Shown: positions 1 through 64,000 of the stretch, in pieces
Layout of the letters: each line of letters starts with the position of its first letter
Position numbering within the stretch: position 1 is the first letter of the stretch
NCBI GenBank assembly: GCA_964016885.1
Contig: OZ024743.1
Coordinates: 287,618,001-287,682,000, forward strand
Origin: Eledone cirrhosa
Lineage: Eukaryota
Direction of reading: 5' to 3'
DNA length: 64,000 bases
Translations under genes and position numbers: made by a program
Notes under the pieces: model-generated
The model's input: only the letters and a program-made list of their open reading frames with translations
Databases searched by the model: none
Told to the model about the DNA's origin: nothing

Positions 1-100
1 TGGCTGGACTAAAAAGTCACACTTGTTCAGCGCATCGGTAGGGGTTCTCCTACATGGATATAAAGTAGTGGCCGTACTCGAAAACGAGTTGGCAGCCACT
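1..100 (+). mobile_element. 3' end of RTE-derived non-autonomous SINE, followed by (ATGT)n tail
   Basis: Near-identical to ~60923-61022 and ~6884-6980; ends GTACTCGAAAACGAGTTGGCAGCCAC + (ATGT)n. Confidence 0.85.
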
Positions 101-183
101 ATGTATGTATGTATGTATGTATGTATGTATGTATGTATGTATGTATGTATGTATGTATGTATGTATGTATGTATGTATGTATG

Positions 184-921
184 TTATCTCTTTCTCTTAA
201 TTTCGAGTATATTTTTTTGACCGGCTACCTTCCTGGTGGCAAGGTTGTAAAAGAAAAGAAATTGACATCCCTTGAATCGCAAGAATGTTTTGAAAATTTT
301 GAAGGTGCCAGCTATCCCAGCCATTTGTAGACTATGAATTAGGGAGCTGCGTTCTTTGTCCGCAAATCCAAGTTCAGTCATACTTTGGTCCAAGCGGGTT
401 AGTATATAACCCGTAGCTCCAATAATGATGGGTATGAAGCTAAAGGTGTATCTTGGATACTGGATTTGTAAACTCCTCATCAATGGTCCGTAGATGTCCT
501 CCTTCTCCTGTATTTTTCTGACAACGTTTACATCAAGTGGGCAGCTGATCTCCACAACAGAACACGTTTTCAATGTGGGGTCCCAAACAACAATATCAGG
601 CCGGTTGTGCTTTAATTTGGTGGCAGTTTTTATTTTCAGGTTCCACCAGTATTCCTTAGTGCCATCTGTCTCAATATATTCTTCCTCGTTTGTTAATTTT
701 GTTTTCCGAAGTGCGTTCCAGATGGTTCTAGCTATCCCATCGTGTCTCATGGGGAGGTAGTAGCGAGATGACATTATTTCGCAGCTGGCAACAATGTGGC
801 TTACATCCTCGATCTTTGTTTTACATAGCCTACATTTATTGTCAGCTGATGGCCCTCCCCTTTTGTGCAGCAGATATTTGGTAGGGAGTTCTTGTTCCTG
901 TATTGCATAGAGATATCCCTC
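184..921 (-). mobile_element. 5'-truncated R4/Dong-like (R2-group) non-LTR retrotransposon: CCHC finger plus restriction-like endonuclease
   Basis: Minus frame reads [10 protein letters not shown]...CRLCKTKIEDVSHIVASC...RHD...NRPDIVVWD...VVEISCP, a PD-(D/E)xK-type RLE; (ATGT)n on both sides. Confidence 0.85.
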
Positions 922-1224
922 ATGTATGTATGTGTGTATGTATGTATGTATGTATGTATGTATGTATGTATGTATGTATGTATGTATGTATGTATGTATG
1001 TATGTATGTATGTGATGGCGGCGGTGATGGCGGTGGTGGTGGTGGTGGTGGTGGCAGTTGATGTTGTTGTTGTGTTCTGTGCGTGTGTGTGTGTGTTTTG
1101 TTATTTTGAGTTTTTTTGTTTGTTTGTGGTTTTTTTTTTCTTTTTATCTTTTGATGCCGCTGTTGTTGTTGTAAATGTCACCATCACCAGCGACCGGGCC
1201 TTAAGAAAACAACTTTAATAATAA

Positions 1225-1371
1225 TTTTTCTGCTTTTGGCACGGATCCAGCGACTGGTCCAGCGCATCACTGGTACTCTCTTTTGTTGACTCCGTAGGGA
1301 TGAAAGGCAAGGTTGACCTCGGCGGGATTTGAGCTCAGAGCGTGGAGAGCCATAACTCTATGCTGTAAAGC
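1225..1371 (-). mobile_element. tRNA-derived SINE fragment (octopus OK/Meta-core-like)
   Basis: Reverse complement of B-box GCTCAAATCCCGCCGAGG and core GCCTTTCATCC...GTACCAG shared with 55463-55677. Confidence 0.75.
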
Positions 1372-1473
1372 AATTATAATAATACTGGACTGTAATACGA
1401 ACGGCTTCAACTATACAAACTCTTGAAAGTCAACAGTTGACATAATCTTGTAATCTTGTATCAGTAATGACGG

Positions 1474-1555
<82 letters not shown>

Positions 1556-1702
1556 AAGTGAGTAGCGTGTGTGTGTTTGTTTGTATGTATGAGTGTTGCT
1601 GTGTGCGCGCGTATGTATGCGTGTGTGTGCGCGCATATGTATGCGCGTGTGTGTATGTCGTACGTATAAGTGTCAATAAGTGAGTTTTTTTTTTTTTTTT
1701 TT

Positions 1703-4700
1703 CGCGCGGGGACATAGAAATAATCGGGCTGGATGCCCGATCACAGTTAAACCACTGGGAGAGAAGAACCCCTAGCCCTTGTCAAGGCATTCTTCTAGGA
1801 GAAGGCATCTCAGGAAACTGGGTTAACTCCGACATAAAACCTGCGGCTCAGTAGTTACCGATGATGTTGATCTTTTCTTCTTTTCGGGTTATAGCTACTG
1901 TCGCTCAGAGAGTGGGATTGGCTCAGTGCACAGTCTTTCCTCACTTAAAAAATATTCGTCACGCACAGACATTGCATGTGTGCATTAATAATTATTAATA
2001 GTGTACTATTATTATTATTATTATTATTGTTACTATTATTATTACTTTTTTTTTTCTTTTTTTTTTTCTTCCAATTCAATGATGTTCCAGAACAATATAA
2101 AAGAGATAATTGGCAATTTAGGTTCTGGAACAAAAAAGATAATTGGCAATAAGGGCCCGCTCGTCATCGTGCCATTGTAATAGAGCCAAACAAGGCATTT
2201 AGTCTTGGCTGCTGGAACGTACGGACGCTGCTTGACAGGGATTCCTTGGAGCGTCCTGAACGAAGGACCGCTCTTGTTGCAAAGGAGCTTTGACGTTACG
2301 ATCTTGACATCGTGGCTTTATCTGAGACGAGGTTAGCTGGAGATGGTCATCTTACAGAATTTTGTGGAGAATATACATTCTTCTGGAAAGGAAGAGATGA
2401 AGGAACCAGAAGAGAGGCTGGGGTAGGATTTGCTGTTAAGACTGTACTTGTGAATAAATTAGAAGAATTCCCAGTAGGGATTAGTGAGAGTCTTATGTCC
2501 ATGAGAATTCCGCTGGACAGAGGAAGATATGCGACCCTGGTGAGTGTGTATGCTCCAACTATGAATTCTGTCGATGAAGAAAAAGTGTCCTTTTACCATG
2601 CCTTGAAAGGTGTTTTAAGAAATATCCCTCAGGCAGACAAAGTCATCGTGCTTGGTGACTTTAATGCTAGAGTGGGTAGAGATTTTAACACATGGAATGT
2701 AATCGGAAGGCATGGGGTGGGAAAGTGTAATAACAATGGTATGCTCCTGCTGCAGATGTGTGAGGAGCTGGATCTGTGTGTTACCAACACCTTGTTCCAA
2801 CAAAAGAACACATTCAAGACCACATGGATGCATCCTGCATCTAAGGAATGGCATCTTTTGGACTACATCTTAGTCAGGATGCGTGACAGACAGGATGTGC
2901 AGTGTGTTCGTGCTCTTCGTGGAGCTGAGTGCTGGACGGACCACCGCCTGGTACGCGCAAAAGTGAAACTAATCACTAAACGTAAAATCCGGGCTCCTGG
3001 TGTTGCCCTACCCAAAAGATTGAATGCTGCTCGTCTTAAGGATAGAAATGTGAAGAGGACATTGGAAGAAGAGATGCAGGCTGCAGATCTTGGTAAGGAT
3101 TGGCCGACCCTTAAAAAGTCGGTTTATGATGTAGGCAGGCGTGTTCTGGGATTGGTGCAGAGAAAACATCAGGACTGGTTTAATGAGAATGATGTACATA
3201 TAGAAGACTTGTTGGCTGATAAGAGGCGTGCTCTGTCACGCTACTTGACGGCAAAACCACAGGAGAGGAATACGTTGCATGAGGAACTCAAGGATGTAAA
3301 ATCACGTGTTAGGCGGAGTCTTTCTCAGATGAAGGATCAGTGGTGGAGTGAGAAGGCTGGTGAGATACAAACTGCGTCAGATTCCAATAACACAAAGCTG
3401 TTGTACAGTCTCTTGCGTGAGGTTTATGGACCGTCTTCTTCTCTGGTGACACCGCTTCGCAGCAAGGATGGCAAAGAACTTCTTCGTGACTCACAAGGAA
3501 TTCTACGAAGGTGGCAAGAGCACTTTGATGATCTCTTGAATCAGCCGTTTGTCGTCAGTGAAGATTTCCTCAATCTCATTCCAGAAAGTCCTGTGAAAGT
3601 AGCTCTCGCAGAACCTCCGACGCTTGTGGAGGTTGCAGTGGCTATTTCGAAGCTGAACAGTGGAAGATCTCCAGGTATGGATGGCATACATGCTGAGTTC
3701 CTACAATATGGTGGTGAGAGACTCCTGCAACATCTTCACTCTTTGTTTGGCAGGATATGGGCTAATGAATCCGTACCTGAGGACTGGAGAGATGCAGTAA
3801 TGGTGGTCTTGTACAAGGGAAAGGGTAACAGGAATGATTGTGGGAACTACAGAGGAATATCATTGCTTTCTGTCGTAGGGAAAGTTTTATGTAGGGTGCT
3901 TCTGGACCGTCTGCTGACACACATTGTAGATTGTGTTCTTCCTGAAAGTCAATCTGGTTTTCGTGCTGAACGCGGCACTACTGATATGATCTTCTCAGCT
4001 AGACAGCTCCAGGAGAAGTGCATGGAACAAGGCTTGGATCTGTATCAGGCTTTTGTCGATCTGACAAAAGCTTTCGATACTGTTAACAGAGATGCATTAT
4101 GGAAGGTTCTCCAGAAACTTGGTTGCCCTGATAAGTTCATTGCCGTAGTTAGGTCTTTCCATGACGACATGAAGGCTTGGGTTAATGTCGGAGGTAACAT
4201 GTCGGAGCCTATCTCAGTAAAAAATGGAGTGAAACAGGGGATATTCCAGCACCGACCCTGTTTGCCATATACTTTGTAATGGTTTTCTGTATTGCATTCA
4301 GGAATTGCGAGCATGGTGTTTACATCCGATATCGAACCTCAGGCAGCGTATTTAACATCAGGCGCTTTGCTGCAAAGACAAAAGTATTTACATCAATCAT
4401 AAGAGACCTCTTGTATGCAGATGATTGCGATCTTGTAGCGCACACAGAGAGTGAAATGCAGCACATTTTGAATGCATTTTCTGACGCTTGCACTGCTCTA
4501 GGATTGACTGTCAGTCTCAAGAAAACCGTCGTCATGTACCAACCTGCCCCCGGTAAGCAGTACACTGAACCAAATATCTATGTGTATGGTAAACGACTTG
4601 GAGTGGTTGATCAGTTTGTCTACCTGGGAAGCACTGTCAATCGATACAGCAACCTTGACAGTGAAATCTCACTTAGGATTAGGAAAGCAAGTGATGCTTT

Positions 4701-5960
4701 CGGAAAGCTAGAAAGGCGACTCTGGGGTCGGCGAGACATATGCAGGAGGACAAAGGTAAAGGTGTACAGGGCATGTGTGCTCTCTTGTTTTCTTTATACC
4801 TGCGAGACTTGGGTCACATATCGACACCACCTTAAGCAATTGGAGCGTTTCCATCAGATGTGTCTCAGACGGATCCATGGCGTTCACTGGAGGGACCACA
4901 TCAGTGATGTCGAGATTTTGGAAAGCTCTATGTGTGACAGTATAGAAGCTCTTGTGCTTAAGCAACGACTCCGTTGGAGTGGTCACGTTGCCAGGATGAA
5001 GGATTCTAGAATACCAAAACAACTCTTTTATGGAGAGTTGCTTAAAGGAAAACGACCGCCACATAAACTAAAAAAGAGGTATAAGGATTCCTTGAAAGCC
5101 GCTCTGAAAGACGCTAACATCTCTGCTGATACATGGGAAAATATTGCTGCTGATCGTAATAAATGGAGAAAGACTGTATATGAGGGAAAAGTTGCCTTTG
5201 AGGCATCTCGAATCGCATACGAGATAGTAAAGCGGGATGTGAGGAAGGGCATTGCTGTTAAACTTCCAGACGGCGAGGGTCCTCCTATGGTGCTGACATG
5301 CAGCGTCTGTGCGAGACTCTGCCTAAGCAAAGCTGGACTCGAAAGTCATCTTCGCAGTCATAGAGTAAGATCAGTGGTTGACTACCAGGCTGCTGTTGGA
5401 GATGCTACTCATAATGCTTGCCAAACATGTGGTAGAGAATGTAAATCAGCAGGAGGGCTCAAGCGACATGCAAAAGTACACGAACTCCAACCACAGCCGA
5501 CTATTCCCAGTGAATGTTTTGGTTGCCGACTCTGTGCAAGACATTTTAGATCATTGGCTGGGCTAAAAAGCCACATTCGATCGCAGCGCTGTTAGTTGCT
5601 ATCGTGTGTGTGTGTGTGTATAGATATGTTTGTGCGTGAGCGTGTATGTGTATATATGTATGTATATGTATATTATTATTGTTGTTGTCGTTATTATTAT
5701 TGTTGTTATTATTATTATTGTTATTAATGTATATGTGTGTATGTATATATGTGTGTGTGTATATATGTGTGTGTGTATGTATGTATATGTATGTGTATGT
5801 ATATATATATATATGTATATATCTATATATTTATATATTTCTTTTTTTATTTTTATTTTATTTTTTATTTATTTATTAATTTTTAATTTTTTTAATTTAT
5901 TTTATTTTTTTTTCTCCTCGTGCAATGGCCATACTCGATAACGAGGGGGCAGCCATCAGC
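1703..5960 (+). mobile_element. Near full-length RTE-clade LINE (5'UTR, APE-RT ORF, 3'UTR interrupted by simple repeats at 5605-5910, (ATGT)n tail)
   Basis: 5'UTR motif CTAGGAGAAGG; single APE+RT ORF; 3' end TACTCGATAACGAG..GGCAGCCA then (ATGT)n at 5961. Confidence 0.93.
2213..5595 (+). pseudogene. RTE ORF: AP endonuclease, reverse transcriptase, three C-terminal C2H2-type zinc fingers
   Basis: WNVRTL, ALSETR, VYAPT, GDFNAR, LDY, TDH; NYRGISLL, FVDLTKAFDTV, GVKQG, LYADD. Lesions seen: TGA at 2291 and a frameshift in the G-run at ~4240. Confidence 0.93.
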
Positions 5961-6023
5961 ATGTATGTATGTATGTATGTATGTATGTATGTATGTATGT
6001 ATGTATGTATGTATGTATGTATG

Positions 6024-6482
6024 TTCTTCTGGTTTTATAAATTCACAAATTTTTTCGCAATAGAGAGAGAGTCGGTTTTTAACATAGACACAAGACTCTC
6101 TCATTGGAATTTACACAACATCAACTAGGTAGATATGTATGCATGTTTGCATGTCTGCATGTGTAGATATGGATGTTATTGTATGTGCGGATGTGTATGT
6201 TTTGAATTGTATGTGTGCATGTGTATATGCTTTGTATCTGTACATGTGTATATGCAGTTAATAGATGCAGAAGTTTTGGAATGTTTTACATATTTTTACT
6301 GTTCCATTGGATTGTACTTGTAATTCCCTAACTAGTTGTGTTCTTTCTGTTCCTGTGAAGCCTAGCTTCTCAAGATTTGTATTGAGGCAGTTACTAACAT
6401 ATCCTAGTGCCCCAATAATCACAGGCATAAATCTGAAGGTGTAATCAGGGTGGAGTATCTTCAGATTTCGCATCAGTTCTGC
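6024..6482 (-). mobile_element. 5'-truncated R4/Dong-like element (endonuclease C-terminus + ~230 bp 3'UTR), second subfamily
   Basis: [26 protein letters not shown]...GTVKICKTF is homologous to the end of the 184-774 ORF; (ATGT)n on both sides. Confidence 0.82.
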
Positions 6483-6576
6483 ATGTATGTATGTATGCAT
6501 GTATGTATGTATGTATGTATGTATGTATGTATGTATGTATGTATGTATGTATGTATGTATGTATGTATGTATGTAT

Positions 6577-6980
6577 GAGAGATGACCCCTTAGCCTTTGT
6601 CAAGGCAGAATTCTAGGAGAAGGAAAACTCTGACATAACACCTGCAACCCTGATGGTATCCAATGATGTTGACTTGTTCTTCTTTTTGGTAAATATCATC
6701 TTGGTTAAGAGAGTGGGACTGGCTTTGTGCACTGCCTTTGCTCACTATAAAAGCTTCACGGCACAGGCATTGCTTTATATCTGGAGATCTCTCTGCACTT
6801 GTCATCACAGGGTACCCTGGGCCCAGCACTATGTGTCAATAATTGTCACAAGTGTAGTGTTTGTACCAGAGTTTTCAAGTCGCTGGCTGGATTAAAAAGT
6901 CACACTCGTTCAGCGCATCGGTAGGGGTTCTACATGGATATAAAGTAGTGGCCGTACTCGAAAACGAGTTGGCAGCCACC
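6577..6980 (+). mobile_element. 5'-truncated RTE-derived SINE
   Basis: Near-identical to 60617-61022; between two (ATGT)n tracts. Confidence 0.88.
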
Positions 6981-7047
6981 ATGTATGTATGTATGTATGT
7001 ATGTATGTATGTATGTATGTATGTATGTATGTATGTATGTATGTATG

Positions 7048-7078
<31 letters not shown>

Positions 7079-7138
7079 TGTATGTATGTATATATGTAAT
7101 GTATATATGTATGTGTATGTATGTATGTGTGTGTATAT

Positions 7139-8977
7139 GTCAGGTCGCTCTTGAGTGCTACTGGTAACATGTAACCCAGTACAACATGTCTCATGGTCGG
7201 GTCATCGGCGTCGAAACGGGCAACCCCACCAAGCCTGCTTGGTGTTGAGGGTGATATTTGGACACCCTGTGTAATGAATTACAAGACACAGCAAATGGCG
7301 GAGGAACTCAGCTGTGTCAAATAGTACTTTTCTTTCCACCTGAGAGTGAAAGGCCCCCAGTTTTTATCACAACACCTTTCTAGGAGAGGGAAACTGAAAA
7401 AAACCCCGCGGCTTCGGAAGCATCCGATGATGTTGACCAGTTCTCCTTTTCGGCTAGTGTTTCCGATGCTCAAAGAGTGGGTTTGGTCAATTGCAAGGCC
7501 TTTCTCCACTTAAAAAACATTCAAAGCACAGGCATTGCTTGTTCAGGACCTGTTTCAGGTTCGTGTGGTTGGCCGTAGCACCAAACTCTATGATGAAAAA
7601 TGATGACCTTGAAGTCAATGATAATGTCCATGAGAGTCCCTCTGATTTAAAACCGCTTTATGACTCTGGTCAGTGTGTACGCTCCTACCATGTGTGCTAG
7701 TGATGATGAAAAACTAGCTTTCTACATGTCTTTGAAAGAGTTCATCCATAGTATACCTTATGCAGACAAGATTTCATCCTTGACGATTTTAATGCACGTG
7801 TTGGTAATGACTGGGAAGCTTTTGGAGTGTGATAGGCAAGCAGGGAGTGGGAAAGTGCAATAACTTTGGCCTACTTCTATTGCAGATGTTCACTGAAATG
7901 GATCTTGTCCTTGGGAACACGCTCTTCCAGCAGAAAGATACATGTAAGACAATATGGATGCATCCAGGTTCCAAGAAGTGGCACCTTATTGACTTTGTTT
8001 TAACGAGCATTGGTTCGTGTATTGCGAAGTGCGGAATGTTGGACTGACCATCGTCTGGTGCGCGCTAAGTTTCAATTTGTTATGAAGCAGAGGTTGGTCT
8101 GCGTGATAGAAAATCATGTGAGTCATTTGGAAGGCTTAGCGACCGTCTATGGTGCAGGCGAGGTATCACAATGAAGACCAACGTGAAAGTGTATGCCGCA
8201 TGTGTACTGTCAGCGTTGCTGTATGCATGTGAGACATGGGTTGCCTACAAACGGCATATCAAAAGACTGGGACGATTTCACCAGCAGTGTCTCAGAAAGA
8301 TGCTCCGTATCAAGTGGCAGATGCATGTGAGTGATGTTGAGGTCCTTGAGAGAAGTGAGTGTCAGAGCATTGAAAGTATCATCCACCAACGACGTTTGCG
8401 ATGGACTGGACACCTCTGCAGAATGGAGGACGATCGAATCCCGAAACAACTTTTGTATAGCGAGCTTTGTAAAAGTAAGAGACCACTTCACAAACCAAAG
8501 CTTCGATTCATTGAAAAAAATTGGTTTGATGGTGGCTGGCTGGGAGATAAAAGCTCTTGAAAGAGAAACTTGGCGTTGAAAGGTAAATGATGGGGTCCAT
8601 AATTTTGAGGACAGACGCATAGAGCACGAGAAAATCAAACAGGATGTGCGTAAGCAATGCCCTGGTGTATCTCTCGAAACGATCGGTGTCTCCATTGAAT
8701 TGGTGTGCCCTGAGTGTGAAAAGATTTGCTTGAGCAAATCTGGTCTCAGGAGTCACAGTCGTAGCCATGTCCAAAGAGAACCAGTGAAATATGATCTCCA
8801 CGTATGGTGAAGGTTCACAGGCAACCTGATGCAAGACCTGGGGCCAGGCAGATCCATAGTTGTCGTCAATGTGCGAAGAAGTGCATATCTCTATCAGGCT
8901 TGAAAATCCATATCCTTGCGTCACACATCTGAAACTGACAAGCGCTTGCAATACTCCTAGCAGAGTTTGCAGCCACC
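7139..8977 (+). mobile_element. Internally deleted, decayed RTE LINE (5' head, APE fragments, post-RT region, zinc finger, 3' end; RT core missing)
   Basis: [62 protein letters not shown]; 5' head matches SINE head at 60416; ends GCAGCCACC. Confidence 0.88.
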
Positions 8978-9012
8978 ATATATATATATACACATTCATA
9001 CATATAAACATA

Positions 9013-9641
<629 letters not shown>

Positions 9642-12600
9642 TTTTTGGTACATCTGAAGTAATTGATTGGTGCAACAACCTGAATAAGAAAAACAAACAA
9701 ACATTTATTCAATTTGATATTGCCAGCTACTATTCTTCTATTTCGGCTTCACTTCTCAACAATGCTCTATCTTTCGCTTTTAAATATTCTGACATCACCA
9801 CAGATGAACTTCACATCATTCTCACGGCAACAAAAACCATCTTAGAATTCAACAATGAATACTGGACTAGACTAGAGCTGAGACCTCCAACAACTTTTAT
9901 ATCACAATGGGTGCATCCGATTCATCGCAATTGACTGATTTGATTGGTATTTTTATTTTGAATTCTTTAAATCGGAAAATTCCTCAACTTCGCGGTGGAA
10001 TTTATCGTGACGATGGACTTTTTACTATCTTAAATTGCAATTTAGGTAACCTTAATATTATTAAGAACAATATACGTGATCTCTTTAACCAACATAACCT
10101 TAAAATTGAATTTGATAACAACGTCAAACTAGCTAACTTCTTGGATATATCCCTTAATCTTGACACTGGCCTATATTACCCTTACCATAAAAACAATGAG
10201 AATCTAAATTATGTTAATTTTAAATCTAACCACCCCACTAACATTAAAAATGCTATAGTTAGTAATATTGGAAAAAAGAATATCAAACCTATCATCTAAT
10301 AAAAATATCTTTGATGCTAACGCCAATTACTATAATAATGCGCTTTCTAAAGCCGGTTATCCTGATAAAATTAAATACAGTAAAGAAACCAATCCTAGAA
10401 GATCTTACAGTAAAATAATTAATTATGATCATTCCAATAACTTAAATAAAAGACCTAGATACAAAAATATAATCTGGTATAATGATCCTTTCTCTATTTC
10501 TATTAATAATAATATTCCTAAACTATTCTTTAGGGCCTTAGATAAATGCTTCCCTCCCTCACATATCTATAGTAAAATATTTAACAAACATACAATAAAA
10601 GTTTCCTATTCCACCTCCTCCAACATCTCCAACATTATCTCTAAACACAATAAAATATTAAATACTAAATCACATCCTTCCAACACTGAATGTCATAATA
10701 ATAGCAGTAGTACTCCCGACGTCATTGTTAACTTTAGGCTAGATTTTGCAAACTCAAATACGACGTCAAACGTAACTTCGTCGAATGTTCATAATACCAA
10801 TCTAAATCAGGAAACTATTATTCCTATCGTAAATAATTTCTCCAATCCAATTCCTCCTATAAATAACACTAGGTCACTTGTTAATAACTCTGTTAATTTC
10901 TCTAATCGCAATTGTAATTGCCCTGTTAAAACTAAATCTCCTCTCAATAACCATTGTCTTGAAAAAAACTTAGTCTATGAATGTAAAGTTATAACTGATA
11001 CCAATTACTTTACCTATTTCGGTTCCACTTCCACTTCCTTCAAAGTGAGATTTTATAATCACAATTCTTCTTTTAGATACCAAATTAAAAGAACTAACAC
11101 GGCACTCTCAGAACTCATATGGTCCTTGAAATACAAAAATATTAACTATAACATCTCTTGGAGGAAAGTTTATTCTGCCTCTCCCTACTTGAATGCCTCT
11201 CTATCCAGAACGTGTAATCTTTGCTTATCTGAGAAATTTACCATTATATCTAATTTAGATTCTATAATAAATAGACGCACTGATTTATTTTCTCTCTGCT
11301 TGCATAAGTTCCACAGAACATTCCATAAAGTATACAGCTAATATCTAATACTTTACTAGTTTAAAATCCTTTTTCTCAAAGGCTTATATATATATATTTC
11401 TTTAAAAATATACCCATCTTTCTACCTTATTTCAATATTATCTATTATACATTATATAATACTAGTTACTAATTCTATATCATTCTTCTTTATCACTTTC
11501 CTTTCTTCCTCTTTTCTTTTTTCTTTTTAATTTCTAACCTCTAATCTGTACTTTTTCTTCCGAACTACTTCTCAATTCTTATTATTACTCACCACAACAT
11601 ATCCACTCTTCCATCTTTCTTCATATCATTGGCCATAAAAAATATTATTATTACCTTTCAAATACATTATAGTATTACCTTTAATAATCCTTCGTAAACA
11701 TAAACATTTTTTTGACGTTAGATTTTTCCTCCTTAGTTCCTTATTTCTTCCTTTCATGCTCGTTTGACTTTTACATATTACATATTACAATACATAAAAA
11801 CAAACTTAAACCCTAACTAATCTCCTTTATTATATTATATTATTACCATTAGAAAATATTTCGTAAACATATATATTTTGATGTTAGATTCTTTTCTTCC
11901 TTAAACATTATTTTCTTCTTTGCTTTCTGCGCTCATTTGTAAACAAACTATTTACATATATTACGCACACATATTACGTTATATAAATACAAACTTAAAC
12001 ACTAACTAATTCCTCTAAATTCATAACTCATCCACTCTTCTACTTCTTTTCACATTATATCCTTAATAACATTAATATTTTTATTTTAATAATACATATT
12101 AACAATTTCTTTTCCTCGCACATATTATTAAACCCTTCAATATACAAACCTTAATTTAATATTATTCTTAACCCCATTTTTCTCTTCATCAACTTTTAAT
12201 TTCAAATTCTTTAAAATTATCTATTATCTTCCAACGGCTTTTTAACCTCTCTCTGTGAGACAATATATATTTTTCTCAGTTGTAAAGGTTATCTCTCTCT
12301 CTCTATCACCCATCTCTCCCCCTATCTCACCCTTCCTTCTTATACTCCTCCCCCACCATTCTTTACTCTCATCTCCTCCTCTTTCTCACCCTTACCAACC
12401 CCCCTCACTTTTTCCCAATATCACACATCAATCTTAAATTATTTTTCATATGTTGATTTAAAACTTCACCATTCACAAGTGTTTTTTTAGCCTTCATATC
12501 ATGTATCCCTATTTTATCTGATGAAAACGCAGATGTCATCTCATGATGATATTTGTTTTTGAAATGCGCATAATAAAATACTTGGAACTCTTTTAACCAT

Positions 12601-12705
12601 CTTTTGATCTTATATTATTTATACTCCAGTCCTACAAACTGTAGAGTGCTACTTATCCGATATTTGCATTGCTTTATTGTACTACAATAAAACTCACCTC
12701 CTACA
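9642..12705 (+). mobile_element. 5'-truncated Penelope-like element (RT + GIY-YIG, frameshifted; long AT-rich 3' region and pLTR); possibly Nematis-like
   Basis: FIQFDIASYYSSIS, TMGASDS, GIYRDDG, FLDISL; CNCP...LVYECKV...YFGST...FKVRFYNH...CNLCLSEK; coding ~9650-11341. Confidence 0.9.
12510..12580 (+). ncRNA. Type I hammerhead ribozyme in PLE pLTR
   Basis: Stem I TATTTTAT/ATAAAATA, CTGATGA 12518-24, ~15-bp stem II, GAAA 12561-64, palindromic stem III, AUA triplet, predicted cut after 12572. Confidence 0.82.
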
Positions 12706-13039
12706 TATATATATATATATAGTTATATGTTTATATGTATGAATGTGTATATATATATATATAGTGGCTGCAAACTCTGCGAGGAGTATTGCAAGCGCTT
12801 GTCAGTTTCAGATGTGTGACACAAGGATATAGATTTTCAAGCCTGATAGAGACTTGCACTTCTTCGCACATTGACGACAACTATGGATCTGCCTGGCCCC
12901 AGGTCTTGCATCAGGTTGCCTGTGAACCTTCACCATACGTGGAGATCATATTTCACTGGTTCTCTTTGGACATGGCTACGACTGTGACTCCTGAGACCAG
13001 ATTTGCTCAAGCAAATCTTTTCACACTCAGGGCACACCA
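12706..13039 (-). repeat. Inverted duplicate of the RTE 3' end and TA tail at 8701-9030
   Basis: Reverse-complement match; ORF 12789-13097 repeats the peptide of ORF 8508-9167. Confidence 0.9.
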
Positions 13040-13118
13040 TCTCATGATGATATTTGTTTTTGAAATGCGCATAATAAAATACTTGGAACTCTTTTAATTA
13101 TCTTTTGATCTTATATTA
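13038..13118 (+). repeat. Third, partial pLTR copy starting within hammerhead stem II
   Basis: Direct repeat of ~12537-12617, then (TA)n. Confidence 0.85.
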
Positions 13119-13154
13119 TATATATATGTATGTACATATATCATATATCATATA

Positions 13155-13232
<78 letters not shown>

Positions 13233-13234
<2 letters not shown>

Positions 13235-14238
13235 AAATTAAGATAGATTAAAAGAATTCAATCAGAATCGAAATTGTGGGTGTCATTCCTTAACGGAATG
13301 CGCCATATCGCCCGGAAAATAAGCTCTAGGATTTTGTAGGTACGAGCATTTAATAATAACTAGGAATTGATCAACATATATATAAATAAATATAAACATG
13401 AAAAATCACAGGAGATAATTTCTACAAGCGTGTAACCACGCATGGCTAGTAGGTAACAAGTAAATAAAGTTAACTAGAACTTCAAAAATATATACCTTTT
13501 AATGATTAATCTTCCCTGTATATATTTCATTAAAGAAATATATTTCACCAATTAATCAGATGGTAAGTCACGGAAAGTGGATATTATTGGATTATCAACA
13601 AGGAAGAATAATATCAAGCGATCCATGTTTACACTTCGAGTCAAAATCTTAAACTGGCCGTTACCACGTGTTGATATTACACATCACAGCGGCTTCGTTT
13701 CAGTGGCGTGAATAGGTATTCGACAACTAGAAATAGCAGTCAATTCCCTTCAACAGAGTTAGCTCTACAATTAAGGAGCAGTATTTATATATCTATATCC
13801 AAAATTATGATAGATTAAAAGAATTCAATCAGAATCGAAATTGTGGGTGTCATTCCTTAACGGAATGCGTCATATCGCCCGAAAAATAAGCTCTAGGACT
13901 TTGTAGGTACGAGCATTTAATAATAACTAGGAATTGATCAACATATATATAAATAAATATAAACATGAAAAATCACAGGAGATAATTTCTACAAGCGTGT
14001 AACCACGCATGGCTAGTAGGTAACAAGTAAATAAAGTTAACTAGAATTTCAAAAATATATACCTTTTAATGATTAATCTTCCCTGTATATATTTCATTAG
14101 AGAAATATATTTCACCAATTAATCAGATGGTAAGTCACGGAAAGTGGATATTATTGGATTATCAACAAGGAAGAAATTATCTCCTGTGATTTTTCATGTT
14201 TATATTTATTTATATATATGTTGATCAATTCCTAGTTA

Positions 14239-14243
<5 letters not shown>
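13233..14243. repeat. Tandem duplication (period ~567 bp) ending in a ~70 bp inversion, within (TA)n; PLE-like architecture, unclassified
   Basis: 13233-13609 repeated at 13800-14174; 14173-14243 is the reverse complement of ~13918-13990. Confidence 0.8.
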
Positions 14244-16067
<1,824 letters not shown>

Positions 16068-16287
16068 TATCTTTTACTCTTTTACCTGTTCCAGCCATCC
16101 GACTGAGGCCACGCTGGGCACCGCCCTTGTTGCTACACATTCTATCTCCAGCCTGTGTTTACTGGCCACTGGTGCAAGAGGGAGTTCGTTGCTGCTGCCC
16201 TTAAGTTACATTCCTATCGTCCTCAATAGAAAGATTGAAGGGACGGGCAGAGTGGAATTTGAAAAATAACAGGTCCATTCATGTTGC

Positions 16288-16386
<99 letters not shown>

Positions 16387-16418
16387 ACATATATATATTT
16401 GTATATATATGTATGTAT

Positions 16419-17170
<752 letters not shown>

Positions 17171-17224
17171 TTGTTTCGACACAAGATTTCATATAAAAAA
17201 CCTCGCAAAACTAATTCATCGCCG

Positions 17225-17300
<76 letters not shown>

Positions 17301-17305
<5 letters not shown>

Positions 17306-18170
17306 TAAACTAAATATTAAGATAGTAGAAAGACCAGGTACCTCCATAAAAACACTTATTAATAATACATACCCTTTTCAAAGACCTCCCTGTATAGATA
17401 AGAAATGCATAATCTGTAAACTAAGCCCCCATATTAACTGTAAAACTAGAAATATAGTATATAGCATAAAATGTACTGAAGGACAATGTAAAGATAAGAA
17501 TATAGTGTACATAGGTGAGACAGCTCGTAGTATAGGAGAACGATTAAATGAACACTGGCGAGAGCTTCAAGATAGAAAAAAATTCATCAGTACTCCACCA
17601 ACATGCTAAAATAGAACATAAGGGCAAATTAGAGAACATAGAAATAAAAATAAAATCTACACACAGAAAAGACGCAATATTTAGACAAATCACAGAGGCA
17701 ATAAACATAAATGAACTCCAACCAAAATTAAATAGAAAACATGAATGGAGTAGCAACATCACAACTTACAATTAAGGACAAAATGAAAACACACACACAT
17801 AGAACAAACAACCAACCAGTAACATGTAAATAAACAAATAAATAAACAAACAAAAACACACACATACACCCAGATGTAACACATGCGCAAACTAAGCACA
17901 CCACACACACAAAAACAAGATAGCGTAGGACAGAACAAAAGAGAGGCACAAAACAAAGAGAAGAATCCCCAGGCACTGAAGAGGTCACAGAATGTGACAA
18001 GAACTTTGACAATATATGAACAACCGTCCGGTTGTGGAAACAACCAACCAACCAACCGGAAATTTATAAATTCTTAAATTTATAAATTTAATTTATAATA
18101 AATTGGAGTGAAAGCAATTGGTGCGTGTGTTTCTTGTTGGCAACATGACCCTCCCAAAATATAACAATAT
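17301..18170 (+). mobile_element. 5'-truncated Penelope-like element (Cys linker + GIY-YIG + pLTR); possibly Naiad-like
   Basis: CIDKKCIIC..C..NIVYSIKC..YIGETARSIGERLNEH, frameshift, SVLHQH..RQITEAINI..LNRKHEW; (TA)n on both sides; degenerate hammerhead ~17972-18010. Confidence 0.88.
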
Positions 18171-18184
18171 ATATATATATATAA

Positions 18185-18262
<78 letters not shown>

Positions 18263-18281
18263 CATATATACATATATACAT

Positions 18282-18382
<101 letters not shown>

Positions 18383-18750
18383 TAAATAAATATACATGCG
18401 TGTGTATGATTGTGTATAGAAGATTATATTAATAAAAGGAATTCCAACTTTGTCTGATTTACTCGTCTTATTTACAATCCTTTAAAATGTATAATGGTAT
18501 TAAAATGAAATAATATGGTAGAATATTAAATGTTAAGTGTTAATTGAACAAGTACTTTCATGATTTCGCAATCTTCCGGTTCATATTGTGTGGTGACAGT
18601 CAAGTTTGCAATTTTCAACTGTAATGAAATTTGTAAATTTTGTGCCTTATATACAGTGAGAAGCGGCTACAGGATGTACAATTTTGCAAACAGTATTTCG
18701 ACAAATCGGTGTGTAGTTTCACTGGATTACTAAAGCTATATATATATATA

Positions 18751-19692
18751 ACTCCCCTTCCTCGACATCCTCATTAAGATTCATAACAAAAATATAGAAA
18801 CAGACATATACTACAAGCCCACAGACTCCAAGCAATATCTTCCTTTCAACTCTTGCCACTCTAGACACGTTAAAATTAATATTCCCTACAACTTAGCCAA
18901 GAGAATCTGTACTATAGTCTCCAATAAAAACACCTGCTACTTACGGCTATAAGAACTAAAGGACACACTCATAGGCAAGGACTACCCTGTATCACTAATT
19001 GACAATGGAATCCAACGTGCCCTAAAACTTAGTACTCAGGACCTTAGGCACCCTAAAGTAAATCAACCGAAACTAAAAGCTCTTCCATACATCTCCACAC
19101 ACAACCCCCTCAACAATGAGGCCTTTGAACCATCCTCCAGAACATCCCTGTGTTGGAAAAGGACCATAGAATGAACCAAATCCTACGAACACACGATATC
19201 ATAAAGAGCAAAAGACAATCTAAGTCAATGAAAAACATCCTAACACATGCCAAAGTACTGCCAACCACAACAACGAAACCCACAGTAAAAAAATGCGATA
19301 GACCCAACTGTGGCATATGCATCAACCTAATAAAGGGTTCGGAATTCTATTTCAAAGAAGGACAACGTTTTATAGTAAAACGCAATTTCACATGCGCATC
19401 AGAAAATCTAATATATGTATTAACTTGCTCAGGTTGTCGAGAACAATACATAGGCCAGACCAAAAACAGCCTCCGCCAACGCATGACTGTCCATAGATCC
19501 CAAATTAAAATACGGTAATACAGGAAAATACCACTGAGTGAACACATTGATACCTATGCCGCCCAAAATCATCCCAACTTCAGAATCTTTCCCCTCTACA
19601 AATTTAAAGATAATGCCACCCACACCCAGCGCATCAGCAAGGAATCTCACTTTATTAACAAATACGGACCCTATCTAAACACTTCTCCCTAA
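18751..19692 (+). mobile_element. Penelope-like element fragment (RT thumb, Cys linker, GIY-YIG); possibly Neptune-like
   Basis: LPFLDILI..TDIYYKPTDSKQYL..SCH; CDRPNCGIC; FTCASENLIYVLTCSGCREQYIGQT..LRQRMTVH; starts at a (TA)n tract. Confidence 0.88.
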
Positions 19693-20333
19693 GACGAACC
19701 CACAACATACACACGTCAACATACATACCTACATCAGCATACATCTCTATCCACATATAAACATAATGACATACGTAAACACACATGTTCTATGGTGCAA
19801 CACAAATATACACAAATTTGCATACCTTTTGATGTCTATAGATATAAACGTGCCAACACACACACATAAATATACGCACACATGCATTGCACACTGATGG
19901 GCACATACATATTTGTACACAAGTATTCCAATACGGCAAGGCCTAATGCATTCCCCTTGCAGTACGTACAATCTGGACACTCACACACACCTTGGTATTA
20001 TGCCAATACTATATATCATTTCACACCTTTTATTATTAAGGTTTTTGATGTTCTATTGAGAGAATCGTTTTTACTGAAAATATCGAATAATGTACACCAT
20101 TTTTACCAGTATCACAAAAATACTGGTCCACCCACACACACACATATATATACACACACACACACATATATACACACACACATACACACGCGTACATTAA
20201 CATACAAAGAGACATACACACACACTTCTCCGTATAAGACAAGAGCTGAAAAATATCTTTTTACATGTTAAAATATCCCCACACACGTACAGACACATTC
20301 CTACTGACTATCCCTATACCACGAATTACTCTG

Positions 20334-20429
<96 letters not shown>

Positions 20430-21376
20430 ACACACACACACACACACTCACACACACACACTTGTCTTAATAGGCATTTGAACTGTCAACAGGTTGCGGT
20501 TCGCACACACATCCCTGCTGACCATTATCACAACAACGAACTTCTTTACTACTACTACTACACACACACACATATTTGTCTTGAAAGACTTATTTTTCAG
20601 TGACTTCTCAATCAGCCGAGACAAACCTACATTTGGCGCAAAATCAATTTTTAACATTCACATGACCTCTACCGACCAATCAAAATTGTTTTGACCACAA
20701 GAATTTCTTCATACATCTGGAGCCACTTTTTTTTACATAAAACAGGTAGAATTTCCAAAACTAATCAGATTAGAGCATTGTAGAATCGAAGTTTGGTGAA
20801 TAATTTGAAGAAGTGAAGTTTTATCATATCGTACCATATAGATGAGAAACTTGGTTATTATAGATTGCTGAGAAAGCTGAATGTTGATCACATCGGGTTC
20901 ACCAATTGAAGCGAAGCTGGTTAGTAGTTATCATTAGAAGAAATAACACGAATAGCTCGTTTACTTTTGATATAAAAGATTTACTTCACTTCATAAATGA
21001 ACAAAGAATAGGTCACTAAGAGTTATAACGGTTGAAGATGTTTTTGAAGTTGCTTCGTGATGCTGGTGTAGTCTGTGGCCAGAGAAGTTGAGAAGTCCGT
21101 AGACCAGGAGAGAGAGAGTAAAGGTTTGTAGAAGTCTGTAGACCCCAGGGGCCTGTAGTTAGAGGTGAATGTTTTACATAGCTATTCTCTTGCGTACTGC
21201 TCCGATCTCCCTGTTGCTTGGTCTGGTGCAGGCTATTTATACCTGTCGTTTTATGTTTCCCACCTCGAGGGATCGCCCACGCATGAACTTGTTTACGCCG
21301 GAAAGGAGGTGACACGGAATTTGACCTTTCTGTGTCCCCCAGGGTTCAAGGGGTGGACTGATTTCGCTACATATAT

Positions 21377-21468
<92 letters not shown>

Positions 21469-21603
21469 ATATATATGTATATATATTATACATATATATG
21501 TATATATATATGTATATATATACATATATATGTATATAGGCATGTATATATATACATATACATATATATATATATATGTATGTATGTATATATATATATA
21601 TAT

Positions 21604-21807
<204 letters not shown>

Positions 21808-21897
21808 TAAATATGTATCTATATATATATATATATATATACTTATATATGTATGTATATATATATATATATATATACATATATATATGTATGTATG

Positions 21898-21965
<68 letters not shown>

Positions 21966-22235
21966 AATAAAATAAGGAGTGTGGGACTGCGTCCAGAATA
22001 TATTTTTTTTTATCCCGTTTGTAACAAAAGTTGGATTACTTTGAATAAATAATGAATGAATATTACATAATTTATCTACTAATTTTCGTTATTTTTTATT
22101 AAATATAAATAACTTTGTTGCTTATTTTAAGATTCACTAAAATTTTCAAATGTGAACACTTCCAGTTAGCGATCGCTTAAATAAACATTCATATATTTCT
22201 GTCACTAATTTTCTCCTAATGCAGTTTATATATAA

Positions 22236-22708
22236 CTAGCAGAGGTACCCGGCGTTGCTCGGATATTAAATAGCAGTTGTGTATATCATTTATGTCAATA
22301 CTTCAGTGCTGCTTCGAAAAGTATACTCTTACAAAATCATCGGCTATTTCCAAAAGGGGGTTACTGCCCCCCAGGGGTCACCTACTCAATATGTGCCAAT
22401 TCTGAGAGTTCACATTCATCTGTAGGACAAACGTAGCCCATGTGTCAAGTTTTGTGAAAATCGGTTGCGAACTCCAGAAGTTATGACGTTTTGTTGCATT
22501 GCACTGCAGTGCTTCAGTCGACTCCAAGTGGTTAAAGGGGTTATCTACCGAGGGGCCCTATAATCAATATCTGGAAAAATGACAGTGCCCATGACCATCC
22601 GGAGTACATAAGTAACCTATGTCTTAAGTTTGGTGAAAATACTGTAGAAATGCATGAGATTTATACATACGCGCATGCGTTCGTGTATGTATTTGTGTGT
22701 GCGTATGT

Positions 22709-22739
<31 letters not shown>

Positions 22740-24015
22740 TTGTATGTATTTGTGTGTGCGTATGTATGTGTATGCCCGTCGGGGCATACGTATGTACTGG
22801 CCTAAATCTTCACTATTTACTTTTACTATTTTAATAACCTCCGTCATTTTCGTTTTCAATTTTATTTACATCATTCTTAAACTCCGGGGCTGGAAATCAT
22901 TCTGTTATTTTAAATAGAATATTAGTCTAACGACTCCATTTATACCATAAACTTGGTCTTGTCTTTACATGAAATTGTTCTTCACGTTCCACATAACGAC
23001 GTATTATCCTCGCTTTTTTTCCGTTCATTGCCAGAGAACGTCTTCACGAACCAAAATATCGTCTTCCTGTTTTCGTTCGGTTGGAACGTTTCTCGAAATA
23101 TTTACTTCTGCGTTCACAGATTACTCTCAGTTTAATTTGAATGGGAAATTCCTGTTTCATCGATTTTCTCCGTAACCATGGAAGCTTGTAGTAGCCAAAA
23201 GTTTATTAACAGCGAAATAACGTTGTCTTTGATATGTTATTTTAAATAAGACAATGATTTGAAAAATACTACTTACTGTTAGTGGTGGTTAACATGTATT
23301 AGAAATAAAATGAAAATGATATCTTAAAAAACGTACTTGATAACATGACTCCCTTCTTCTCAATTTAAGGGTTTTATTTCATTTGATGGAAAACTGACTG
23401 TTTTCGGTTTGGCATTTCGTAAAATGGTACTGCAGAATTGATTTCATAAAACGGTACTGTATGATAGTTTACACTTTGATTGCCCTGGTCAGCAAGAGGG
23501 GCCTCTATATATTAGATATTTATTAGAAGAAGGGGAAATAACTAACCACAGTATTAGAACAGGGGGTTCGCAATGTAAGGGTTTTATTTGTTTTGTTAGA
23601 AAACAGTTACCTTTTTCGTTTTGGTATTTCGTAAAATTCTACTGCAGAATCGATTTCATAAAACAGTACTGTATGGTCGTTATAGAATTATTTAAATTTA
23701 ATATAGAGCAATTGTATTTTAAAAATGAAAATGAAACGTACTGTAGTAGCCAAAAGTTTATTAACAGCGAATTAACGTTGTCTTTGATATGTTTTTTTAG
23801 ACAAAAGTATTAGAACAGGGGGAAATAACTCACCGAACGCGATAGTTTTGGGGCCCCAGAGACCACATTTTTCAAGTTAGAGATTTGTCTATTTGCTTCC
23901 TTGGCACTTTTTACATAGGTGTGTAAATTTTCATGTCCGTCCGACCACGTCTACTACCATTTAACCGTGCACATCTGAATTTCAACCACTGCCCATTTCA
24001 CAAATATATATTAGA
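22236..24015 (-). mobile_element. Non-autonomous Helitron
   Basis: Minus strand A|TCTAATATATA...CCGAGCAACGCCGGG..CTGCTAG|T; no TSD; internal duplications and a second 5'-like motif at ~23515. Confidence 0.72.
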
Positions 24016-25865
24016 TATCGTCTTTTTTTAATGTATCATGGATTACGTTACTGATTATATAAGACAGTGAGTGTAATGCAGTCTACGTTCAATTTCTGTG
24101 TATATTGTCAATTACCATTTTATTTGATGCATCATATCTACATGCATATATACTTGCGTATATCAATATGCACACTACACATGCTAGCAGAAAACCACCC
24201 GAACGGTGGTTTTTCTGCTAGTATATATAAAAGAAGTTGAAAATGTAATTGGAGTCTTTAAGAAGGTATCTTTGCCGGTTTCACAAGTTTCATGATTTTC
24301 AAAAGTCAAGAGAGATGGCGGAATGTGTGGCTATGTCGACTTGCAACTCGCATCTAATTGATGTTGGGAATTTCTTTTAGTTTTACACCCAAAATACGTT
24401 CACACACACACACACACACCCAGAGGCGTCTTTACATGGTATGTAGTTTAATTGCTACCCATTGTTTCATAGAGTTTTTCTAGATGATACAACCACGGGT
24501 GAATCACTAGACAAAACACTAACAGGTATGGTGACATACGAGAAATTGGGAGAAAAGACATTACGTAGTTGCAATCCAAATCAATTTTCCAACCTAAGCC
24601 ATTTCACGTTTATTGAATAGCAGATGAAAATTATCAAAGATTTTTTTATGTCTGATAGAGATTGTACGTTTAAGAAATGAAGTTTTATGAATATTTATGA
24701 ATGTATTCATGAGTGTATTTCAGCGTCGTTATCTGATGGTATTTGATTGAGTATATATATTAATTTGAATAGAAGTATGCCTTTGTGTAACTTTGCTGCG
24801 TACGTAAGTCAATTTTTGAGTAGTTATATGTAGTTTGTGAGGTATGTGTGTATATATTGCCGTGACCATAATTATCATGTTATGGGTTTTTCAAAAGAAG
24901 CATATTAGAATATATAGTATATATTCCTTGCATCAGCCATACGTGATGGTCTTTTCTTGCGTAGAATAAATCTGAATAGATTTATTTGTGTATCTGGAGT
25001 TGTGGATTATTGCTGAATATTTGTGTGTGTATGTGTGTGTGGAGGGGAGCAGTTATGGTTAATGATGTTTGCGTGTTTCTTGAGTTTCTCTGAGGGCTCA
25101 TTTGAAGGAGCTAAAATGATGTATTTGTTAGGACTAGGGTTAACAATTGCGCTCGAAGTGACCTACGTGTTGTGTTCAAGCAGGGTTGTGTGTTATCTTT
25201 TTTGTGGATGGGATCTCCGAATGTTACAAAATAAACCTTTCGCGTGGGAGCATCTGTTAAAAAGGTTGCTGAAACACTGTAGCTGGTTTAATATGGACCA
25301 GTATGTGCTTTGCAAAAGTAACATTTCTTTGGTCCATTGGAATAAGGTTTGCATCGTTTAATGATGCATGTAAGAATATTCTTAAGTCAATGTCTACGGC
25401 TTGTCAAGCGAAAACAACAGCGTCGTCTAGCGGGGATCTAGATATCGAAGGGCAAATATCCGCAACATTTTACTAGGTGAACTTGGCCCTATTCTTATTT
25501 TCAAAGTTCTCACTTGAAAAGTGGCTTTAGCGTAGTCCACTCTCTTGCAAACATTCAGATCAGATCTCCTATTTGAGGATACCTCCCTCCCCCCCTCTTT
25601 CCATCAGTCCAAATGCTCCGAAAACCTTTATACATTGACTAAACAGTAAAAAAAGAAATTCAAAGCCCGCTGTTATCTCACAATGTCAAGTCTCGTCATT
25701 AGCTTCCAATTTGCTGTGAGTTCAGAACCAGTCCACAATCAAGCGTTTCCATTCATGACCAAAGAAGCAGGTAGCACACACATTTAGGACCACATACAAC
25801 AAAAGGCAGGTGAACGGGGTGGACAAACGAGCCACTAGTGTCGCGAGGAGCACAGGGAAACCTCT

Positions 25866-26250
25866 CTAATAAGTTTTGAGGCAAGCCAGCACGCTCACAG
25901 CGTTACCTTGGGTGATGGCGAGGCTGAGGTGCTGGAACAACCAAGCGCCCTGACGAGCATCACCAGTTACCTCGGTTAGGCGAGCCGCCAGTGAAGATAA
26001 GAACCTCGCAGTCAGTAGTCTGATTCCCCCAAACGTCTCGAACGTCACAGGCTAGGAAATGTAGTTAGCTGACAGAACACGGTATCTTAGGATTTTGTTC
26101 CGTTCAGCTGCGGATGGTGTAGCTCTCGCCCTTACCGCTACATCCAGGATCAGGGAAAAAGTAAAAGTCATTAACTGTGGCGTCCCAGATAAGGCACTTG
26201 CCTCTTTATCAGGGGCACAGGGCAAGACCGTCAGGTCTTCTCCCATCAAT
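25866..26250 (-). mobile_element. CRE-clade non-LTR retrotransposon 3' fragment (restriction-like endonuclease)
   Basis: Joined frames: DGRRPDGLALCP**RGKCLIWDATV...AAERNKILRY...PVTFETFGG...GDARQGAWLFQHLSLAITQGNAVSV. Confidence 0.8.
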
Positions 26251-26394
26251 TCTGGCCAATCAAAATTGAGGGGATGTTTGCCCGGGCCAAAGTGCTTAAC
26301 TGGTAATAGGACAGTGTGTGTATGTGCACGCGCGTGATTTTGTCGGCGCTCTTAAATTAGAGACGCGTGTGTGTATGTGTGTGTGTCATATATA

Positions 26395-26456
<62 letters not shown>

Positions 26457-26710
26457 TTTGGTTTTGGAAGCCTCAACAATGCAGATGGGTAAATCTCCGG
26501 GTAACGGAATCAGGTGGTGAAGAATGAGATGTATAGTGTGTAGAGGAACGTAGGAAAGAGCGTAACAAATAAAAATAATAGCACGAGATAGAGTTACCTT
26601 GGGAAAGAGTTAATTGTCCCTATATTTCGGATTCGCATCCATCAACTGGGGGGGGGGGGGGGAGTTATCTGTCGGAGAGGAACGGTACGTGGCCTCTGTT
26701 GTCCGCTGTT

Positions 26711-26750
<40 letters not shown>

Positions 26751-26833
26751 GGAAAAATTTGAACAGGGACAAAACAGAGAGGCAGTACAACGAATGTTTA
26801 TTAATTTCACGCTCTGGAGAGTGGGGTGTTGGT

Positions 26834-26873
26834 GGGGGACGACGTTTCGGGCATAAGCCCTTCCTTAGGTGAG
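26834..26873 (-). ncRNA. Degenerate minimal hammerhead motif
   Basis: CTAAGGA-A-GGGC TTAT GCCC-GAAACGTC; mutated core and weak stem I. Confidence 0.45.
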
Positions 26874-26894
26874 AAGTGTGTTGGAACAGAGTTC

Positions 26895-26944
<50 letters not shown>

Positions 26945-27034
26945 ACCGTTTTTAAGTTAGAGACACTCCCTTCCCTTTACCCACATACATTCACACAAAC
27001 ACACATTGTGTGACGGGCGAATGGACAGAAGTCG

Positions 27035-27690
27035 TTTGAATTTATATACATATGAATGGAGTTCTACTGAAGCAGGTAGAACAGTTCAAGTATCTCGGTG
27101 CCGTGTTCATGAGTGATGGAAAGCAGGAGACTGAATTAAGTGCAAGAATTGCAAAAGCTGATGCAGTAATACGCCAGCTTCAGCATTCAGAAGGGAGATA
27201 AGTGTAAAAGCCAAATTCACTGTTTTCCTGGTATTTCTGCCAACCCTTACCTATAGTCATGAATCTTGCGTAATGACCGAAATAATACGATTGCAAATAC
27301 AAGCGGCCGAAATGGGGTTCCTCTGAAGGGTCTTTGGAGTAACTTTAGTCGATAAAGTGCATAGCTCCGAGATCAGAGAGTCATTCCAGGTCGAGCCGCT
27401 ACTTCTCCAGATTGAGAGATCACAGCTCCGTTTCTATGGACATGTGGTCAGAATGTCTCAGAAAAGAATCACTGGACATATTTTACGGGCAAAACCAATC
27501 GGCAGGATACCCAGAGGGAGACCCTGAGCAAGATAGTTGGATAACATCCATGGGCTTGGCTGGTCACGCTTTAGGATCCAGGTGGATCAGCTGGAGATGT
27601 TTGCTTCTGACAGACTCGCTGGAAGGAGTGTTTGAGAAGGACTCTGCCCCCACGACCCTCTCAGAAATAAGTGGGGGAAAAAGATATTAT
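27035..27690 (+). mobile_element. Decayed 3' fragment of a different RTE family (Expander/Rex3-like)
   Basis: LKQVEQFKYLG, PTLTYSHES, QAAEMGFL, IERSQLRFYGHVVRM, PRGRP. Confidence 0.82.
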
Positions 27691-27944
27691 GCTAGTTATT
27701 TATGATTGGGTTAAGACGATGTCGAGAACAACGGTGCTGTTAATTCTACTTCTTTAACCCCCCCCCCCCTCCTCCTCCTCATCATCATCATCAACTCCAC
27801 CGTCACGACCATCACCATCTGTTGCTGCTGCTGCTCAGAAGAGGTGTTGGGATCTTTAGAGTGAGTGATAGTGTAGAGAAATCTGGAGGAGAAGCGAGGG
27901 GGGGGGGGAGGTTACGACGTGGATAACGAGGCAACGTTATTTTA

Positions 27945-28083
27945 GTTGCCGTTGTTATTATTGTTATTGCTATTACTCCACCTCCACCTCCTCCTCCTCC
28001 TCCTTCTCTTCCTCCCCCTTCTTCTTCTTCTTCTTCTTCTTCTTCTTCTTCTTCTTCTTCTTCTTCTTCTTCTTCTTCTACCC

Positions 28084-28133
<50 letters not shown>

Positions 28134-28210
28134 CAATCATCATTTTGTAATAGTAGCAGTATAGTATAAGCATCAATAGCATAGTAGTAGTAGTGGTAGT
28201 GGTAGTGGTG

Positions 28211-28248
<38 letters not shown>

Positions 28249-28471
28249 GGTAGTAGTAGTAGCAGAAGTGGTGGTGGTAGTAGCAATAGTAGTGGTAGTA
28301 GTATTAATAGTAGTAGTAGTGGTAGTAGTAGTGGCGGTGGTGGTAGTAATAGTAGTAGTAGTAGTAGTGGTGGTGGTGGTGGTAGTAGTAGTAGTGGTGA
28401 TAGTAGTGGTATTAGTAGTAGTGGTAGTAGTAGTGGTGGTGGTGGTAGTAGTAGTAATGGTAGTAGTAGTG

Positions 28472-28510
<39 letters not shown>

Positions 28511-28535
28511 ATAGTAGTAGTAGAAGTAGTAGTTG
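27945..28535. repeat. Compound trinucleotide microsatellite (TTG/CTC/CTT/CAT/AGT/GGT)
   Basis: Direct reading. Confidence 0.95.
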
Positions 28536-28949
28536 TTCTTTAATATTTAATATTTTAGTCTCACTAACTAGTCGGTCTCCGTTTCCAGAGATAACTTGAG
28601 AGAGAAGAATTAAAGAGTTGACAGTTTGTTTAGACATTTTCTTTTCCCCCCCCCCCCCACGTCCCCACACATCCATCCCATCCTACCCTACCACACGTCT
28701 TCGGTTCTTTGTTTCCAGAACATTCTTCATGTATTTGTTTGACATTTAATAGTATCGTATATCATTAGAATAGGTTAAAATGGTTGACTTGTCGAATTAC
28801 CACAGCATGTTCGCATTCTTAGTCAAGTTTCTTTTCTGCTTGTTTTTCTTTTATATTTACCTCTCTTTTTCATTGGCCTTTGTTTTAGTTTCTCTCTTTC
28901 TTTTGTTGCCTCTGTATGTCTGTCTATCTGTCTGTCTATCTATTTGTCA

Positions 28950-29015
<66 letters not shown>

Positions 29016-29440
29016 AAAGGGCTGAGGTCAGACACCTTTCTCTCCGGCCAACAACTGATTCTTTTTTTCAAATACCACTTTGGAAGAAGAATCAGGATGG
29101 AGAGAGAGGTGCTGTACCCCAGCAAGTTTTATGAAAGGTGGGTGAAAGTGGCGAGAATGGCCCGAGTGAATGGGCCTTCTCTCTATATCAGCCTGTAGGT
29201 TGAGGAAAAGGAGGAGGAGAGGAAAGGAGTACAAGCTCTTCGTACTCCTGGAGATGAGGGTTGCACATTTTTTTCGGGGGTCTGTGTTACCCATATAAAC
29301 TGTCTCCCTCTATTGGGGAAAATCGACTAACTTTTAAATTCCATCTGTGATAACATTTTACACGTTTTTATTGTATGTAAACTTCCCCCTTTGTATTTGT
29401 CCCCTTCTTTTGTGCCCCTGTGGCTAATAAAGAAATATAT
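29016..29440 (+). mobile_element. Tx1 3' fragment, subfamily A, after an (ATCT)n tract
   Basis: Almost identical to 33287-33712; ends GCTAATAAAGAAAT + ATCT. Confidence 0.9.
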
Positions 29441-29460
29441 CTATCTTTCTTTCTTTCTTT

Positions 29461-32400
29461 CACAAGGCGAAATTGAGTTGGTTTTATAAGATGCCTTAAA
29501 AGACATTGCTTTCATTCAGAAGGGTAGACTCTACGGGAGTTTATCCATTCTGATGAAAGACCAGCTGACGGCACAAAAATATTCTGTGCCGCCAGTTGTG
29601 TCACCGTTGTTCACCTTTTCCCCCACTTAAATGGGGAAAAGAACAGGGAAAATAAAAATCCAAAGTATCACACCAAATATTGATATTTGGTGGGTACTAT
29701 GTGGATTTTTAAACCTCGAAAAAGACTCAATAATATTGGTAGGTAATTCCTCCGCAGACCTGTTCAGCGGAACTAGCCTGGAAATTCTGGTCCAAATGAC
29801 ACCAGAACGAATAGCTAGGATCCCGGAACGTGTGCTGCTGGATGGGCTTATATACATAAACATTTCGGTCGAGGGTAGGCGGCCCTCATGTTACCACTTC
29901 CTAAGCAGGGGTCACCTGAGAGCTTCCTGTCCTCGGCTAACTAGCCAAAAAAAGGCATTACTGCCAACACCTACAACACCAGCACAACAATCACCACCAC
30001 CACCACAACAACAACATAAAAAAATAGTGACAACAAAACAAACGACAAACACAGTCCCACCCAACCCCTCCCCACCTAAAACAACTCCAGAAACACCCAC
30101 ACACATAACAGCTCCCCAAAATGTACCCCTCCCCAACAACACGGATGAGGCCTCATCATCGTCACCCATTGACGATGAGGGAGAGCCTTTTCGACCAGTA
30201 AAAAGAATAAAGAAAAGACATAACACAAACAAAATGAAACAAACACACAAACACCAACACAAGCGACGCAAACAGCACAAACAAAAACATCCCCTCCTGA
30301 AAACAAAACACCTACTACAAAACGTAAACACACACAAGAACCACAGACAAAAAGCAACACAACAAAAATGTTACACCTACATAAATACTAACAATAAAAC
30401 TTTAACAGACACCATATATAAAAACCCTTCGGTGGAGACCGAAGAGAACACTTTTACACACTCTTCGGGGAATCCTAATCTTAAAATGATTAGGATCCCC
30501 ATGGACACACATAAACAGTTAAAAGAAAAATTTCCTAACGACATAGGTAATCCCAGCGTCAAACCCTATAACCACGTCCTTTTGAAATGTTTCCCCACCC
30601 ACACCCCAGACACCCACCTGACACCCCCTCCTCACCAAATATCTCCTTCCCCACCCCGCCAGAGACCACCACCCCACCAAACAACCCCTCCAACACCCCA
30701 TGAAAATTGTACAGCCTGGTCCCCAGGAGACGAAGAGGTGAGTGATTTCTTTTCCTCTTCTTTTAACTTTTCAGCACCAACATGGCCAATATAAGAGTTG
30801 GATGTGTGAATGTTCGCGGCCTGGGGATGCCCTGGAAACAGGGCAAACTCTTAAACAACCTCAGGTCGCACAGTATGGATGTAGTAGCCATTTGCGAGTC
30901 TAGGATCCACAGCGAGCGACAACTGGCCCCCATCTTCGACGACTTTGAGATCTACGCATCTCTCTGCCAGCCGGGAGGTGGGGGTGGGGTTGTCGTTTTG
31001 CTGCAGAAACACCTGGACCTCATAACACAGACGGTACATCTGGACCCGGAGGGTCGACTGGTGGTCCTAAACGTTGACGGTATTGAAGGTGGAGCCTTCA
31101 GGCTGGTGGCCGCATATGCCCCATCCACAACACCGCGGCCAGACTTCTTCAAACGCCTAGAGACTTTTCTGGGAACGTCCCGCTCCCTGCTGTTAGTGGC
31201 GGACTGGAATGGAATCCTAGATGCACGTTGGGACTATGTGGGAGCATGTCCCGATAGAGGGGTGTAACAGCCTCAAACAGTTAATCGGCCGATTTCAACT
31301 GGCCGATAAATATCGAATAGATTTTCCAACTGTGCCACTGTGGACGTGAGCCGAAGCAGATGTGCGCGGCCTTTCAGCGGCACTTTGCTCAACTGTTCGG
31401 GCAGGGCGGCGCGCCGGGAGGGGCTATGGATTTCGGTCCATACCTCGACAGCCTGTCGCGGCTCTCGGACAGCGAGGCGAAGTTCTGCGAAAGGCCGATT
31501 TCAGCCGCTGAGATAGAAAACGCGCTGAGCCAATGCGGCAAACGCAAATATCCAGGTCTCGACGGTCTACCCTACGAATTTTACGTAGCAATGACGGACT
31601 TGTTCTCCGGTCTCCTGGAAGCGGTCTACTGCAACTGGCAGCAGAACGGGAGAATGCCCAGCTCTGTAACCAAGAGCGTAGTCACGTTAGTCAGGAATGA
31701 CGAAAATAAGGGGGATGACATAGGCAACTTCCGGCCTATAACTCTGCTAAACACAGAGTTACAGATTTTGGCCAAGATGTTGGCAAAGAGGCTTGCGCTT
31801 GTCGTCCAAAACCTGGTGGGAGAAGCGCAGACAATTTGGATCAGTCTAAGGCTTTCGATAGGGTTGATCATCGTTACCTGGATGCGGTGCTCGAGGCGGC
31901 AAGCTTCGGACCCGTGTTCAGGGGCTGGATTGCTGCAATGCACAGCAGCAACATCTGCTCAAGGGTCAAGGTGAACGGCTACCTCTCGGAGCTGTTCCAT
32001 ATCACGCGATCCTTCCGAAAGGGATGCCCTCTCTCCTCCCTTCTGTACGTACTGATTCTCGAGTCACTACTGCGGAAGTTGGAGCTATTTCAGGGCATCC
32101 TTTTGGAATTGGGACATGACAGTAATGGTGTCGAGCACCTCACAAATCGGGGAGGTCGGCACCTTACTGAAGGAATACGAAAGGTTCACAGGAGCGAAGT
32201 TAAACCGGGACAAATCCGTCGGTTTGCAACTCGGAACGAGAGGCAAACCGATGCATTCCGATGGCGTCGTCGGACGCTGGACGGAAGGACCGGTAAAGCT
32301 GCTCGGGGTCTGGTTTGGTCCGGACCTCCAGGTGGAGAAGAACTGGAACGAGGTGACGGCCAAGGTGTTTGCGCTCACCCAGAAGTGGGCCGAGTGCAAA

Positions 32401-33712
32401 CTATCCTTGAAAGGTCGAGAAGAGGTGGCGAACACTTTTATAGCGTCCATCATCTACTACCGCTTTACCGTCGTGCCTTGTCCAGCCAAAACGCTCACCA
32501 AAATGGAGCGCGCGCTCTTCCAATTCCTTTGGAAGAAACGGGCTCCTTTGGTGAGAAGGTCCATCTGCTGCCAACACCCTTCAAACGGAGGGCTGGGGAT
32601 GCCCTGGCTGACGATGCGCAAACACGCGCTCAGGCTGCGGCACCTCCACGTATTCCTCACCGGACAACCAGTGTGGGCCCCGTTCGTGAGGCGAGCCTTC
32701 CCACGACTCGTCTCGCTGACCGAGCTGCAGTCCTGGGTCAAGCAAAGACCGAGGAAAATGGGCGACTGGCACATCGAATGTGTTCAGGCGATCACAGTCC
32801 TCTAGCAAACGGACCCGGCGATCAGTGGAGACTCCACTTCGTCATTCTATAGAGGGTTGATCCGCAGCAAGTGCGACGACGCGCTCGGAGAAACTCTAGG
32901 CGTAGTGGAGGACGAACTGGCTAGTCTGTTCGGTAGGACCTTCAGCCCGGGACCGGTGGACAACTTCCAAAAGTCCCTGGCCTGGCAGTGCTACCGAGGA
33001 GCTCTACCAGTTCGAGACAAGCTCTACAGACACGGGCGCCTCGAAAAAGATCTGTCCGAGATGCGTGCGCGACGAGGAAACTGTCGCGCACGCATTTGTA
33101 CACTGCCCGGGCGTTACCGACCTGTGAGGCTATGTAGAACGACTTTTGTCGCGCGTGGGACCAATCCAGTTGACCACCGAGTCCATTGTCATGATCAAAC
33201 CGCCACCCTCCTTCAAAAACGAAGGAGAGGCGGTTTTCCTTTGTGTGATAGCTATGGCGAAAGAGGTTGTATGGTGGACAAGGTTGAAAGGGCTGAGGTC
33301 AGACACCTTTCTCTCCGGCCAACAACTGATTCTTTTTTTCAAATACCACTTTGGAAGAAGAATCAGGATGGAGAGAGAGGTGCTGTACCCCAGCAAGTTT
33401 TATGAAAGGTGGGTGAAAGTGGCGAGAATGGCCCGAGTGAATGGGCCTTCTCTCTATATCAGCCTGTAGGTTGAGGAAAAGGAGGAGGAGAGGAAAGGAG
33501 TACAAGCTCTTCGTACTCCTGGAGATGAGGGTTGCACATTTCTTTCGGGGGTCTGTGTTACCCATATAAACTGTCTCCCTCTATTGGGGAAAATCGACTA
33601 ACTTTTAAATTCCATCTGTGATAACATTTTACACGTTTTTATTGTATGTAAACTTCCCCCTTTGTATTTGTCCCCTTCTTTTGTGCCCCTGTGGCTAATA
33701 AAGAAATATATC
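29461..33712 (+). mobile_element. 5'-truncated Tx1 (L1-clade) retrotransposon, subfamily A, with internal deletions
   Basis: ORF1 remnant 29631-30794 (degenerate knuckle CYHFLSRGHLRASC); ORF2 from ATG 30782: CVNVRGL, AYAP, PGLDGLP, NFRPITLLN, DQSKAFDRVDH; deletions versus the next copy at ~31348, 31832, 32117 (YADD lost), 33040. Confidence 0.92.
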
Positions 33713-33931
33713 TATCTATCTATCTATCTTGATAGAGTAAGACACGCTTCACATCGGCTCCGCTATTCCATCGGGATTTACCCTTACTATTGTAAGTACC
33801 GGATAAATTTTTCAGTGCAACACATTTGGAACACTAACCCCTGTTATTTAGGGAAACATTTTTGCATTTACCCCCTTTTTAGGGGGTAAAATAAATATCT
33901 AATTTTGCCGAAAAATTTCGTTCTTGGCAGC

Positions 33932-35710
33932 ATGGCGGAAAAGATGGCAGACATGTCTGCCATTAGCTCTGCCACGCCCCCCAAGTCTGAAGAACAAAAA
34001 ATAATTACAACAAAATTAGACAACGAAACAAACAAAGAAAATGAAAAAACAAATGTTAAGGAAAATGAGCAAACGGAAAACAAACAAACAGAAAATAATA
34101 CAAATAACAACAGGGCAACTTTCGCCCAGAAAACAAAACAATCCATTACATACACACCAATTGACCTAACGGCCGCCAGAGAAAAACTGGCCGAAGCAAA
34201 GAAACACATTGTTTTGGGGGAGAATGGAATGTTTTCCATTAACTCCCCCCCAGAATTCAAGAAAGCGAGAACAGAGAACACAGTTCTCTTCAGAACAATC
34301 CTAAACGAAACAAGAAAGCCAGCACAGCCCAGCCAAATGGAGATAGAGTTGGTCCTAAAAGACTATATGAAGAATATTCTCTTCATACGAAAGGACCGAC
34401 TCTATGGCAGCATTTCGGTCCTAACAAAAGACAAGGAAACGGCGGAGAAGCTTTCCATAAGCCCACTCTCATCGACAACATACAGCTTCTATCCCTCCTA
34501 CATGGGTAGAAGAACACAGAGAGTAAAAATACAAACAATGCTGCCCACAATGGACTTCTGGTGGGCTATTGCTGGCTTCATAGACATGGGCGAGGACACA
34601 GTGCTGTCAATGGGGAAGGCATCCGGAGATGCGTTCCTGGGAATGGGCCTCGACCTACTAGTCCAAATGAGGCCCGAAAGAATAGCACAAATCCCGGATC
34701 GCATCTGGCTGGATGAGCTCACCCCAATAGATATAATTGTAGAGGGGAGAAGACCAGCATGCTATTTATGCATGGAAAGGGGACACATTAAGGCTAACTG
34801 CCCGAAACGTGTCCCCCAAAAAGGACTATTGCCCACACCCACCACAAACAGTACACCAACACCACCCACCTCCAAAAATACACTAATACCACACACAGCA
34901 AACAAAATACAAACACCACCAAGCACATCACCACCACCAGCAGCAAACACAAGCTCGACACAAAAATCACCACCACCATCACCAACACAAACACCATCAC
35001 CACCATTACCAACCACAAGCACGACACAAACAGCACCACCACCACCACAAAACGCATTCCAAACAAATAATAAAAAAAACAGCAACAAATCTACCCCTCC
35101 CGCAAAAAAAAAACCAGACACGACGTCCCTCCCACCTAGCGCTGAAGAGTTTCCCCCAACTTCTGAAGAAGAAGGAGGAGAAGCTTTCAGACAAGTTAAA
35201 AGAAAAAAAAGAAAGCACACACCCAGCACACCACAAATAACCCACACACAAACACCAACTCCAATAAAAAACACCCCACCCTCAACAAACAAAAATAAAT
35301 CTGCGCCTCCCCTCTCCGAAACATTGACAGCATCACAAAAAAAGACATTGCAATACACATATATAAATAAAGAAAACAAAAAACTGTTTAAATTAATAAA
35401 CAATAGCCCTTTGGTGCAGACCGAAGGGCCAAACTTTATCTCAACAGAGAACTTGACCCATTTAAAAATGATAAAGGTCCCTCTGGACCTTTATCGTTCC
35501 TTAAAAGAACAATTTAGACAGGACGTGAGCCCCCCCTGTTTAAAACCGTTAAATCGCGTCCTCTTGAAAGATTTCCCCATAACCTCCCCTCTCCCTGACA
35601 CAACTCCAAACACCCCAACCCAACCACACTCGGGCACCCCACACCACCACAAAACATCCCTCCACCCAACACACCTGACGCCATGGAAATTACACAACCC
35701 GGAGAGGTAA
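33932..35710 (+). CDS. Tx1 ORF1 gag-like nucleic-acid-binding protein
   Basis: Open ~590 codons; CCHC knuckle CYLCMERGHIKANC; Pro/Thr-rich linker; basic KRKKRK patch. Confidence 0.85.
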   Translation: MAEKMADMSAISSATPPKSEEQKIITTKLDNETNKENEKTNVKENEQTENKQTENNTNNNRATFAQKTKQSITYTPIDLTAAREKLAEAKKHIVLGENGMFSINSPPEFKKARTENTVLFRTILNETRKPAQPSQMEIELVLKDYMKNILFIRKDRLYGSISVLTKDKETAEKLSISPLSSTTYSFYPSYMGRRTQRVKIQTMLPTMDFWWAIAGFIDMGEDTVLSMGKASGDAFLGMGLDLLVQMRPERIAQIPDRIWLDELTPIDIIVEGRRPACYLCMERGHIKANCPKRVPQKGLLPTPTTNSTPTPPTSKNTLIPHTANKIQTPPSTSPPPAANTSSTQKSPPPSPTQTPSPPLPTTSTTQTAPPPPQNAFQTNNKKNSNKSTPPAKKKPDTTSLPPSAEEFPPTSEEEGGEAFRQVKRKKRKHTPSTPQITHTQTPTPIKNTPPSTNKNKSAPPLSETLTASQKKTLQYTYINKENKKLFKLINNSPLVQTEGPNFISTENLTHLKMIKVPLDLYRSLKEQFRQDVSPPCLKPLNRVLLKDFPITSPLPDTTPNTPTQPHSGTPHHHKTSLHPTHLTPWKLHNPER

Positions 35711-35741
35711 GTGCTTTTCTTTCTTCACTTTCAACACCAAA

Positions 35742-38700
35742 ATAGATCAATTGAGAGTTGGCTGTTTGAACGCGCGTGGCCTGGGCTCAGCTTGGAAGCA
35801 AGCAAAGCTACTAAGTGACCTCAGGTCACGAAGTATAGATGTGATGGTTGTCTGCGAGAGTCGGATCAGCAGCGTCCGACAGCTGGCTCCCGCCTTCGAT
35901 GACTTTGAGATGCACGCATCTCTCTGTCAACCCGGAGGCGGGGGGGGGGGGGAGTTGCCGTACTGCTGGATAAACGTCTGGCTCTCGACGTACAGATTGT
36001 TCACTCGGACTCGGGGGCTCGAATACTGGTGCTGGACGTCGGAGGCGGTGAAGGCGGGGCTTTCAGACTGGTCGGTCTTTATGCCCCCTTCGGGGCTGAA
36101 AGAGCCGACTTCTTCCAGCGTCTGGAGACTTTTCTAGGAACGTCGCGTTCCCTGCTTTTAGTGGGGGACTGGAATGGAATCCTAGATGCGCGTTGGGACT
36201 ATGCAGGGGCATGTCCCGATAGAGGGGGTGTAGCAGCCTCAAGGGGTTACTCGATCGATTCGACCTGGTCGATAGATTTCGACTAGATTGTCCAACTGCG
36301 CCAACCTGGACCTGGGCAAACCGCAGTGGACAATCTAGATCGTACCTAGATAGGTTTTTGGTTAGGAGTAAGGATAGGGACGTATTTAGTTGTCCAGAAT
36401 TGATCATGGTTGGCTATTCAGATCACAAATTAGTGACCTGCGTGGTCAACCTTGATAGAACGCATAGACAGGGTCCCGGTTACTGGAAGATGAACTTGTC
36501 CTTGCCGGCAAAGAAAGATTACAGGAACCGGATTAGTAGCTTAGTTAAGATGCGGTTGACGGGAGCGATTATCAACAGTAGGTGGTGGGTATCTCTAAAG
36601 AGAGAGATTAGAGTAAGTTCGATAGGTTACAGTAAGGAACTAGCGGCGAATAGAAATAGGAAGGAAAGGGAGTTAACAGATAAACTAGAAGAGGCGATTA
36701 GGAGCGGAGACGTAGCCAGAGTGTTAGCGGCGAGAACGGCGTTGAGCCAGTTCTTTGACGCCAAGCACGAAGGCTGCGTTGTCCGAAGTAAAATACGTGC
36801 TTTAGGAAACGAGGGGACCAAAGCTGTTAGCTGGGCCCGCGTGACAGAAGCCAAGAGTGGGATTAAATCCACCATTCGGTCTTTGCGAGACCAGGATGGA
36901 CGGGTGATCCTTGAACCTGAGCGGATGTGCGAGGCCTTTCAAAGGCACTTTGCTCGACTGTTCGGAGGGGGCGGGGGGCCGGACGGGGATGTGGACTTCG
37001 GTCCATACCTCGACGGTCTACCGCGTCTTTCGAGCGGCGAAGCGGAGTGCTGCGAAAGGCCAATCACAGCCACTGAAATCGGGGAAGCGCTCAGCCAATG
37101 CAGCAGACGCAAATCTCCGGGTCTCGATGGTCTACCATACGAACTTTATTTAGCTATGCCGGTCTTGTTCTCCGAACTCCTCGAGGCTGTCTATTGCAAC
37201 TGGCAACAGAACGGGAGAATTCCCTGTTCTGTGACCAAGGGCGTGGTCACGCTAGTGAGGAAGGACGAGAGCAAGGGGGACGACTTAAGTAACTTTAGGC
37301 CCATAACTCTGCTGAATGCAGAGTTACAGATTTTGGCCAAGGTGTTGGCGAAGAGGTTGGCGCTTGTGGTGGGTGGTTTGGTGGGAGACGCGCAGACATG
37401 CGCTATCCCGTCCAGGTCCATTCACGACAACCTCCACCTCATGCGATATATCATAGAGAGGGTTGGCAACGAACCCGGCTTTGGTGGGGCCCTGATCAAC
37501 TTGGATCAATCTAAGGCGTTCGATAGGGTCGACCATGGTTACCTGGATGCGGTGCTAGCGGCGGCGGGCTTCGGACCCGTTTTCAGGGGCTGGATTTCTG
37601 CCATGCACAGTGGCAACATCTACTCTAGGATTAAAGTAAACGGCTACCTCTCGGAGCCGTTTCAAATCACCCGGTCCATCAGACAGGGGTGCCCCCTCTC
37701 CTCCCTTCTGTACGTATTGACTCTCGAGCCACTGCTGCGGAAGTTGGAGTTGCTGCGGGGCATACCCCTGGAACCGGGATTGCACAAAGCGGACTCGGCC
37801 TATGCCGACGACGTAACAGTAATGGTGGCGGACGCCTCGGAAATAGGGGCGATCGCCACCCTACTGGAGGAATACGAAAGGCTGACGGGGGCTAGGCTGA
37901 ACCGGGACAAGTCAGTCGGTTTGCAACTCGGAACGTGGAGGGGCAAACCGATGCCGTTAGACGGTGTCGTCGGGCGGTGGACGGAGGGCCCGGTGAAGCT
38001 GCTCGGGGTCTGGTTCGGACCGGACCTCCAGGTGGAGAAGAATTGGGGCGAGGTGACGAGCAGGGTGTTTGCGCTGACCCAGAAGTGGGCCAAGTGCAAA
38101 CTATCACTGAAAGGTCGGGCGGAGGTGACGACGCTTACACAGCGTCCGTCATCTGCTACCGCCTGACCGTCGTGCCTTGCCCCAAGGAAAAGATCACCAT
38201 CATGGAACGCATGCTCTTCCAGTTCCTCTGGAAGAAGCGGCCTCCCATGGTGAGGAGATCCATCTGCTGCCAGCACCCTTCGAAAGGAGGGCTGGGTATG
38301 CCGTGGCTGTTGATGCGTAGGCACGCATTGAGGCTACGGCATCTACAGGTATTCCTCACCGGTCAGCCGGTGTGGGCCCCGTTTGTGAGGCGAGCCTTCC
38401 CACAGCTCGTCTCGCTCACCGAGCTGCAATCCTGGGTGAAGCAAAGACCGAGAAAACTGGGCAACTGGCACACCGAGTGTGCCCAGGCGCTCACGGCTAT
38501 CTGGCAAGCGGACCCGACTGTCAGTGGAGAATCCACCTCGACATTCTATAGAGGGCTGGTGGCTAGCAGGGGCGACGACACCCTTGGAGAGTCGCTAGGC
38601 ATGGAGGAGGACGAACTGGCCAGCCTGTTCGGTAGAACTTTCGGCCCGGGACCCATGGACAACTTCCAGAGGTCCCTAGCCTGGCAGTGTTACCGGGGGG

Positions 38701-39182
38701 CTCTGCCCGTTCGAGAAAAGCTCTACAGACACGGGCGCCCGGGCAGGGATCCAGCGAAAAAGATCTGTCCCAGATGCGTGCGCGACGAGGAAACCGTTGC
38801 GCATGCACTGGTACACTGCCCGGGCGTTGCCGATCTGTGGGGCTACGTCGAACGACTGCTGTCGCGTGTGGCGCCGATTCGATTAACCGCCGAGTCTGTG
38901 GTGAACATCAAGCCGCCGCCTCCCTTCAGAAACGAAGCAGAGGCGGTCTTTCTGTGCGTAATAGCCATGATGAAAGAGGTTGTGTGGTGGACGCGCCTGA
39001 AAGGTCTGAGGTCGGGTGACTTTCTCTCCGGCCATCACCTGGTTTACTTCTTCCGATACCACTTCGGAAGAAGGATCAGGATGGAGAGAGAAGTGCTTGG
39101 CCCCAGACAGTTTTATGAAAGGTGGGTGAAAGAAGCGAGAATGGCTCGTGTAAATGGGCCTTCTCTCTACATTGTTCTGTAG
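35742..39182 (+). pseudogene. Tx1 ORF2: AP endonuclease, RT, C-terminal CCHC zinc-binding domain
   Basis: CLNARGL, GDWN, SYLDRF, SDH, SPGLDGLP, DQSKAFDRVDH, IRQGCPLS, AYADD (37801), CPRC..ETVAHALVHC; start ATG->ATA; frameshifts at ~35945, 36225, 38135. Confidence 0.92.
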
Positions 39183-39412
39183 GTGAAGAAGTGAAGAGGA
39201 AAGGGGGAGCGCCTCCTCTCTGGGCTTCCCCCGCGAAAAGGGTTGCACACTTTTCGGGGGTATGTGCAATCCCGAACACGCCCCCTCCCTTTTGAGGACT
39301 TTTTATTATTATATTATTATTGTTATTCCTTTTTCTTTACTCGATTTATGTAAACTCCCCCACTGTGTAAATGTCCCCTTCTTTTGTGCCCTCGTGGCAA
39401 ATAAATAGAAAT

Positions 39413-39480
<68 letters not shown>

Positions 39481-39481
<1 letters not shown>

Positions 39482-41459
39482 ATGCGATACATCATAGAGA
39501 GGGTGGGTAGTAAACCCGGCTTCGGTGGGGCTCTGATCAACTTGGATCAGTCTAAGGCATTCGATAGGGTCGACCATCGATACTTGGAAGCGGTTCTCAA
39601 GGCGGCCGGTTTCGGTCCCGTGTTCAGAGGATGGATCGAGGCGATGCACACCAGCATCTGCTCGAGGGTCAAGGTGAACGGCTACCTATCGGAGCCGTTC
39701 GCAATCACGCGTTCCATTCGACAGGGATGCCCTCTCTCCTCCATTCTGTATGTATTGACTCTAGAGCCACTACTGCGGAAATTGGAGCTGTTGCAGGGCA
39801 TCCCTCTAGAACCGGGACTGCGCAAAGCGGCGTCGGCTTATGCCGACGACGTGACAGTAATGGTGTCGAGCACCTCGGAAATCGGGGTGATCGGCAACAT
39901 ACTGAAAGAATACGAAACGCTGACGGGAGCAAAACTAAACCCAGACAAGTCTGTCGGTTTGCAACTCGGTACGTGGAGAGGCAAACCGATGACATCCGAC
40001 AGCGTCGTTGGACGCTGGACGGACGGACCGGTAAAATTGCTCGGGGTCTGGTTCGGTCCAGACCTCCAGGTGGAGAAAAACTGGAACGAGGTCACGGCCA
40101 AGGTGTTTGCACTCACTCAGAAGTGGGCAGAGTGCAAACTGTCCTTGAAAGGTCGAGCGGAGGTGGCGAACACTTTCATAGCGTCCGTCATCTACTACCG
40201 CTTGACTGTCGTGCCTTGTCCCCGTGAACACCTCGCCAAGATGGAACGCATGCTCTTCCAGTTTCTGTGGAAGAAGCAGGCTCCGCTGGTGAGGAGATCC
40301 GTCTGCTGTCAGCACCCTTCCAACGGAGGGCTGGGAATGCCGTGGCTGATGATGCGCAAACATGCGCTGAGGCTGCGGTATCTCCAGGTATTCCTCACCG
40401 ACCCCCAACCGGTGTGGGCACCGTTTGTGAGACAGGCTTTCCCACAGCTCGTCTCGCTAACGGAGCTGCAGTCCTGGGTGAAGAAAAGACCGAAAACGAT
40501 GGGCGCCTGGCACATTGAATGCGCTCAGGCGCTCACAGTCCTCTGGCAAGCGGGCGCAGCAATCAGTGGAGACTCCACTTCGACATTCTATAGAGGGATT
40601 GTACGTTACAAGGGCGACGACGTGCTCGGAGAGACTCTGGGCGTCGAAGACGATGAGCTCACCAGTATGTTTGGTAGGACTTTCCGCCCGGGACCTATGG
40701 ACAACTTCCAGAGGTCCCTGGCCTGGCAGTGCTACCGAGGAGCTCTACCGGTTCGTGACAAGATCTACAGGCACGGACGCCCTGGCAGGGATCCTTCCAA
40801 GAGGACGTGTCCAAGATGTGCGCAGGACATTGAAACAGTTCTGCACGCAATTGTACACTGCCCGGGCGTAAGCGACCTGTGGAACTATGCAGAACAACTG
40901 CTGTCGCGTATGGGACAAATACAGTTGACTGCCGAGTCCATAGTAAGGATCAAACCGCCAGACTCTTTCAAAAACGAAAGAGAGGCGGTTTTCCTCTGTA
41001 CGGTGGCTATGGTGAAAGAAGTTATATGGTGGACGAGGTTGAGAGGACTGAGGACAGATGCCGTTCTCTCCGGACAACAATTGATTCCATTCTTTAAGTA
41101 TCACTTTAGAAGGAGAATCTGGGTGGAGAGAGAGCCACTGCACCCCAGTAAATTTACTGAAAGGTGGGTGAATGAAGCGAAAATGGCCCGAGTGATTGGG
41201 CCTTCTCTGTTTATAAGCCTGTAGGTTGAGGAAGAGAGCAAACGGAAGAAAGGAGCACTTTCACAACACGCTCCTTGAGTTGAGGGTTGTTCTATCGACG
41301 GGGTATTAAACAACCCATTTGTGGCGCCTCCCCCCTATTGGGGATTTCGATTGTTGAAATTGTTTGTTTTTATATTTTTTACACGACTGTATGTAAAATC
41401 CCCGGCATGTCTTTGTATTGTCCCCTTTCTTGTTGCGCCCTTGTGGCTAATAAAGAAAT
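39481..41459 (+). mobile_element. 5'-truncated Tx1, subfamily C (uninterrupted ORF2 half to 41224)
   Basis: DQSKAFDRVDH, AYADD, CPRC..HC; begins at (TATC)n and ends AATAAAGAAATCTATCTAT. Confidence 0.93.
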
Positions 41460-41639
41460 CTATCTATGTTTCCTATTTCTTTGCCTATTTTCGTCTTAAA
41501 TTGCATCTGTTTGTTTATTCAATATTCTATTTTTATTTTTTATTTATATTGTAGATTCCAGAAATAGCTGTCGAAACGGAGTCCAAAAATAGCTGTCGAA
41601 ACGGCATGAGCTCTGCCGTCGGGGTTCTGACTATTTTCC

Positions 41640-41689
<50 letters not shown>

Positions 41690-41757
41690 CATACACACAC
41701 ACACACATATGCATACTCGACTGTTCTCAAGTCCAGGAGTTGCAAGCGTGGGAGCTA

Positions 41758-41799
41758 CCGTCCTGATGAAGACCAGTCAAGTCTGAAATGCATAAATGG
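41758..41799 (+). ncRNA. Minimal type I hammerhead candidate
   Basis: CTGATGA-AGAC/GTCT stem II-GAAA-TGCA-TA; partial stem I CCGT/ATGG. Confidence 0.62.
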
Positions 41800-41920
41800 C
41801 TGTCCCCCTTGCTTCTGCTGGACACCACAAGAGGGCGTTAGCCCCGGTGTTTGCATAGCTACGGCTTCCTAAATCTTTTACCCTGTAAACATACCGAAAT
41901 TTCTCTAACCCCCCCCCCCC

Positions 41921-41966
<46 letters not shown>

Positions 41967-42189
41967 GTGTGTGTGTATAGATTACACACACGATATTATT
42001 TAATAAGCTACTGTTTAGTCTTCCACTCCAACAGGTTAATTAATATGATGTGATTTGCCTATTACCTCTGGCCGTTTATCGGATTTTCTTATGTTTTTAT
42101 GTTTACATATTACAGACTCGAGGGTTTATGAGATTATTTCACATTTGATTACGAGAATTATACTTAATACATAATAAATAACAATATAA

Positions 42190-42265
42190 TTATTTCATTA
42201 CCAAAGGTTTCGAGAAACTAGATGATTCTTGCAGAAACATCTAGTTCGTTCGTCAGAGAAAACAA
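42190..42265 (-). ncRNA. Type I hammerhead candidate with long stem II
   Basis: Minus: CTGACGA-GAACTAGATG/CATCTAGTTT-GAAA-CC TTT GG-TA-ATGAAATAA. Confidence 0.68.
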
Positions 42266-42340
42266 TTATTATTTAATTAAATAGCTCTGTACAATAGAGA
42301 GAACACTCTTCTTTCATTTACCTTTTCTACAGAAATACTT

Positions 42341-42409
<69 letters not shown>

Positions 42410-42861
42410 TTATATATTTTTTAATATCTACGATTGTTTTTATGCAAATGATAATCATACATGCAAATGTAAGATCTGATTTCTTGCGGCAAATTCAAAT
42501 TTAGGTTTAATGAAAGAATTTATTGTAAAAAATTAAGTGTTTTTGTGGTCATGAAAACGGAAAAGAAAGGCAGAGGCAGGGCTCTAGGGTCACAGAAGAA
42601 TGAGGAGGGGGAAAGGGGAGGGTCATGGGTTCTAAGGAGGGAGAAAGGGGAGGGTGATGGGCTCTAAGTCTTTGGTGCGGCAGTATTGGGGGTCCGCCCC
42701 GCGGCACAGGCCGTTTTTTCTTTGGGGAGTGGTCAATTAGCCAGAGTGCTTTTTTGAAATAAATAAATAAGTAAATAAATAAATAAATAAATGAATAAAT
42801 AAATAAATAAAAATAAAAAAAAAAAATAAATAAATAAAACCCCAAAGAATAGTAATTCAAC

Positions 42862-42927
<66 letters not shown>

Positions 42928-42930
<3 letters not shown>

Positions 42931-43332
42931 AAACACACGCACCAGTTGCTTTCACTTCAATTTATTATATATTTATAAATTTATAAATTTACAAATCTAC
43001 AAACTTATAAATTTCTGGTTGGTTGGTTGGTTCCACAACCAGATAGTTGTTTATATATAGTCATAGTCCTTTCGTCACACACTTTGTGACCTCTTCAGTG
43101 ACTGGGGATTCCTTTCTTTGTTTCTGTGCCTTTCCTTTCTTCTATCCTACGCCATTTTGAAGGCACAGAAAGGCACAGAAACAAAGAAAGGAATCCCCAG
43201 TCACTGAAGAGGTCACAGAGTGTGTGACGAAAGGACTATGACTATATATAAACAACTATCTGGTTGTGGAACCAACCAACCAACCAGAAATTTATAAGTT
43301 TGTAGATTTGTAAATTTATAAATTTATAAATA
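42928..43332. mobile_element. Palindromic pair of PLE pLTR fragments, each with a hammerhead motif (~43059-43103 minus, 43199-43243 plus)
   Basis: Arms ~42966-43134 / 43168-43335; homologous to 17920-18135; AGTCA-CTGAAGA-GTCACA/TGTGAC-GAAA-GGAC-TA-TGACT. Confidence 0.8.
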
Positions 43333-43348
43333 TATATATATATATATA

Positions 43349-43536
43349 TATTTGAAAAAAAGGAAAAGAATGACTTCAGTTGTAGTGTTAACACATTTTT
43401 GATTTAATGTTATAATATAATATTATGAGTTATAATATTATAACAATAAATGAAAAATTTGTTAACACTACAACTGAAGTCATTCTTTTCCTTTTTTTTC
43501 AAATATACCTAACTCTACCAAGCATCTCACACATTT

Positions 43537-43545
<9 letters not shown>
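43349..43545. repeat. AT-rich ~155 bp palindrome with ~35 bp tail; inverted partner at 44688-44892
   Basis: TTTGAAAAAAAGGAAAAGAATGACTTCAGTTGTAGTGTTAAC and its reverse complement. Confidence 0.85.
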
Positions 43546-43606
<61 letters not shown>

Positions 43607-43867
43607 GTCCATAACTCGTATGGGTCACCTTGAGCCAATCCTCTGCAAAACTCACGTAACAGGTCGATACGCAATAAATATTTTTCATCAACCACGCGAC
43701 TAATAATAATAATTGTTTCTACTTTAATGTGTTCTTATATATTGCATATCCGTTAATGCGAAAACTTATTACTATTGTGGCTTCTGAACTATTTAGGCAT
43801 TTTACTTTTCTCTCTGTGTATATTATTTAACTACGACCAATGAACATTCCTCTAATAACTACAAGAA

Positions 43868-44135
43868 ATAATAATTGTTTCTAATTTTGGCACAAGGCCA
43901 GCAATTACCCCAGTGCATTACTGGTACTTTATTTTATCGACCCCGTAAGAATGAAGGCAAAGCTAACCTCGGCGGGATTTGAACTCAGAATGCATAAATT
44001 TTACAGAATTCATAAATTTTACAAGAAATAATAATTGTTTCTACTTTTGCCACAAGGTCAGCAATTACCCCAGTGCATTACTGGTACTTTATTTTATCGA
44101 CCCCGTAAGGATGAAAGGCAAAGTTAACCTCGGCA
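43868..44135 (-). mobile_element. Two tandem tRNA-SINE 3' fragments
   Basis: Core CTGGTACTTTATTTTATCGACCCCGTAAG occurs twice. Confidence 0.8.
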
Positions 44136-44608
44136 ATAATTATAAAATGTACTGCTTTTTCTTTCAACCTAAAAATATACTCTTTTACTATTTTTTACTT
44201 CTACCCTGCTTTGCTTGCGTTCTTCATGTGTTTGCTGATGTCCAACATTTGGTACTGCTTATATTCTTGAAATATATATTTGGTTAAATACAATATCTTT
44301 TAATAATTCCGTGATATGCGTGTGTTTCTGTGTTGTGTTTGTGCAAATAATTTTTCATTAACTGTTTCCGATTGACTTGCTGTTTATATATGCATGTAGT
44401 ATTATCACCTGTATAGAAACGATTGTAGATATTAAACAAAAAATGAATTTAATTTGATGACCTTGGTTCTCTTCATTTTAAATGTCTATGTTCTGCTACC
44501 CTCACTGTTCTCAACAGCAAGAACTTTATCCCTCAGAAGAATATTTCGTTTGTTTTGAATTCCCAATGTGCTGAGGTTCTTAAGCGTGCATTGAGCTTTT
44601 CTCACCTT

Positions 44609-44687
<79 letters not shown>

Positions 44688-44696
<9 letters not shown>

Positions 44697-44885
44697 AAAT
44701 GTGTGAGATGCTTGGTAGAGTTAGGTATATTTGAAAAAAAGGAAAAGAATGACTTCACTTGTAGTGTTAACAATTTTTTGATTTATTGTTATAATATTAT
44801 AATACTCTCATAATATTACAATATTATAACATTAAATGAAAAAAATGTTAACACTACAAGTGAAGTCATTCTTTTCCTTTTTTTT

Positions 44886-44892
<7 letters not shown>
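44688..44892. repeat. Second copy (inverted) of the palindrome-plus-tail unit
   Basis: Reverse complement of 43349-43545; flanked by (TA)n. Confidence 0.85.
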
Positions 44893-44928
<36 letters not shown>

Positions 44929-45193
44929 GTGTGTATACATATGCTGTGAATAGTTACGTAGGCAGAAAGGAGGAAAATAGTGCCCTATCTATTGAAAAAG
45001 AACTAAAACATTATGATCCATAAACGTGACATGTATTACACTACCTTAGGTTTCAAAGTTTCGGCGTGGCAGAATCTACTGACTGTACACGGCGGAGCAC
45101 AATCTATGGTCATGGTTGCAATGTAAAAGACTTCGTATTGCAGCCCAAATTTATGCATTCTACACCACCGTATTCCTAAGGTAGCGTAATACA

Positions 45194-46145
45194 TCTATAT
45201 ATATAAAACTGTGGTTGTCTGTCTGTCTATCGATTTTTGGCACACATCTCCTCTTAGAATCTCTCACGGAATTGCACCGAAATTGCTATACTTGTACATT
45301 GAGCCCTAGCGAAGACATCGGAAAAAAAAATATTTCAAATTCACCCACCCTATGTGACGAAATCGAATATAATGTATCGATTTTTGAGCGTAAGTTATCA
45401 GTTATTTCCCTTTGTTCTGTTTACATTGAGCGTCTTACGTAAAAAATTACGCTGGCTTTAACAGTTGTCGAGCCAGCAAAATATTGACCTGCAAAATTCA
45501 TCAGTTCGAACACTAAGCTTCCGTTTTGCTTCATTTCCATTTAAAAGCATTTTAAAACAATATTTTTACTTGAAAACAAGTCTATTTAAAGACTACGTAA
45601 AACAAGCAAATATTTCGTCGTTAGGCGTGCAGACAGACAGTCGTGCAGACAGATAGTCGTGCAGAGAGGTGATATACGCGTGCAGACAGATAGTCGTGCA
45701 GAGAGGTGATATAGGCGTGCAGACAGACAGTCGTGCAGAGAGGTGATATAGGCGTGCAGACAGACAGTCGTGCAGAGAGGTGATATAGGCGTGCAGACAG
45801 ACAGTCGTGCAGAGAGGTGATATAGGCGTGCAGACAGACATAACTGATAATTTGGTTACGCTAATGTTTTTCTCTGCGTTGCAGTGTTTACATTTTCGAT
45901 CTTTGTTAATAAATAACCAGTGCAGTTTCTATCCCCAGCATCCTCTTTTGTTATAACATTCGGGTTATCGTTATGTTTTCTTAACTTCATAAGGCATATT
46001 GTTGGTTGAGGGAATATTAATCAAAAACACCACATGCAAGTCTGCACAGTAGACACTACAGTTTTTAAGCCAAGAAAGAAACTTAACATTGTAACTTTAA
46101 CACAGCTACTGAGCGACCCCGAGCAACGCCGGGCTTTACTGCTAG
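45194..46145 (+). mobile_element. Non-autonomous Helitron with an internal 37-bp minisatellite (45623-45840)
   Basis: A|TCTATATATATAAAA...CCCGAGCAACGCCGGG..CTGCTAG|T; unit GTGCAGAGAGGTGATATAGGCGTGCAGACAGACAGTC. Confidence 0.8.
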
Positions 46146-46384
46146 TATAATATATATGAATCATAATATATACATATGATATACAAATATCATTACTGAT
46201 ATATAGTCATTTATATTACTGATTAACGTATGTGTGCACTCTGAACTATAGGTTTGTATTCATAACATACAAACCTTATAATATCATTGAGTCAGTGACG
46301 ACCCAAGCTCTACCGATTCTCTTCGAATAGCTTCGTCACCAATACGCACGCGCACACACACACACACACATATTAGAAGCTCTT

Positions 46385-46672
46385 ATCGGTTACGAAGACA
46401 AGGATCAACGGAACAGCCTGCTCATGAAATTTACTTGCAAGTGGCTGAGCATTCCACAAACACATGTACTCTTAACGTAGCGATTCAGCATCACACAAAA
46501 TGTGACAAGGCTAGTCCTTTAAATTCACAAGGTGCAACTCATTTTTGTCAGCTGTGTGAACTGGAGCAACGTGAAATAAAGTGTCTTGCTCAAGCACATA
46601 GTGCGCCAACGGGAATCGAACTCACGACCTTACGATAATGAGCCGAATAACTTATCCACAAAGCCACGCGCT
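46385..46672 (-). mobile_element. tRNA-derived SINE, second family (octopus OR-like)
   Basis: Minus: GCGTGGCTTTGTGG A-box, GAGTTCGATTCCC B-box, CTTGAGCAAGACACTTT core; tail related to 50440-50570. Confidence 0.72.
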
Positions 46673-46984
46673 ATCACACACACACAAACGCATATATATA
46701 TATATGTATAATTTTGAATTGCCCTCTTTCATTTCATTGAGCAGAATTCCCATTTTGTTGTCCGAGCAAATGATGTATTTACTGTTTATCACCCAAATGG
46801 AGGGGGAACTAATTAAATAGTCCGTATATATTGTTTTTGAAAGTAAGGCTCTAGAACCGTATAACCATTTGTTCTTTTTTACCGTTTTTAGTCAAGTATG
46901 CAAGCGTTCTAAACTTCAGTGACTTTGCTAAAGCCATCCAATGACTATGCAGTGATGTTAAACCGGGTGATCTATTATGTCTGC

Positions 46985-47310
46985 CACCGATGTGAGCCAC
47001 AGCGGGATTTGAAATCTGAACGCAACTAGATGGAACAAATACGCGTCCGACGTTCTAACAATTCCGCCGATTTACCTTCATGGTATTTTAACGATCCCGA
47101 AAGAATGAAAGGTAAAGTTAGCCTGAGAATACAGAGAGTAGGAAGAAATACTGCATGGCATCTCATTGAACACTCTAATAGTTCTGCCATACCACAGTCC
47201 TGAACTAATATTTTATTTTAATGATCCAGAAGGAATGAAAAACGAAGTTGAGATCTGCAGGAATTGAACTCAGATCAGAGCGCATAGAGCAGAAAAACAT
47301 ACCGCATATA
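46985..47310 (-). mobile_element. Cluster of decayed tRNA-SINE fragments
   Basis: Repeated GGATTTGAA/GAATTGAACTCAG and GATCC..AAG.ATGAAA motifs. Confidence 0.6.
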
Positions 47311-47773
47311 CATATACATACATATATATGTATATATATATTATATATATATACCCCACACATTCATATATTCCATGTTGTCATCTGTAATATATTATTA
47401 TTATTTTGGGTTTGAAACCATCACAACAAAACATACTCGCCAAAAAACAACAAAAATAAAAAAAAAACCCAAAAGGCAAACATTAAAAATCAAACAGAAA
47501 ATCTAAAAAATATCCCGGAATATGCAGTCTGTGATATTAATAGTCATATTACATTGTCATATGTAATACATAATAACTCTCACAGAGGGTACATTATGTG
47601 TGCGTAGGTATGTGTGTTTGTGCCTGTTGGTGTTATATGAGTAATCATATTACAGTGACATATGTAATATATTAGAAACATACAAGAAAGAAGGCTGTGG
47701 TGGGGTGGGTGGGATTCGGTGTGTTCTTGCAGAATGTAATGTATGATATCAACTAACATATTATACTGTTATA

Positions 47774-47831
<58 letters not shown>

Positions 47832-48056
47832 GTATATATATATATATAAAGGTAAAAACCCCGTTATATCTTTCCAGCCCACATAATAGATTTTCCAACC
47901 ATAAGTACGAACAGGTTCCTCCTATTTGGCACAAATCTAAATAAGAGTTATCTCTCCTTTTCTAACTCCCCTCTTCCCTCCCTCCCACACAAGTTCTCGT
48001 CACTTTCATAAGAGCTCTGTAGTAGAACTCTTATCCTCACCTCTATAACAAAATGG

Positions 48057-48110
48057 TGAACTGACGAAATGAGAAGAGTTAAAACTTACTCAGTGAAATG
48101 CGCGTATTCG
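48057..48110 (+). ncRNA. Type I hammerhead candidate in a short TA-flanked unit (47850-48150)
   Basis: TGAA-CTGACGA-stem II (TGAG/CTCA, AAG/CTT)-GAAA-TGCGCG-TA-TTCG. Confidence 0.68.
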
Positions 48111-48169
48111 ACATATGTAAGATGTGAATTTAACCAAATTTTGTATATATAAATACGTGCGTATACATG

Positions 48170-48226
<57 letters not shown>

Positions 48227-48324
48227 TAAAATTTCCGTTGAAAACAGAAAAGGTCATAGAAGTGAAGAGTGCTCTATGTAAGTACCAGAGCAAAATTTAA
48301 TGTATAAAAATCAATACAATATAA

Positions 48325-48400
48325 TTACCTCATTACTAGAGGTTTCCCGAATGAGGCTAATACGAAAGAAACGTCTTCATTCGTTCGTCAGACGAGGCAA
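48325..48400 (-). ncRNA. Type I hammerhead candidate, similar layout to 42190-42265
   Basis: Minus: TTGCCTCGT-CTGACGA-CGAATGA/TCATTCG-GAAA-C..G-TA-ATGAGGTAA (9-bp stem I). Confidence 0.72.
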
Positions 48401-48937
48401 TATAAAATATGGGTAAATACTTGGAAAGTCTCATAAAGAAAAGCAAAAAAAAAAAAATATAGACAAATGAATTAGAATATGAAATATATAAAAATCTTTC
48501 GAGAAATATAGTTAGGTGTGTGTATATGTATATACGCTCACAGATGTGCATATATGTGTATGCACATATGTATACGTATAGTGAAAAAGTGTGCGTAAAT
48601 ATATAATTTAGGGCAAATGTATCTGTGTATCTGTAATCTACAGACAGAATAGATACATCATAAGAATATGAAGGCACGCGCATAAACACACCTACACACA
48701 CGTACATATATATATATATATATATACACACACAGATATTTATATATACACATACACACATATATATGCATGTATATGATATAGTCTACATTGCGTAATA
48801 ATCCAGGTGTGTTACATTTGATATAAACCTTAGACTAATACTACCGACTCAATGTTTCATGCCATATCGTGTTTCCACGACAAATATTAATGATGCGATA
48901 CTTCTCTTGATTTTAGTATTTATTGTTGCTTTTTAGT

Positions 48938-49575
48938 GGCGGATTTGCAGAATCGTTAGAGCGCCTGACAACAAGCTTTGCGGTATTTCTCCATTCTTAA
49001 ATATTCAGATATCACTGAGGTTGACTGTACCTTTTATCCTTCTGGAGTAGATAAAATAAAATACTAATGAAGTACTGGATCGATATAATCGACTTTTCCC
49101 TACCCTCAAAACTGCTAACTTTGTGCCTAAATTTATAGTCATTATTAGGAGGGTAGTGAGGGCAGTGGCTTGGCAGTATCGATAGAGCGTTGGACACCAT
49201 GTTTCGTGGCATAGAGTTACGGCCATTTACGTTCTAAGTTCAAATCCCGCTGTGGTTAGCTTTGCCTTTCATTCTTACGAGATCGATAAAATAAAGTAAC
49301 AATCACGCACTGGGGTCAATTTAATCGACTTTTCCCGTTCTCAAAATTATTGGTCTTGTACCTAAGTAAGAAACCATTATTAGGAGGGCGGTGGATTGGC
49401 AAAATTGTTTGAACATAGTTGTTTGTTCTGATTCTTTACGTTTTGTGCTGAAATACCGCCGAGGTCGACTATGCTTTTCATCCTTCTGAGTTAGATACAA
49501 TAAAGTCCTAGTGAAGTACCAGATTGATATCATCGACCTTTCCTTGAAATTGCTGGCCTTGTGCATAAAATTGAA
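48938..49575 (+). mobile_element. Three tandem tRNA-SINE copies
   Basis: Three A-box starts (~48945, 49170, 49395), each followed by the GCCTTTCATCC..GATAAAATAAA core. Confidence 0.78.
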
Positions 49576-49599
49576 ACTAGTAATAGTACATTTATATTA

Positions 49600-50010
49600 A
49601 TAATTGTTTCTACTTTTGGCACAAGACCAGTAAATTATCCAGTGCATTACTGGTACTTTATTTTATCGACCCCGTAAGGATGAAAGGCAAAGTTAACCTC
49701 GACGGGATTGAACTCAGACCGTAAAGGGACATTACTATGCTGAAAAGCATGGCGTCCGACCCTCTACCGATACTGCCAATACACCGCCATTTATATTAAT
49801 AATGATTTCTAGTATAGGCACAAGGCCAGCAATTTTGGGGAAGAGGAAAGTCGATTAAATCGACCCTAGTGCGTGACAGGTACTTTATTTTATCGACCCC
49901 TTAAGGATGAAAGCCAAAGTTAACATCGGCAGATTTGAACTCAGAACATAAAGGGCCATAACTCTACGCTGCAAAGCATGGTGTCTAACGCTCTACCGAT
50001 ACTGCCATGA
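49600..50010 (-). mobile_element. Two tandem tRNA-SINE copies, tail-to-tail with the previous three
   Basis: Reverse complement of the same A-box/B-box/core. Confidence 0.82.
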
Positions 50011-50267
50011 CAACTATAATAACGGCAATAATAAGAAAAGAAAAGGAATCAAAAGAAAAAAAAAGGAATAGGGAAATATAGAGAAAAAAGAGAAAAAGAA
50101 AGAAAAAAGAACTGGAAGGGGAGAGGATGGTAAGAACTCTGGTGTCGCAGAATAGAGGGGAGGAGTGAAGGGGGAAGGTGATTGGCCTTTGGGCCAGGGC
50201 AAGGAGACAGAAGTGCTGCGCCCCGCGGACAGTTGTTATTGTTTTGTTTATTGTTTATTTGTGAATG

Positions 50268-50570
50268 CAGCATGGCCAAATGGTTTAGGAGTTCGTTTCA
50301 CACTCATTTCGCCTCAGGTTCGATCTCACTGCGTGGAATTTTGGGCAAATGTCATTTGCCATAGCCTCGGTTTAGATGGAACCTATTTGGAAGACCGTCA
50401 CATGGACTGTATCTGTAATTCAAACGTCTAGACATTTAACATCGAATCTCCTTGAGAATTACGTAAGTGTACACGTGTCTGTGAAATGACAGGTCACTTA
50501 CTCATTACTTTCACGAGCAGACCGTTCGGCTGATCGAACAACTGGAACCACCATCGTCGAAACTGACGTA
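50268..50570 (+). mobile_element. Decayed tRNA-SINE, second family
   Basis: TGGCCAAATGG A-box, GGTTCGATCTC B-box, TTGGGCAAATG; tail homologous to 46385-46480. Confidence 0.65.
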
Positions 50571-50784
50571 GATTCATTCGTTCTGATGTCTTCTGTTATC
50601 TGCTTTATCATTGTACTAGCTGACGAACCCAGCTTCGGCCCGGGTAAACAGATTACAAGAGAAGACAGGTATAAGAGAAAACGAGTGTATTGGATGTTTG
50701 TCTGGTTTACAGTATGAGGCGAGACCGTGCTGTGTGTGTGATAAAAAGAAAAAAAAGTAAAAACATCTTCTAGATACACTAGAT

Positions 50785-51130
50785 CAGGAGCGTGCAACAG
50801 GCGGCCCGCGGGCCGGATTGTGGCCCGCCAGACCAGTCAGAGTGGTCCGTGATGATCGTTTTTAACTTTTACCTTTTAGGCTTATTTAGAATTTTTTTCG
50901 TAACCGTAATACAATTATCTGTTAGTTGACCTAGACCAAATACCAAGTCTCACACTAATAAAACTAAATTATATTTTATTTATCTTTATTGTTTAAAAAT
51001 CTATTCACAATGTATTTATGACTTAATTTACTGGTTTTCATTAGATTATATATTTTTGACAGTGAATGGCCCTAATAGTTGTACGAATGTTCAAAAGTGA
51101 CCCGCCAATAGAATATGTTGCACATCCCTG
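50785..51130. mobile_element. hAT (Charlie/Buster-type) MITE
   Basis: TIRs CAGGAGCGTGCAAC / GTTGCACATCCCTG; exact 8-bp TSD CACTAGAT; empty site CACCAGAT in the sister copy at ~53322. Confidence 0.9.
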
Positions 51131-51349
51131 CACTAGATTCTTCGTTTTACCGTTCGTGCATAGTATATGAAGATTTCCTGGTGTTTCCACACGTGAATAA
51201 CCTAGATATAGAGAGGGGGAGAGATTATTGGTGTTAGATATAGAGCGGGGTATGAGAGAGTGCCATGTGGTTGATATTGAGAGGAGGAGAGTTTAGTGGT
51301 AATGAATAGAGTGAGGGAGATTAGAAGAGAGTGCCGTCTGGTAGATATA

Positions 51350-52454
51350 TATTTCTATTTATTTGCCACCAGGGCATCAAAGATTGGGACAAATACAAAG
51401 GGGGGAGTTTACATACATTTAAAAAGACGTGTAAAAACATATAACAAATTAAATTTAACAATCGATGTCCTCAATAGGGAGGGGCGTTGACATGGGTCGC
51501 ACACCCCCCGAAAAAATGTGCAACCCTCCTCTTCAGGAGCACAAAGAGCGGGTGCTTCCTTCCTCTTCTCATTCTTCTCCTCTCTCACCTACAGGCTGAT
51601 ATAGAGAGAAGGCCCATTCACTCGGGCCATTCTCGCTACTTTCACCCACCTTTCATAAAACTTGCTAGGGTAGAGCACCTCTCTCTCCATTCTGATCCTT
51701 CTTCTAAAGTGGTACTTGAAAAAAAAGACCAGTTGTTGGCCGGAGAGAAAGGTGTCTGACTTCAGCCCTTTCAACCTTGTCCACCATACAACTTCTTTCG
51801 CCATAGCTATCACACAGAGGAAAACCGCCTCTCCTTCGTTTTTGAAAGGGGGAGGTGGTTTGATCGTGACAATGTTCTCGGTGGTCAACCGGATTGGTCC
51901 CACCCGCGACAGTAGTCGTTCCACATAGCCCCACAGGTCAGCAACGCCCGGGCAGTGTACGAATGCGTGTGCGACGGTTTCCTCGTCACGCACGCATCTC
52001 GGACAGATCTTCTTCTGTAGAGCTTGTGTCTGTAGAGCTTGTCCCGAACGGGTAGAGCTCCTCGGTAACATTGCCAAGCCAGGGACTTTTGGAAGTTGTC
52101 CATCGGTCCCGGGCCAAACGTCCTACCGAACAGACTGGCCAGCTCATCTTCCTCCATGCCCAGAGCCTCTCCGAGAGCGTCGTCGCACTTACTGCGCACC
52201 AACCCTCTATAGAATGTTGAGGTTGAGTCTCCACTGATTGCCGTATCCGCTTGCCAGAGGGCCGTGAGCGCCTGAGCACATTCAATGTGCCAGTCGCCCA
52301 CTTTTATCGGTCTTTGCTTGACCCAGGATTGCAGCTCGGTGAGTGAGACGAGTCTCAGAAAGGCTCGCCTCACAAACAGGGCCCACACCGGCTGACCGGT
52401 GAGGAATACCTGGGGGGTGCCGTAGCCTTAATGCGTGTCTACGCATCGTCAGCC
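51350..52454 (-). mobile_element. 5'-truncated Tx1 related to subfamily A, with ~20-bp TSD
   Basis: ORF2 C-terminus ..ARVNGPSLYISL; TSD AGTGCCGT(C/G)TGGTAGATATA at 51330-51349 and 52455-52474. Confidence 0.92.
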
Positions 52455-53129
52455 AGTGCCGTGTGGTAGATATAGAGAGGTTGAGAGTTTGAAGGTAGTA
52501 GATATAAAGAGGGGTGTTGGGAGAGGTAGGTGTATGTTAGATATAGAGAGGAGGGAAAGTTTAGTGGTTATAGATATAGAGGGGAAGAAATGAGAGAGTG
52601 CCGTGTGCTAGATAGAGAGGGGGGGGGGGAATGATTGCTGGTAGTAGATATAGAGAGGGGTCTTGGGAGAGATAGGAGTGTGATAGATATATAGAGGGAG
52701 AGAGTTTAGTGATAATGGATATATAGACGCATGCAGGGAGAGATAGTTTCGTAATAGATATATATATAGAGAGAGAGATTATGAATGTTAGAATGTGTGG
52801 TAGATATAGAGAGGGGGAGATTTTAGTGGTTATGGATATAGAGAGGTGGATTAGAAGAGAGTGCCGTGTGCTAGATAGAGAGAGGGGTAGAGATTGGTTG
52901 TAGTAGATATAGAGAGTTATATTGGGAGAGATAGGTGTATGGTAGATATACAGAAGGGAAGAGCTTAGTGTTGTTAGATGTAGAGAAGGTGATAATGAGA
53001 GAGTGCTGTGTGGTAGCATTATATATAGAGGGGAATTGGGAGAGATAGGTGTAGATAGATAGAGAGAGGAGGAGAGATTGGTGTTAATGGAGAGAGTGAG
53101 GGGGATTGGGAGAGAATGTATATTAGAGA

Positions 53130-53380
53130 CTAGCTGATGTACCCAGCTTCGTCCGGGTAAACAGATGATAAGAGAAGACAGGTAGAAGAGAAAATAACTG
53201 TAATGGATGTTTGTCTGGTTTACAGTATGAGGCGAGACCATGGTGTGTGTGTGTGACAAAAAAACAACAAAACAAAAACAAAAAACAAAACAAAAGAAAA
53301 TTAATAAAAAGAAATGTTATACACCAGATCCTTCGTTTTACCGTTTGTGCATAGTATACGAAGATTTCTAGGTGTTCACT
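53130..53380 (-). mobile_element. Second, truncated copy of the same Helitron, fused head-to-tail
   Basis: Homologous to 50616-51190 without the MITE; minus-strand junction CAGCTAG|TCTCTAATA. Confidence 0.75.
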
Positions 53381-54019
53381 ATATATATAACTGTTTATAG
53401 GTTAAAAGTGATTTTCTTGTATTCAATTCTAAAACTATGAAACTCCGAGCCTGTTGATGCTCGAATTTTTAAAATTACTAAGCACGGAGGAAATAAATTT
53501 ATAAGATGTAGGATGCTCAGTAGCATAAAGAAGCTGTAATTGATAGTGGTACGGGTGAAGGTAGTCAATATGATGGTGGTGATATACATACACACGCACT
53601 CATTCACATATACACACACACAAACATATACACACACATAAACATCGTTATAAAAATCGGGTGAAGACCCCCTGAGGCGGCAAAATGTTGCCAGCGTCCC
53701 CTACGAAGAAACGAACTCCGTATCTCTCAGATAGCAGCTGGGCGCTCTAACCTTGAGTTCAGGAACCTTGGAAACATCTTACCCTCTAAATTAGAAACTG
53801 AATCAAACAGCTCTTGAAAATATAAACAAACGTCATGTGTAAAGCTCGAGTTTTCGAACTTACTAAGCGCCGAGGATATAAATTTATAAGAAGCTTAGAC
53901 AGCAGACAGTAATTGGTGTTATTTTCTGCATCTGATCTCTCCACCCCCACGCAAACACACACACGCAAACACACACACGCACACACACGCACACACACGC
54001 ACACACACGCGCACACGCG

Positions 54020-54103
<84 letters not shown>

Positions 54104-54317
54104 CATATACATATATAAAGTCAGTCTGGGTCGTTTCACATACACGGTTCCGGGTTCAATTCCACTGAGTGGAACTTCAGGAGAGAGTCTTCTTCTACAG
54201 TAGAATTTGGTAGACAGGAACTGCAGAAGCCCGTCGTCTTTCTCTATATATATCTTTATTAATACACACACACACACACACATATATATATACTGTCTAT
54301 CTGTCCACACACGCACG

Positions 54318-54409
<92 letters not shown>

Positions 54410-54450
54410 CTGTCTATCTGTCCACACACACACACACACACACACGCACG

Positions 54451-54504
<54 letters not shown>

Positions 54505-54541
54505 CTGTCTATCTGTCCACACACGCACGCACACACACACG

Positions 54542-54577
<36 letters not shown>

Positions 54578-54919
54578 CATCTAGCCTACTCTATGTACGT
54601 ATATTATCAAAATACATCCTATATTATCAAAACAGGATTCTTACTACTAAAAACACAGGCACTTTTTACAAATGTTTGTCTTTAATATCTATCTACTCTC
54701 ATTTCATGTTTTCATTGCTATTTTCCATCTCCTCCACCTCTTCCGTCTTTCGTCTATTTCCCCACCTCCATTCTATCATCCCCCACCACTCACGATATGT
54801 GTGTTTTTCCTTCCATTCTTTCCTTGTTTCTTTCTTTCTCTTTTCATTTATAAAAAGACGTGATAGTCACGGCTGGAAGGGTTTTTATCATAAATCTGCT
54901 CAACGTCAACGTGGGGCTA

Positions 54920-55870
54920 AACAACAGCAATAACAATTATCACCATCAACATAACGACAACAACAGCAGCAGCAATAGCTATATCAATCATCACCGCCGC
55001 CACCATCACTGTCAGGACGACGACGACGACGACCACCACCACCACCATCACCACCACCACCAACACCACCACCAACACCACCACCACCATCACCACCACC
55101 ACCACCACCACCATCACCACCACCACCACCACCACCACCATCACCACCACCACCACCATCACCGCCATCACTACAAGCACCCCCCCCCCCCCCCCACCAC
55201 CACAAGCACCCCCATCACCCCCCCCCCCCCATCACCACAAGCACCACCATCACCACCACCACCACCACCACCAACACCACCACCACCACCACAAGCACCG
55301 TCACCACTACCACCACCATCATCACCACAAGCACCACTACCACCACTATCACCATTACCACCACCTTCATCACAACCACCACCACTACCACTACCACCAC
55401 CACAACAACAATAACAGCAATGACTACAACTGCAATCACCACCATCATTACCACCATAATAATGGTTTCTTATATAGGCACAAGGCCAGCAATTTTGGGG
55501 GAGGGGAAAATCGATTAAATCGACCCCAGTACGTTACTGGTACTTTATTTTATCGACCCCGTAAGGATGAAAGCCAAAGTTAACCTCGGCGGGATTTGAA
55601 CTCAGACCATAAAGGGCCGTAACTCTTTGCTGCAAAGCATGGCGTCCGACCCTCTACCGATACTGCCAATCCATCATAATAATGACCACCAGCACCAGCA
55701 CCAGCACCACCGCCACCACCAGCACCACCACCACCACCACCTCTAGGACCATTGCTACGACAAAGACCACCACCACCACCAGCAGCACCAGCACCACCAC
55801 AACCACCACCACCACCACCACCACCAGCACCACCAACACCACCACCAACAACAACAACAACAACAATAGT
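54920..55870. repeat. (CAC/CAA/CAT)n compound repeats, split by a SINE
   Basis: Direct reading. Confidence 0.92.
55463..55677 (-). mobile_element. Well-preserved tRNA-derived SINE (OK/Meta-core-like)
   Basis: Minus: TGGCAGTATCGG A-box, GAGTTCAAATCCC B-box, CTTTCATCCTTACGGGGTCGATAAAATAAAGTACCAG core. Confidence 0.88.
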
Positions 55871-56630
55871 AAGAAGAACACACCAACGTTGGGGGTTAAG
55901 GTAGACAAGAGTACGCAAGTGACGTGTCTCAACAGATGTTTCAACATTGCACTCCCGAATATCTGGCTGTAACCAGATCTCACCAACATCCTTCTTCTCT
56001 TGCCCATCTGTTTCACTTCATTTTCTTCCGATACTCATTAAAAGCTTTTAACCTATTCGCTTGCTCTTTCTTGCTCTTTCTTGCTCTTTCTTTGCTCATT
56101 TTTGCCTGCAATCTCTTCCCCAACACCCAACCATCGTTTAACCTTCACCTTGACACGAGTTCGTCTTGTCTTCTCTCGTCTCCTCATAGAACTAACACTA
56201 AACTGAAACACACGGTTATCATATGTGTTCTATAAAATACTATAGTGACAACTTCATAAATTTCTATGATACACTGGGATTTATATCATTTCAGATGATT
56301 CTGTTTATTTTATTCTATTTTATTTTATGGTATTTTGTTACTGAGAATTTTCGCTTCTGAAACACCTATTATTATATACATACATACATACATACATACA
56401 TACATACATACATACATACATACATACATACATACATACATACATACATACATACACAGAAGCACACACACACAACCGTACACCGTCACACACACAACAC
56501 ATATATACACACACACATACAAGCACACACACACACATATATATATACATACATAACTGGCACCAACAAACCTACCATCAGCACAACAACCATCGTCAGT
56601 GTACATATAATCTATCTATCTGTCTGTCTA

Positions 56631-56695
<65 letters not shown>

Positions 56696-56696
<1 letters not shown>

Positions 56697-57140
56697 GAGG
56701 TTGTATGGTGGACAAGGTTGAAAGGGCTGAGGTCAGACACCTTTCTCTCCGGCCAACAACTGATTCTTTTTTTCAAATACCACTTTGGAAGAAGAATCAG
56801 GATGGAGAGAGAGGTGCTGTACCCCAGCAAGTTTTATGAAAGGTGGGTGAAAGGGGCGAGAATGGCCCGAGTGAATGGGCCTTCTCTCTATATCAGCCTG
56901 TAGGTTGAGGAAAAGGAGGAGGAGAGGAAAGGAGTACAAACTCTTCGTACTCCTGGAGATGAGGGTTGCACATTTTTTTCGGGGGTGTGTGTTACCCATA
57001 TAAACTGTCTCCCTCTATTGGGGAAAATCGACTAACTTTTTAAATTCCATTTGTGATAACATTTTACACGTTTTTATTGTATGTAAACTTCCCCCTTTGT
57101 ATTTGTCCCCTTCTTTTGTGCCCCTGTGGCTAATAAAGAA

Positions 57141-57142
<2 letters not shown>
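56696..57142 (+). mobile_element. Tx1 3' fragment, subfamily A, in (ATCT)n
   Basis: Near-identical to 33262-33706; TATC repeats on both sides. Confidence 0.92.
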
Positions 57143-57223
<81 letters not shown>

Positions 57224-57259
57224 AATCTATCTATCTATCTAACTGTTTATCTATCGGGT

Positions 57260-57895
57260 AGGACATTGAAACTGTCTTGCACGCAATTGTACACTGCCCG
57301 GGCGTAACCGACCTGTGGAACTATGCAGAACAACTGCTGTCGCGTATGGGTCAAATCCAGTAGACTGCTGAGTCCATAGTAAAGATCAAACCGCCAACTT
57401 CTTTCAAAAACGAAAGAGAGGCGGTTTTCCTCTGTATAGTGGCTATGGTAAAAGAGATTATATGGTCGACGAAATTGAGAGGACTGAGGACAGATGCCTT
57501 TCTTTCCGGACAACAACTCATTCCCTTCTTTAGGTACCACTTTAGAAGGAGAATCAGAGTGGAGAGAGAGGCACTGCACCCCAGTAAATTTACTGAAAGG
57601 TGGGTGAATGTGGTAAAAATGGCCCGTGTGATTGGGCCTTCTCTGTATATAAACCTGTAGGTTGAAGAAAAGAGCAAAAGGAAGAAAGGCGCACTTGCAC
57701 AGCACGCTCCTGAAGTTGAGGGTTGTTCTATCTACGGTGTATTAAACAACCCATTTGTGGCGCCTCCTGCCTATTGGGGATTTTTATTGTTAAATTTGTT
57801 TGTTTCAATATTTTTACACGATTGTATGTAAAACCCCCGGCATATGTCTTTGTTTTGTCCCCTTTTCTTGTGCGCCATTGTGGCTAATAAGAAAT
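57260..57895 (+). mobile_element. Tx1 3' fragment, subfamily C, following an (ATCT)n tract
   Basis: Similar to 40824-41459; ends AATAAGAAATCTATCTATCT. Confidence 0.9.
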
Positions 57896-58090
57896 CTATC
57901 TATCTGTTCTTCATCTTTCTCTTCTTTCGGTTCTCTATCTCTTCTCACTTTCTCTCTCAAATCTCACTCTACAAGAAAATTCCTATTTCATTCTAATGGC
58001 GTACCATACGAGCTCCTCTTTTTAAGAACTTCCGATTTATCCGCTGTGAAGGAACGACATTCCACATGGTCTAGGTGATCCGAGGATTTT

Positions 58091-58131
<41 letters not shown>

Positions 58132-58228
58132 AGTGTGTTTGTGCGTGTTTGTATAAAACAATCAACATCTAGGTATCTAGGATGTAATATGGCTACAGAA
58201 TGTTTCGCATAATCATATCATTATTACA

Positions 58229-58412
58229 TGGATTGGCAGTATCGGTAGAGGGTCGGACACCATGCTTTGGCGCATAGTTACGTCCCTTTATGATCTGAGT
58301 TCAAATCCCGCCGGGGTTAACTTTGCCTTTCATCCTTACGTGGTCGATAAAATAAAGTACCAGTAATGTACTGAGTAATTGCTGACCTTGTGCCAAAAAA
58401 TAGAAACAATTA
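58229..58412 (+). mobile_element. tRNA-derived SINE
   Basis: Same family as 55463-55677. Confidence 0.85.
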
Positions 58413-58416
58413 TTAC

Positions 58417-58460
<44 letters not shown>

Positions 58461-58466
<6 letters not shown>

Positions 58467-58662
58467 ATTTAATATAGAAATGGCTTCTACAGGACTAGAA
58501 CTGTTTCATTTGAAAGAAATCATCAGGTAAGCTCTGATGATTTCTTTCGAATGAATCAGTTGTAATCTTGTAGAAGCCATTTCTATATTAAATTTGATAT
58601 TTACCCTCTACTAATGTATTGAGTACCTTACTTACTGTGGTTGCACAGTAAGTTAGGTACTC
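58461..58662. repeat. Inverted repeat of two divergent hammerhead-like cores plus a strong downstream hairpin
   Basis: Arms 58461-58526 / 58534-58600, each starting CTGATGATTTCTTTC; hairpin GAGTACCT..CTTACTGTG/CACAGTAAG..AGGTACTC at 58621-58662. Confidence 0.75.
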
Positions 58663-58673
58663 ACGCACACACG

Positions 58674-58704
<31 letters not shown>

Positions 58705-58786
58705 TCACACATATACAAATACATAAGTACAAACATTTTTATATATATATACATACATACATGCATACACACACATACACAGAGAC

Positions 58787-58855
<69 letters not shown>

Positions 58856-59104
58856 CGTGTGTGTGTTTGCGTGCGTATATAAGAATATAAGATTCTGAAG
58901 AGAGACTATCAAACAGAGATGGATGAAAAAGAGAAGCAGTGTGTATATGTAGATATATAATTTTAGAAAGGGAGAGAAGTATCTAAAAACGCATAACTCA
59001 TACAAAAATAAGAGACAGTCAGACAGATAGAAAGATAGATATATAGATAGACAGACACACGCACACATATATATATATGATAAACACATATATATATATA
59101 TTAT

Positions 59105-59184
<80 letters not shown>

Positions 59185-59320
59185 GACAAGTGCGATATTT
59201 CTGCTTATGTGTTCATACGTTCATATGGGATTCAATTTTACCGTCTGGTTATAATTATTCATGTTTTGTAGATTATGTAATTATTTCCTTCCAATTTACA
59301 CGTGTATGTACATTAATATG

Positions 59321-59394
<74 letters not shown>

Positions 59395-59559
59395 TACATA
59401 TGTTCATATATCTGTAAACATAAAAATTATATGTAACCATATGTGCTTATATGTAGACACATGTGATTAAATATGTAGGCATGTATATATACATGTATAT
59501 GTATATATATATGTGTGTGTGTGTGTGTATATATATATGTATATATGTATGTAAGTATG

Positions 59560-59622
<63 letters not shown>

Positions 59623-59905
59623 TGGTATATGTATACATTTGTATATGTACGGAATGGCCTTTCTTTCAAACATGTTATATCTAAAACACGACTGTGTTCC
59701 TGTTTGATGATTTTAGTTAAGGACTTTTCGTTTTTCTTCATTACTTTATGCTTAATTTGGAATAGTAGCTTCCTTAAATCTACGTGTGTATTAACGTTTC
59801 GAAGCCTTCACAGTTCTATCCATGGTCATACTAATGGTTTATTGATCACGTGCTTAGCAAATGTTGTAATAATATATGTATGCATGCATGTATGTATGTA
59901 TGTAT

Positions 59906-60324
59906 GTTCTTCTGGTTTTATAATTTCACAAAGTTTTACCAATAGAGAGAGAGTCGGTTTCTAACAGACACAAGACTTTCTCATTGGAATGTACACAACA
60001 TCAACTAGGTAGATATGTATGTATGTATGCATGCATGTGTAGATATGGATGTTATTGTATGTGTGGATGTGTATGTTTTGAGTTGCATGTGTGCATGTGT
60101 ATATGCTTTGTATCTTTATATGTGAATATGCAGTTATTAGATGCAACATTTTTGGAATGTTTTACATATTTTTACTGTTCCATTAATGGATTGTACTTGT
60201 AGTTTCCTAACTAGTTGTGCTCGTTCTGTTCCTGTGAATCCTAGTTTCTCAAGATTTGTATTGAGGCAGTTACTAACATTTCCCAGTGCCCCAACAATCA
60301 CAGGCATAAATCTGAAGGTGTAAT
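59906..60324 (-). mobile_element. 5'-truncated R4/Dong-like element, same subfamily as 6024-6482
   Basis: Aligns end-to-end with 6024-6445; same 3' end ..ACCAGAAGAAC|ATAC; (ATGT)n on both sides. Confidence 0.85.
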
Positions 60325-60415
60325 TATGTATGTATGTATGTATGTATGTATGTATGTATGTATGTATGTATGTATGTATGTATGTATGTATGTATGTATG
60401 TATGTATGTATGTAT

Positions 60416-61022
60416 GTCAGGTCACCAGTTGGTGCTACTGGTAACATGTATCCCAGTACAACATGTCTCATGGCCGGGTCGTTGGCGGCTAAACTGGCAA
60501 CCCCACCAAGGTTTCTTGGTGAGGAGGGTGACTTTGGACATCCTGCATGACTAAAAAAAAAACCTGTCAAAGGGCAAAGGAGCTCTTAAGAGTCAATGGC
60601 CATCCAAAATCACCGGGAGAGATGACCCCTTAGCCTTTGTCAAGGCAGAATTCTAGGAGAAGGAAAACTCTGATATAACACCTGCAACCCTGATGGTATC
60701 CAATGATGTTGACTTGTTCTTCTCTTTGGTAAATATCATCTTGGTTAAGAGAGTGGGACTGGCTTTGTGCAGTGCCTTTGCTCCTATAAAAGCTTCACGG
60801 CACAGGCATTGCTTTATATCTGGAGATCTCTCTGCACCTATCGTCACATGGTACCATGGGCCCAGCACTATGTGTCAATAATTGTCACAAGTGTAGTGTT
60901 TGTACCAGAGTTTTCAAGTCGCTGGCTGGACTAAAAAGTCACACTCGTTCAGCGCATCGGTAGGAGTTCTCCTACATGGATATAAAGAAGTGGCCATACT
61001 CGAAAACGAGTTGGCAGCCACC
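60416..61022 (+). mobile_element. Full-length (~607 bp) bipartite RTE-derived SINE
   Basis: 5' part homologous to RTE 5'UTRs (7139-7540, 1755-1975); 3' part carries a zinc-finger remnant and the RTE 3' stem-loop; (ATGT)n on both sides. Confidence 0.9.
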
Positions 61023-61088
61023 ATGTATGTATGTATGTATGTATGTATGTATGTATGTATGTATGTATGTATGTATGTATATATGTAT

Positions 61089-62100
61089 GTCAGGTCACCA
61101 GTTGGTGCTACTGGTAACATGTATCCCAGTACAACCTGTCTCATGGCCGGGTCGTTGGCGGCTAAACTGGCAACCCCACCAAGGTTTCTTGGTGAGGAGG
61201 GTGACTTTGGACATCCTGCAGGACTAAAAACAAAACCTGTCAAAGGGCAAAGGAGCTCTTAAGAGTCAATGGCCATCCAAAATCACCGGGAGAGATGACC
61301 TCTTAGCCTTTGTCAAGGCAGAATTCTAGGAGAAGGAAAACTGATATAACACCTGCAACCCTGATGGCATCTAATGATGTTGACTTGTTCTTCTTTTTGG
61401 TAAGTATAATCTTGGTTAAGAGAGTGGGACTGGCTTTGTGCAGTGCCTTTGCTCACTATAAAAGCTTCACGGCACAGGGATTGCTTTATATCTGGAGATC
61501 TCTCTGCACTTGTCGTCACATGGTACCATGGGCCCAGCACTATGTATCAATAATTGTCACAAGTGTAGTGTTTGTACCAGAGTTTTCAAGTCGCTGGCTG
61601 GACTAAAAAGTCACACTCGTTCAGCGCATCGGTGGGGTTCTCCTGTAGCAGTGAATAAAATGTATTTTCCTTCTGCGGAGGAATGGTGTTACGGAGGTAA
61701 GTTGGCTGAAGTGTGAGCCAATCAAAACCTTCGGCGCACTAATTCGACTGTCCAGAACTACGTCACCAGTGTGAGCGGAGGTGACCAAGAGAGTCATTAG
61801 TCTACACGCACCTCTCTTATCGACAAGACCAGGCTACACTCATCGCTGCTAACAACATCTCCATCTTGCAATGAAGCGGACCAAGCTACATCCTACACAT
61901 GTAGATACGACCTGTACCTAATGTATCCGTTCAACATGTACGACTAATAAATAGAGTTACAACATCGATAATGGATTTAGTCAATGTTCTAAATGCCTTC
62001 TGATCTCTTTTATGTATATTAAGAATTGACCCTAAAACCCGTTATACTCCTACATGGATATAAAATAGTGGCCGTACTCGAAAACGAGTTGGCAGCCACC
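61089..62100 (+). mobile_element. Second full-length RTE-derived SINE, interrupted by a solo LTR
   Basis: Same 5' start GTCAGGTCACC; CSVCTRVFKSLAGLKSHTRSAH; resumes at 62047. Confidence 0.9.
61644..62046. mobile_element. Probable solo LTR (~403 bp), Gypsy-like
   Basis: Interrupts the SINE; starts TGTAGC, ends GTTATA; 4-bp TSD CTCC; CCAAT and AATAAA inside. Confidence 0.7.
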
Positions 62101-62154
62101 ATGTATGTATGTATGTATGTATGTATGTATGTATGTATGTATGTATGTATGTAT

Positions 62155-62457
62155 GTTCTTTTTGGTAAATATTATCTTGGTTAAGAGAGTGGGACTGGCT
62201 TTGTGCAGTGCCTTTGCTCACTATAAAAGCTTCATGGCACAGGCATTGCTTTATATCTGGAGATCTCTCTGCACTTGTTGTCACATGGTACCATGGGCCC
62301 AGCACTATGTGTCAATAATTGTCACAGGTGTAGTGTTTGTACCAGAGTTTTCAAGTCGCTGGCTGGACTAAAGTCACATTCATTCAGCGCATCGGTAGGA
62401 GTTCTCCTACATGGATATAAAGTAGTGGCCGTACTCGAAAACGAGTTGGCAGCCACC
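62155..62457 (+). mobile_element. 5'-truncated RTE-derived SINE
   Basis: Third head-to-tail copy between (ATGT)n tracts. Confidence 0.88.
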
Positions 62458-63019
62458 ATGTATGTATGTATGTATGTATGTATGTATGTATGTATGTATG
62501 TATGTATGTATGTATGTATAAATATGCATGTATGTATGTATGTATGTATGTATGTATGTATGTATGTATGTGTGTGTTCTCGTGTGTGCTATGTGTATGT
62601 GTGTGTGTGAGTGTGTATGTGTGTGTATGTGTGTGTTTTTGTCTGTGTGTGTGTATGTGCGTGTGCGTGTATGTGGTTGTGTCCTTTTCATAACTCCTTA
62701 TTTGAAAGCATAAAGATGAAACTTCATCTTGGAGTGTAATATGAAACTGGACATTATAAAATATTTCGAATTCTATTGAATCATATTTTAAGTTTTGAAA
62801 TATCAATTTTCTTGCTTTTCATAGGTGTGGACAGATTTCAAACGTATATTTATAGGCTGACTCTGAAGAAGTGATGCTAGAGCTGTGAAATCTTGCTTGC
62901 ATTAATTTCAACTTTTCTTATTAATAACTGCATTATTTCTTTCCAGGGACTATGTTGAAGAATAAACCTAATTTGGTTATTTCATGAGAGTGTCTTGATC
63001 AGCCTATAAACATTTCAGT

Positions 63020-63515
<496 letters not shown>

Positions 63516-63722
63516 CTCTCTCTCTCTCTCACACACACACATATAAACATACTTACACATGTATATCTATATATCTATATCTTAATGACAGAATGAAAGA
63601 CATTAATTTAAATTAATAGACAAATTCATTGTGACAAGAAAGAAAGAGAAAAATAGACGTATATAGAGATAGATAGAGAAGAGAGGGCGGAGGGGGAAGA
63701 GTGTGATTAATTATGAAAAAAT

Positions 63723-63764
<42 letters not shown>

Positions 63765-63772
63765 TATATATA

Positions 63773-63829
<57 letters not shown>

Positions 63830-64000
63830 GTGAGAGAGAGAGATGTGTAAGATGGATGAATTCAGAAAAAGGACTGATAACAAGTTTGATTTAGTTAGAT
63901 AAAGAGACAGAGGTAGAGAAAGCGAGAAAAAGTGGCGAGAAAGAGGAAAGAGAGAAGACAAAGATGTGAATAAGAGGGAGCTAGAAGCGATTTAAAAAAA

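What the first reader, a model, noticed from the sequence alone, without database searches (positions are those of the whole stretch)
184..921. R4/Dong-like endonuclease element that targets (ACAT)n tracts made by RTE/SINE tails
Seen: three independently truncated copies from two subfamilies (184-921, 6024-6482, 59906-60324), all in the same orientation to the repeat, with 3' ends ..AAC|ATACATAC and repeat at the 5' junction. In two cases the host tract is directly the tail of an RTE (5961) or its SINE (101). Known: RLE elements are often site-specific. Inference: an ACAT-specific R4-clade nuclease that exploits sites created by another LINE. I do not know of a described R4 element with this target.
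Basis: partly seen in the sequence, partly recalled or inferred. Interest (0 to 1): 0.75.

Follow-up and report, generated by a model that had tools for sequence, protein, structure and literature searches.

The report
Dong-like LINE targeting ACAT microsatellites
Three broken copies of a young, very abundant jumping gene of the Dong/R4 kind lie inside (ACAT)n simple repeats, and across the genome its copies begin and end in that repeat, so it likely inserts there specifically; no paper I could search reports this target for the group, and part of the target supply comes from the tails of other jumping genes.

Summary
Confirmed. The three inserts (184-921, 6025-6482, 59908-60324; all minus strand) are 5'-truncated copies of two subfamilies of a single-ORF LINE. 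Full length is 4,223 bp. The 1,169-aa protein has RT, a CCHC finger, a restriction-like nuclease and a three-helix N-terminal domain.

Copies begin and end in (ACAT)n:
- Subfamily 1: 30/30 3' and 26/27 5' junctions.
- Subfamily 2: 29/30 and 17/18.
- Chance: 0.23%.
- Genome-wide, 1,228 of 1,652 exact 3' ends are followed by CATACATA. Orientation is fixed.

Metagenomic relatives are flanked by (TAA)n, the Dong target, and the closest ones by (TTAC)n. So this is likely a Dong-type lineage retargeted to a tetranucleotide repeat.

At least 14 of 60 host tracts are antisense tails of another LINE or its 605-nt SINE. Five of 30 such tails, sampled without regard to the element, carry it. New here: that SINE also lands in the same repeat, in the opposite orientation.

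Octopus 'Dong-R4' LINEs are already annotated as active, but I found no report of this target.

Not shown:
- that the nuclease, rather than RNA-target pairing, sets specificity;
- an empty allele;
- an RT phylogeny with named references;
- the 'RTE' label.

The parts
1..100 (+). 3' end of a ~605-nt SINE (positions 506-604 of the copy at 60418-61022), ending ...GAGTTGGCAGCCACT
   Evidence: blastn with the SINE copy, 96% identity; sequence
101..183 (+). (ATGT)21: the SINE's own tail and the tract at the 3' junction of copy 1
184..921 (-). Subfamily-1 copy, 5'-truncated (reference positions 3482-4223, 97% identity); encodes CCHC finger + nuclease + C-terminal tail
922..1013 (+). (ATGT)23: tract at the 5' junction of copy 1
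5905..5960 (+). Short 3' fragment of an RT-encoding LINE, ending ...GGCCATACTCGATAACGAGGGGGCAGCCATCAGC
   Evidence: the same tail occurs 8,446 times in the genome; long copies encode RT + C2H2 fingers
5961..6024 (+). (ATGT)16: tail of that LINE fragment and the tract at the 3' junction of copy 2
6025..6482 (-). Subfamily-2 copy, 5'-truncated (75-codon C-terminus + 234-nt 3' UTR)
6483..6577 (+). (ATGT)24: tract at the 5' junction of copy 2; it also holds the 5' junction of the next SINE
6577..6980 (+). 5'-truncated SINE copy (positions 200-605), followed by an unoccupied (ATGT)40 tail at 6981-7140
59875..59907 (+). (ATGT)8: tract at the 3' junction of copy 3, with unique DNA to its left
59908..60324 (-). 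Subfamily-2 copy, 5'-truncated (63-codon C-terminus + 3' UTR)
60325..60417 (+). (ATGT)23: tract at the 5' junction of copy 3, running into the 5' end of a SINE
60418..61022 (+). Full-length SINE (5' CAGGTCACCAGTTGG..., 3' ...GGCAGCCACC) with an (ATGT)n tail at 61023-61090; further copies at 61091-61644, 62047-62100 and 62156-62457

Best explanation
These are copies of a young, high-copy restriction-like-endonuclease LINE of the Dong type that likely inserts by target-primed reverse transcription specifically into (ACAT)n microsatellites, in one orientation.

Shown:
- The element is 4,223 bp, with a 632-nt 5' UTR, one ORF of 1,169 aa and an 81-nt 3' UTR.
- Both ends of full-length and truncated copies abut (ACAT)n.
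- The catalytic and CCHC residues are conserved.
- Part of the target supply is the (ATGT)n tails of another LINE and its SINE, entered antisense.

Inferred:
- The nuclease nicks the ATGT strand.
- The freed 3' end pairs with CAUA repeats at the end of a read-through transcript and primes cDNA synthesis.
- The N-terminal three-helix domain helps to read the repeat.
- The 5' end is joined by short pairing between the cDNA and the repeat.
For: Junctions:
- Subfamily 1: 30/30 3' junctions and 26/27 5' junctions hold at least 2 ACAT units in the adjacent 24 nt (21 and 23 hold 3 or more). The one miss, L038, is a BLAST offset at an internal duplication; its true end follows (ACAT)n. Chance is 0.23%.
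- Subfamily 2: 29/30 3' and 17/18 5' junctions.
- Genome-wide: 1,228 of 1,652 exact 3' ends are followed by CATACATA.
- Of 315 exact full-length 5' ends, 91 are preceded by CATACATACA. All 20 of the first 20 others on contig C1 are also preceded by (ACAT)n.
- Unique DNA lies beyond the 5' tract in L021, L024, L043 and L044, so that tract is not an upstream copy's tail.
- Truncation points differ between copies.

Protein:
- RVT_1, E 3e-24; zf-RVT, E 2.2e-5.
- CCHC, RH(D/N), NRPD, D/E and K are conserved across 37 homologues.
- The N-terminal block folds into three helices with pLDDT 92-95.

Youth: copies are 99-99.9% identical to each other.

Family:
- 18 of 35 relatives that reach the C-terminus are followed by (TAA)n.
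- L145, L146 and L148 are flanked by (CTTA/TTAC)n.
- The element pairs with L145 (SH-aLRT 100) inside a five-member clade (100).

Tails:
- At least 14/60 outer 3' flanks are antisense LINE/SINE tails.
- 5/30 tails sampled without regard to the element are occupied, always antisense.
- 118 genome-wide, against a control of 0.

5' joining: microhomology averages 2.3 nt against 0.83 by chance, and 12/24 junctions have 2 nt or more against about 19%.
Against: - No empty (pre-insertion) allele was seen; the one locus laid has high-copy flanks.
- Nothing tests cleavage or binding, so specificity could rest on RNA-target pairing and not on the protein.
- The 5' junction is not phase-precise: only 29% of full-length ends have the commonest form.
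- 9/30 3' flanks are ACAT/ATAT mixtures with only two clean units next to the element.
- The clade rests on flanking repeats of unnamed relatives and on published annotation, not on a tree with named R4, Dong or Rex6 references.
- The N-terminal domain has no significant sequence match to Myb (c-Myb E 7.5; atlas score 0.85, below the tool's 0.9 line), and the fold comparison could not be run.
- No HDV-like ribozyme was found at the 5' end, though the tests were uninformative.
Confidence: 0.85

Rival explanations
1. Insertion is still confined to (ACAT)n, but the protein is not sequence-specific. Specificity would come from base-pairing between CAUA repeats at the 3' end of a read-through transcript and any nick or free end inside an ATGT strand.
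For: - The 3' junction is nearly always ...AAAA|CATACATA, as expected if priming needs pairing.
- The unrelated LINE-mobilised SINE, whose tail is the complementary repeat, lands in the same tracts in the opposite orientation: 6 of 8 young copies by the script's criterion, with a seventh 14 nt away. That is what a pairing rule would give for both elements.
- Microhomology at 5' junctions shows that pairing with the repeat matters in this system.
Against: - The nuclease and CCHC residues are conserved, and an N-terminal three-helix domain is present, as in LINEs where the protein reads the site.
- Sister lineages with (TTAC)n and (TAA)n targets have diverged N-terminal domains: 40% and 33% identity for L145 and L148, and 11-29% for the other rows.
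- Neither point is decisive.
Confidence: 0.3
2. The element is a non-specific LINE that carries its own (ACAT)n tail, and the 5' repeats are tails of upstream copies or chance.
For: - Many LINEs end in a microsatellite; PMC9115989 states this for RTE elements.
- Some 3' tracts are only about three units long before unique DNA (L012, L019, L021, L030).
- 5 of 20 sampled full-length copies sit just downstream of another copy's 3' end.
Against: - Copies truncated at more than 20 different positions abut (ACAT)n at the 5' side, against 0.23% by chance.
- Unique DNA precedes the 5' tract in L021, L024, L043 and L044.
- Tracts continue into tails of other elements in antisense.
Confidence: 0.03
3. 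The element targets (ACAT)n but belongs to another restriction-like-endonuclease clade (HERO or NeSL-like) and not to R4/Dong.
For: - No named R4, Dong or Rex6 sequence was available for a tree.
- PMC4640811 says some HERO families are microsatellite-specific and that NeSL-related Togen targets (TG)n.
- Octopus genomes also hold Hero elements (PMC13282606 Table 1).
Against: - Relatives are flanked by (TAA)n, which the literature gives as the Dong target (PMC3812793, PMC7998251).
- There are no N-terminal Cys/His fingers, but there is a three-helix N-terminal block, as PMC7998251 describes for R4/Dong.
- In O. vulgaris only Dong-R4 has comparable numbers and size: 1,129 recent insertions averaging 4.19 kb, against 13 for Hero.
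Confidence: 0.12
4. The shared flanks reflect segmental duplication of a few loci and not many independent insertions.
For: One locus (L034) holds two identical units with identical flanks.
Against: - Outer flanks, tract lengths and truncation points differ among the 60 surveyed copies.
- Copies lie on many contigs.
Confidence: 0.01

Closest known systems
Dong (Bombyx mori) and Dong-like elements of insects, snails, cnidarians and ostracods (R4 clade)
   Same: - Single ORF with RT, CCHC finger and restriction-like nuclease.
- No N-terminal Cys/His fingers, and an N-terminal helical block.
- Orientation-specific insertion into a microsatellite, with 5'-truncated copies.
- Relatives of the element in metagenomes carry the Dong-type (TAA)n flanks.
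   Different: - The published target is (TAA)n; PMC7998251 (passages read) says so for most insects, mollusks and cnidarians. Here it is the tetranucleotide (ACAT)n.
- Copy number is high: 1,652 exact 3' ends of the young subfamily alone.
- A 5' HDV-like ribozyme, shown for Dong in PMC3774820, was not detected, but the tests were uninformative.
'Dong-R4' LINE families annotated in octopus genomes (PMC13282606, PMC8967140, PMC9115989)
   Same: - Most likely the same families.
- 5 families with 1,129 recent insertions totalling 4.73 Mb (mean 4.19 kb) in O. vulgaris, against 4,223 bp here.
- A full-length 'Dong' consensus is reported for O. bimaculoides.
   Different: - Those papers (passages and tables read; 'ACAT' has 0 occurrences in each) say nothing about a target.
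- I could not compare sequences.
- PMC9115989 found few non-reference Dong insertions with a short-read caller. That might be expected if the element lands in microsatellites, but this is my inference.
Waldo (R1 clade; WaldoAg1/2, WaldoFs1)
   Same: Targets ACAY microsatellites, which include ACAT (PMC3812793, passage read).
   Different: Waldo encodes an AP-type endonuclease and belongs to a distant clade. This element has a C-terminal restriction-like nuclease and no AP-endonuclease match in Pfam. The shared target would be convergent.
Unnamed metagenomic relatives L145, L146, L148
   Same: - Closest sequences with flanks: 47% identity over 932 columns for L145, grouping with SH-aLRT 100.
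- Same architecture, with a tetranucleotide repeat at both ends.
   Different: Their repeat is (CTTA)n = (TTAC)n, one base different per unit from (ATAC)n = (ACAT)n. The host organisms are unknown.
R2 (solved structures 9nl3, 9dou, 8gh6)
   Same: Best PDB sequence matches (E 1.5e-28 to 1.9e-16), and the same RT-CCHC-nuclease order.
   Different: The match covers the RT region only. R2 has N-terminal zinc fingers plus Myb and targets 28S rDNA.

Membership tests
[quoted passage not shown] | Single ORF with reverse transcriptase followed by a CCHC finger and a restriction-like (PD..D/E..K) endonuclease | tested here: met
   1,169-aa ORF. RVT_1 at 479-726 (E 3e-24) and zf-RVT at 934-999. CCHC, NRPD, D/E and K are conserved in 37 homologues.
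[quoted passage not shown] | No N-terminal zinc fingers; a divergent Myb/SANT-like N-terminal domain (as described in PMC7998251) | tested here: inconclusive
   No Cys/His motif before the RT. The N-terminal block folds as three helices (15-27, 35-46, 54-67) with pLDDT 92-95. Atlas neighbours are all Myb/HTH but score 0.85. The profile search against PDB is not significant. The fold comparison never ran because the machine was busy.
[quoted passage not shown] | Sequence-specific insertion into rDNA or a microsatellite | tested here: met
   Both junctions lie in (ACAT)n.
[quoted passage not shown] | RT phylogeny grouping with named R4, Dong or Rex6 references | not testable with these tools
   No named reference sequences could be brought in. 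As a surrogate, the family includes many (TAA)n-flanked elements.
[quoted passage not shown] | HDV-like self-cleaving ribozyme at the exact 5' end (shown for R4 and Dong in PMC3774820) | tested here: inconclusive
   Rfam gives no hit in the element or in 12 relatives, including (TAA)n ones. My own descriptor gives 0 hits in all four tested, including the intended positive control.
Waldo / R1 clade (ACAY-specific) | N-terminal AP-type endonuclease | tested here: not met
   Pfam finds only RVT_1 and zf-RVT; the nuclease is C-terminal and restriction-like.
R2 clade | N-terminal zinc finger(s) with Myb, and insertion into 28S rDNA | tested here: not met
   No N-terminal fingers, a microsatellite target, and PDB R2 matches limited to the RT.
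RTE clade (label given to the tail-bearing partner LINE) | AP endonuclease + RT of RTE type by phylogeny | not tested
   Only the last 1.5 kb was read. It holds the RT C-terminus (YADD; RVT_1 E 1.6e-6) and C-terminal C2H2 fingers. PMC9115989 says the octopus RTE ends in a microsatellite.

The most novel reading that the evidence does not exclude
One tetranucleotide microsatellite serves as a shared, self-renewing landing pad for two unrelated retrotransposon systems that enter it in opposite orientations. A LINE with its 605-nt SINE both lands in the repeat and lays down new (ATGT)n tails. A Dong-type LINE, retargeted by one base per unit from (TTAC)n to (ACAT)n, lives on that supply. This would explain how a site-specific LINE reached thousands of copies, and it would build the SINE-repeat-LINE arrays seen here.
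Probability: 0.35. Interest if true: 0.75.

Novelty: new variant of a known kind. Interest (0 to 1): 0.55.

Why it matters
Site-specific LINEs are usually confined to a few hundred targets such as rDNA. Here one has thousands of copies because its target is a common microsatellite that other retrotransposons keep producing. That is a concrete case of one mobile element living on sites made by another.

The (ACAT)n lineage, its (TTAC)n sisters and its (TAA)n cousins form a natural series. It could be used to ask how a small three-helix domain and a restriction-like nuclease read short repeats. That question bears on current attempts to retarget R2-type elements for gene insertion.

In practice, insertions hidden inside microsatellites are likely under-called by short-read methods. 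Activity of this family in octopus genomes may therefore be underestimated.

Tried and rejected
- Rfam, permissive threshold, on the 5' 800 nt: only microsatellite look-alikes of miRNA families. On 12 relatives: only a tRNA in L151. Rfam cannot see a ribozyme even in Dong-type relatives.
- My own HDV-like descriptor: 0 hits in the element, L145, L148 and L157, and 0 in shuffles. It is too strict to be informative.
The second, on a shorter part of L021, showed flanks at word depths of 10^4-10^6 and no trustworthy joint across the element.
- No RNA holder was listed for the locus.
- Pfam on 37 homologues gave no N-terminal family.
- Profile of the N-terminal block against PDB: nothing significant.
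- Full-length fold: never accepted.
- Fold comparison: never ran.
- 'SINE2': a repeat ending ...GGTGACCTG next to (ACAT)n looked like a second SINE with a sense ACAT tail. Alignment showed it is the 5' end of the one 605-nt SINE seen on the other strand.
- A precise 5' junction phase, suggested by 7 long-ORF copies, was rejected by genome-wide counts.
- 3' tracts being much shorter than 5' tracts: medians are 62 and 93 nt, a weak difference that I did not pursue.
- The random 400 kb held only 15 clean tracts, too few for an occupancy estimate.
- Earlier notes of this scan: none for this genome.

Full report
**What is in the window**

Positions 184-921, 6025-6482 and 59908-60324 are inserts on the minus strand. 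Each lies between two runs of (ATGT)n on the + strand, which is (ACAT)n in the sense of the insert.

The first insert translates into 245 aa with a CCHC finger (zf-RVT, E 3.7e-6) and a PD..E..K-type block. The other two share a different C-terminus, 49% identical to the first over 70 aa, and a longer 3' UTR.

The tract at the 3' end of copy 1 is the tail of a SINE (1-100). The tract at the 3' end of copy 2 is the tail of a short LINE fragment (about 5905-5960).

**The whole element**

The window's genome (3.0 Gb) holds the family in large numbers. There were 46,622 first-look candidates for the 245-aa piece, and the 150 that were scored were all 96-100% identical.

Full-length copies are 4,223 bp. 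They have a 632-nt 5' UTR, one ORF of 1,169 aa ending ...TFLRFKG, and an 81-nt 3' UTR ending ...AAGAGAAAGAGAAAA. Copies are 99-99.9% identical to one another, so the subfamily is young. The window copy, at 97%, is older and reads through a mutated stop.

Pfam finds RVT_1 (E 3e-24) and zf-RVT. The best solved relatives are R2 proteins, matched over the RT only. Across 37 homologues the CCHC, RH(D/N), NRPD, D/E and K positions are conserved.

**Do copies really sit in (ACAT)n?**

- *3' side, subfamily 1:* all 30 of 30 loci taken from the protein search have ACAT units right after the last A (21 with three or more units, 9 with two).
- *5' side, subfamily 1:* 26 of 27 copies whose start lay inside a fetched locus abut the repeat, at many different truncation points. 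The one miss (L038) is a BLAST offset at an internal duplication; its true end follows (ACAT)n.
- *Chance:* 0.23% of 24-nt windows in 400 kb taken at round coordinates score three or more units.
- *Unique DNA beyond the 5' tract:* seen in L021, L024, L043 and L044, so that tract is not just the tail of an upstream copy.
- *Subfamily 2* (93-95% identical to the window copy; 2,761 first-look candidates): 29 of 30 3' junctions and 17 of 18 5' junctions.
- *Genome-wide, 3' end:* 1,228 of 1,652 exact 3' ends are followed by exactly CATACATA.
- *Genome-wide, 5' end:* only 91 of 315 exact full-length 5' ends are preceded by exactly CATACATACA. I therefore fetched the first 20 others on contig C1. All 20 are preceded by (ACAT)n, but the last bases vary and A or TA extras occur.

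So the 5' junction always lies in the repeat but is not phase-precise. This corrects the impression given by my first, long-ORF-selected sample. Every copy has the same orientation to the repeat.

**Which family?**

A scan of metagenome contigs gave 365 relatives, of which 80 loci were kept. Thirty-five of these reach the C-terminus:
- 18 are followed by (TAA)n 60-150 nt after the ORF.
- 2 more have (TAA)n upstream only.
- L157 has it on both sides.
- L191 is followed by (AAC)n.
- The closest relatives differ: L145 is flanked on both sides by (CTTA)n, L146 ends in (TTAC)n and L148 begins with (TACT)n.

(TAA)n is the published Dong target (PMC3812793 and PMC7998251, passages read).

In a quick IQ-TREE search (35 rows, 942 columns, midpoint root for drawing only), the element pairs with L145 (SH-aLRT 100). 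That pair lies inside a five-member clade (100), set apart from a 27-row clade in which all but one of the labelled rows are (TAA)n-flanked (support 90).

PMC7998251 describes R4/Dong as RT plus REL endonuclease with a divergent N-terminal Myb/SANT-like domain and no N-terminal fingers. Here:
- There are no Cys/His motifs before the RT.
- The conserved N-terminal block folds with pLDDT 92-95 into three helices.
- Its atlas neighbours are all Myb/HTH families, at a sub-threshold 0.85.
- Its profile finds nothing significant in PDB.
- The fold comparison could not be run.

I did not have named R4, Dong or Rex6 sequences, so the clade is likely but not proven.

**What is already known**

Octopus repeat annotations list 'Dong-R4' LINEs as recently active. 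In O. vulgaris there are 5 families with 1,129 insertions totalling 4,732,901 bp, a mean of 4.19 kb (PMC13282606, Table 1 read). PMC9115989 (passages read) reports a full-length 'Dong' consensus in O. bimaculoides with few non-reference insertions by a short-read caller. The nearest named protein here is from Argonauta hians.

None of these papers mentions ACAT: 'find' returned 0 occurrences in PMC13282606, PMC8967140 and PMC9115989.

Known microsatellite-specific LINEs are Waldo (ACAY; AP-endonuclease, R1 clade), Mino (AC), Kibi (TC), Koshi (TTC), Dong (TAA), Togen (TG) and some HERO families (PMC3812793 and PMC4640811, passages read).

Full-text searches for ACAT, CATA or ATGT together with non-LTR terms, and a list of all 16 papers holding 'R4 clade', gave no report of this target. 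Repbase, Kojima and Fujiwara 2004, and supplements were not available to me.

**Where the tracts come from**

The window holds five copies of the 3' end of one SINE, each followed by (ATGT)n. One of those five tails is occupied.

A LINE tail (...GGCCATACTCGATAACGAGGGGGCAGCCATC) occurs 8,446 times in the genome, against a control of 0. Its long copies encode an RT C-terminus and C2H2 fingers. The RTE label itself was not tested.

- Of the 60 surveyed insertions, at least 14 have a 3' tract that runs into the reverse complement of such a tail, from at least six tail families. Twelve were flagged by script and two by eye.
- Of the first 30 LINE tails along contig C1, chosen without regard to the element, 5 carry it within about 110 nt, always antisense.
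- Genome-wide, 118 subfamily-1 ends lie 8-38 nt from the strict tail motif, against a control of 0.

So the claim that tails supply the tracts holds for a substantial minority of insertions.

**An addition to the finding**

A repeat that looked like a second SINE turned out to be the 5' end of the same 605-nt SINE (window 60418-61022) seen on the other strand.

Its 5' ends also abut (ATGT)n:
- 20 of 20 probe hits in all DNA held, a sample that is biased towards ACAT-rich loci.
- In the window plus the 40 unselected loci, 6 of 8 young copies by the script's criterion. A seventh (L090) has the tract 14 nt away, and one (window 62047) does not.
- Five older, diverged hits were not flagged.

The SINE therefore lands in the same microsatellite in the opposite orientation. 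This gives arrays such as 5905-7140 in the window: LINE fragment, (ATGT)16, subfamily-2 copy antisense, (ATGT)24, SINE, (ATGT)40.

Tracts that host an insertion (medians 93 nt at the 5' side and 62 nt at the 3' side) are longer in sum than unoccupied LINE tails (median 41 nt, n = 25). I cannot say whether long tracts are preferred or whether tracts grow on insertion.

**Mechanism**

*Shown:* both junctions lie in the repeat; orientation is fixed; the 3' junction ...AAAA|CATACATA is regular; the nuclease residues are conserved; and 5' junctions of truncated copies are enriched in microhomology (mean 2.3 nt against 0.83 by chance; 12 of 24 with 2 nt or more against about 19%).

*Inferred, by analogy with R2-type elements:*
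- The nuclease nicks the ATGT strand.
- That end pairs with CAUA repeats at the end of a read-through transcript and primes reverse transcription.
- The three-helix domain helps to bind the repeat.
- The cDNA end pairs with the upstream repeat when the 5' end is joined.

The main open rival is that RNA-target pairing, and not the protein, sets specificity. The mirror-image behaviour of the SINE fits that idea.

**Tests that gave nothing**

- No HDV-like ribozyme was found, but Rfam and my own descriptor also failed on Dong-type relatives.
- The empty-allele test failed because the flanks of the chosen locus are high-copy repeats.
- That same lay showed near-identical element pieces in two other organism labels: 3 differences in 520 nt, and 1 in 360 nt.
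- No RNA holder was listed.

**Verdict**

The finding is real and well supported. It is a Dong-type LINE lineage whose target is (ACAT)n, a target not reported in the literature I could search, with (TTAC)n-targeting sisters, and it is fed in part by tails of other retrotransposons. The family itself is already annotated in octopus genomes, and microsatellite targeting is a known habit of the clade. I therefore rate it a new variant of a known kind, of moderate interest.

Noticed in passing
window 60418-61022 (also 1-100, 6577-6980, 61091-61644, 62047-62100, 62156-62457): A ~605-nt SINE with an (ATGT)n tail whose own 5' junctions also lie in (ATGT)n. This gives tandem SINE arrays separated by the repeat. 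The SINE shares the microsatellite with the Dong-like LINE, in the opposite orientation.
   Followed up: partly
window 5905-5960; loci L115-L144: The LINE tail ...GGCCATACTCGATAACGAGGGGGCAGCCATC + (ATGT)n occurs 8,446 times. Long copies encode an RT C-terminus (YADD) and C-terminal C2H2 zinc fingers about 300 nt before the tail. The clade was not determined.
   Followed up: partly
L145:1-110 and 4800-4871; L146 3' end; L148:1-60; L191:3280-3400: Metagenomic relatives are flanked by (CTTA)n/(TTAC)n (L145 on both sides) or followed by (AAC)n (L191), while about 20 others carry (TAA)n. The lineage has changed microsatellite target several times.
   Followed up: partly
loci L001-L044 versus L115-L144: Tracts hosting an insertion (medians 93 nt at the 5' side plus 62 nt at the 3' side) are longer than unoccupied LINE tails (median 41 nt). 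This could be preference for long tracts or tract growth on insertion.
   Followed up: no
L014, L017, L019, L030, L031, L235-L239, L241: Young copies often sit immediately downstream or upstream of older truncated copies of the same or the other subfamily, separated only by a short (ACAT)n run. These head-to-tail arrays would be built by repeated use of one tract.
   Followed up: partly
L034:3270-4930 and 8300-9900: Two identical units, each a 634-nt truncated copy with identical flanks about 5 kb apart: a local segmental duplication and not two insertions.
   Followed up: no
L021:600-2850 (runs X5, X7): Contigs from two other organism labels carry subfamily-1 pieces with 3 differences in 520 nt and 1 in 360 nt. 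The young subfamily is shared almost unchanged among related species labels.
   Followed up: no
L021:1380-1485 (3' flank of the element there): The flank is itself a repeat. In other contigs it continues differently at the point where the (ACAT)n run starts here. It may be a 5'-truncated copy of yet another element with its junction in the repeat.
   Followed up: no
window 6100-6260 and 59990-60130: The 3' UTR of subfamily 2 holds a degenerate ACAT-like stretch (ACATCCATATCTACACATGCA... in sense). It might pair with the target or be a relic of an internal tract.
   Followed up: no

Follow-up and report, generated by a model that had tools for sequence, protein, structure and literature searches.

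Non-LTR retrotransposons that insert into particular microsatellites have been described from several clades. The systems closest to the elements reported here are Kibi and Koshi, Tx1 families of teleost fishes, and crocodilian Tx1 families preferring (TTCC)n/(TTTC)n; they are described as APE-type elements with microsatellite flanks at both ends, and the endonuclease of Kibi/Koshi-type Tx1 families is thought to set the target (PMC4494074, PMC3812793). The likeness to our elements is that of an APE-type LINE lying in a particular microsatellite with the repeat at both ends, and it is one of target behaviour. The described targets, (TC)n, (TTC)n, (TTCC)n and (TTTC)n, are all-pyrimidine and their hosts vertebrates, whereas here the unit is ATCT/AGAT and about a dozen diverged families with a common target occupy a mollusc-like, probably cephalopod, genome. 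The elements are not Kibi or Koshi themselves: their target unit is ATCT instead of (TC)n/(TTC)n, with (CT)n and (AT)n as minority sites.

Other microsatellite-specific non-LTR retrotransposons are Waldo and Mino (R1 clade; (ACAY)n and (AC)n), Dong (R4; (TAA)n) and Togen (NeSL-related; (TG)n) (PMC3812793, PMC4640811). These belong to other clades and use other repeat units, and Dong and Togen employ a restriction-like endonuclease; our elements, by contrast, align best, end to end, with the L1 ORF2 protein (ORF2p). They share with human LINE-1 ORF2p the domain order of APE endonuclease, reverse transcriptase and C-terminal domain over ~850 aligned residues, and with LINE-1 itself target-site duplications of ~9-19 bp and frequent 5' truncation. 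They differ in that human L1 ends in poly(A) and uses loose TTTT/AA sites genome-wide, whereas here there is no poly(A), the end is an ATCT repeat, the copies show a strong orientation into one microsatellite, and ORF1 carries a CCHC knuckle.

In molluscs, Tx1 is the L1-group clade recovered (PMC10294476), and in Octopus vulgaris L1-Tx1 is the only L1-group class among recently active LINEs, with 13 families and 421 insertions (PMC13282606). The available text of these two sources makes no mention of an insertion target for mollusc L1-Tx1 ('target' is absent as a word from that of PMC13282606). The families described here are probably among the annotated mollusc L1-Tx1 repeats. A first-pass annotation, made from the sequence alone, had proposed a lineage not previously described; this holds within the open-access literature searched, in which we found no (ATCT)n-targeting LINE, Repbase and Dfam lying outside that scope.

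Results

The window, by which we mean the whole 64,000-nucleotide stretch analysed, contains at 28,919-41,468 four non-LTR retrotransposon copies, all on one strand and representing three subfamilies, whose sole joints are ATCT-type repeats. Sequence reading and pairwise BLAST confirm this arrangement, which the first-pass annotation had reported. The stack comprises the following features:

28919..29015, + strand: (TCTA)24 microsatellite, the upstream edge of the stack, with unique DNA before it (TRF and sequence)
29016..29436, + strand: c1, subfamily A, a 5'-truncated 421-bp 3' fragment ending GGCTAATAAAGAAAT (sequence and pairwise BLAST)
29437..29461, + strand: c1-c2 spacer, AT ATCT ATCT TTCT TTCT TTCT TTC (sequence)
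29462..33707, + strand: c2, subfamily A, 5'-truncated within the ORF1 region (sequence and pairwise BLAST)
33708..33729, + strand: AT(ATCT)5, c2-c3 joint (sequence)
33730..39412, + strand: c3, full-length subfamily B copy starting TGATAGAGTAAG (sequence, 28-mer count and length comparison)
39413..39481, + strand: TT(ATCT)16ATC, c3-c4 joint (TRF and sequence)
39482..41459, + strand: c4, subfamily C, 5'-truncated inside the reverse transcriptase (sequence and pairwise BLAST), followed by CTATCTATG (41460-41468) and then unique DNA

The (TCTA)24 tract is the resident target tract of the stack, and the AT(ATCT)5 joint may be the tail of c2, the 5' leader of c3, or both. The one full-length copy with an open ORF1 is c3, as annotated: it measures 5.68 kb, the same as other full-length copies, its ORF1 runs from an ATG at 33932 to 35710 (~592 codons, with a CCHC knuckle), and its ORF2 (~35679-39182) has three frameshifts, near 35909-35945, 36226-36247 and 38130-38133, with the endonuclease domain at roughly 35754-36463. 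Treating c2 as full length proved wrong, because it lacks ORF2 residues 210-409, starts at a point that aligns inside its relatives and has several frameshifts. In c4, ORF2 residues 587-1165 lie in a single open frame.

Elsewhere in the window, the second annotated stack, two copies at 56696-57895, is also real (c5, ATCT array, c6). The six copies thus listed before stand; a seventh, c7, had been missed.

51351..52456, - strand: c7, 5'-truncated, ~86% identical to c2 (alignment and sequence)
56610..56695, + strand: compound ATCT/GTCT/(CT)n/ATCT tract upstream of c5 (TRF and sequence)
56696..57142, + strand: c5, subfamily A, 5'-truncated, 98.6% identical to c2 (with sequence)
57143..57257, + strand: ATCT array of ~28 units, c5-c6 joint (TRF and sequence)
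57258 (about)..57895, + strand: c6, subfamily C, 5'-truncated, 90% identical to c4 (with sequence), then CTATCTATCTG, then unique DNA

By pairwise BLAST, subfamily A comprises c1, c2 and c5 (98.6-99.8% identity), B is c3, and C comprises c4 and c6 (90% identity); between subfamilies, identity is 78-79%. The AATAA..GAAAT end ahead of ATCT that had been noted as common to the copies is seen in all six of c1-c6, as a 3' terminus GGC[A/T]AATAA(A)..GAAAT that immediately precedes the repeat. The site of the seventh copy is ATATCTACC, within a satellite, and a target-site duplication of 17-19 bp, ATATCTACCA[C/G]ACGGCA, borders the copy.

A stack of this kind might also form without repeated insertion, if ATCT arrays recombined unequally or gave rise to tandem duplications. 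Some copies have clearly been amplified within larger tandem units: L119 and L120 are separated by 2,362 bp, L161-L164 are spaced at 2.4-2.5 kb, and their flanks are identical. Pairwise BLAST also matches c1 to the 3' end of c2 at 99.76% identity. However, the window stack joins three subfamilies at 78-79% identity, each truncated at a different point, and stacking of different, unrelated families recurs at many loci. Subfamily A is moreover young genome-wide, its copies elsewhere being 99-100% identical to c2, so local duplication of c2 is not needed to explain c1. We consider recombination or tandem duplication a scarcely credible source of the stacks.

The endonuclease domain is frameshifted in the window copies. 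Of 20 full-length B copies fetched, two (L079 and L075) have a naturally intact ORF2, the lengths being 1165 and 1168 aa, and in these Exo_endo_phos scores 39.6 and 47 bits (cut-off 24.5). RVT_1 scores 85.4 bits in intact ORF2, and zf-RVT, at 25.1 bits, falls just below its 27.5 cut-off. Intact ORF2 aligns to human L1 ORF2p over residues 26-875 (E 1e-49, 172 bits), the endonuclease motifs N, E, Y, D-N, D and SDH are conserved in the alignment to L1 ORF2p, and the nearest solved structure is human L1 ORF2p (PDB 8uw3, 8sxt, 9k6g and others). The elements are APE-type non-LTR retrotransposons of the L1 group. Their Tx1-clade membership is supported only indirectly: the sole clade-type label among named homologs is 'Transposon TX1 uncharacterized 149 kDa protein' (P0173, P0239; 30% identity over 747 aa, 292 bits, where human L1 ORF2p scores 172 bits), the L1-group LINEs of molluscs are reported as Tx1, and the motifs LDQxKAFDRV and YADD are ones that we take to be Tx1-like. 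A target-sequence preference, frequent in the Tx1 clade and not strictly defining of it, is present.

Exact 3'-end 27-mers occur 2901 times in the genome for A and 1244 times for C, and the first 28 bases of c3, the B 5' 28-mer, have 242 exact matches; the reversed-pattern controls gave 0 matches. There are at least three related families, and about a dozen genome-wide. The loci sampled for junctions were the first matches along one contig (C1), as opposed to a random genome sample.

A genome-wide comparison of junctions, which the first-pass annotation had proposed, gave 5' flanks that are non-random and ATCT-oriented. Truncated copies of A and C abut at least two ATCT units at 24 of 34 5' junctions, against a background of 0.74% or less (at least two units stand in the preceding 22 bases at just 0.74% of window positions), and the reverse repeat AGAT was found at 0 of the same 34. 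Subfamily A contributes 13 of 16 true junctions, 9 of them scored automatically and four (L004, L012, L023 and L026) being stacked cases that the script had binned as 'internal' and that were reassigned by eye; subfamily C contributes 11 of 18. The breakpoints of these ATCT-abutting copies fall at random internal positions. At the 3' side, at least two perfect ATCT units lie within 14 bases in 27/30 A and 21/30 C junctions, and an ATCT run is present in 19 of 20 full-length B copies. The microsatellite therefore stands at both junctions in one orientation, 5'-truncated copies included, and the signatures of target-primed reverse transcription are present: a fixed 3' end, scattered 5' truncation points and target-site duplications of 9-19 bp. 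The dinucleotide that most often follows GAAAT differs by subfamily (A, AT; B, TT; C, CT); these heritable junction dinucleotides suggest that reverse transcription starts at or beyond them.

All 30 full-length B 5' ends examined lie behind ...ATCTATCT / ...CTATCTATCT in a single phase. Further upstream stands the 3' end of another copy in 10 and unrelated DNA in 20, and whatever lies there, a narrow ATCT run of 2-7 units is found at the 5' end in 29/30. At L077, an 18-bp duplication lies outside both a 7-base ATCT-like leader and an (ATCT)6(CTTT)3 tail, and at L073, 28 ATCT-like bases separate the duplicated 18-mer from the 5' end. Part of the flanking repeat is thus element-borne, as a 5' leader and a read-through 3' tail, and because full-length copies carry the leader and can carry the tail, ATCT on both sides of such a copy is no proof of an ATCT target.

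Microsatellite tails are frequent among LINEs. One could see in ATCT nothing but terminal repeats that belong to the element, a 3' tail made by slippage and a 5' leader, with insertion being essentially random and the stacks coincidental in a repeat-rich region; the carried-in tails and leaders of L073 and L077 and the uniformly narrow run upstream of full-length B fit this account. Truncated copies, however, cannot carry a 5' leader, so their ATCT flanks (the 24 of 34 above) speak against it, as do the several arrays of 11 to 15 or more units upstream of them. Off-target C copies lack any ATCT tail, and the ATCT following the other ~90% of C ends is therefore most simply target DNA. The tail-only model is largely refuted, and we give it very little chance of being correct; a stringent microsatellite-tail-only LINE in the style of CR1/L2 does not fit the non-random 5' flanks. 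The annotation's view of ATCT as a target, and not only a tail, is upheld, with the amendment that some of the spacer repeat is brought by the elements.

ATCT insertion is a strong oriented preference and not an absolute specificity, since 10 of 34 truncated 5' junctions lack ATCT; the ATCT/GATA-directed lineage that had been proposed holds in the former sense and fails in the strict one. Full-length B copies L071, L074, L076 and L077 are located in (AT)n or (CT)n tracts, and some full-length copies in such tracts have an ATCT leader and tail of their own. For subfamily C, 126 of 1244 3' ends (~10%) read GAAATCAAT and lie in non-ATCT DNA at AATAT sites; these copies start exactly at GAAATC with no tail, and are flanked by 9-17 bp target-site duplications, all beginning AATAT, with 8 independent events among 30 loci. 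L117 has an 11-bp duplication, CTATCTATCAA.

The off-target sites bear on what directs insertion. The endonuclease might have only a loose preference (AT-rich or alternating), with ATCT specificity arising from pairing of the nicked DNA end with AUCU (or CU, AU) RNA read-through, so that insertions would be productive mainly where the flank of the source copy matches the target. Compound tails such as (ATCT)n(CT)n(AT)n before (AT)n or (CT)n targets (L069, L071, L077) resemble a source flank copied until the target could pair, and the off-target AATAT start is close to an L1-like AT-rich preference. Against this, pairing is impossible for the off-target C copies, whose exact start implies that the start site can be set without it; the off-target sites share Y^AATAT(W), which is like ^TATCTAT at 5/7 positions, and c7 and L117 are located at ATCT-like unique sites. 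Sequence data alone do not tell endonuclease and pairing apart as the site determinant; we think it unlikely that pairing acts by itself.

Perfect (ATCT)8-or-longer runs have 11,511 starts in the genome. When arrays were picked without regard to elements, 23 of the 30 first-listed long (ATCT)n runs touched a copy, upstream or downstream, and the BLAST matches beside the 30 all had the same orientation relative to ATCT. Because full-length copies bring their own ATCT leader or tail, the 23/30 figure mixes targets with element-made tracts.

Discussion

We read the observed anatomy, domains, orientation, junction statistics and duplications as those of related L1/Tx1-group APE-type families that insert in fixed orientation into (ATCT)n, likely by sequence-directed target-primed reverse transcription, and put the probability of this reading at about three in four. 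The mechanism that we propose, with its transcription start, read-through, nick position and RNA-target pairing predicted from the elements and their flanks, would run as follows. Transcription of a full-length copy would start a few ATCT units upstream of the body and continue past the AATAAA signal, 5-9 bases before the element end, into the downstream ATCT tract. The ORF2 endonuclease would nick the (AGAT)n strand, or a similar A/C-T alternating sequence, and the freed ...AGAT 3' end could pair with the AUCU stretch that read-through adds to the RNA and prime reverse transcription, so that no poly(A) would be copied. A second nick 9-19 bp away would give a target-site duplication, invisible inside the repeat, and 5' truncation would be frequent. 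Every new copy would keep or bring a 3' ATCT tract, and full-length copies a 5' one as well; these tracts would offer the next insertion its target, which may account for head-to-tail stacks such as the 12.5-kb one.

A broader reading, which we advance tentatively and at less than even odds, is that these elements stem from an old radiation of Tx1-like LINEs that has diversified into about a dozen families, with copies in the thousands, specialised on the mixed purine/pyrimidine tetranucleotide (ATCT)n/(GATA)n through phase-specific recognition of the GATA repeat by the endonuclease and maintaining their own niche via leader and read-through tail. Because insertions would bring or leave new ATCT tracts, the elements would make or occupy most long (ATCT)n arrays. 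If so, they would have an (ATCT)n/(GATA)n target that the open-access literature searched reports for no other retrotransposon, and their endonuclease would be open to study, or to reuse as a microsatellite-directed integration module.

Site-specific APE-type LINEs are natural experiments on how an endonuclease domain and RNA-target pairing fix the integration site, and are under exploration as programmable insertion tools. With many diverged families, natural intact copies, and off-target duplications with a nick-site motif, endonuclease specificity and read-through pairing become directly testable here. The finding would add (ATCT)n as a new target for a known class of site-specific retrotransposons and, if true, an (ATCT)n/(GATA)n lineage would add a mixed unit to the pyrimidine-only repeats known as Tx1 targets. 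Most of the long (ATCT)n arrays that we sampled in this 3-Gb genome are physically linked to one of these elements, a link that bears on microsatellite marker design and repeat annotation in cephalopod-like genomes.

Organization of the element stacks

The window, from a eukaryotic assembly of 3.0-Gb, carries six same-strand copies of APE-type non-LTR retrotransposons (c1-c6) arranged in two stacks, and a seventh copy (c7) on the minus strand. The stacked copies belong to three subfamilies, A, B and C, all of which end before ATCT repeats.

Element copies and ATCT tracts in the window (window positions)
28919-29015: (TCTA)24 at the upstream edge of the main stack, with unique DNA before it (sequence reading)
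29016-29436: c1, a 421-bp 3' fragment of subfamily A (sequence reading, BLAST)
Between 29436 and 29462: c1-c2 spacer, AT ATCT ATCT TTCT TTCT TTCT TTC
29462-33707: c2, subfamily A
Between c2 and c3: spacer, AT(ATCT)5
33730-39412: c3, subfamily B
Between c3 and c4: spacer, TT(ATCT)16ATC
39482-41459: c4, subfamily C, followed by CTATCTATG and then unique DNA
51351-52456, minus strand: c7 (BLAST of the whole window)
56696-57142: c5, subfamily A, second stack
Between c5 and c6: ATCT array of ~28 units, second stack
About 57258-57895: c6, subfamily C, second stack

Reading the window sequence reproduced the stack layout of the first-pass annotation almost base for base; its six stacked copies stand, but it omitted the seventh, which emerged from BLAST of the whole window. 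All six stacked copies share the 3' terminus GGC[A/T]AATAA(A)..GAAAT, with the repeat immediately after it. By pairwise BLAST among the window copies, the A copies (c1, c2 and c5) are 98.6-99.8% identical to one another and the C copies (c4 and c6) 90% identical, B is represented by c3 alone, and identity between the three subfamilies is 78-79%.

We compared contigs of four sequencing runs (X1, X4, X5 and X6) with positions 40900-41630. The element part is covered very deeply in X1 and X4, and loose contig ends past 41467 read CTATCTAT... in X1 and X6; the unique flank within this interval is covered by contigs of none of the four runs, and X5 contributed nothing to the comparison. In X5 and X6 (coded organisms B and C), 56-57% of sampled subfamily A 3'-region 31-mers are present, so near-identical copies are not confined to the organism labelled as the source.

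Long simple repeats abound in the window: the tracts at 28182-28533, 45642-45840, 53955-54559 and 55032-55847 comprise (TAG)117, (AC)n tracts (150 and 250 bp), (ACC)n tracts (370 and 160 bp) and a 37-bp unit that recurs 5.4 times at 98% identity. The periods of a satellite at 52494-53030 and 51200-51350 are nested, at about 71, 146 and 259 bp. Read on the minus strand, the satellite units show CTCTATATCTA-type motifs, at one of which c7 is inserted.

Protein domains and element class

Pfam matches of the window copies to Exo_endo_phos, RVT_1 and zf-RVT are weak or split, and ORF1 carries a CCHC knuckle. ORF2 is damaged in these copies: three frameshifts interrupt c3, several interrupt c2, which also lacks residues 210-409, and c4 retains residues 587-1165 in one frame. 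Twenty full-length B copies of about 5.7 kb were fetched from elsewhere in the genome, two of which have an uninterrupted ORF2, of 1168 aa in L075 (L075:720-4223:-) and 1165 aa in L079 (L079:740-4234:-). Both proteins match Exo_endo_phos and RVT_1 above the Pfam cut-offs, with zf-RVT just below.

On protein homology we assign the element to the L1 group, because the best PDB match of the intact ORF2 is human LINE-1 ORF2p (residues 26-875, E 1e-49), aligned from the first endonuclease motif through the RT/thumb region, whereas matches to R2 proteins are confined to the RT core. Within that group it probably belongs to the Tx1 clade, on indirect evidence, at about three chances in four or slightly better. 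Hypothetical proteins of Argonauta hians (61-67% identity) are its nearest named relatives, which makes an octopod-like cephalopod the probable host. The sole clade-type label among named homologs is 'Transposon TX1 uncharacterized 149 kDa protein', borne by two Stylophora proteins, one of which is 30% identical to the element over 747 residues. In the accessible parts of two papers, L1-Tx1 is the only L1-group class among the recently active LINEs of Octopus vulgaris (PMC13282606), and mollusc LINE clades include Tx1 and not L1 (PMC10294476). The ESM Atlas matched only generic 'reverse transcriptase' clusters, which carry no clade information, and the clusters of ten close homologs gave no names for the 45%-identical relatives.

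The subfamily B ORF2 frame has no ATG ahead of the first endonuclease motif, its first Met being residue 55; the start region reads ATC GAC CAA CTA in B (window about 35679) versus ATG GCC AAT ATA in A (about 30783). ORF1 and ORF2 share one frame in L062 and L079, with stop codons between them. Together, these features suggest that B ORF2 is translated by reinitiation or from another unconventional start. In c2, ORF1 and ORF2 are separated by an intron-like GTGAGT...CAG; this candidate was dropped, the acceptor being missing in subfamily B.

Genome-wide copies

Exact pattern searches of the element's own genome found the A 3'-end 27-mer 2901 times, the C 3'-end 27-mer 1244 times and the B 5'-end 28-mer 242 times; the reversed patterns, searched as controls, gave zero matches. 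For each pattern we took the first 30 places along contig C1 with 1.5-kb flanks, a set unselected for flanks and not a random genome sample.

About twelve sequence types of 3' end precede arrays, with GTGGC[A/T]AATAAA..GAAA common to all. Full-length 5' ends of four or more additional kinds sit after ATCT arrays, beginning ACGATGGACACATG.., CAGACGTGTGTAACTTCGCGG.., AATCTAGCTGTCGTCTG.. and GACGTGTGGAACATCG.. (L081/L089; L090/L099/L107/L017/L018; L088/L014/L023; L086; L064/L006). The bodies of these elements share only 67-75% identity with the window copies, which indicates that the ATCT habit is common to quite old lineages. Some 5'-truncated C copies have identical flanks, at L119-L121 (C1 about 35.25 and 36.18 Mb, spacing 2,362 bp) and L161-L164 (C1 about 430.29 Mb, spacing 2,368-2,521 bp); each set is an inserted LINE fragment amplified within a larger tandem repeat, and not a series of independent insertions.

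Most truncated copies begin at ATCT

At least two perfect ATCT units lie within 14 bases of the 3' end in 27/30 A and 21/30 C copies, and an ATCT run follows 19 of the 20 full-length B copies. On a tail-only model, ATCT is the element's own tail and not its target. Copies truncated at the 5' end are the informative class here, because the 5' end of the RNA is absent from them. Among 30 A copies, 11 run off the locus and three internal deletions (L007, L014, L016) were dropped; ATCT adjoins 13 of the remaining 16 junctions, nine scored automatically and four (the stacked junctions L004, L012, L023 and L026, which the script classed as 'internal') reassigned by eye. Among 30 C copies, 11 run off the locus and one internal deletion (L139) was dropped, and 11 of 18 junctions adjoin ATCT.

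Truncated junctions of A and C thus lie at ATCT in 24/34 cases and at the reverse repeat AGAT in 0/34, against a background in which two ATCT units occupy the preceding 22 bases at only 0.74% of positions in the element-rich window. Several of the upstream arrays are long, at 11 to 15 or more units. The 5' flanks elsewhere in the genome are therefore non-random, and the first-pass proposal that ATCT is a target gains support from them. The preference is strong but not absolute. These statistics, with the tail-less off-target C copies described below, carry the case for targeting and largely exclude the tail-only model. Formation of the stacks by recombination only is likewise largely excluded: stacks of unrelated families recur at many loci.

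Full-length copies carry ATCT of their own

All 30 full-length B 5' ends are preceded by ...CTATCTATCT in a single phase, 10 of them behind another copy's 3' end and 20 behind unrelated DNA. The preceding ATCT run measures 2-7 units in 29/30 regardless of the upstream DNA; 3' runs span 1 to 25 units (median 8). L077 is bounded by an 18-bp duplication, TCTCTCTCTCTCTATCTG, which encloses both a 7-base ATCT-like 5' leader and an (ATCT)6(CTTT)3 3' tail; in L073, 28 ATCT-like bases come between a duplicated 18-mer and the 5' end. The flanking DNA is (AT)n at both ends of L071 and L074, and CT-rich at L076. The loci surveyed for a leader were L031-L060 and L061-L080, with the run inside the target-site duplication in L073 and L077.

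The narrow length range of the run, and its position inside the duplication in those two copies, suggest that the transcript includes a short ATCT leader. From these leader and tail data, full-length RNAs probably start upstream of the element, at a distance of a few ATCT units, and continue into the downstream flank of the source copy. Each family has its own dinucleotide following GAAAT (AT in A, TT in B, CT in C), so these two bases behave as part of the element. Compound tails running from (ATCT)n to (CT)n or (CTTT)n and then (AT)n recur behind different copies (L069, L071, L027, L012, L077) and look like source-copy flank carried by read-through (3' transduction).

Since part of the repeat is element-borne, finding ATCT at either end of a full-length copy, or at both, does not in itself prove an ATCT target. 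Perfect (ATCT)8-or-longer runs have 11,511 starts genome-wide, and 23 of the first 30 touch a group copy upstream or downstream (L086 and L098 counted as probable), a figure that for the same reason mixes targets with element-made tracts. No group copy touches the array at the other seven (L085, L096, L100, L101, L105, L106, L109). All BLAST matches in the 30 array loci lie in one orientation relative to the ATCT strand.

Off-target insertions and mechanism

Of the 1244 C 3' ends, 126 read GAAATCAAT. Eight independent insertions among thirty such loci are marked by clear target-site duplications (9-17 bp), and none of these insertions has an ATCT tail. All eight duplications start AATAT, preceded by T in five events and C in three. 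L117, which occupies a two-unit site, shows a duplication of 11 bp, CTATCTATCAA, and c7 lies in the satellite at ATATCTACC with a duplication of 17-19 bp. These duplications identify insertion as ordinary target-primed reverse transcription (TPRT) with staggered nicks.

Of the models considered, sequence-directed TPRT into the AGAT strand has the best support. The nick would fall at the C of ATCT or beside it, and the nicked ...AGAT end would pair with AUCU in the RNA read-through, aiding priming. Because only 5-9 bases separate the AATAAA signal from the element end, RNA cleavage would fall in the flank; poly(A) was seen at no junction. The main rival, less likely but compatible with the sequence data, holds that pairing alone directs insertion and that the endonuclease is only loosely specific. 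The tail-less C events show that reverse transcription can start exactly at the GAAAT(C) end without pairing, and the match between off-target site and repeat at 5/7 positions (^AATATWT vs ^TATCTAT) is a hint of preference at the level of the endonuclease. Under sequence-directed TPRT, each insertion would keep or add ATCT tracts, offering sites for the next, which would explain the head-to-tail stacks.

A 3' UTR alignment of nine diverged families (A1) contains only small stems (columns 31-44 and 156-166), too weak to claim as structure: a 4-bp hairpin, CCYC...GRGG, about 100 bases before the 3' end, with one covarying pair (UA in five sequences, CG in four), and a 3-bp GCC...GGC stem next to AATAAA, near the 3' end.

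Relation to known microsatellite-directed elements

Known microsatellite targets in the Tx1 clade include (TC)n for Kibi, (TTC)n for Koshi and (TTCC)n/(TTTC)n for crocodilian Tx1, and other Tx1 targets are U2, 5S, U5, satellites and transposons; the paper that describes these contains none of the strings ATCT, GATA, TCTA or TAGA (PMC4494074). The microsatellite-specific elements named in the accessible portion of another are Waldo, Mino, Kibi, Koshi and Dong only (PMC3812793), and passages of a third extend the list by Togen, specific for (TG)n, and by HERO families with microsatellite specificity (PMC4640811). In the open-access full texts searched, we found no report of a LINE with an ATCT-type target.

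The element described here shares the microsatellite-directed mode of Kibi and Koshi, yet it is neither, because its target unit, ATCT, differs. It is a microsatellite-directed APE-type LINE, probably of the Tx1 clade. What sets it apart is a mixed-base tetranucleotide target, shared by many diverged families, and an ATCT niche that would renew itself with each insertion; the off-target events make the targeting mechanism testable.
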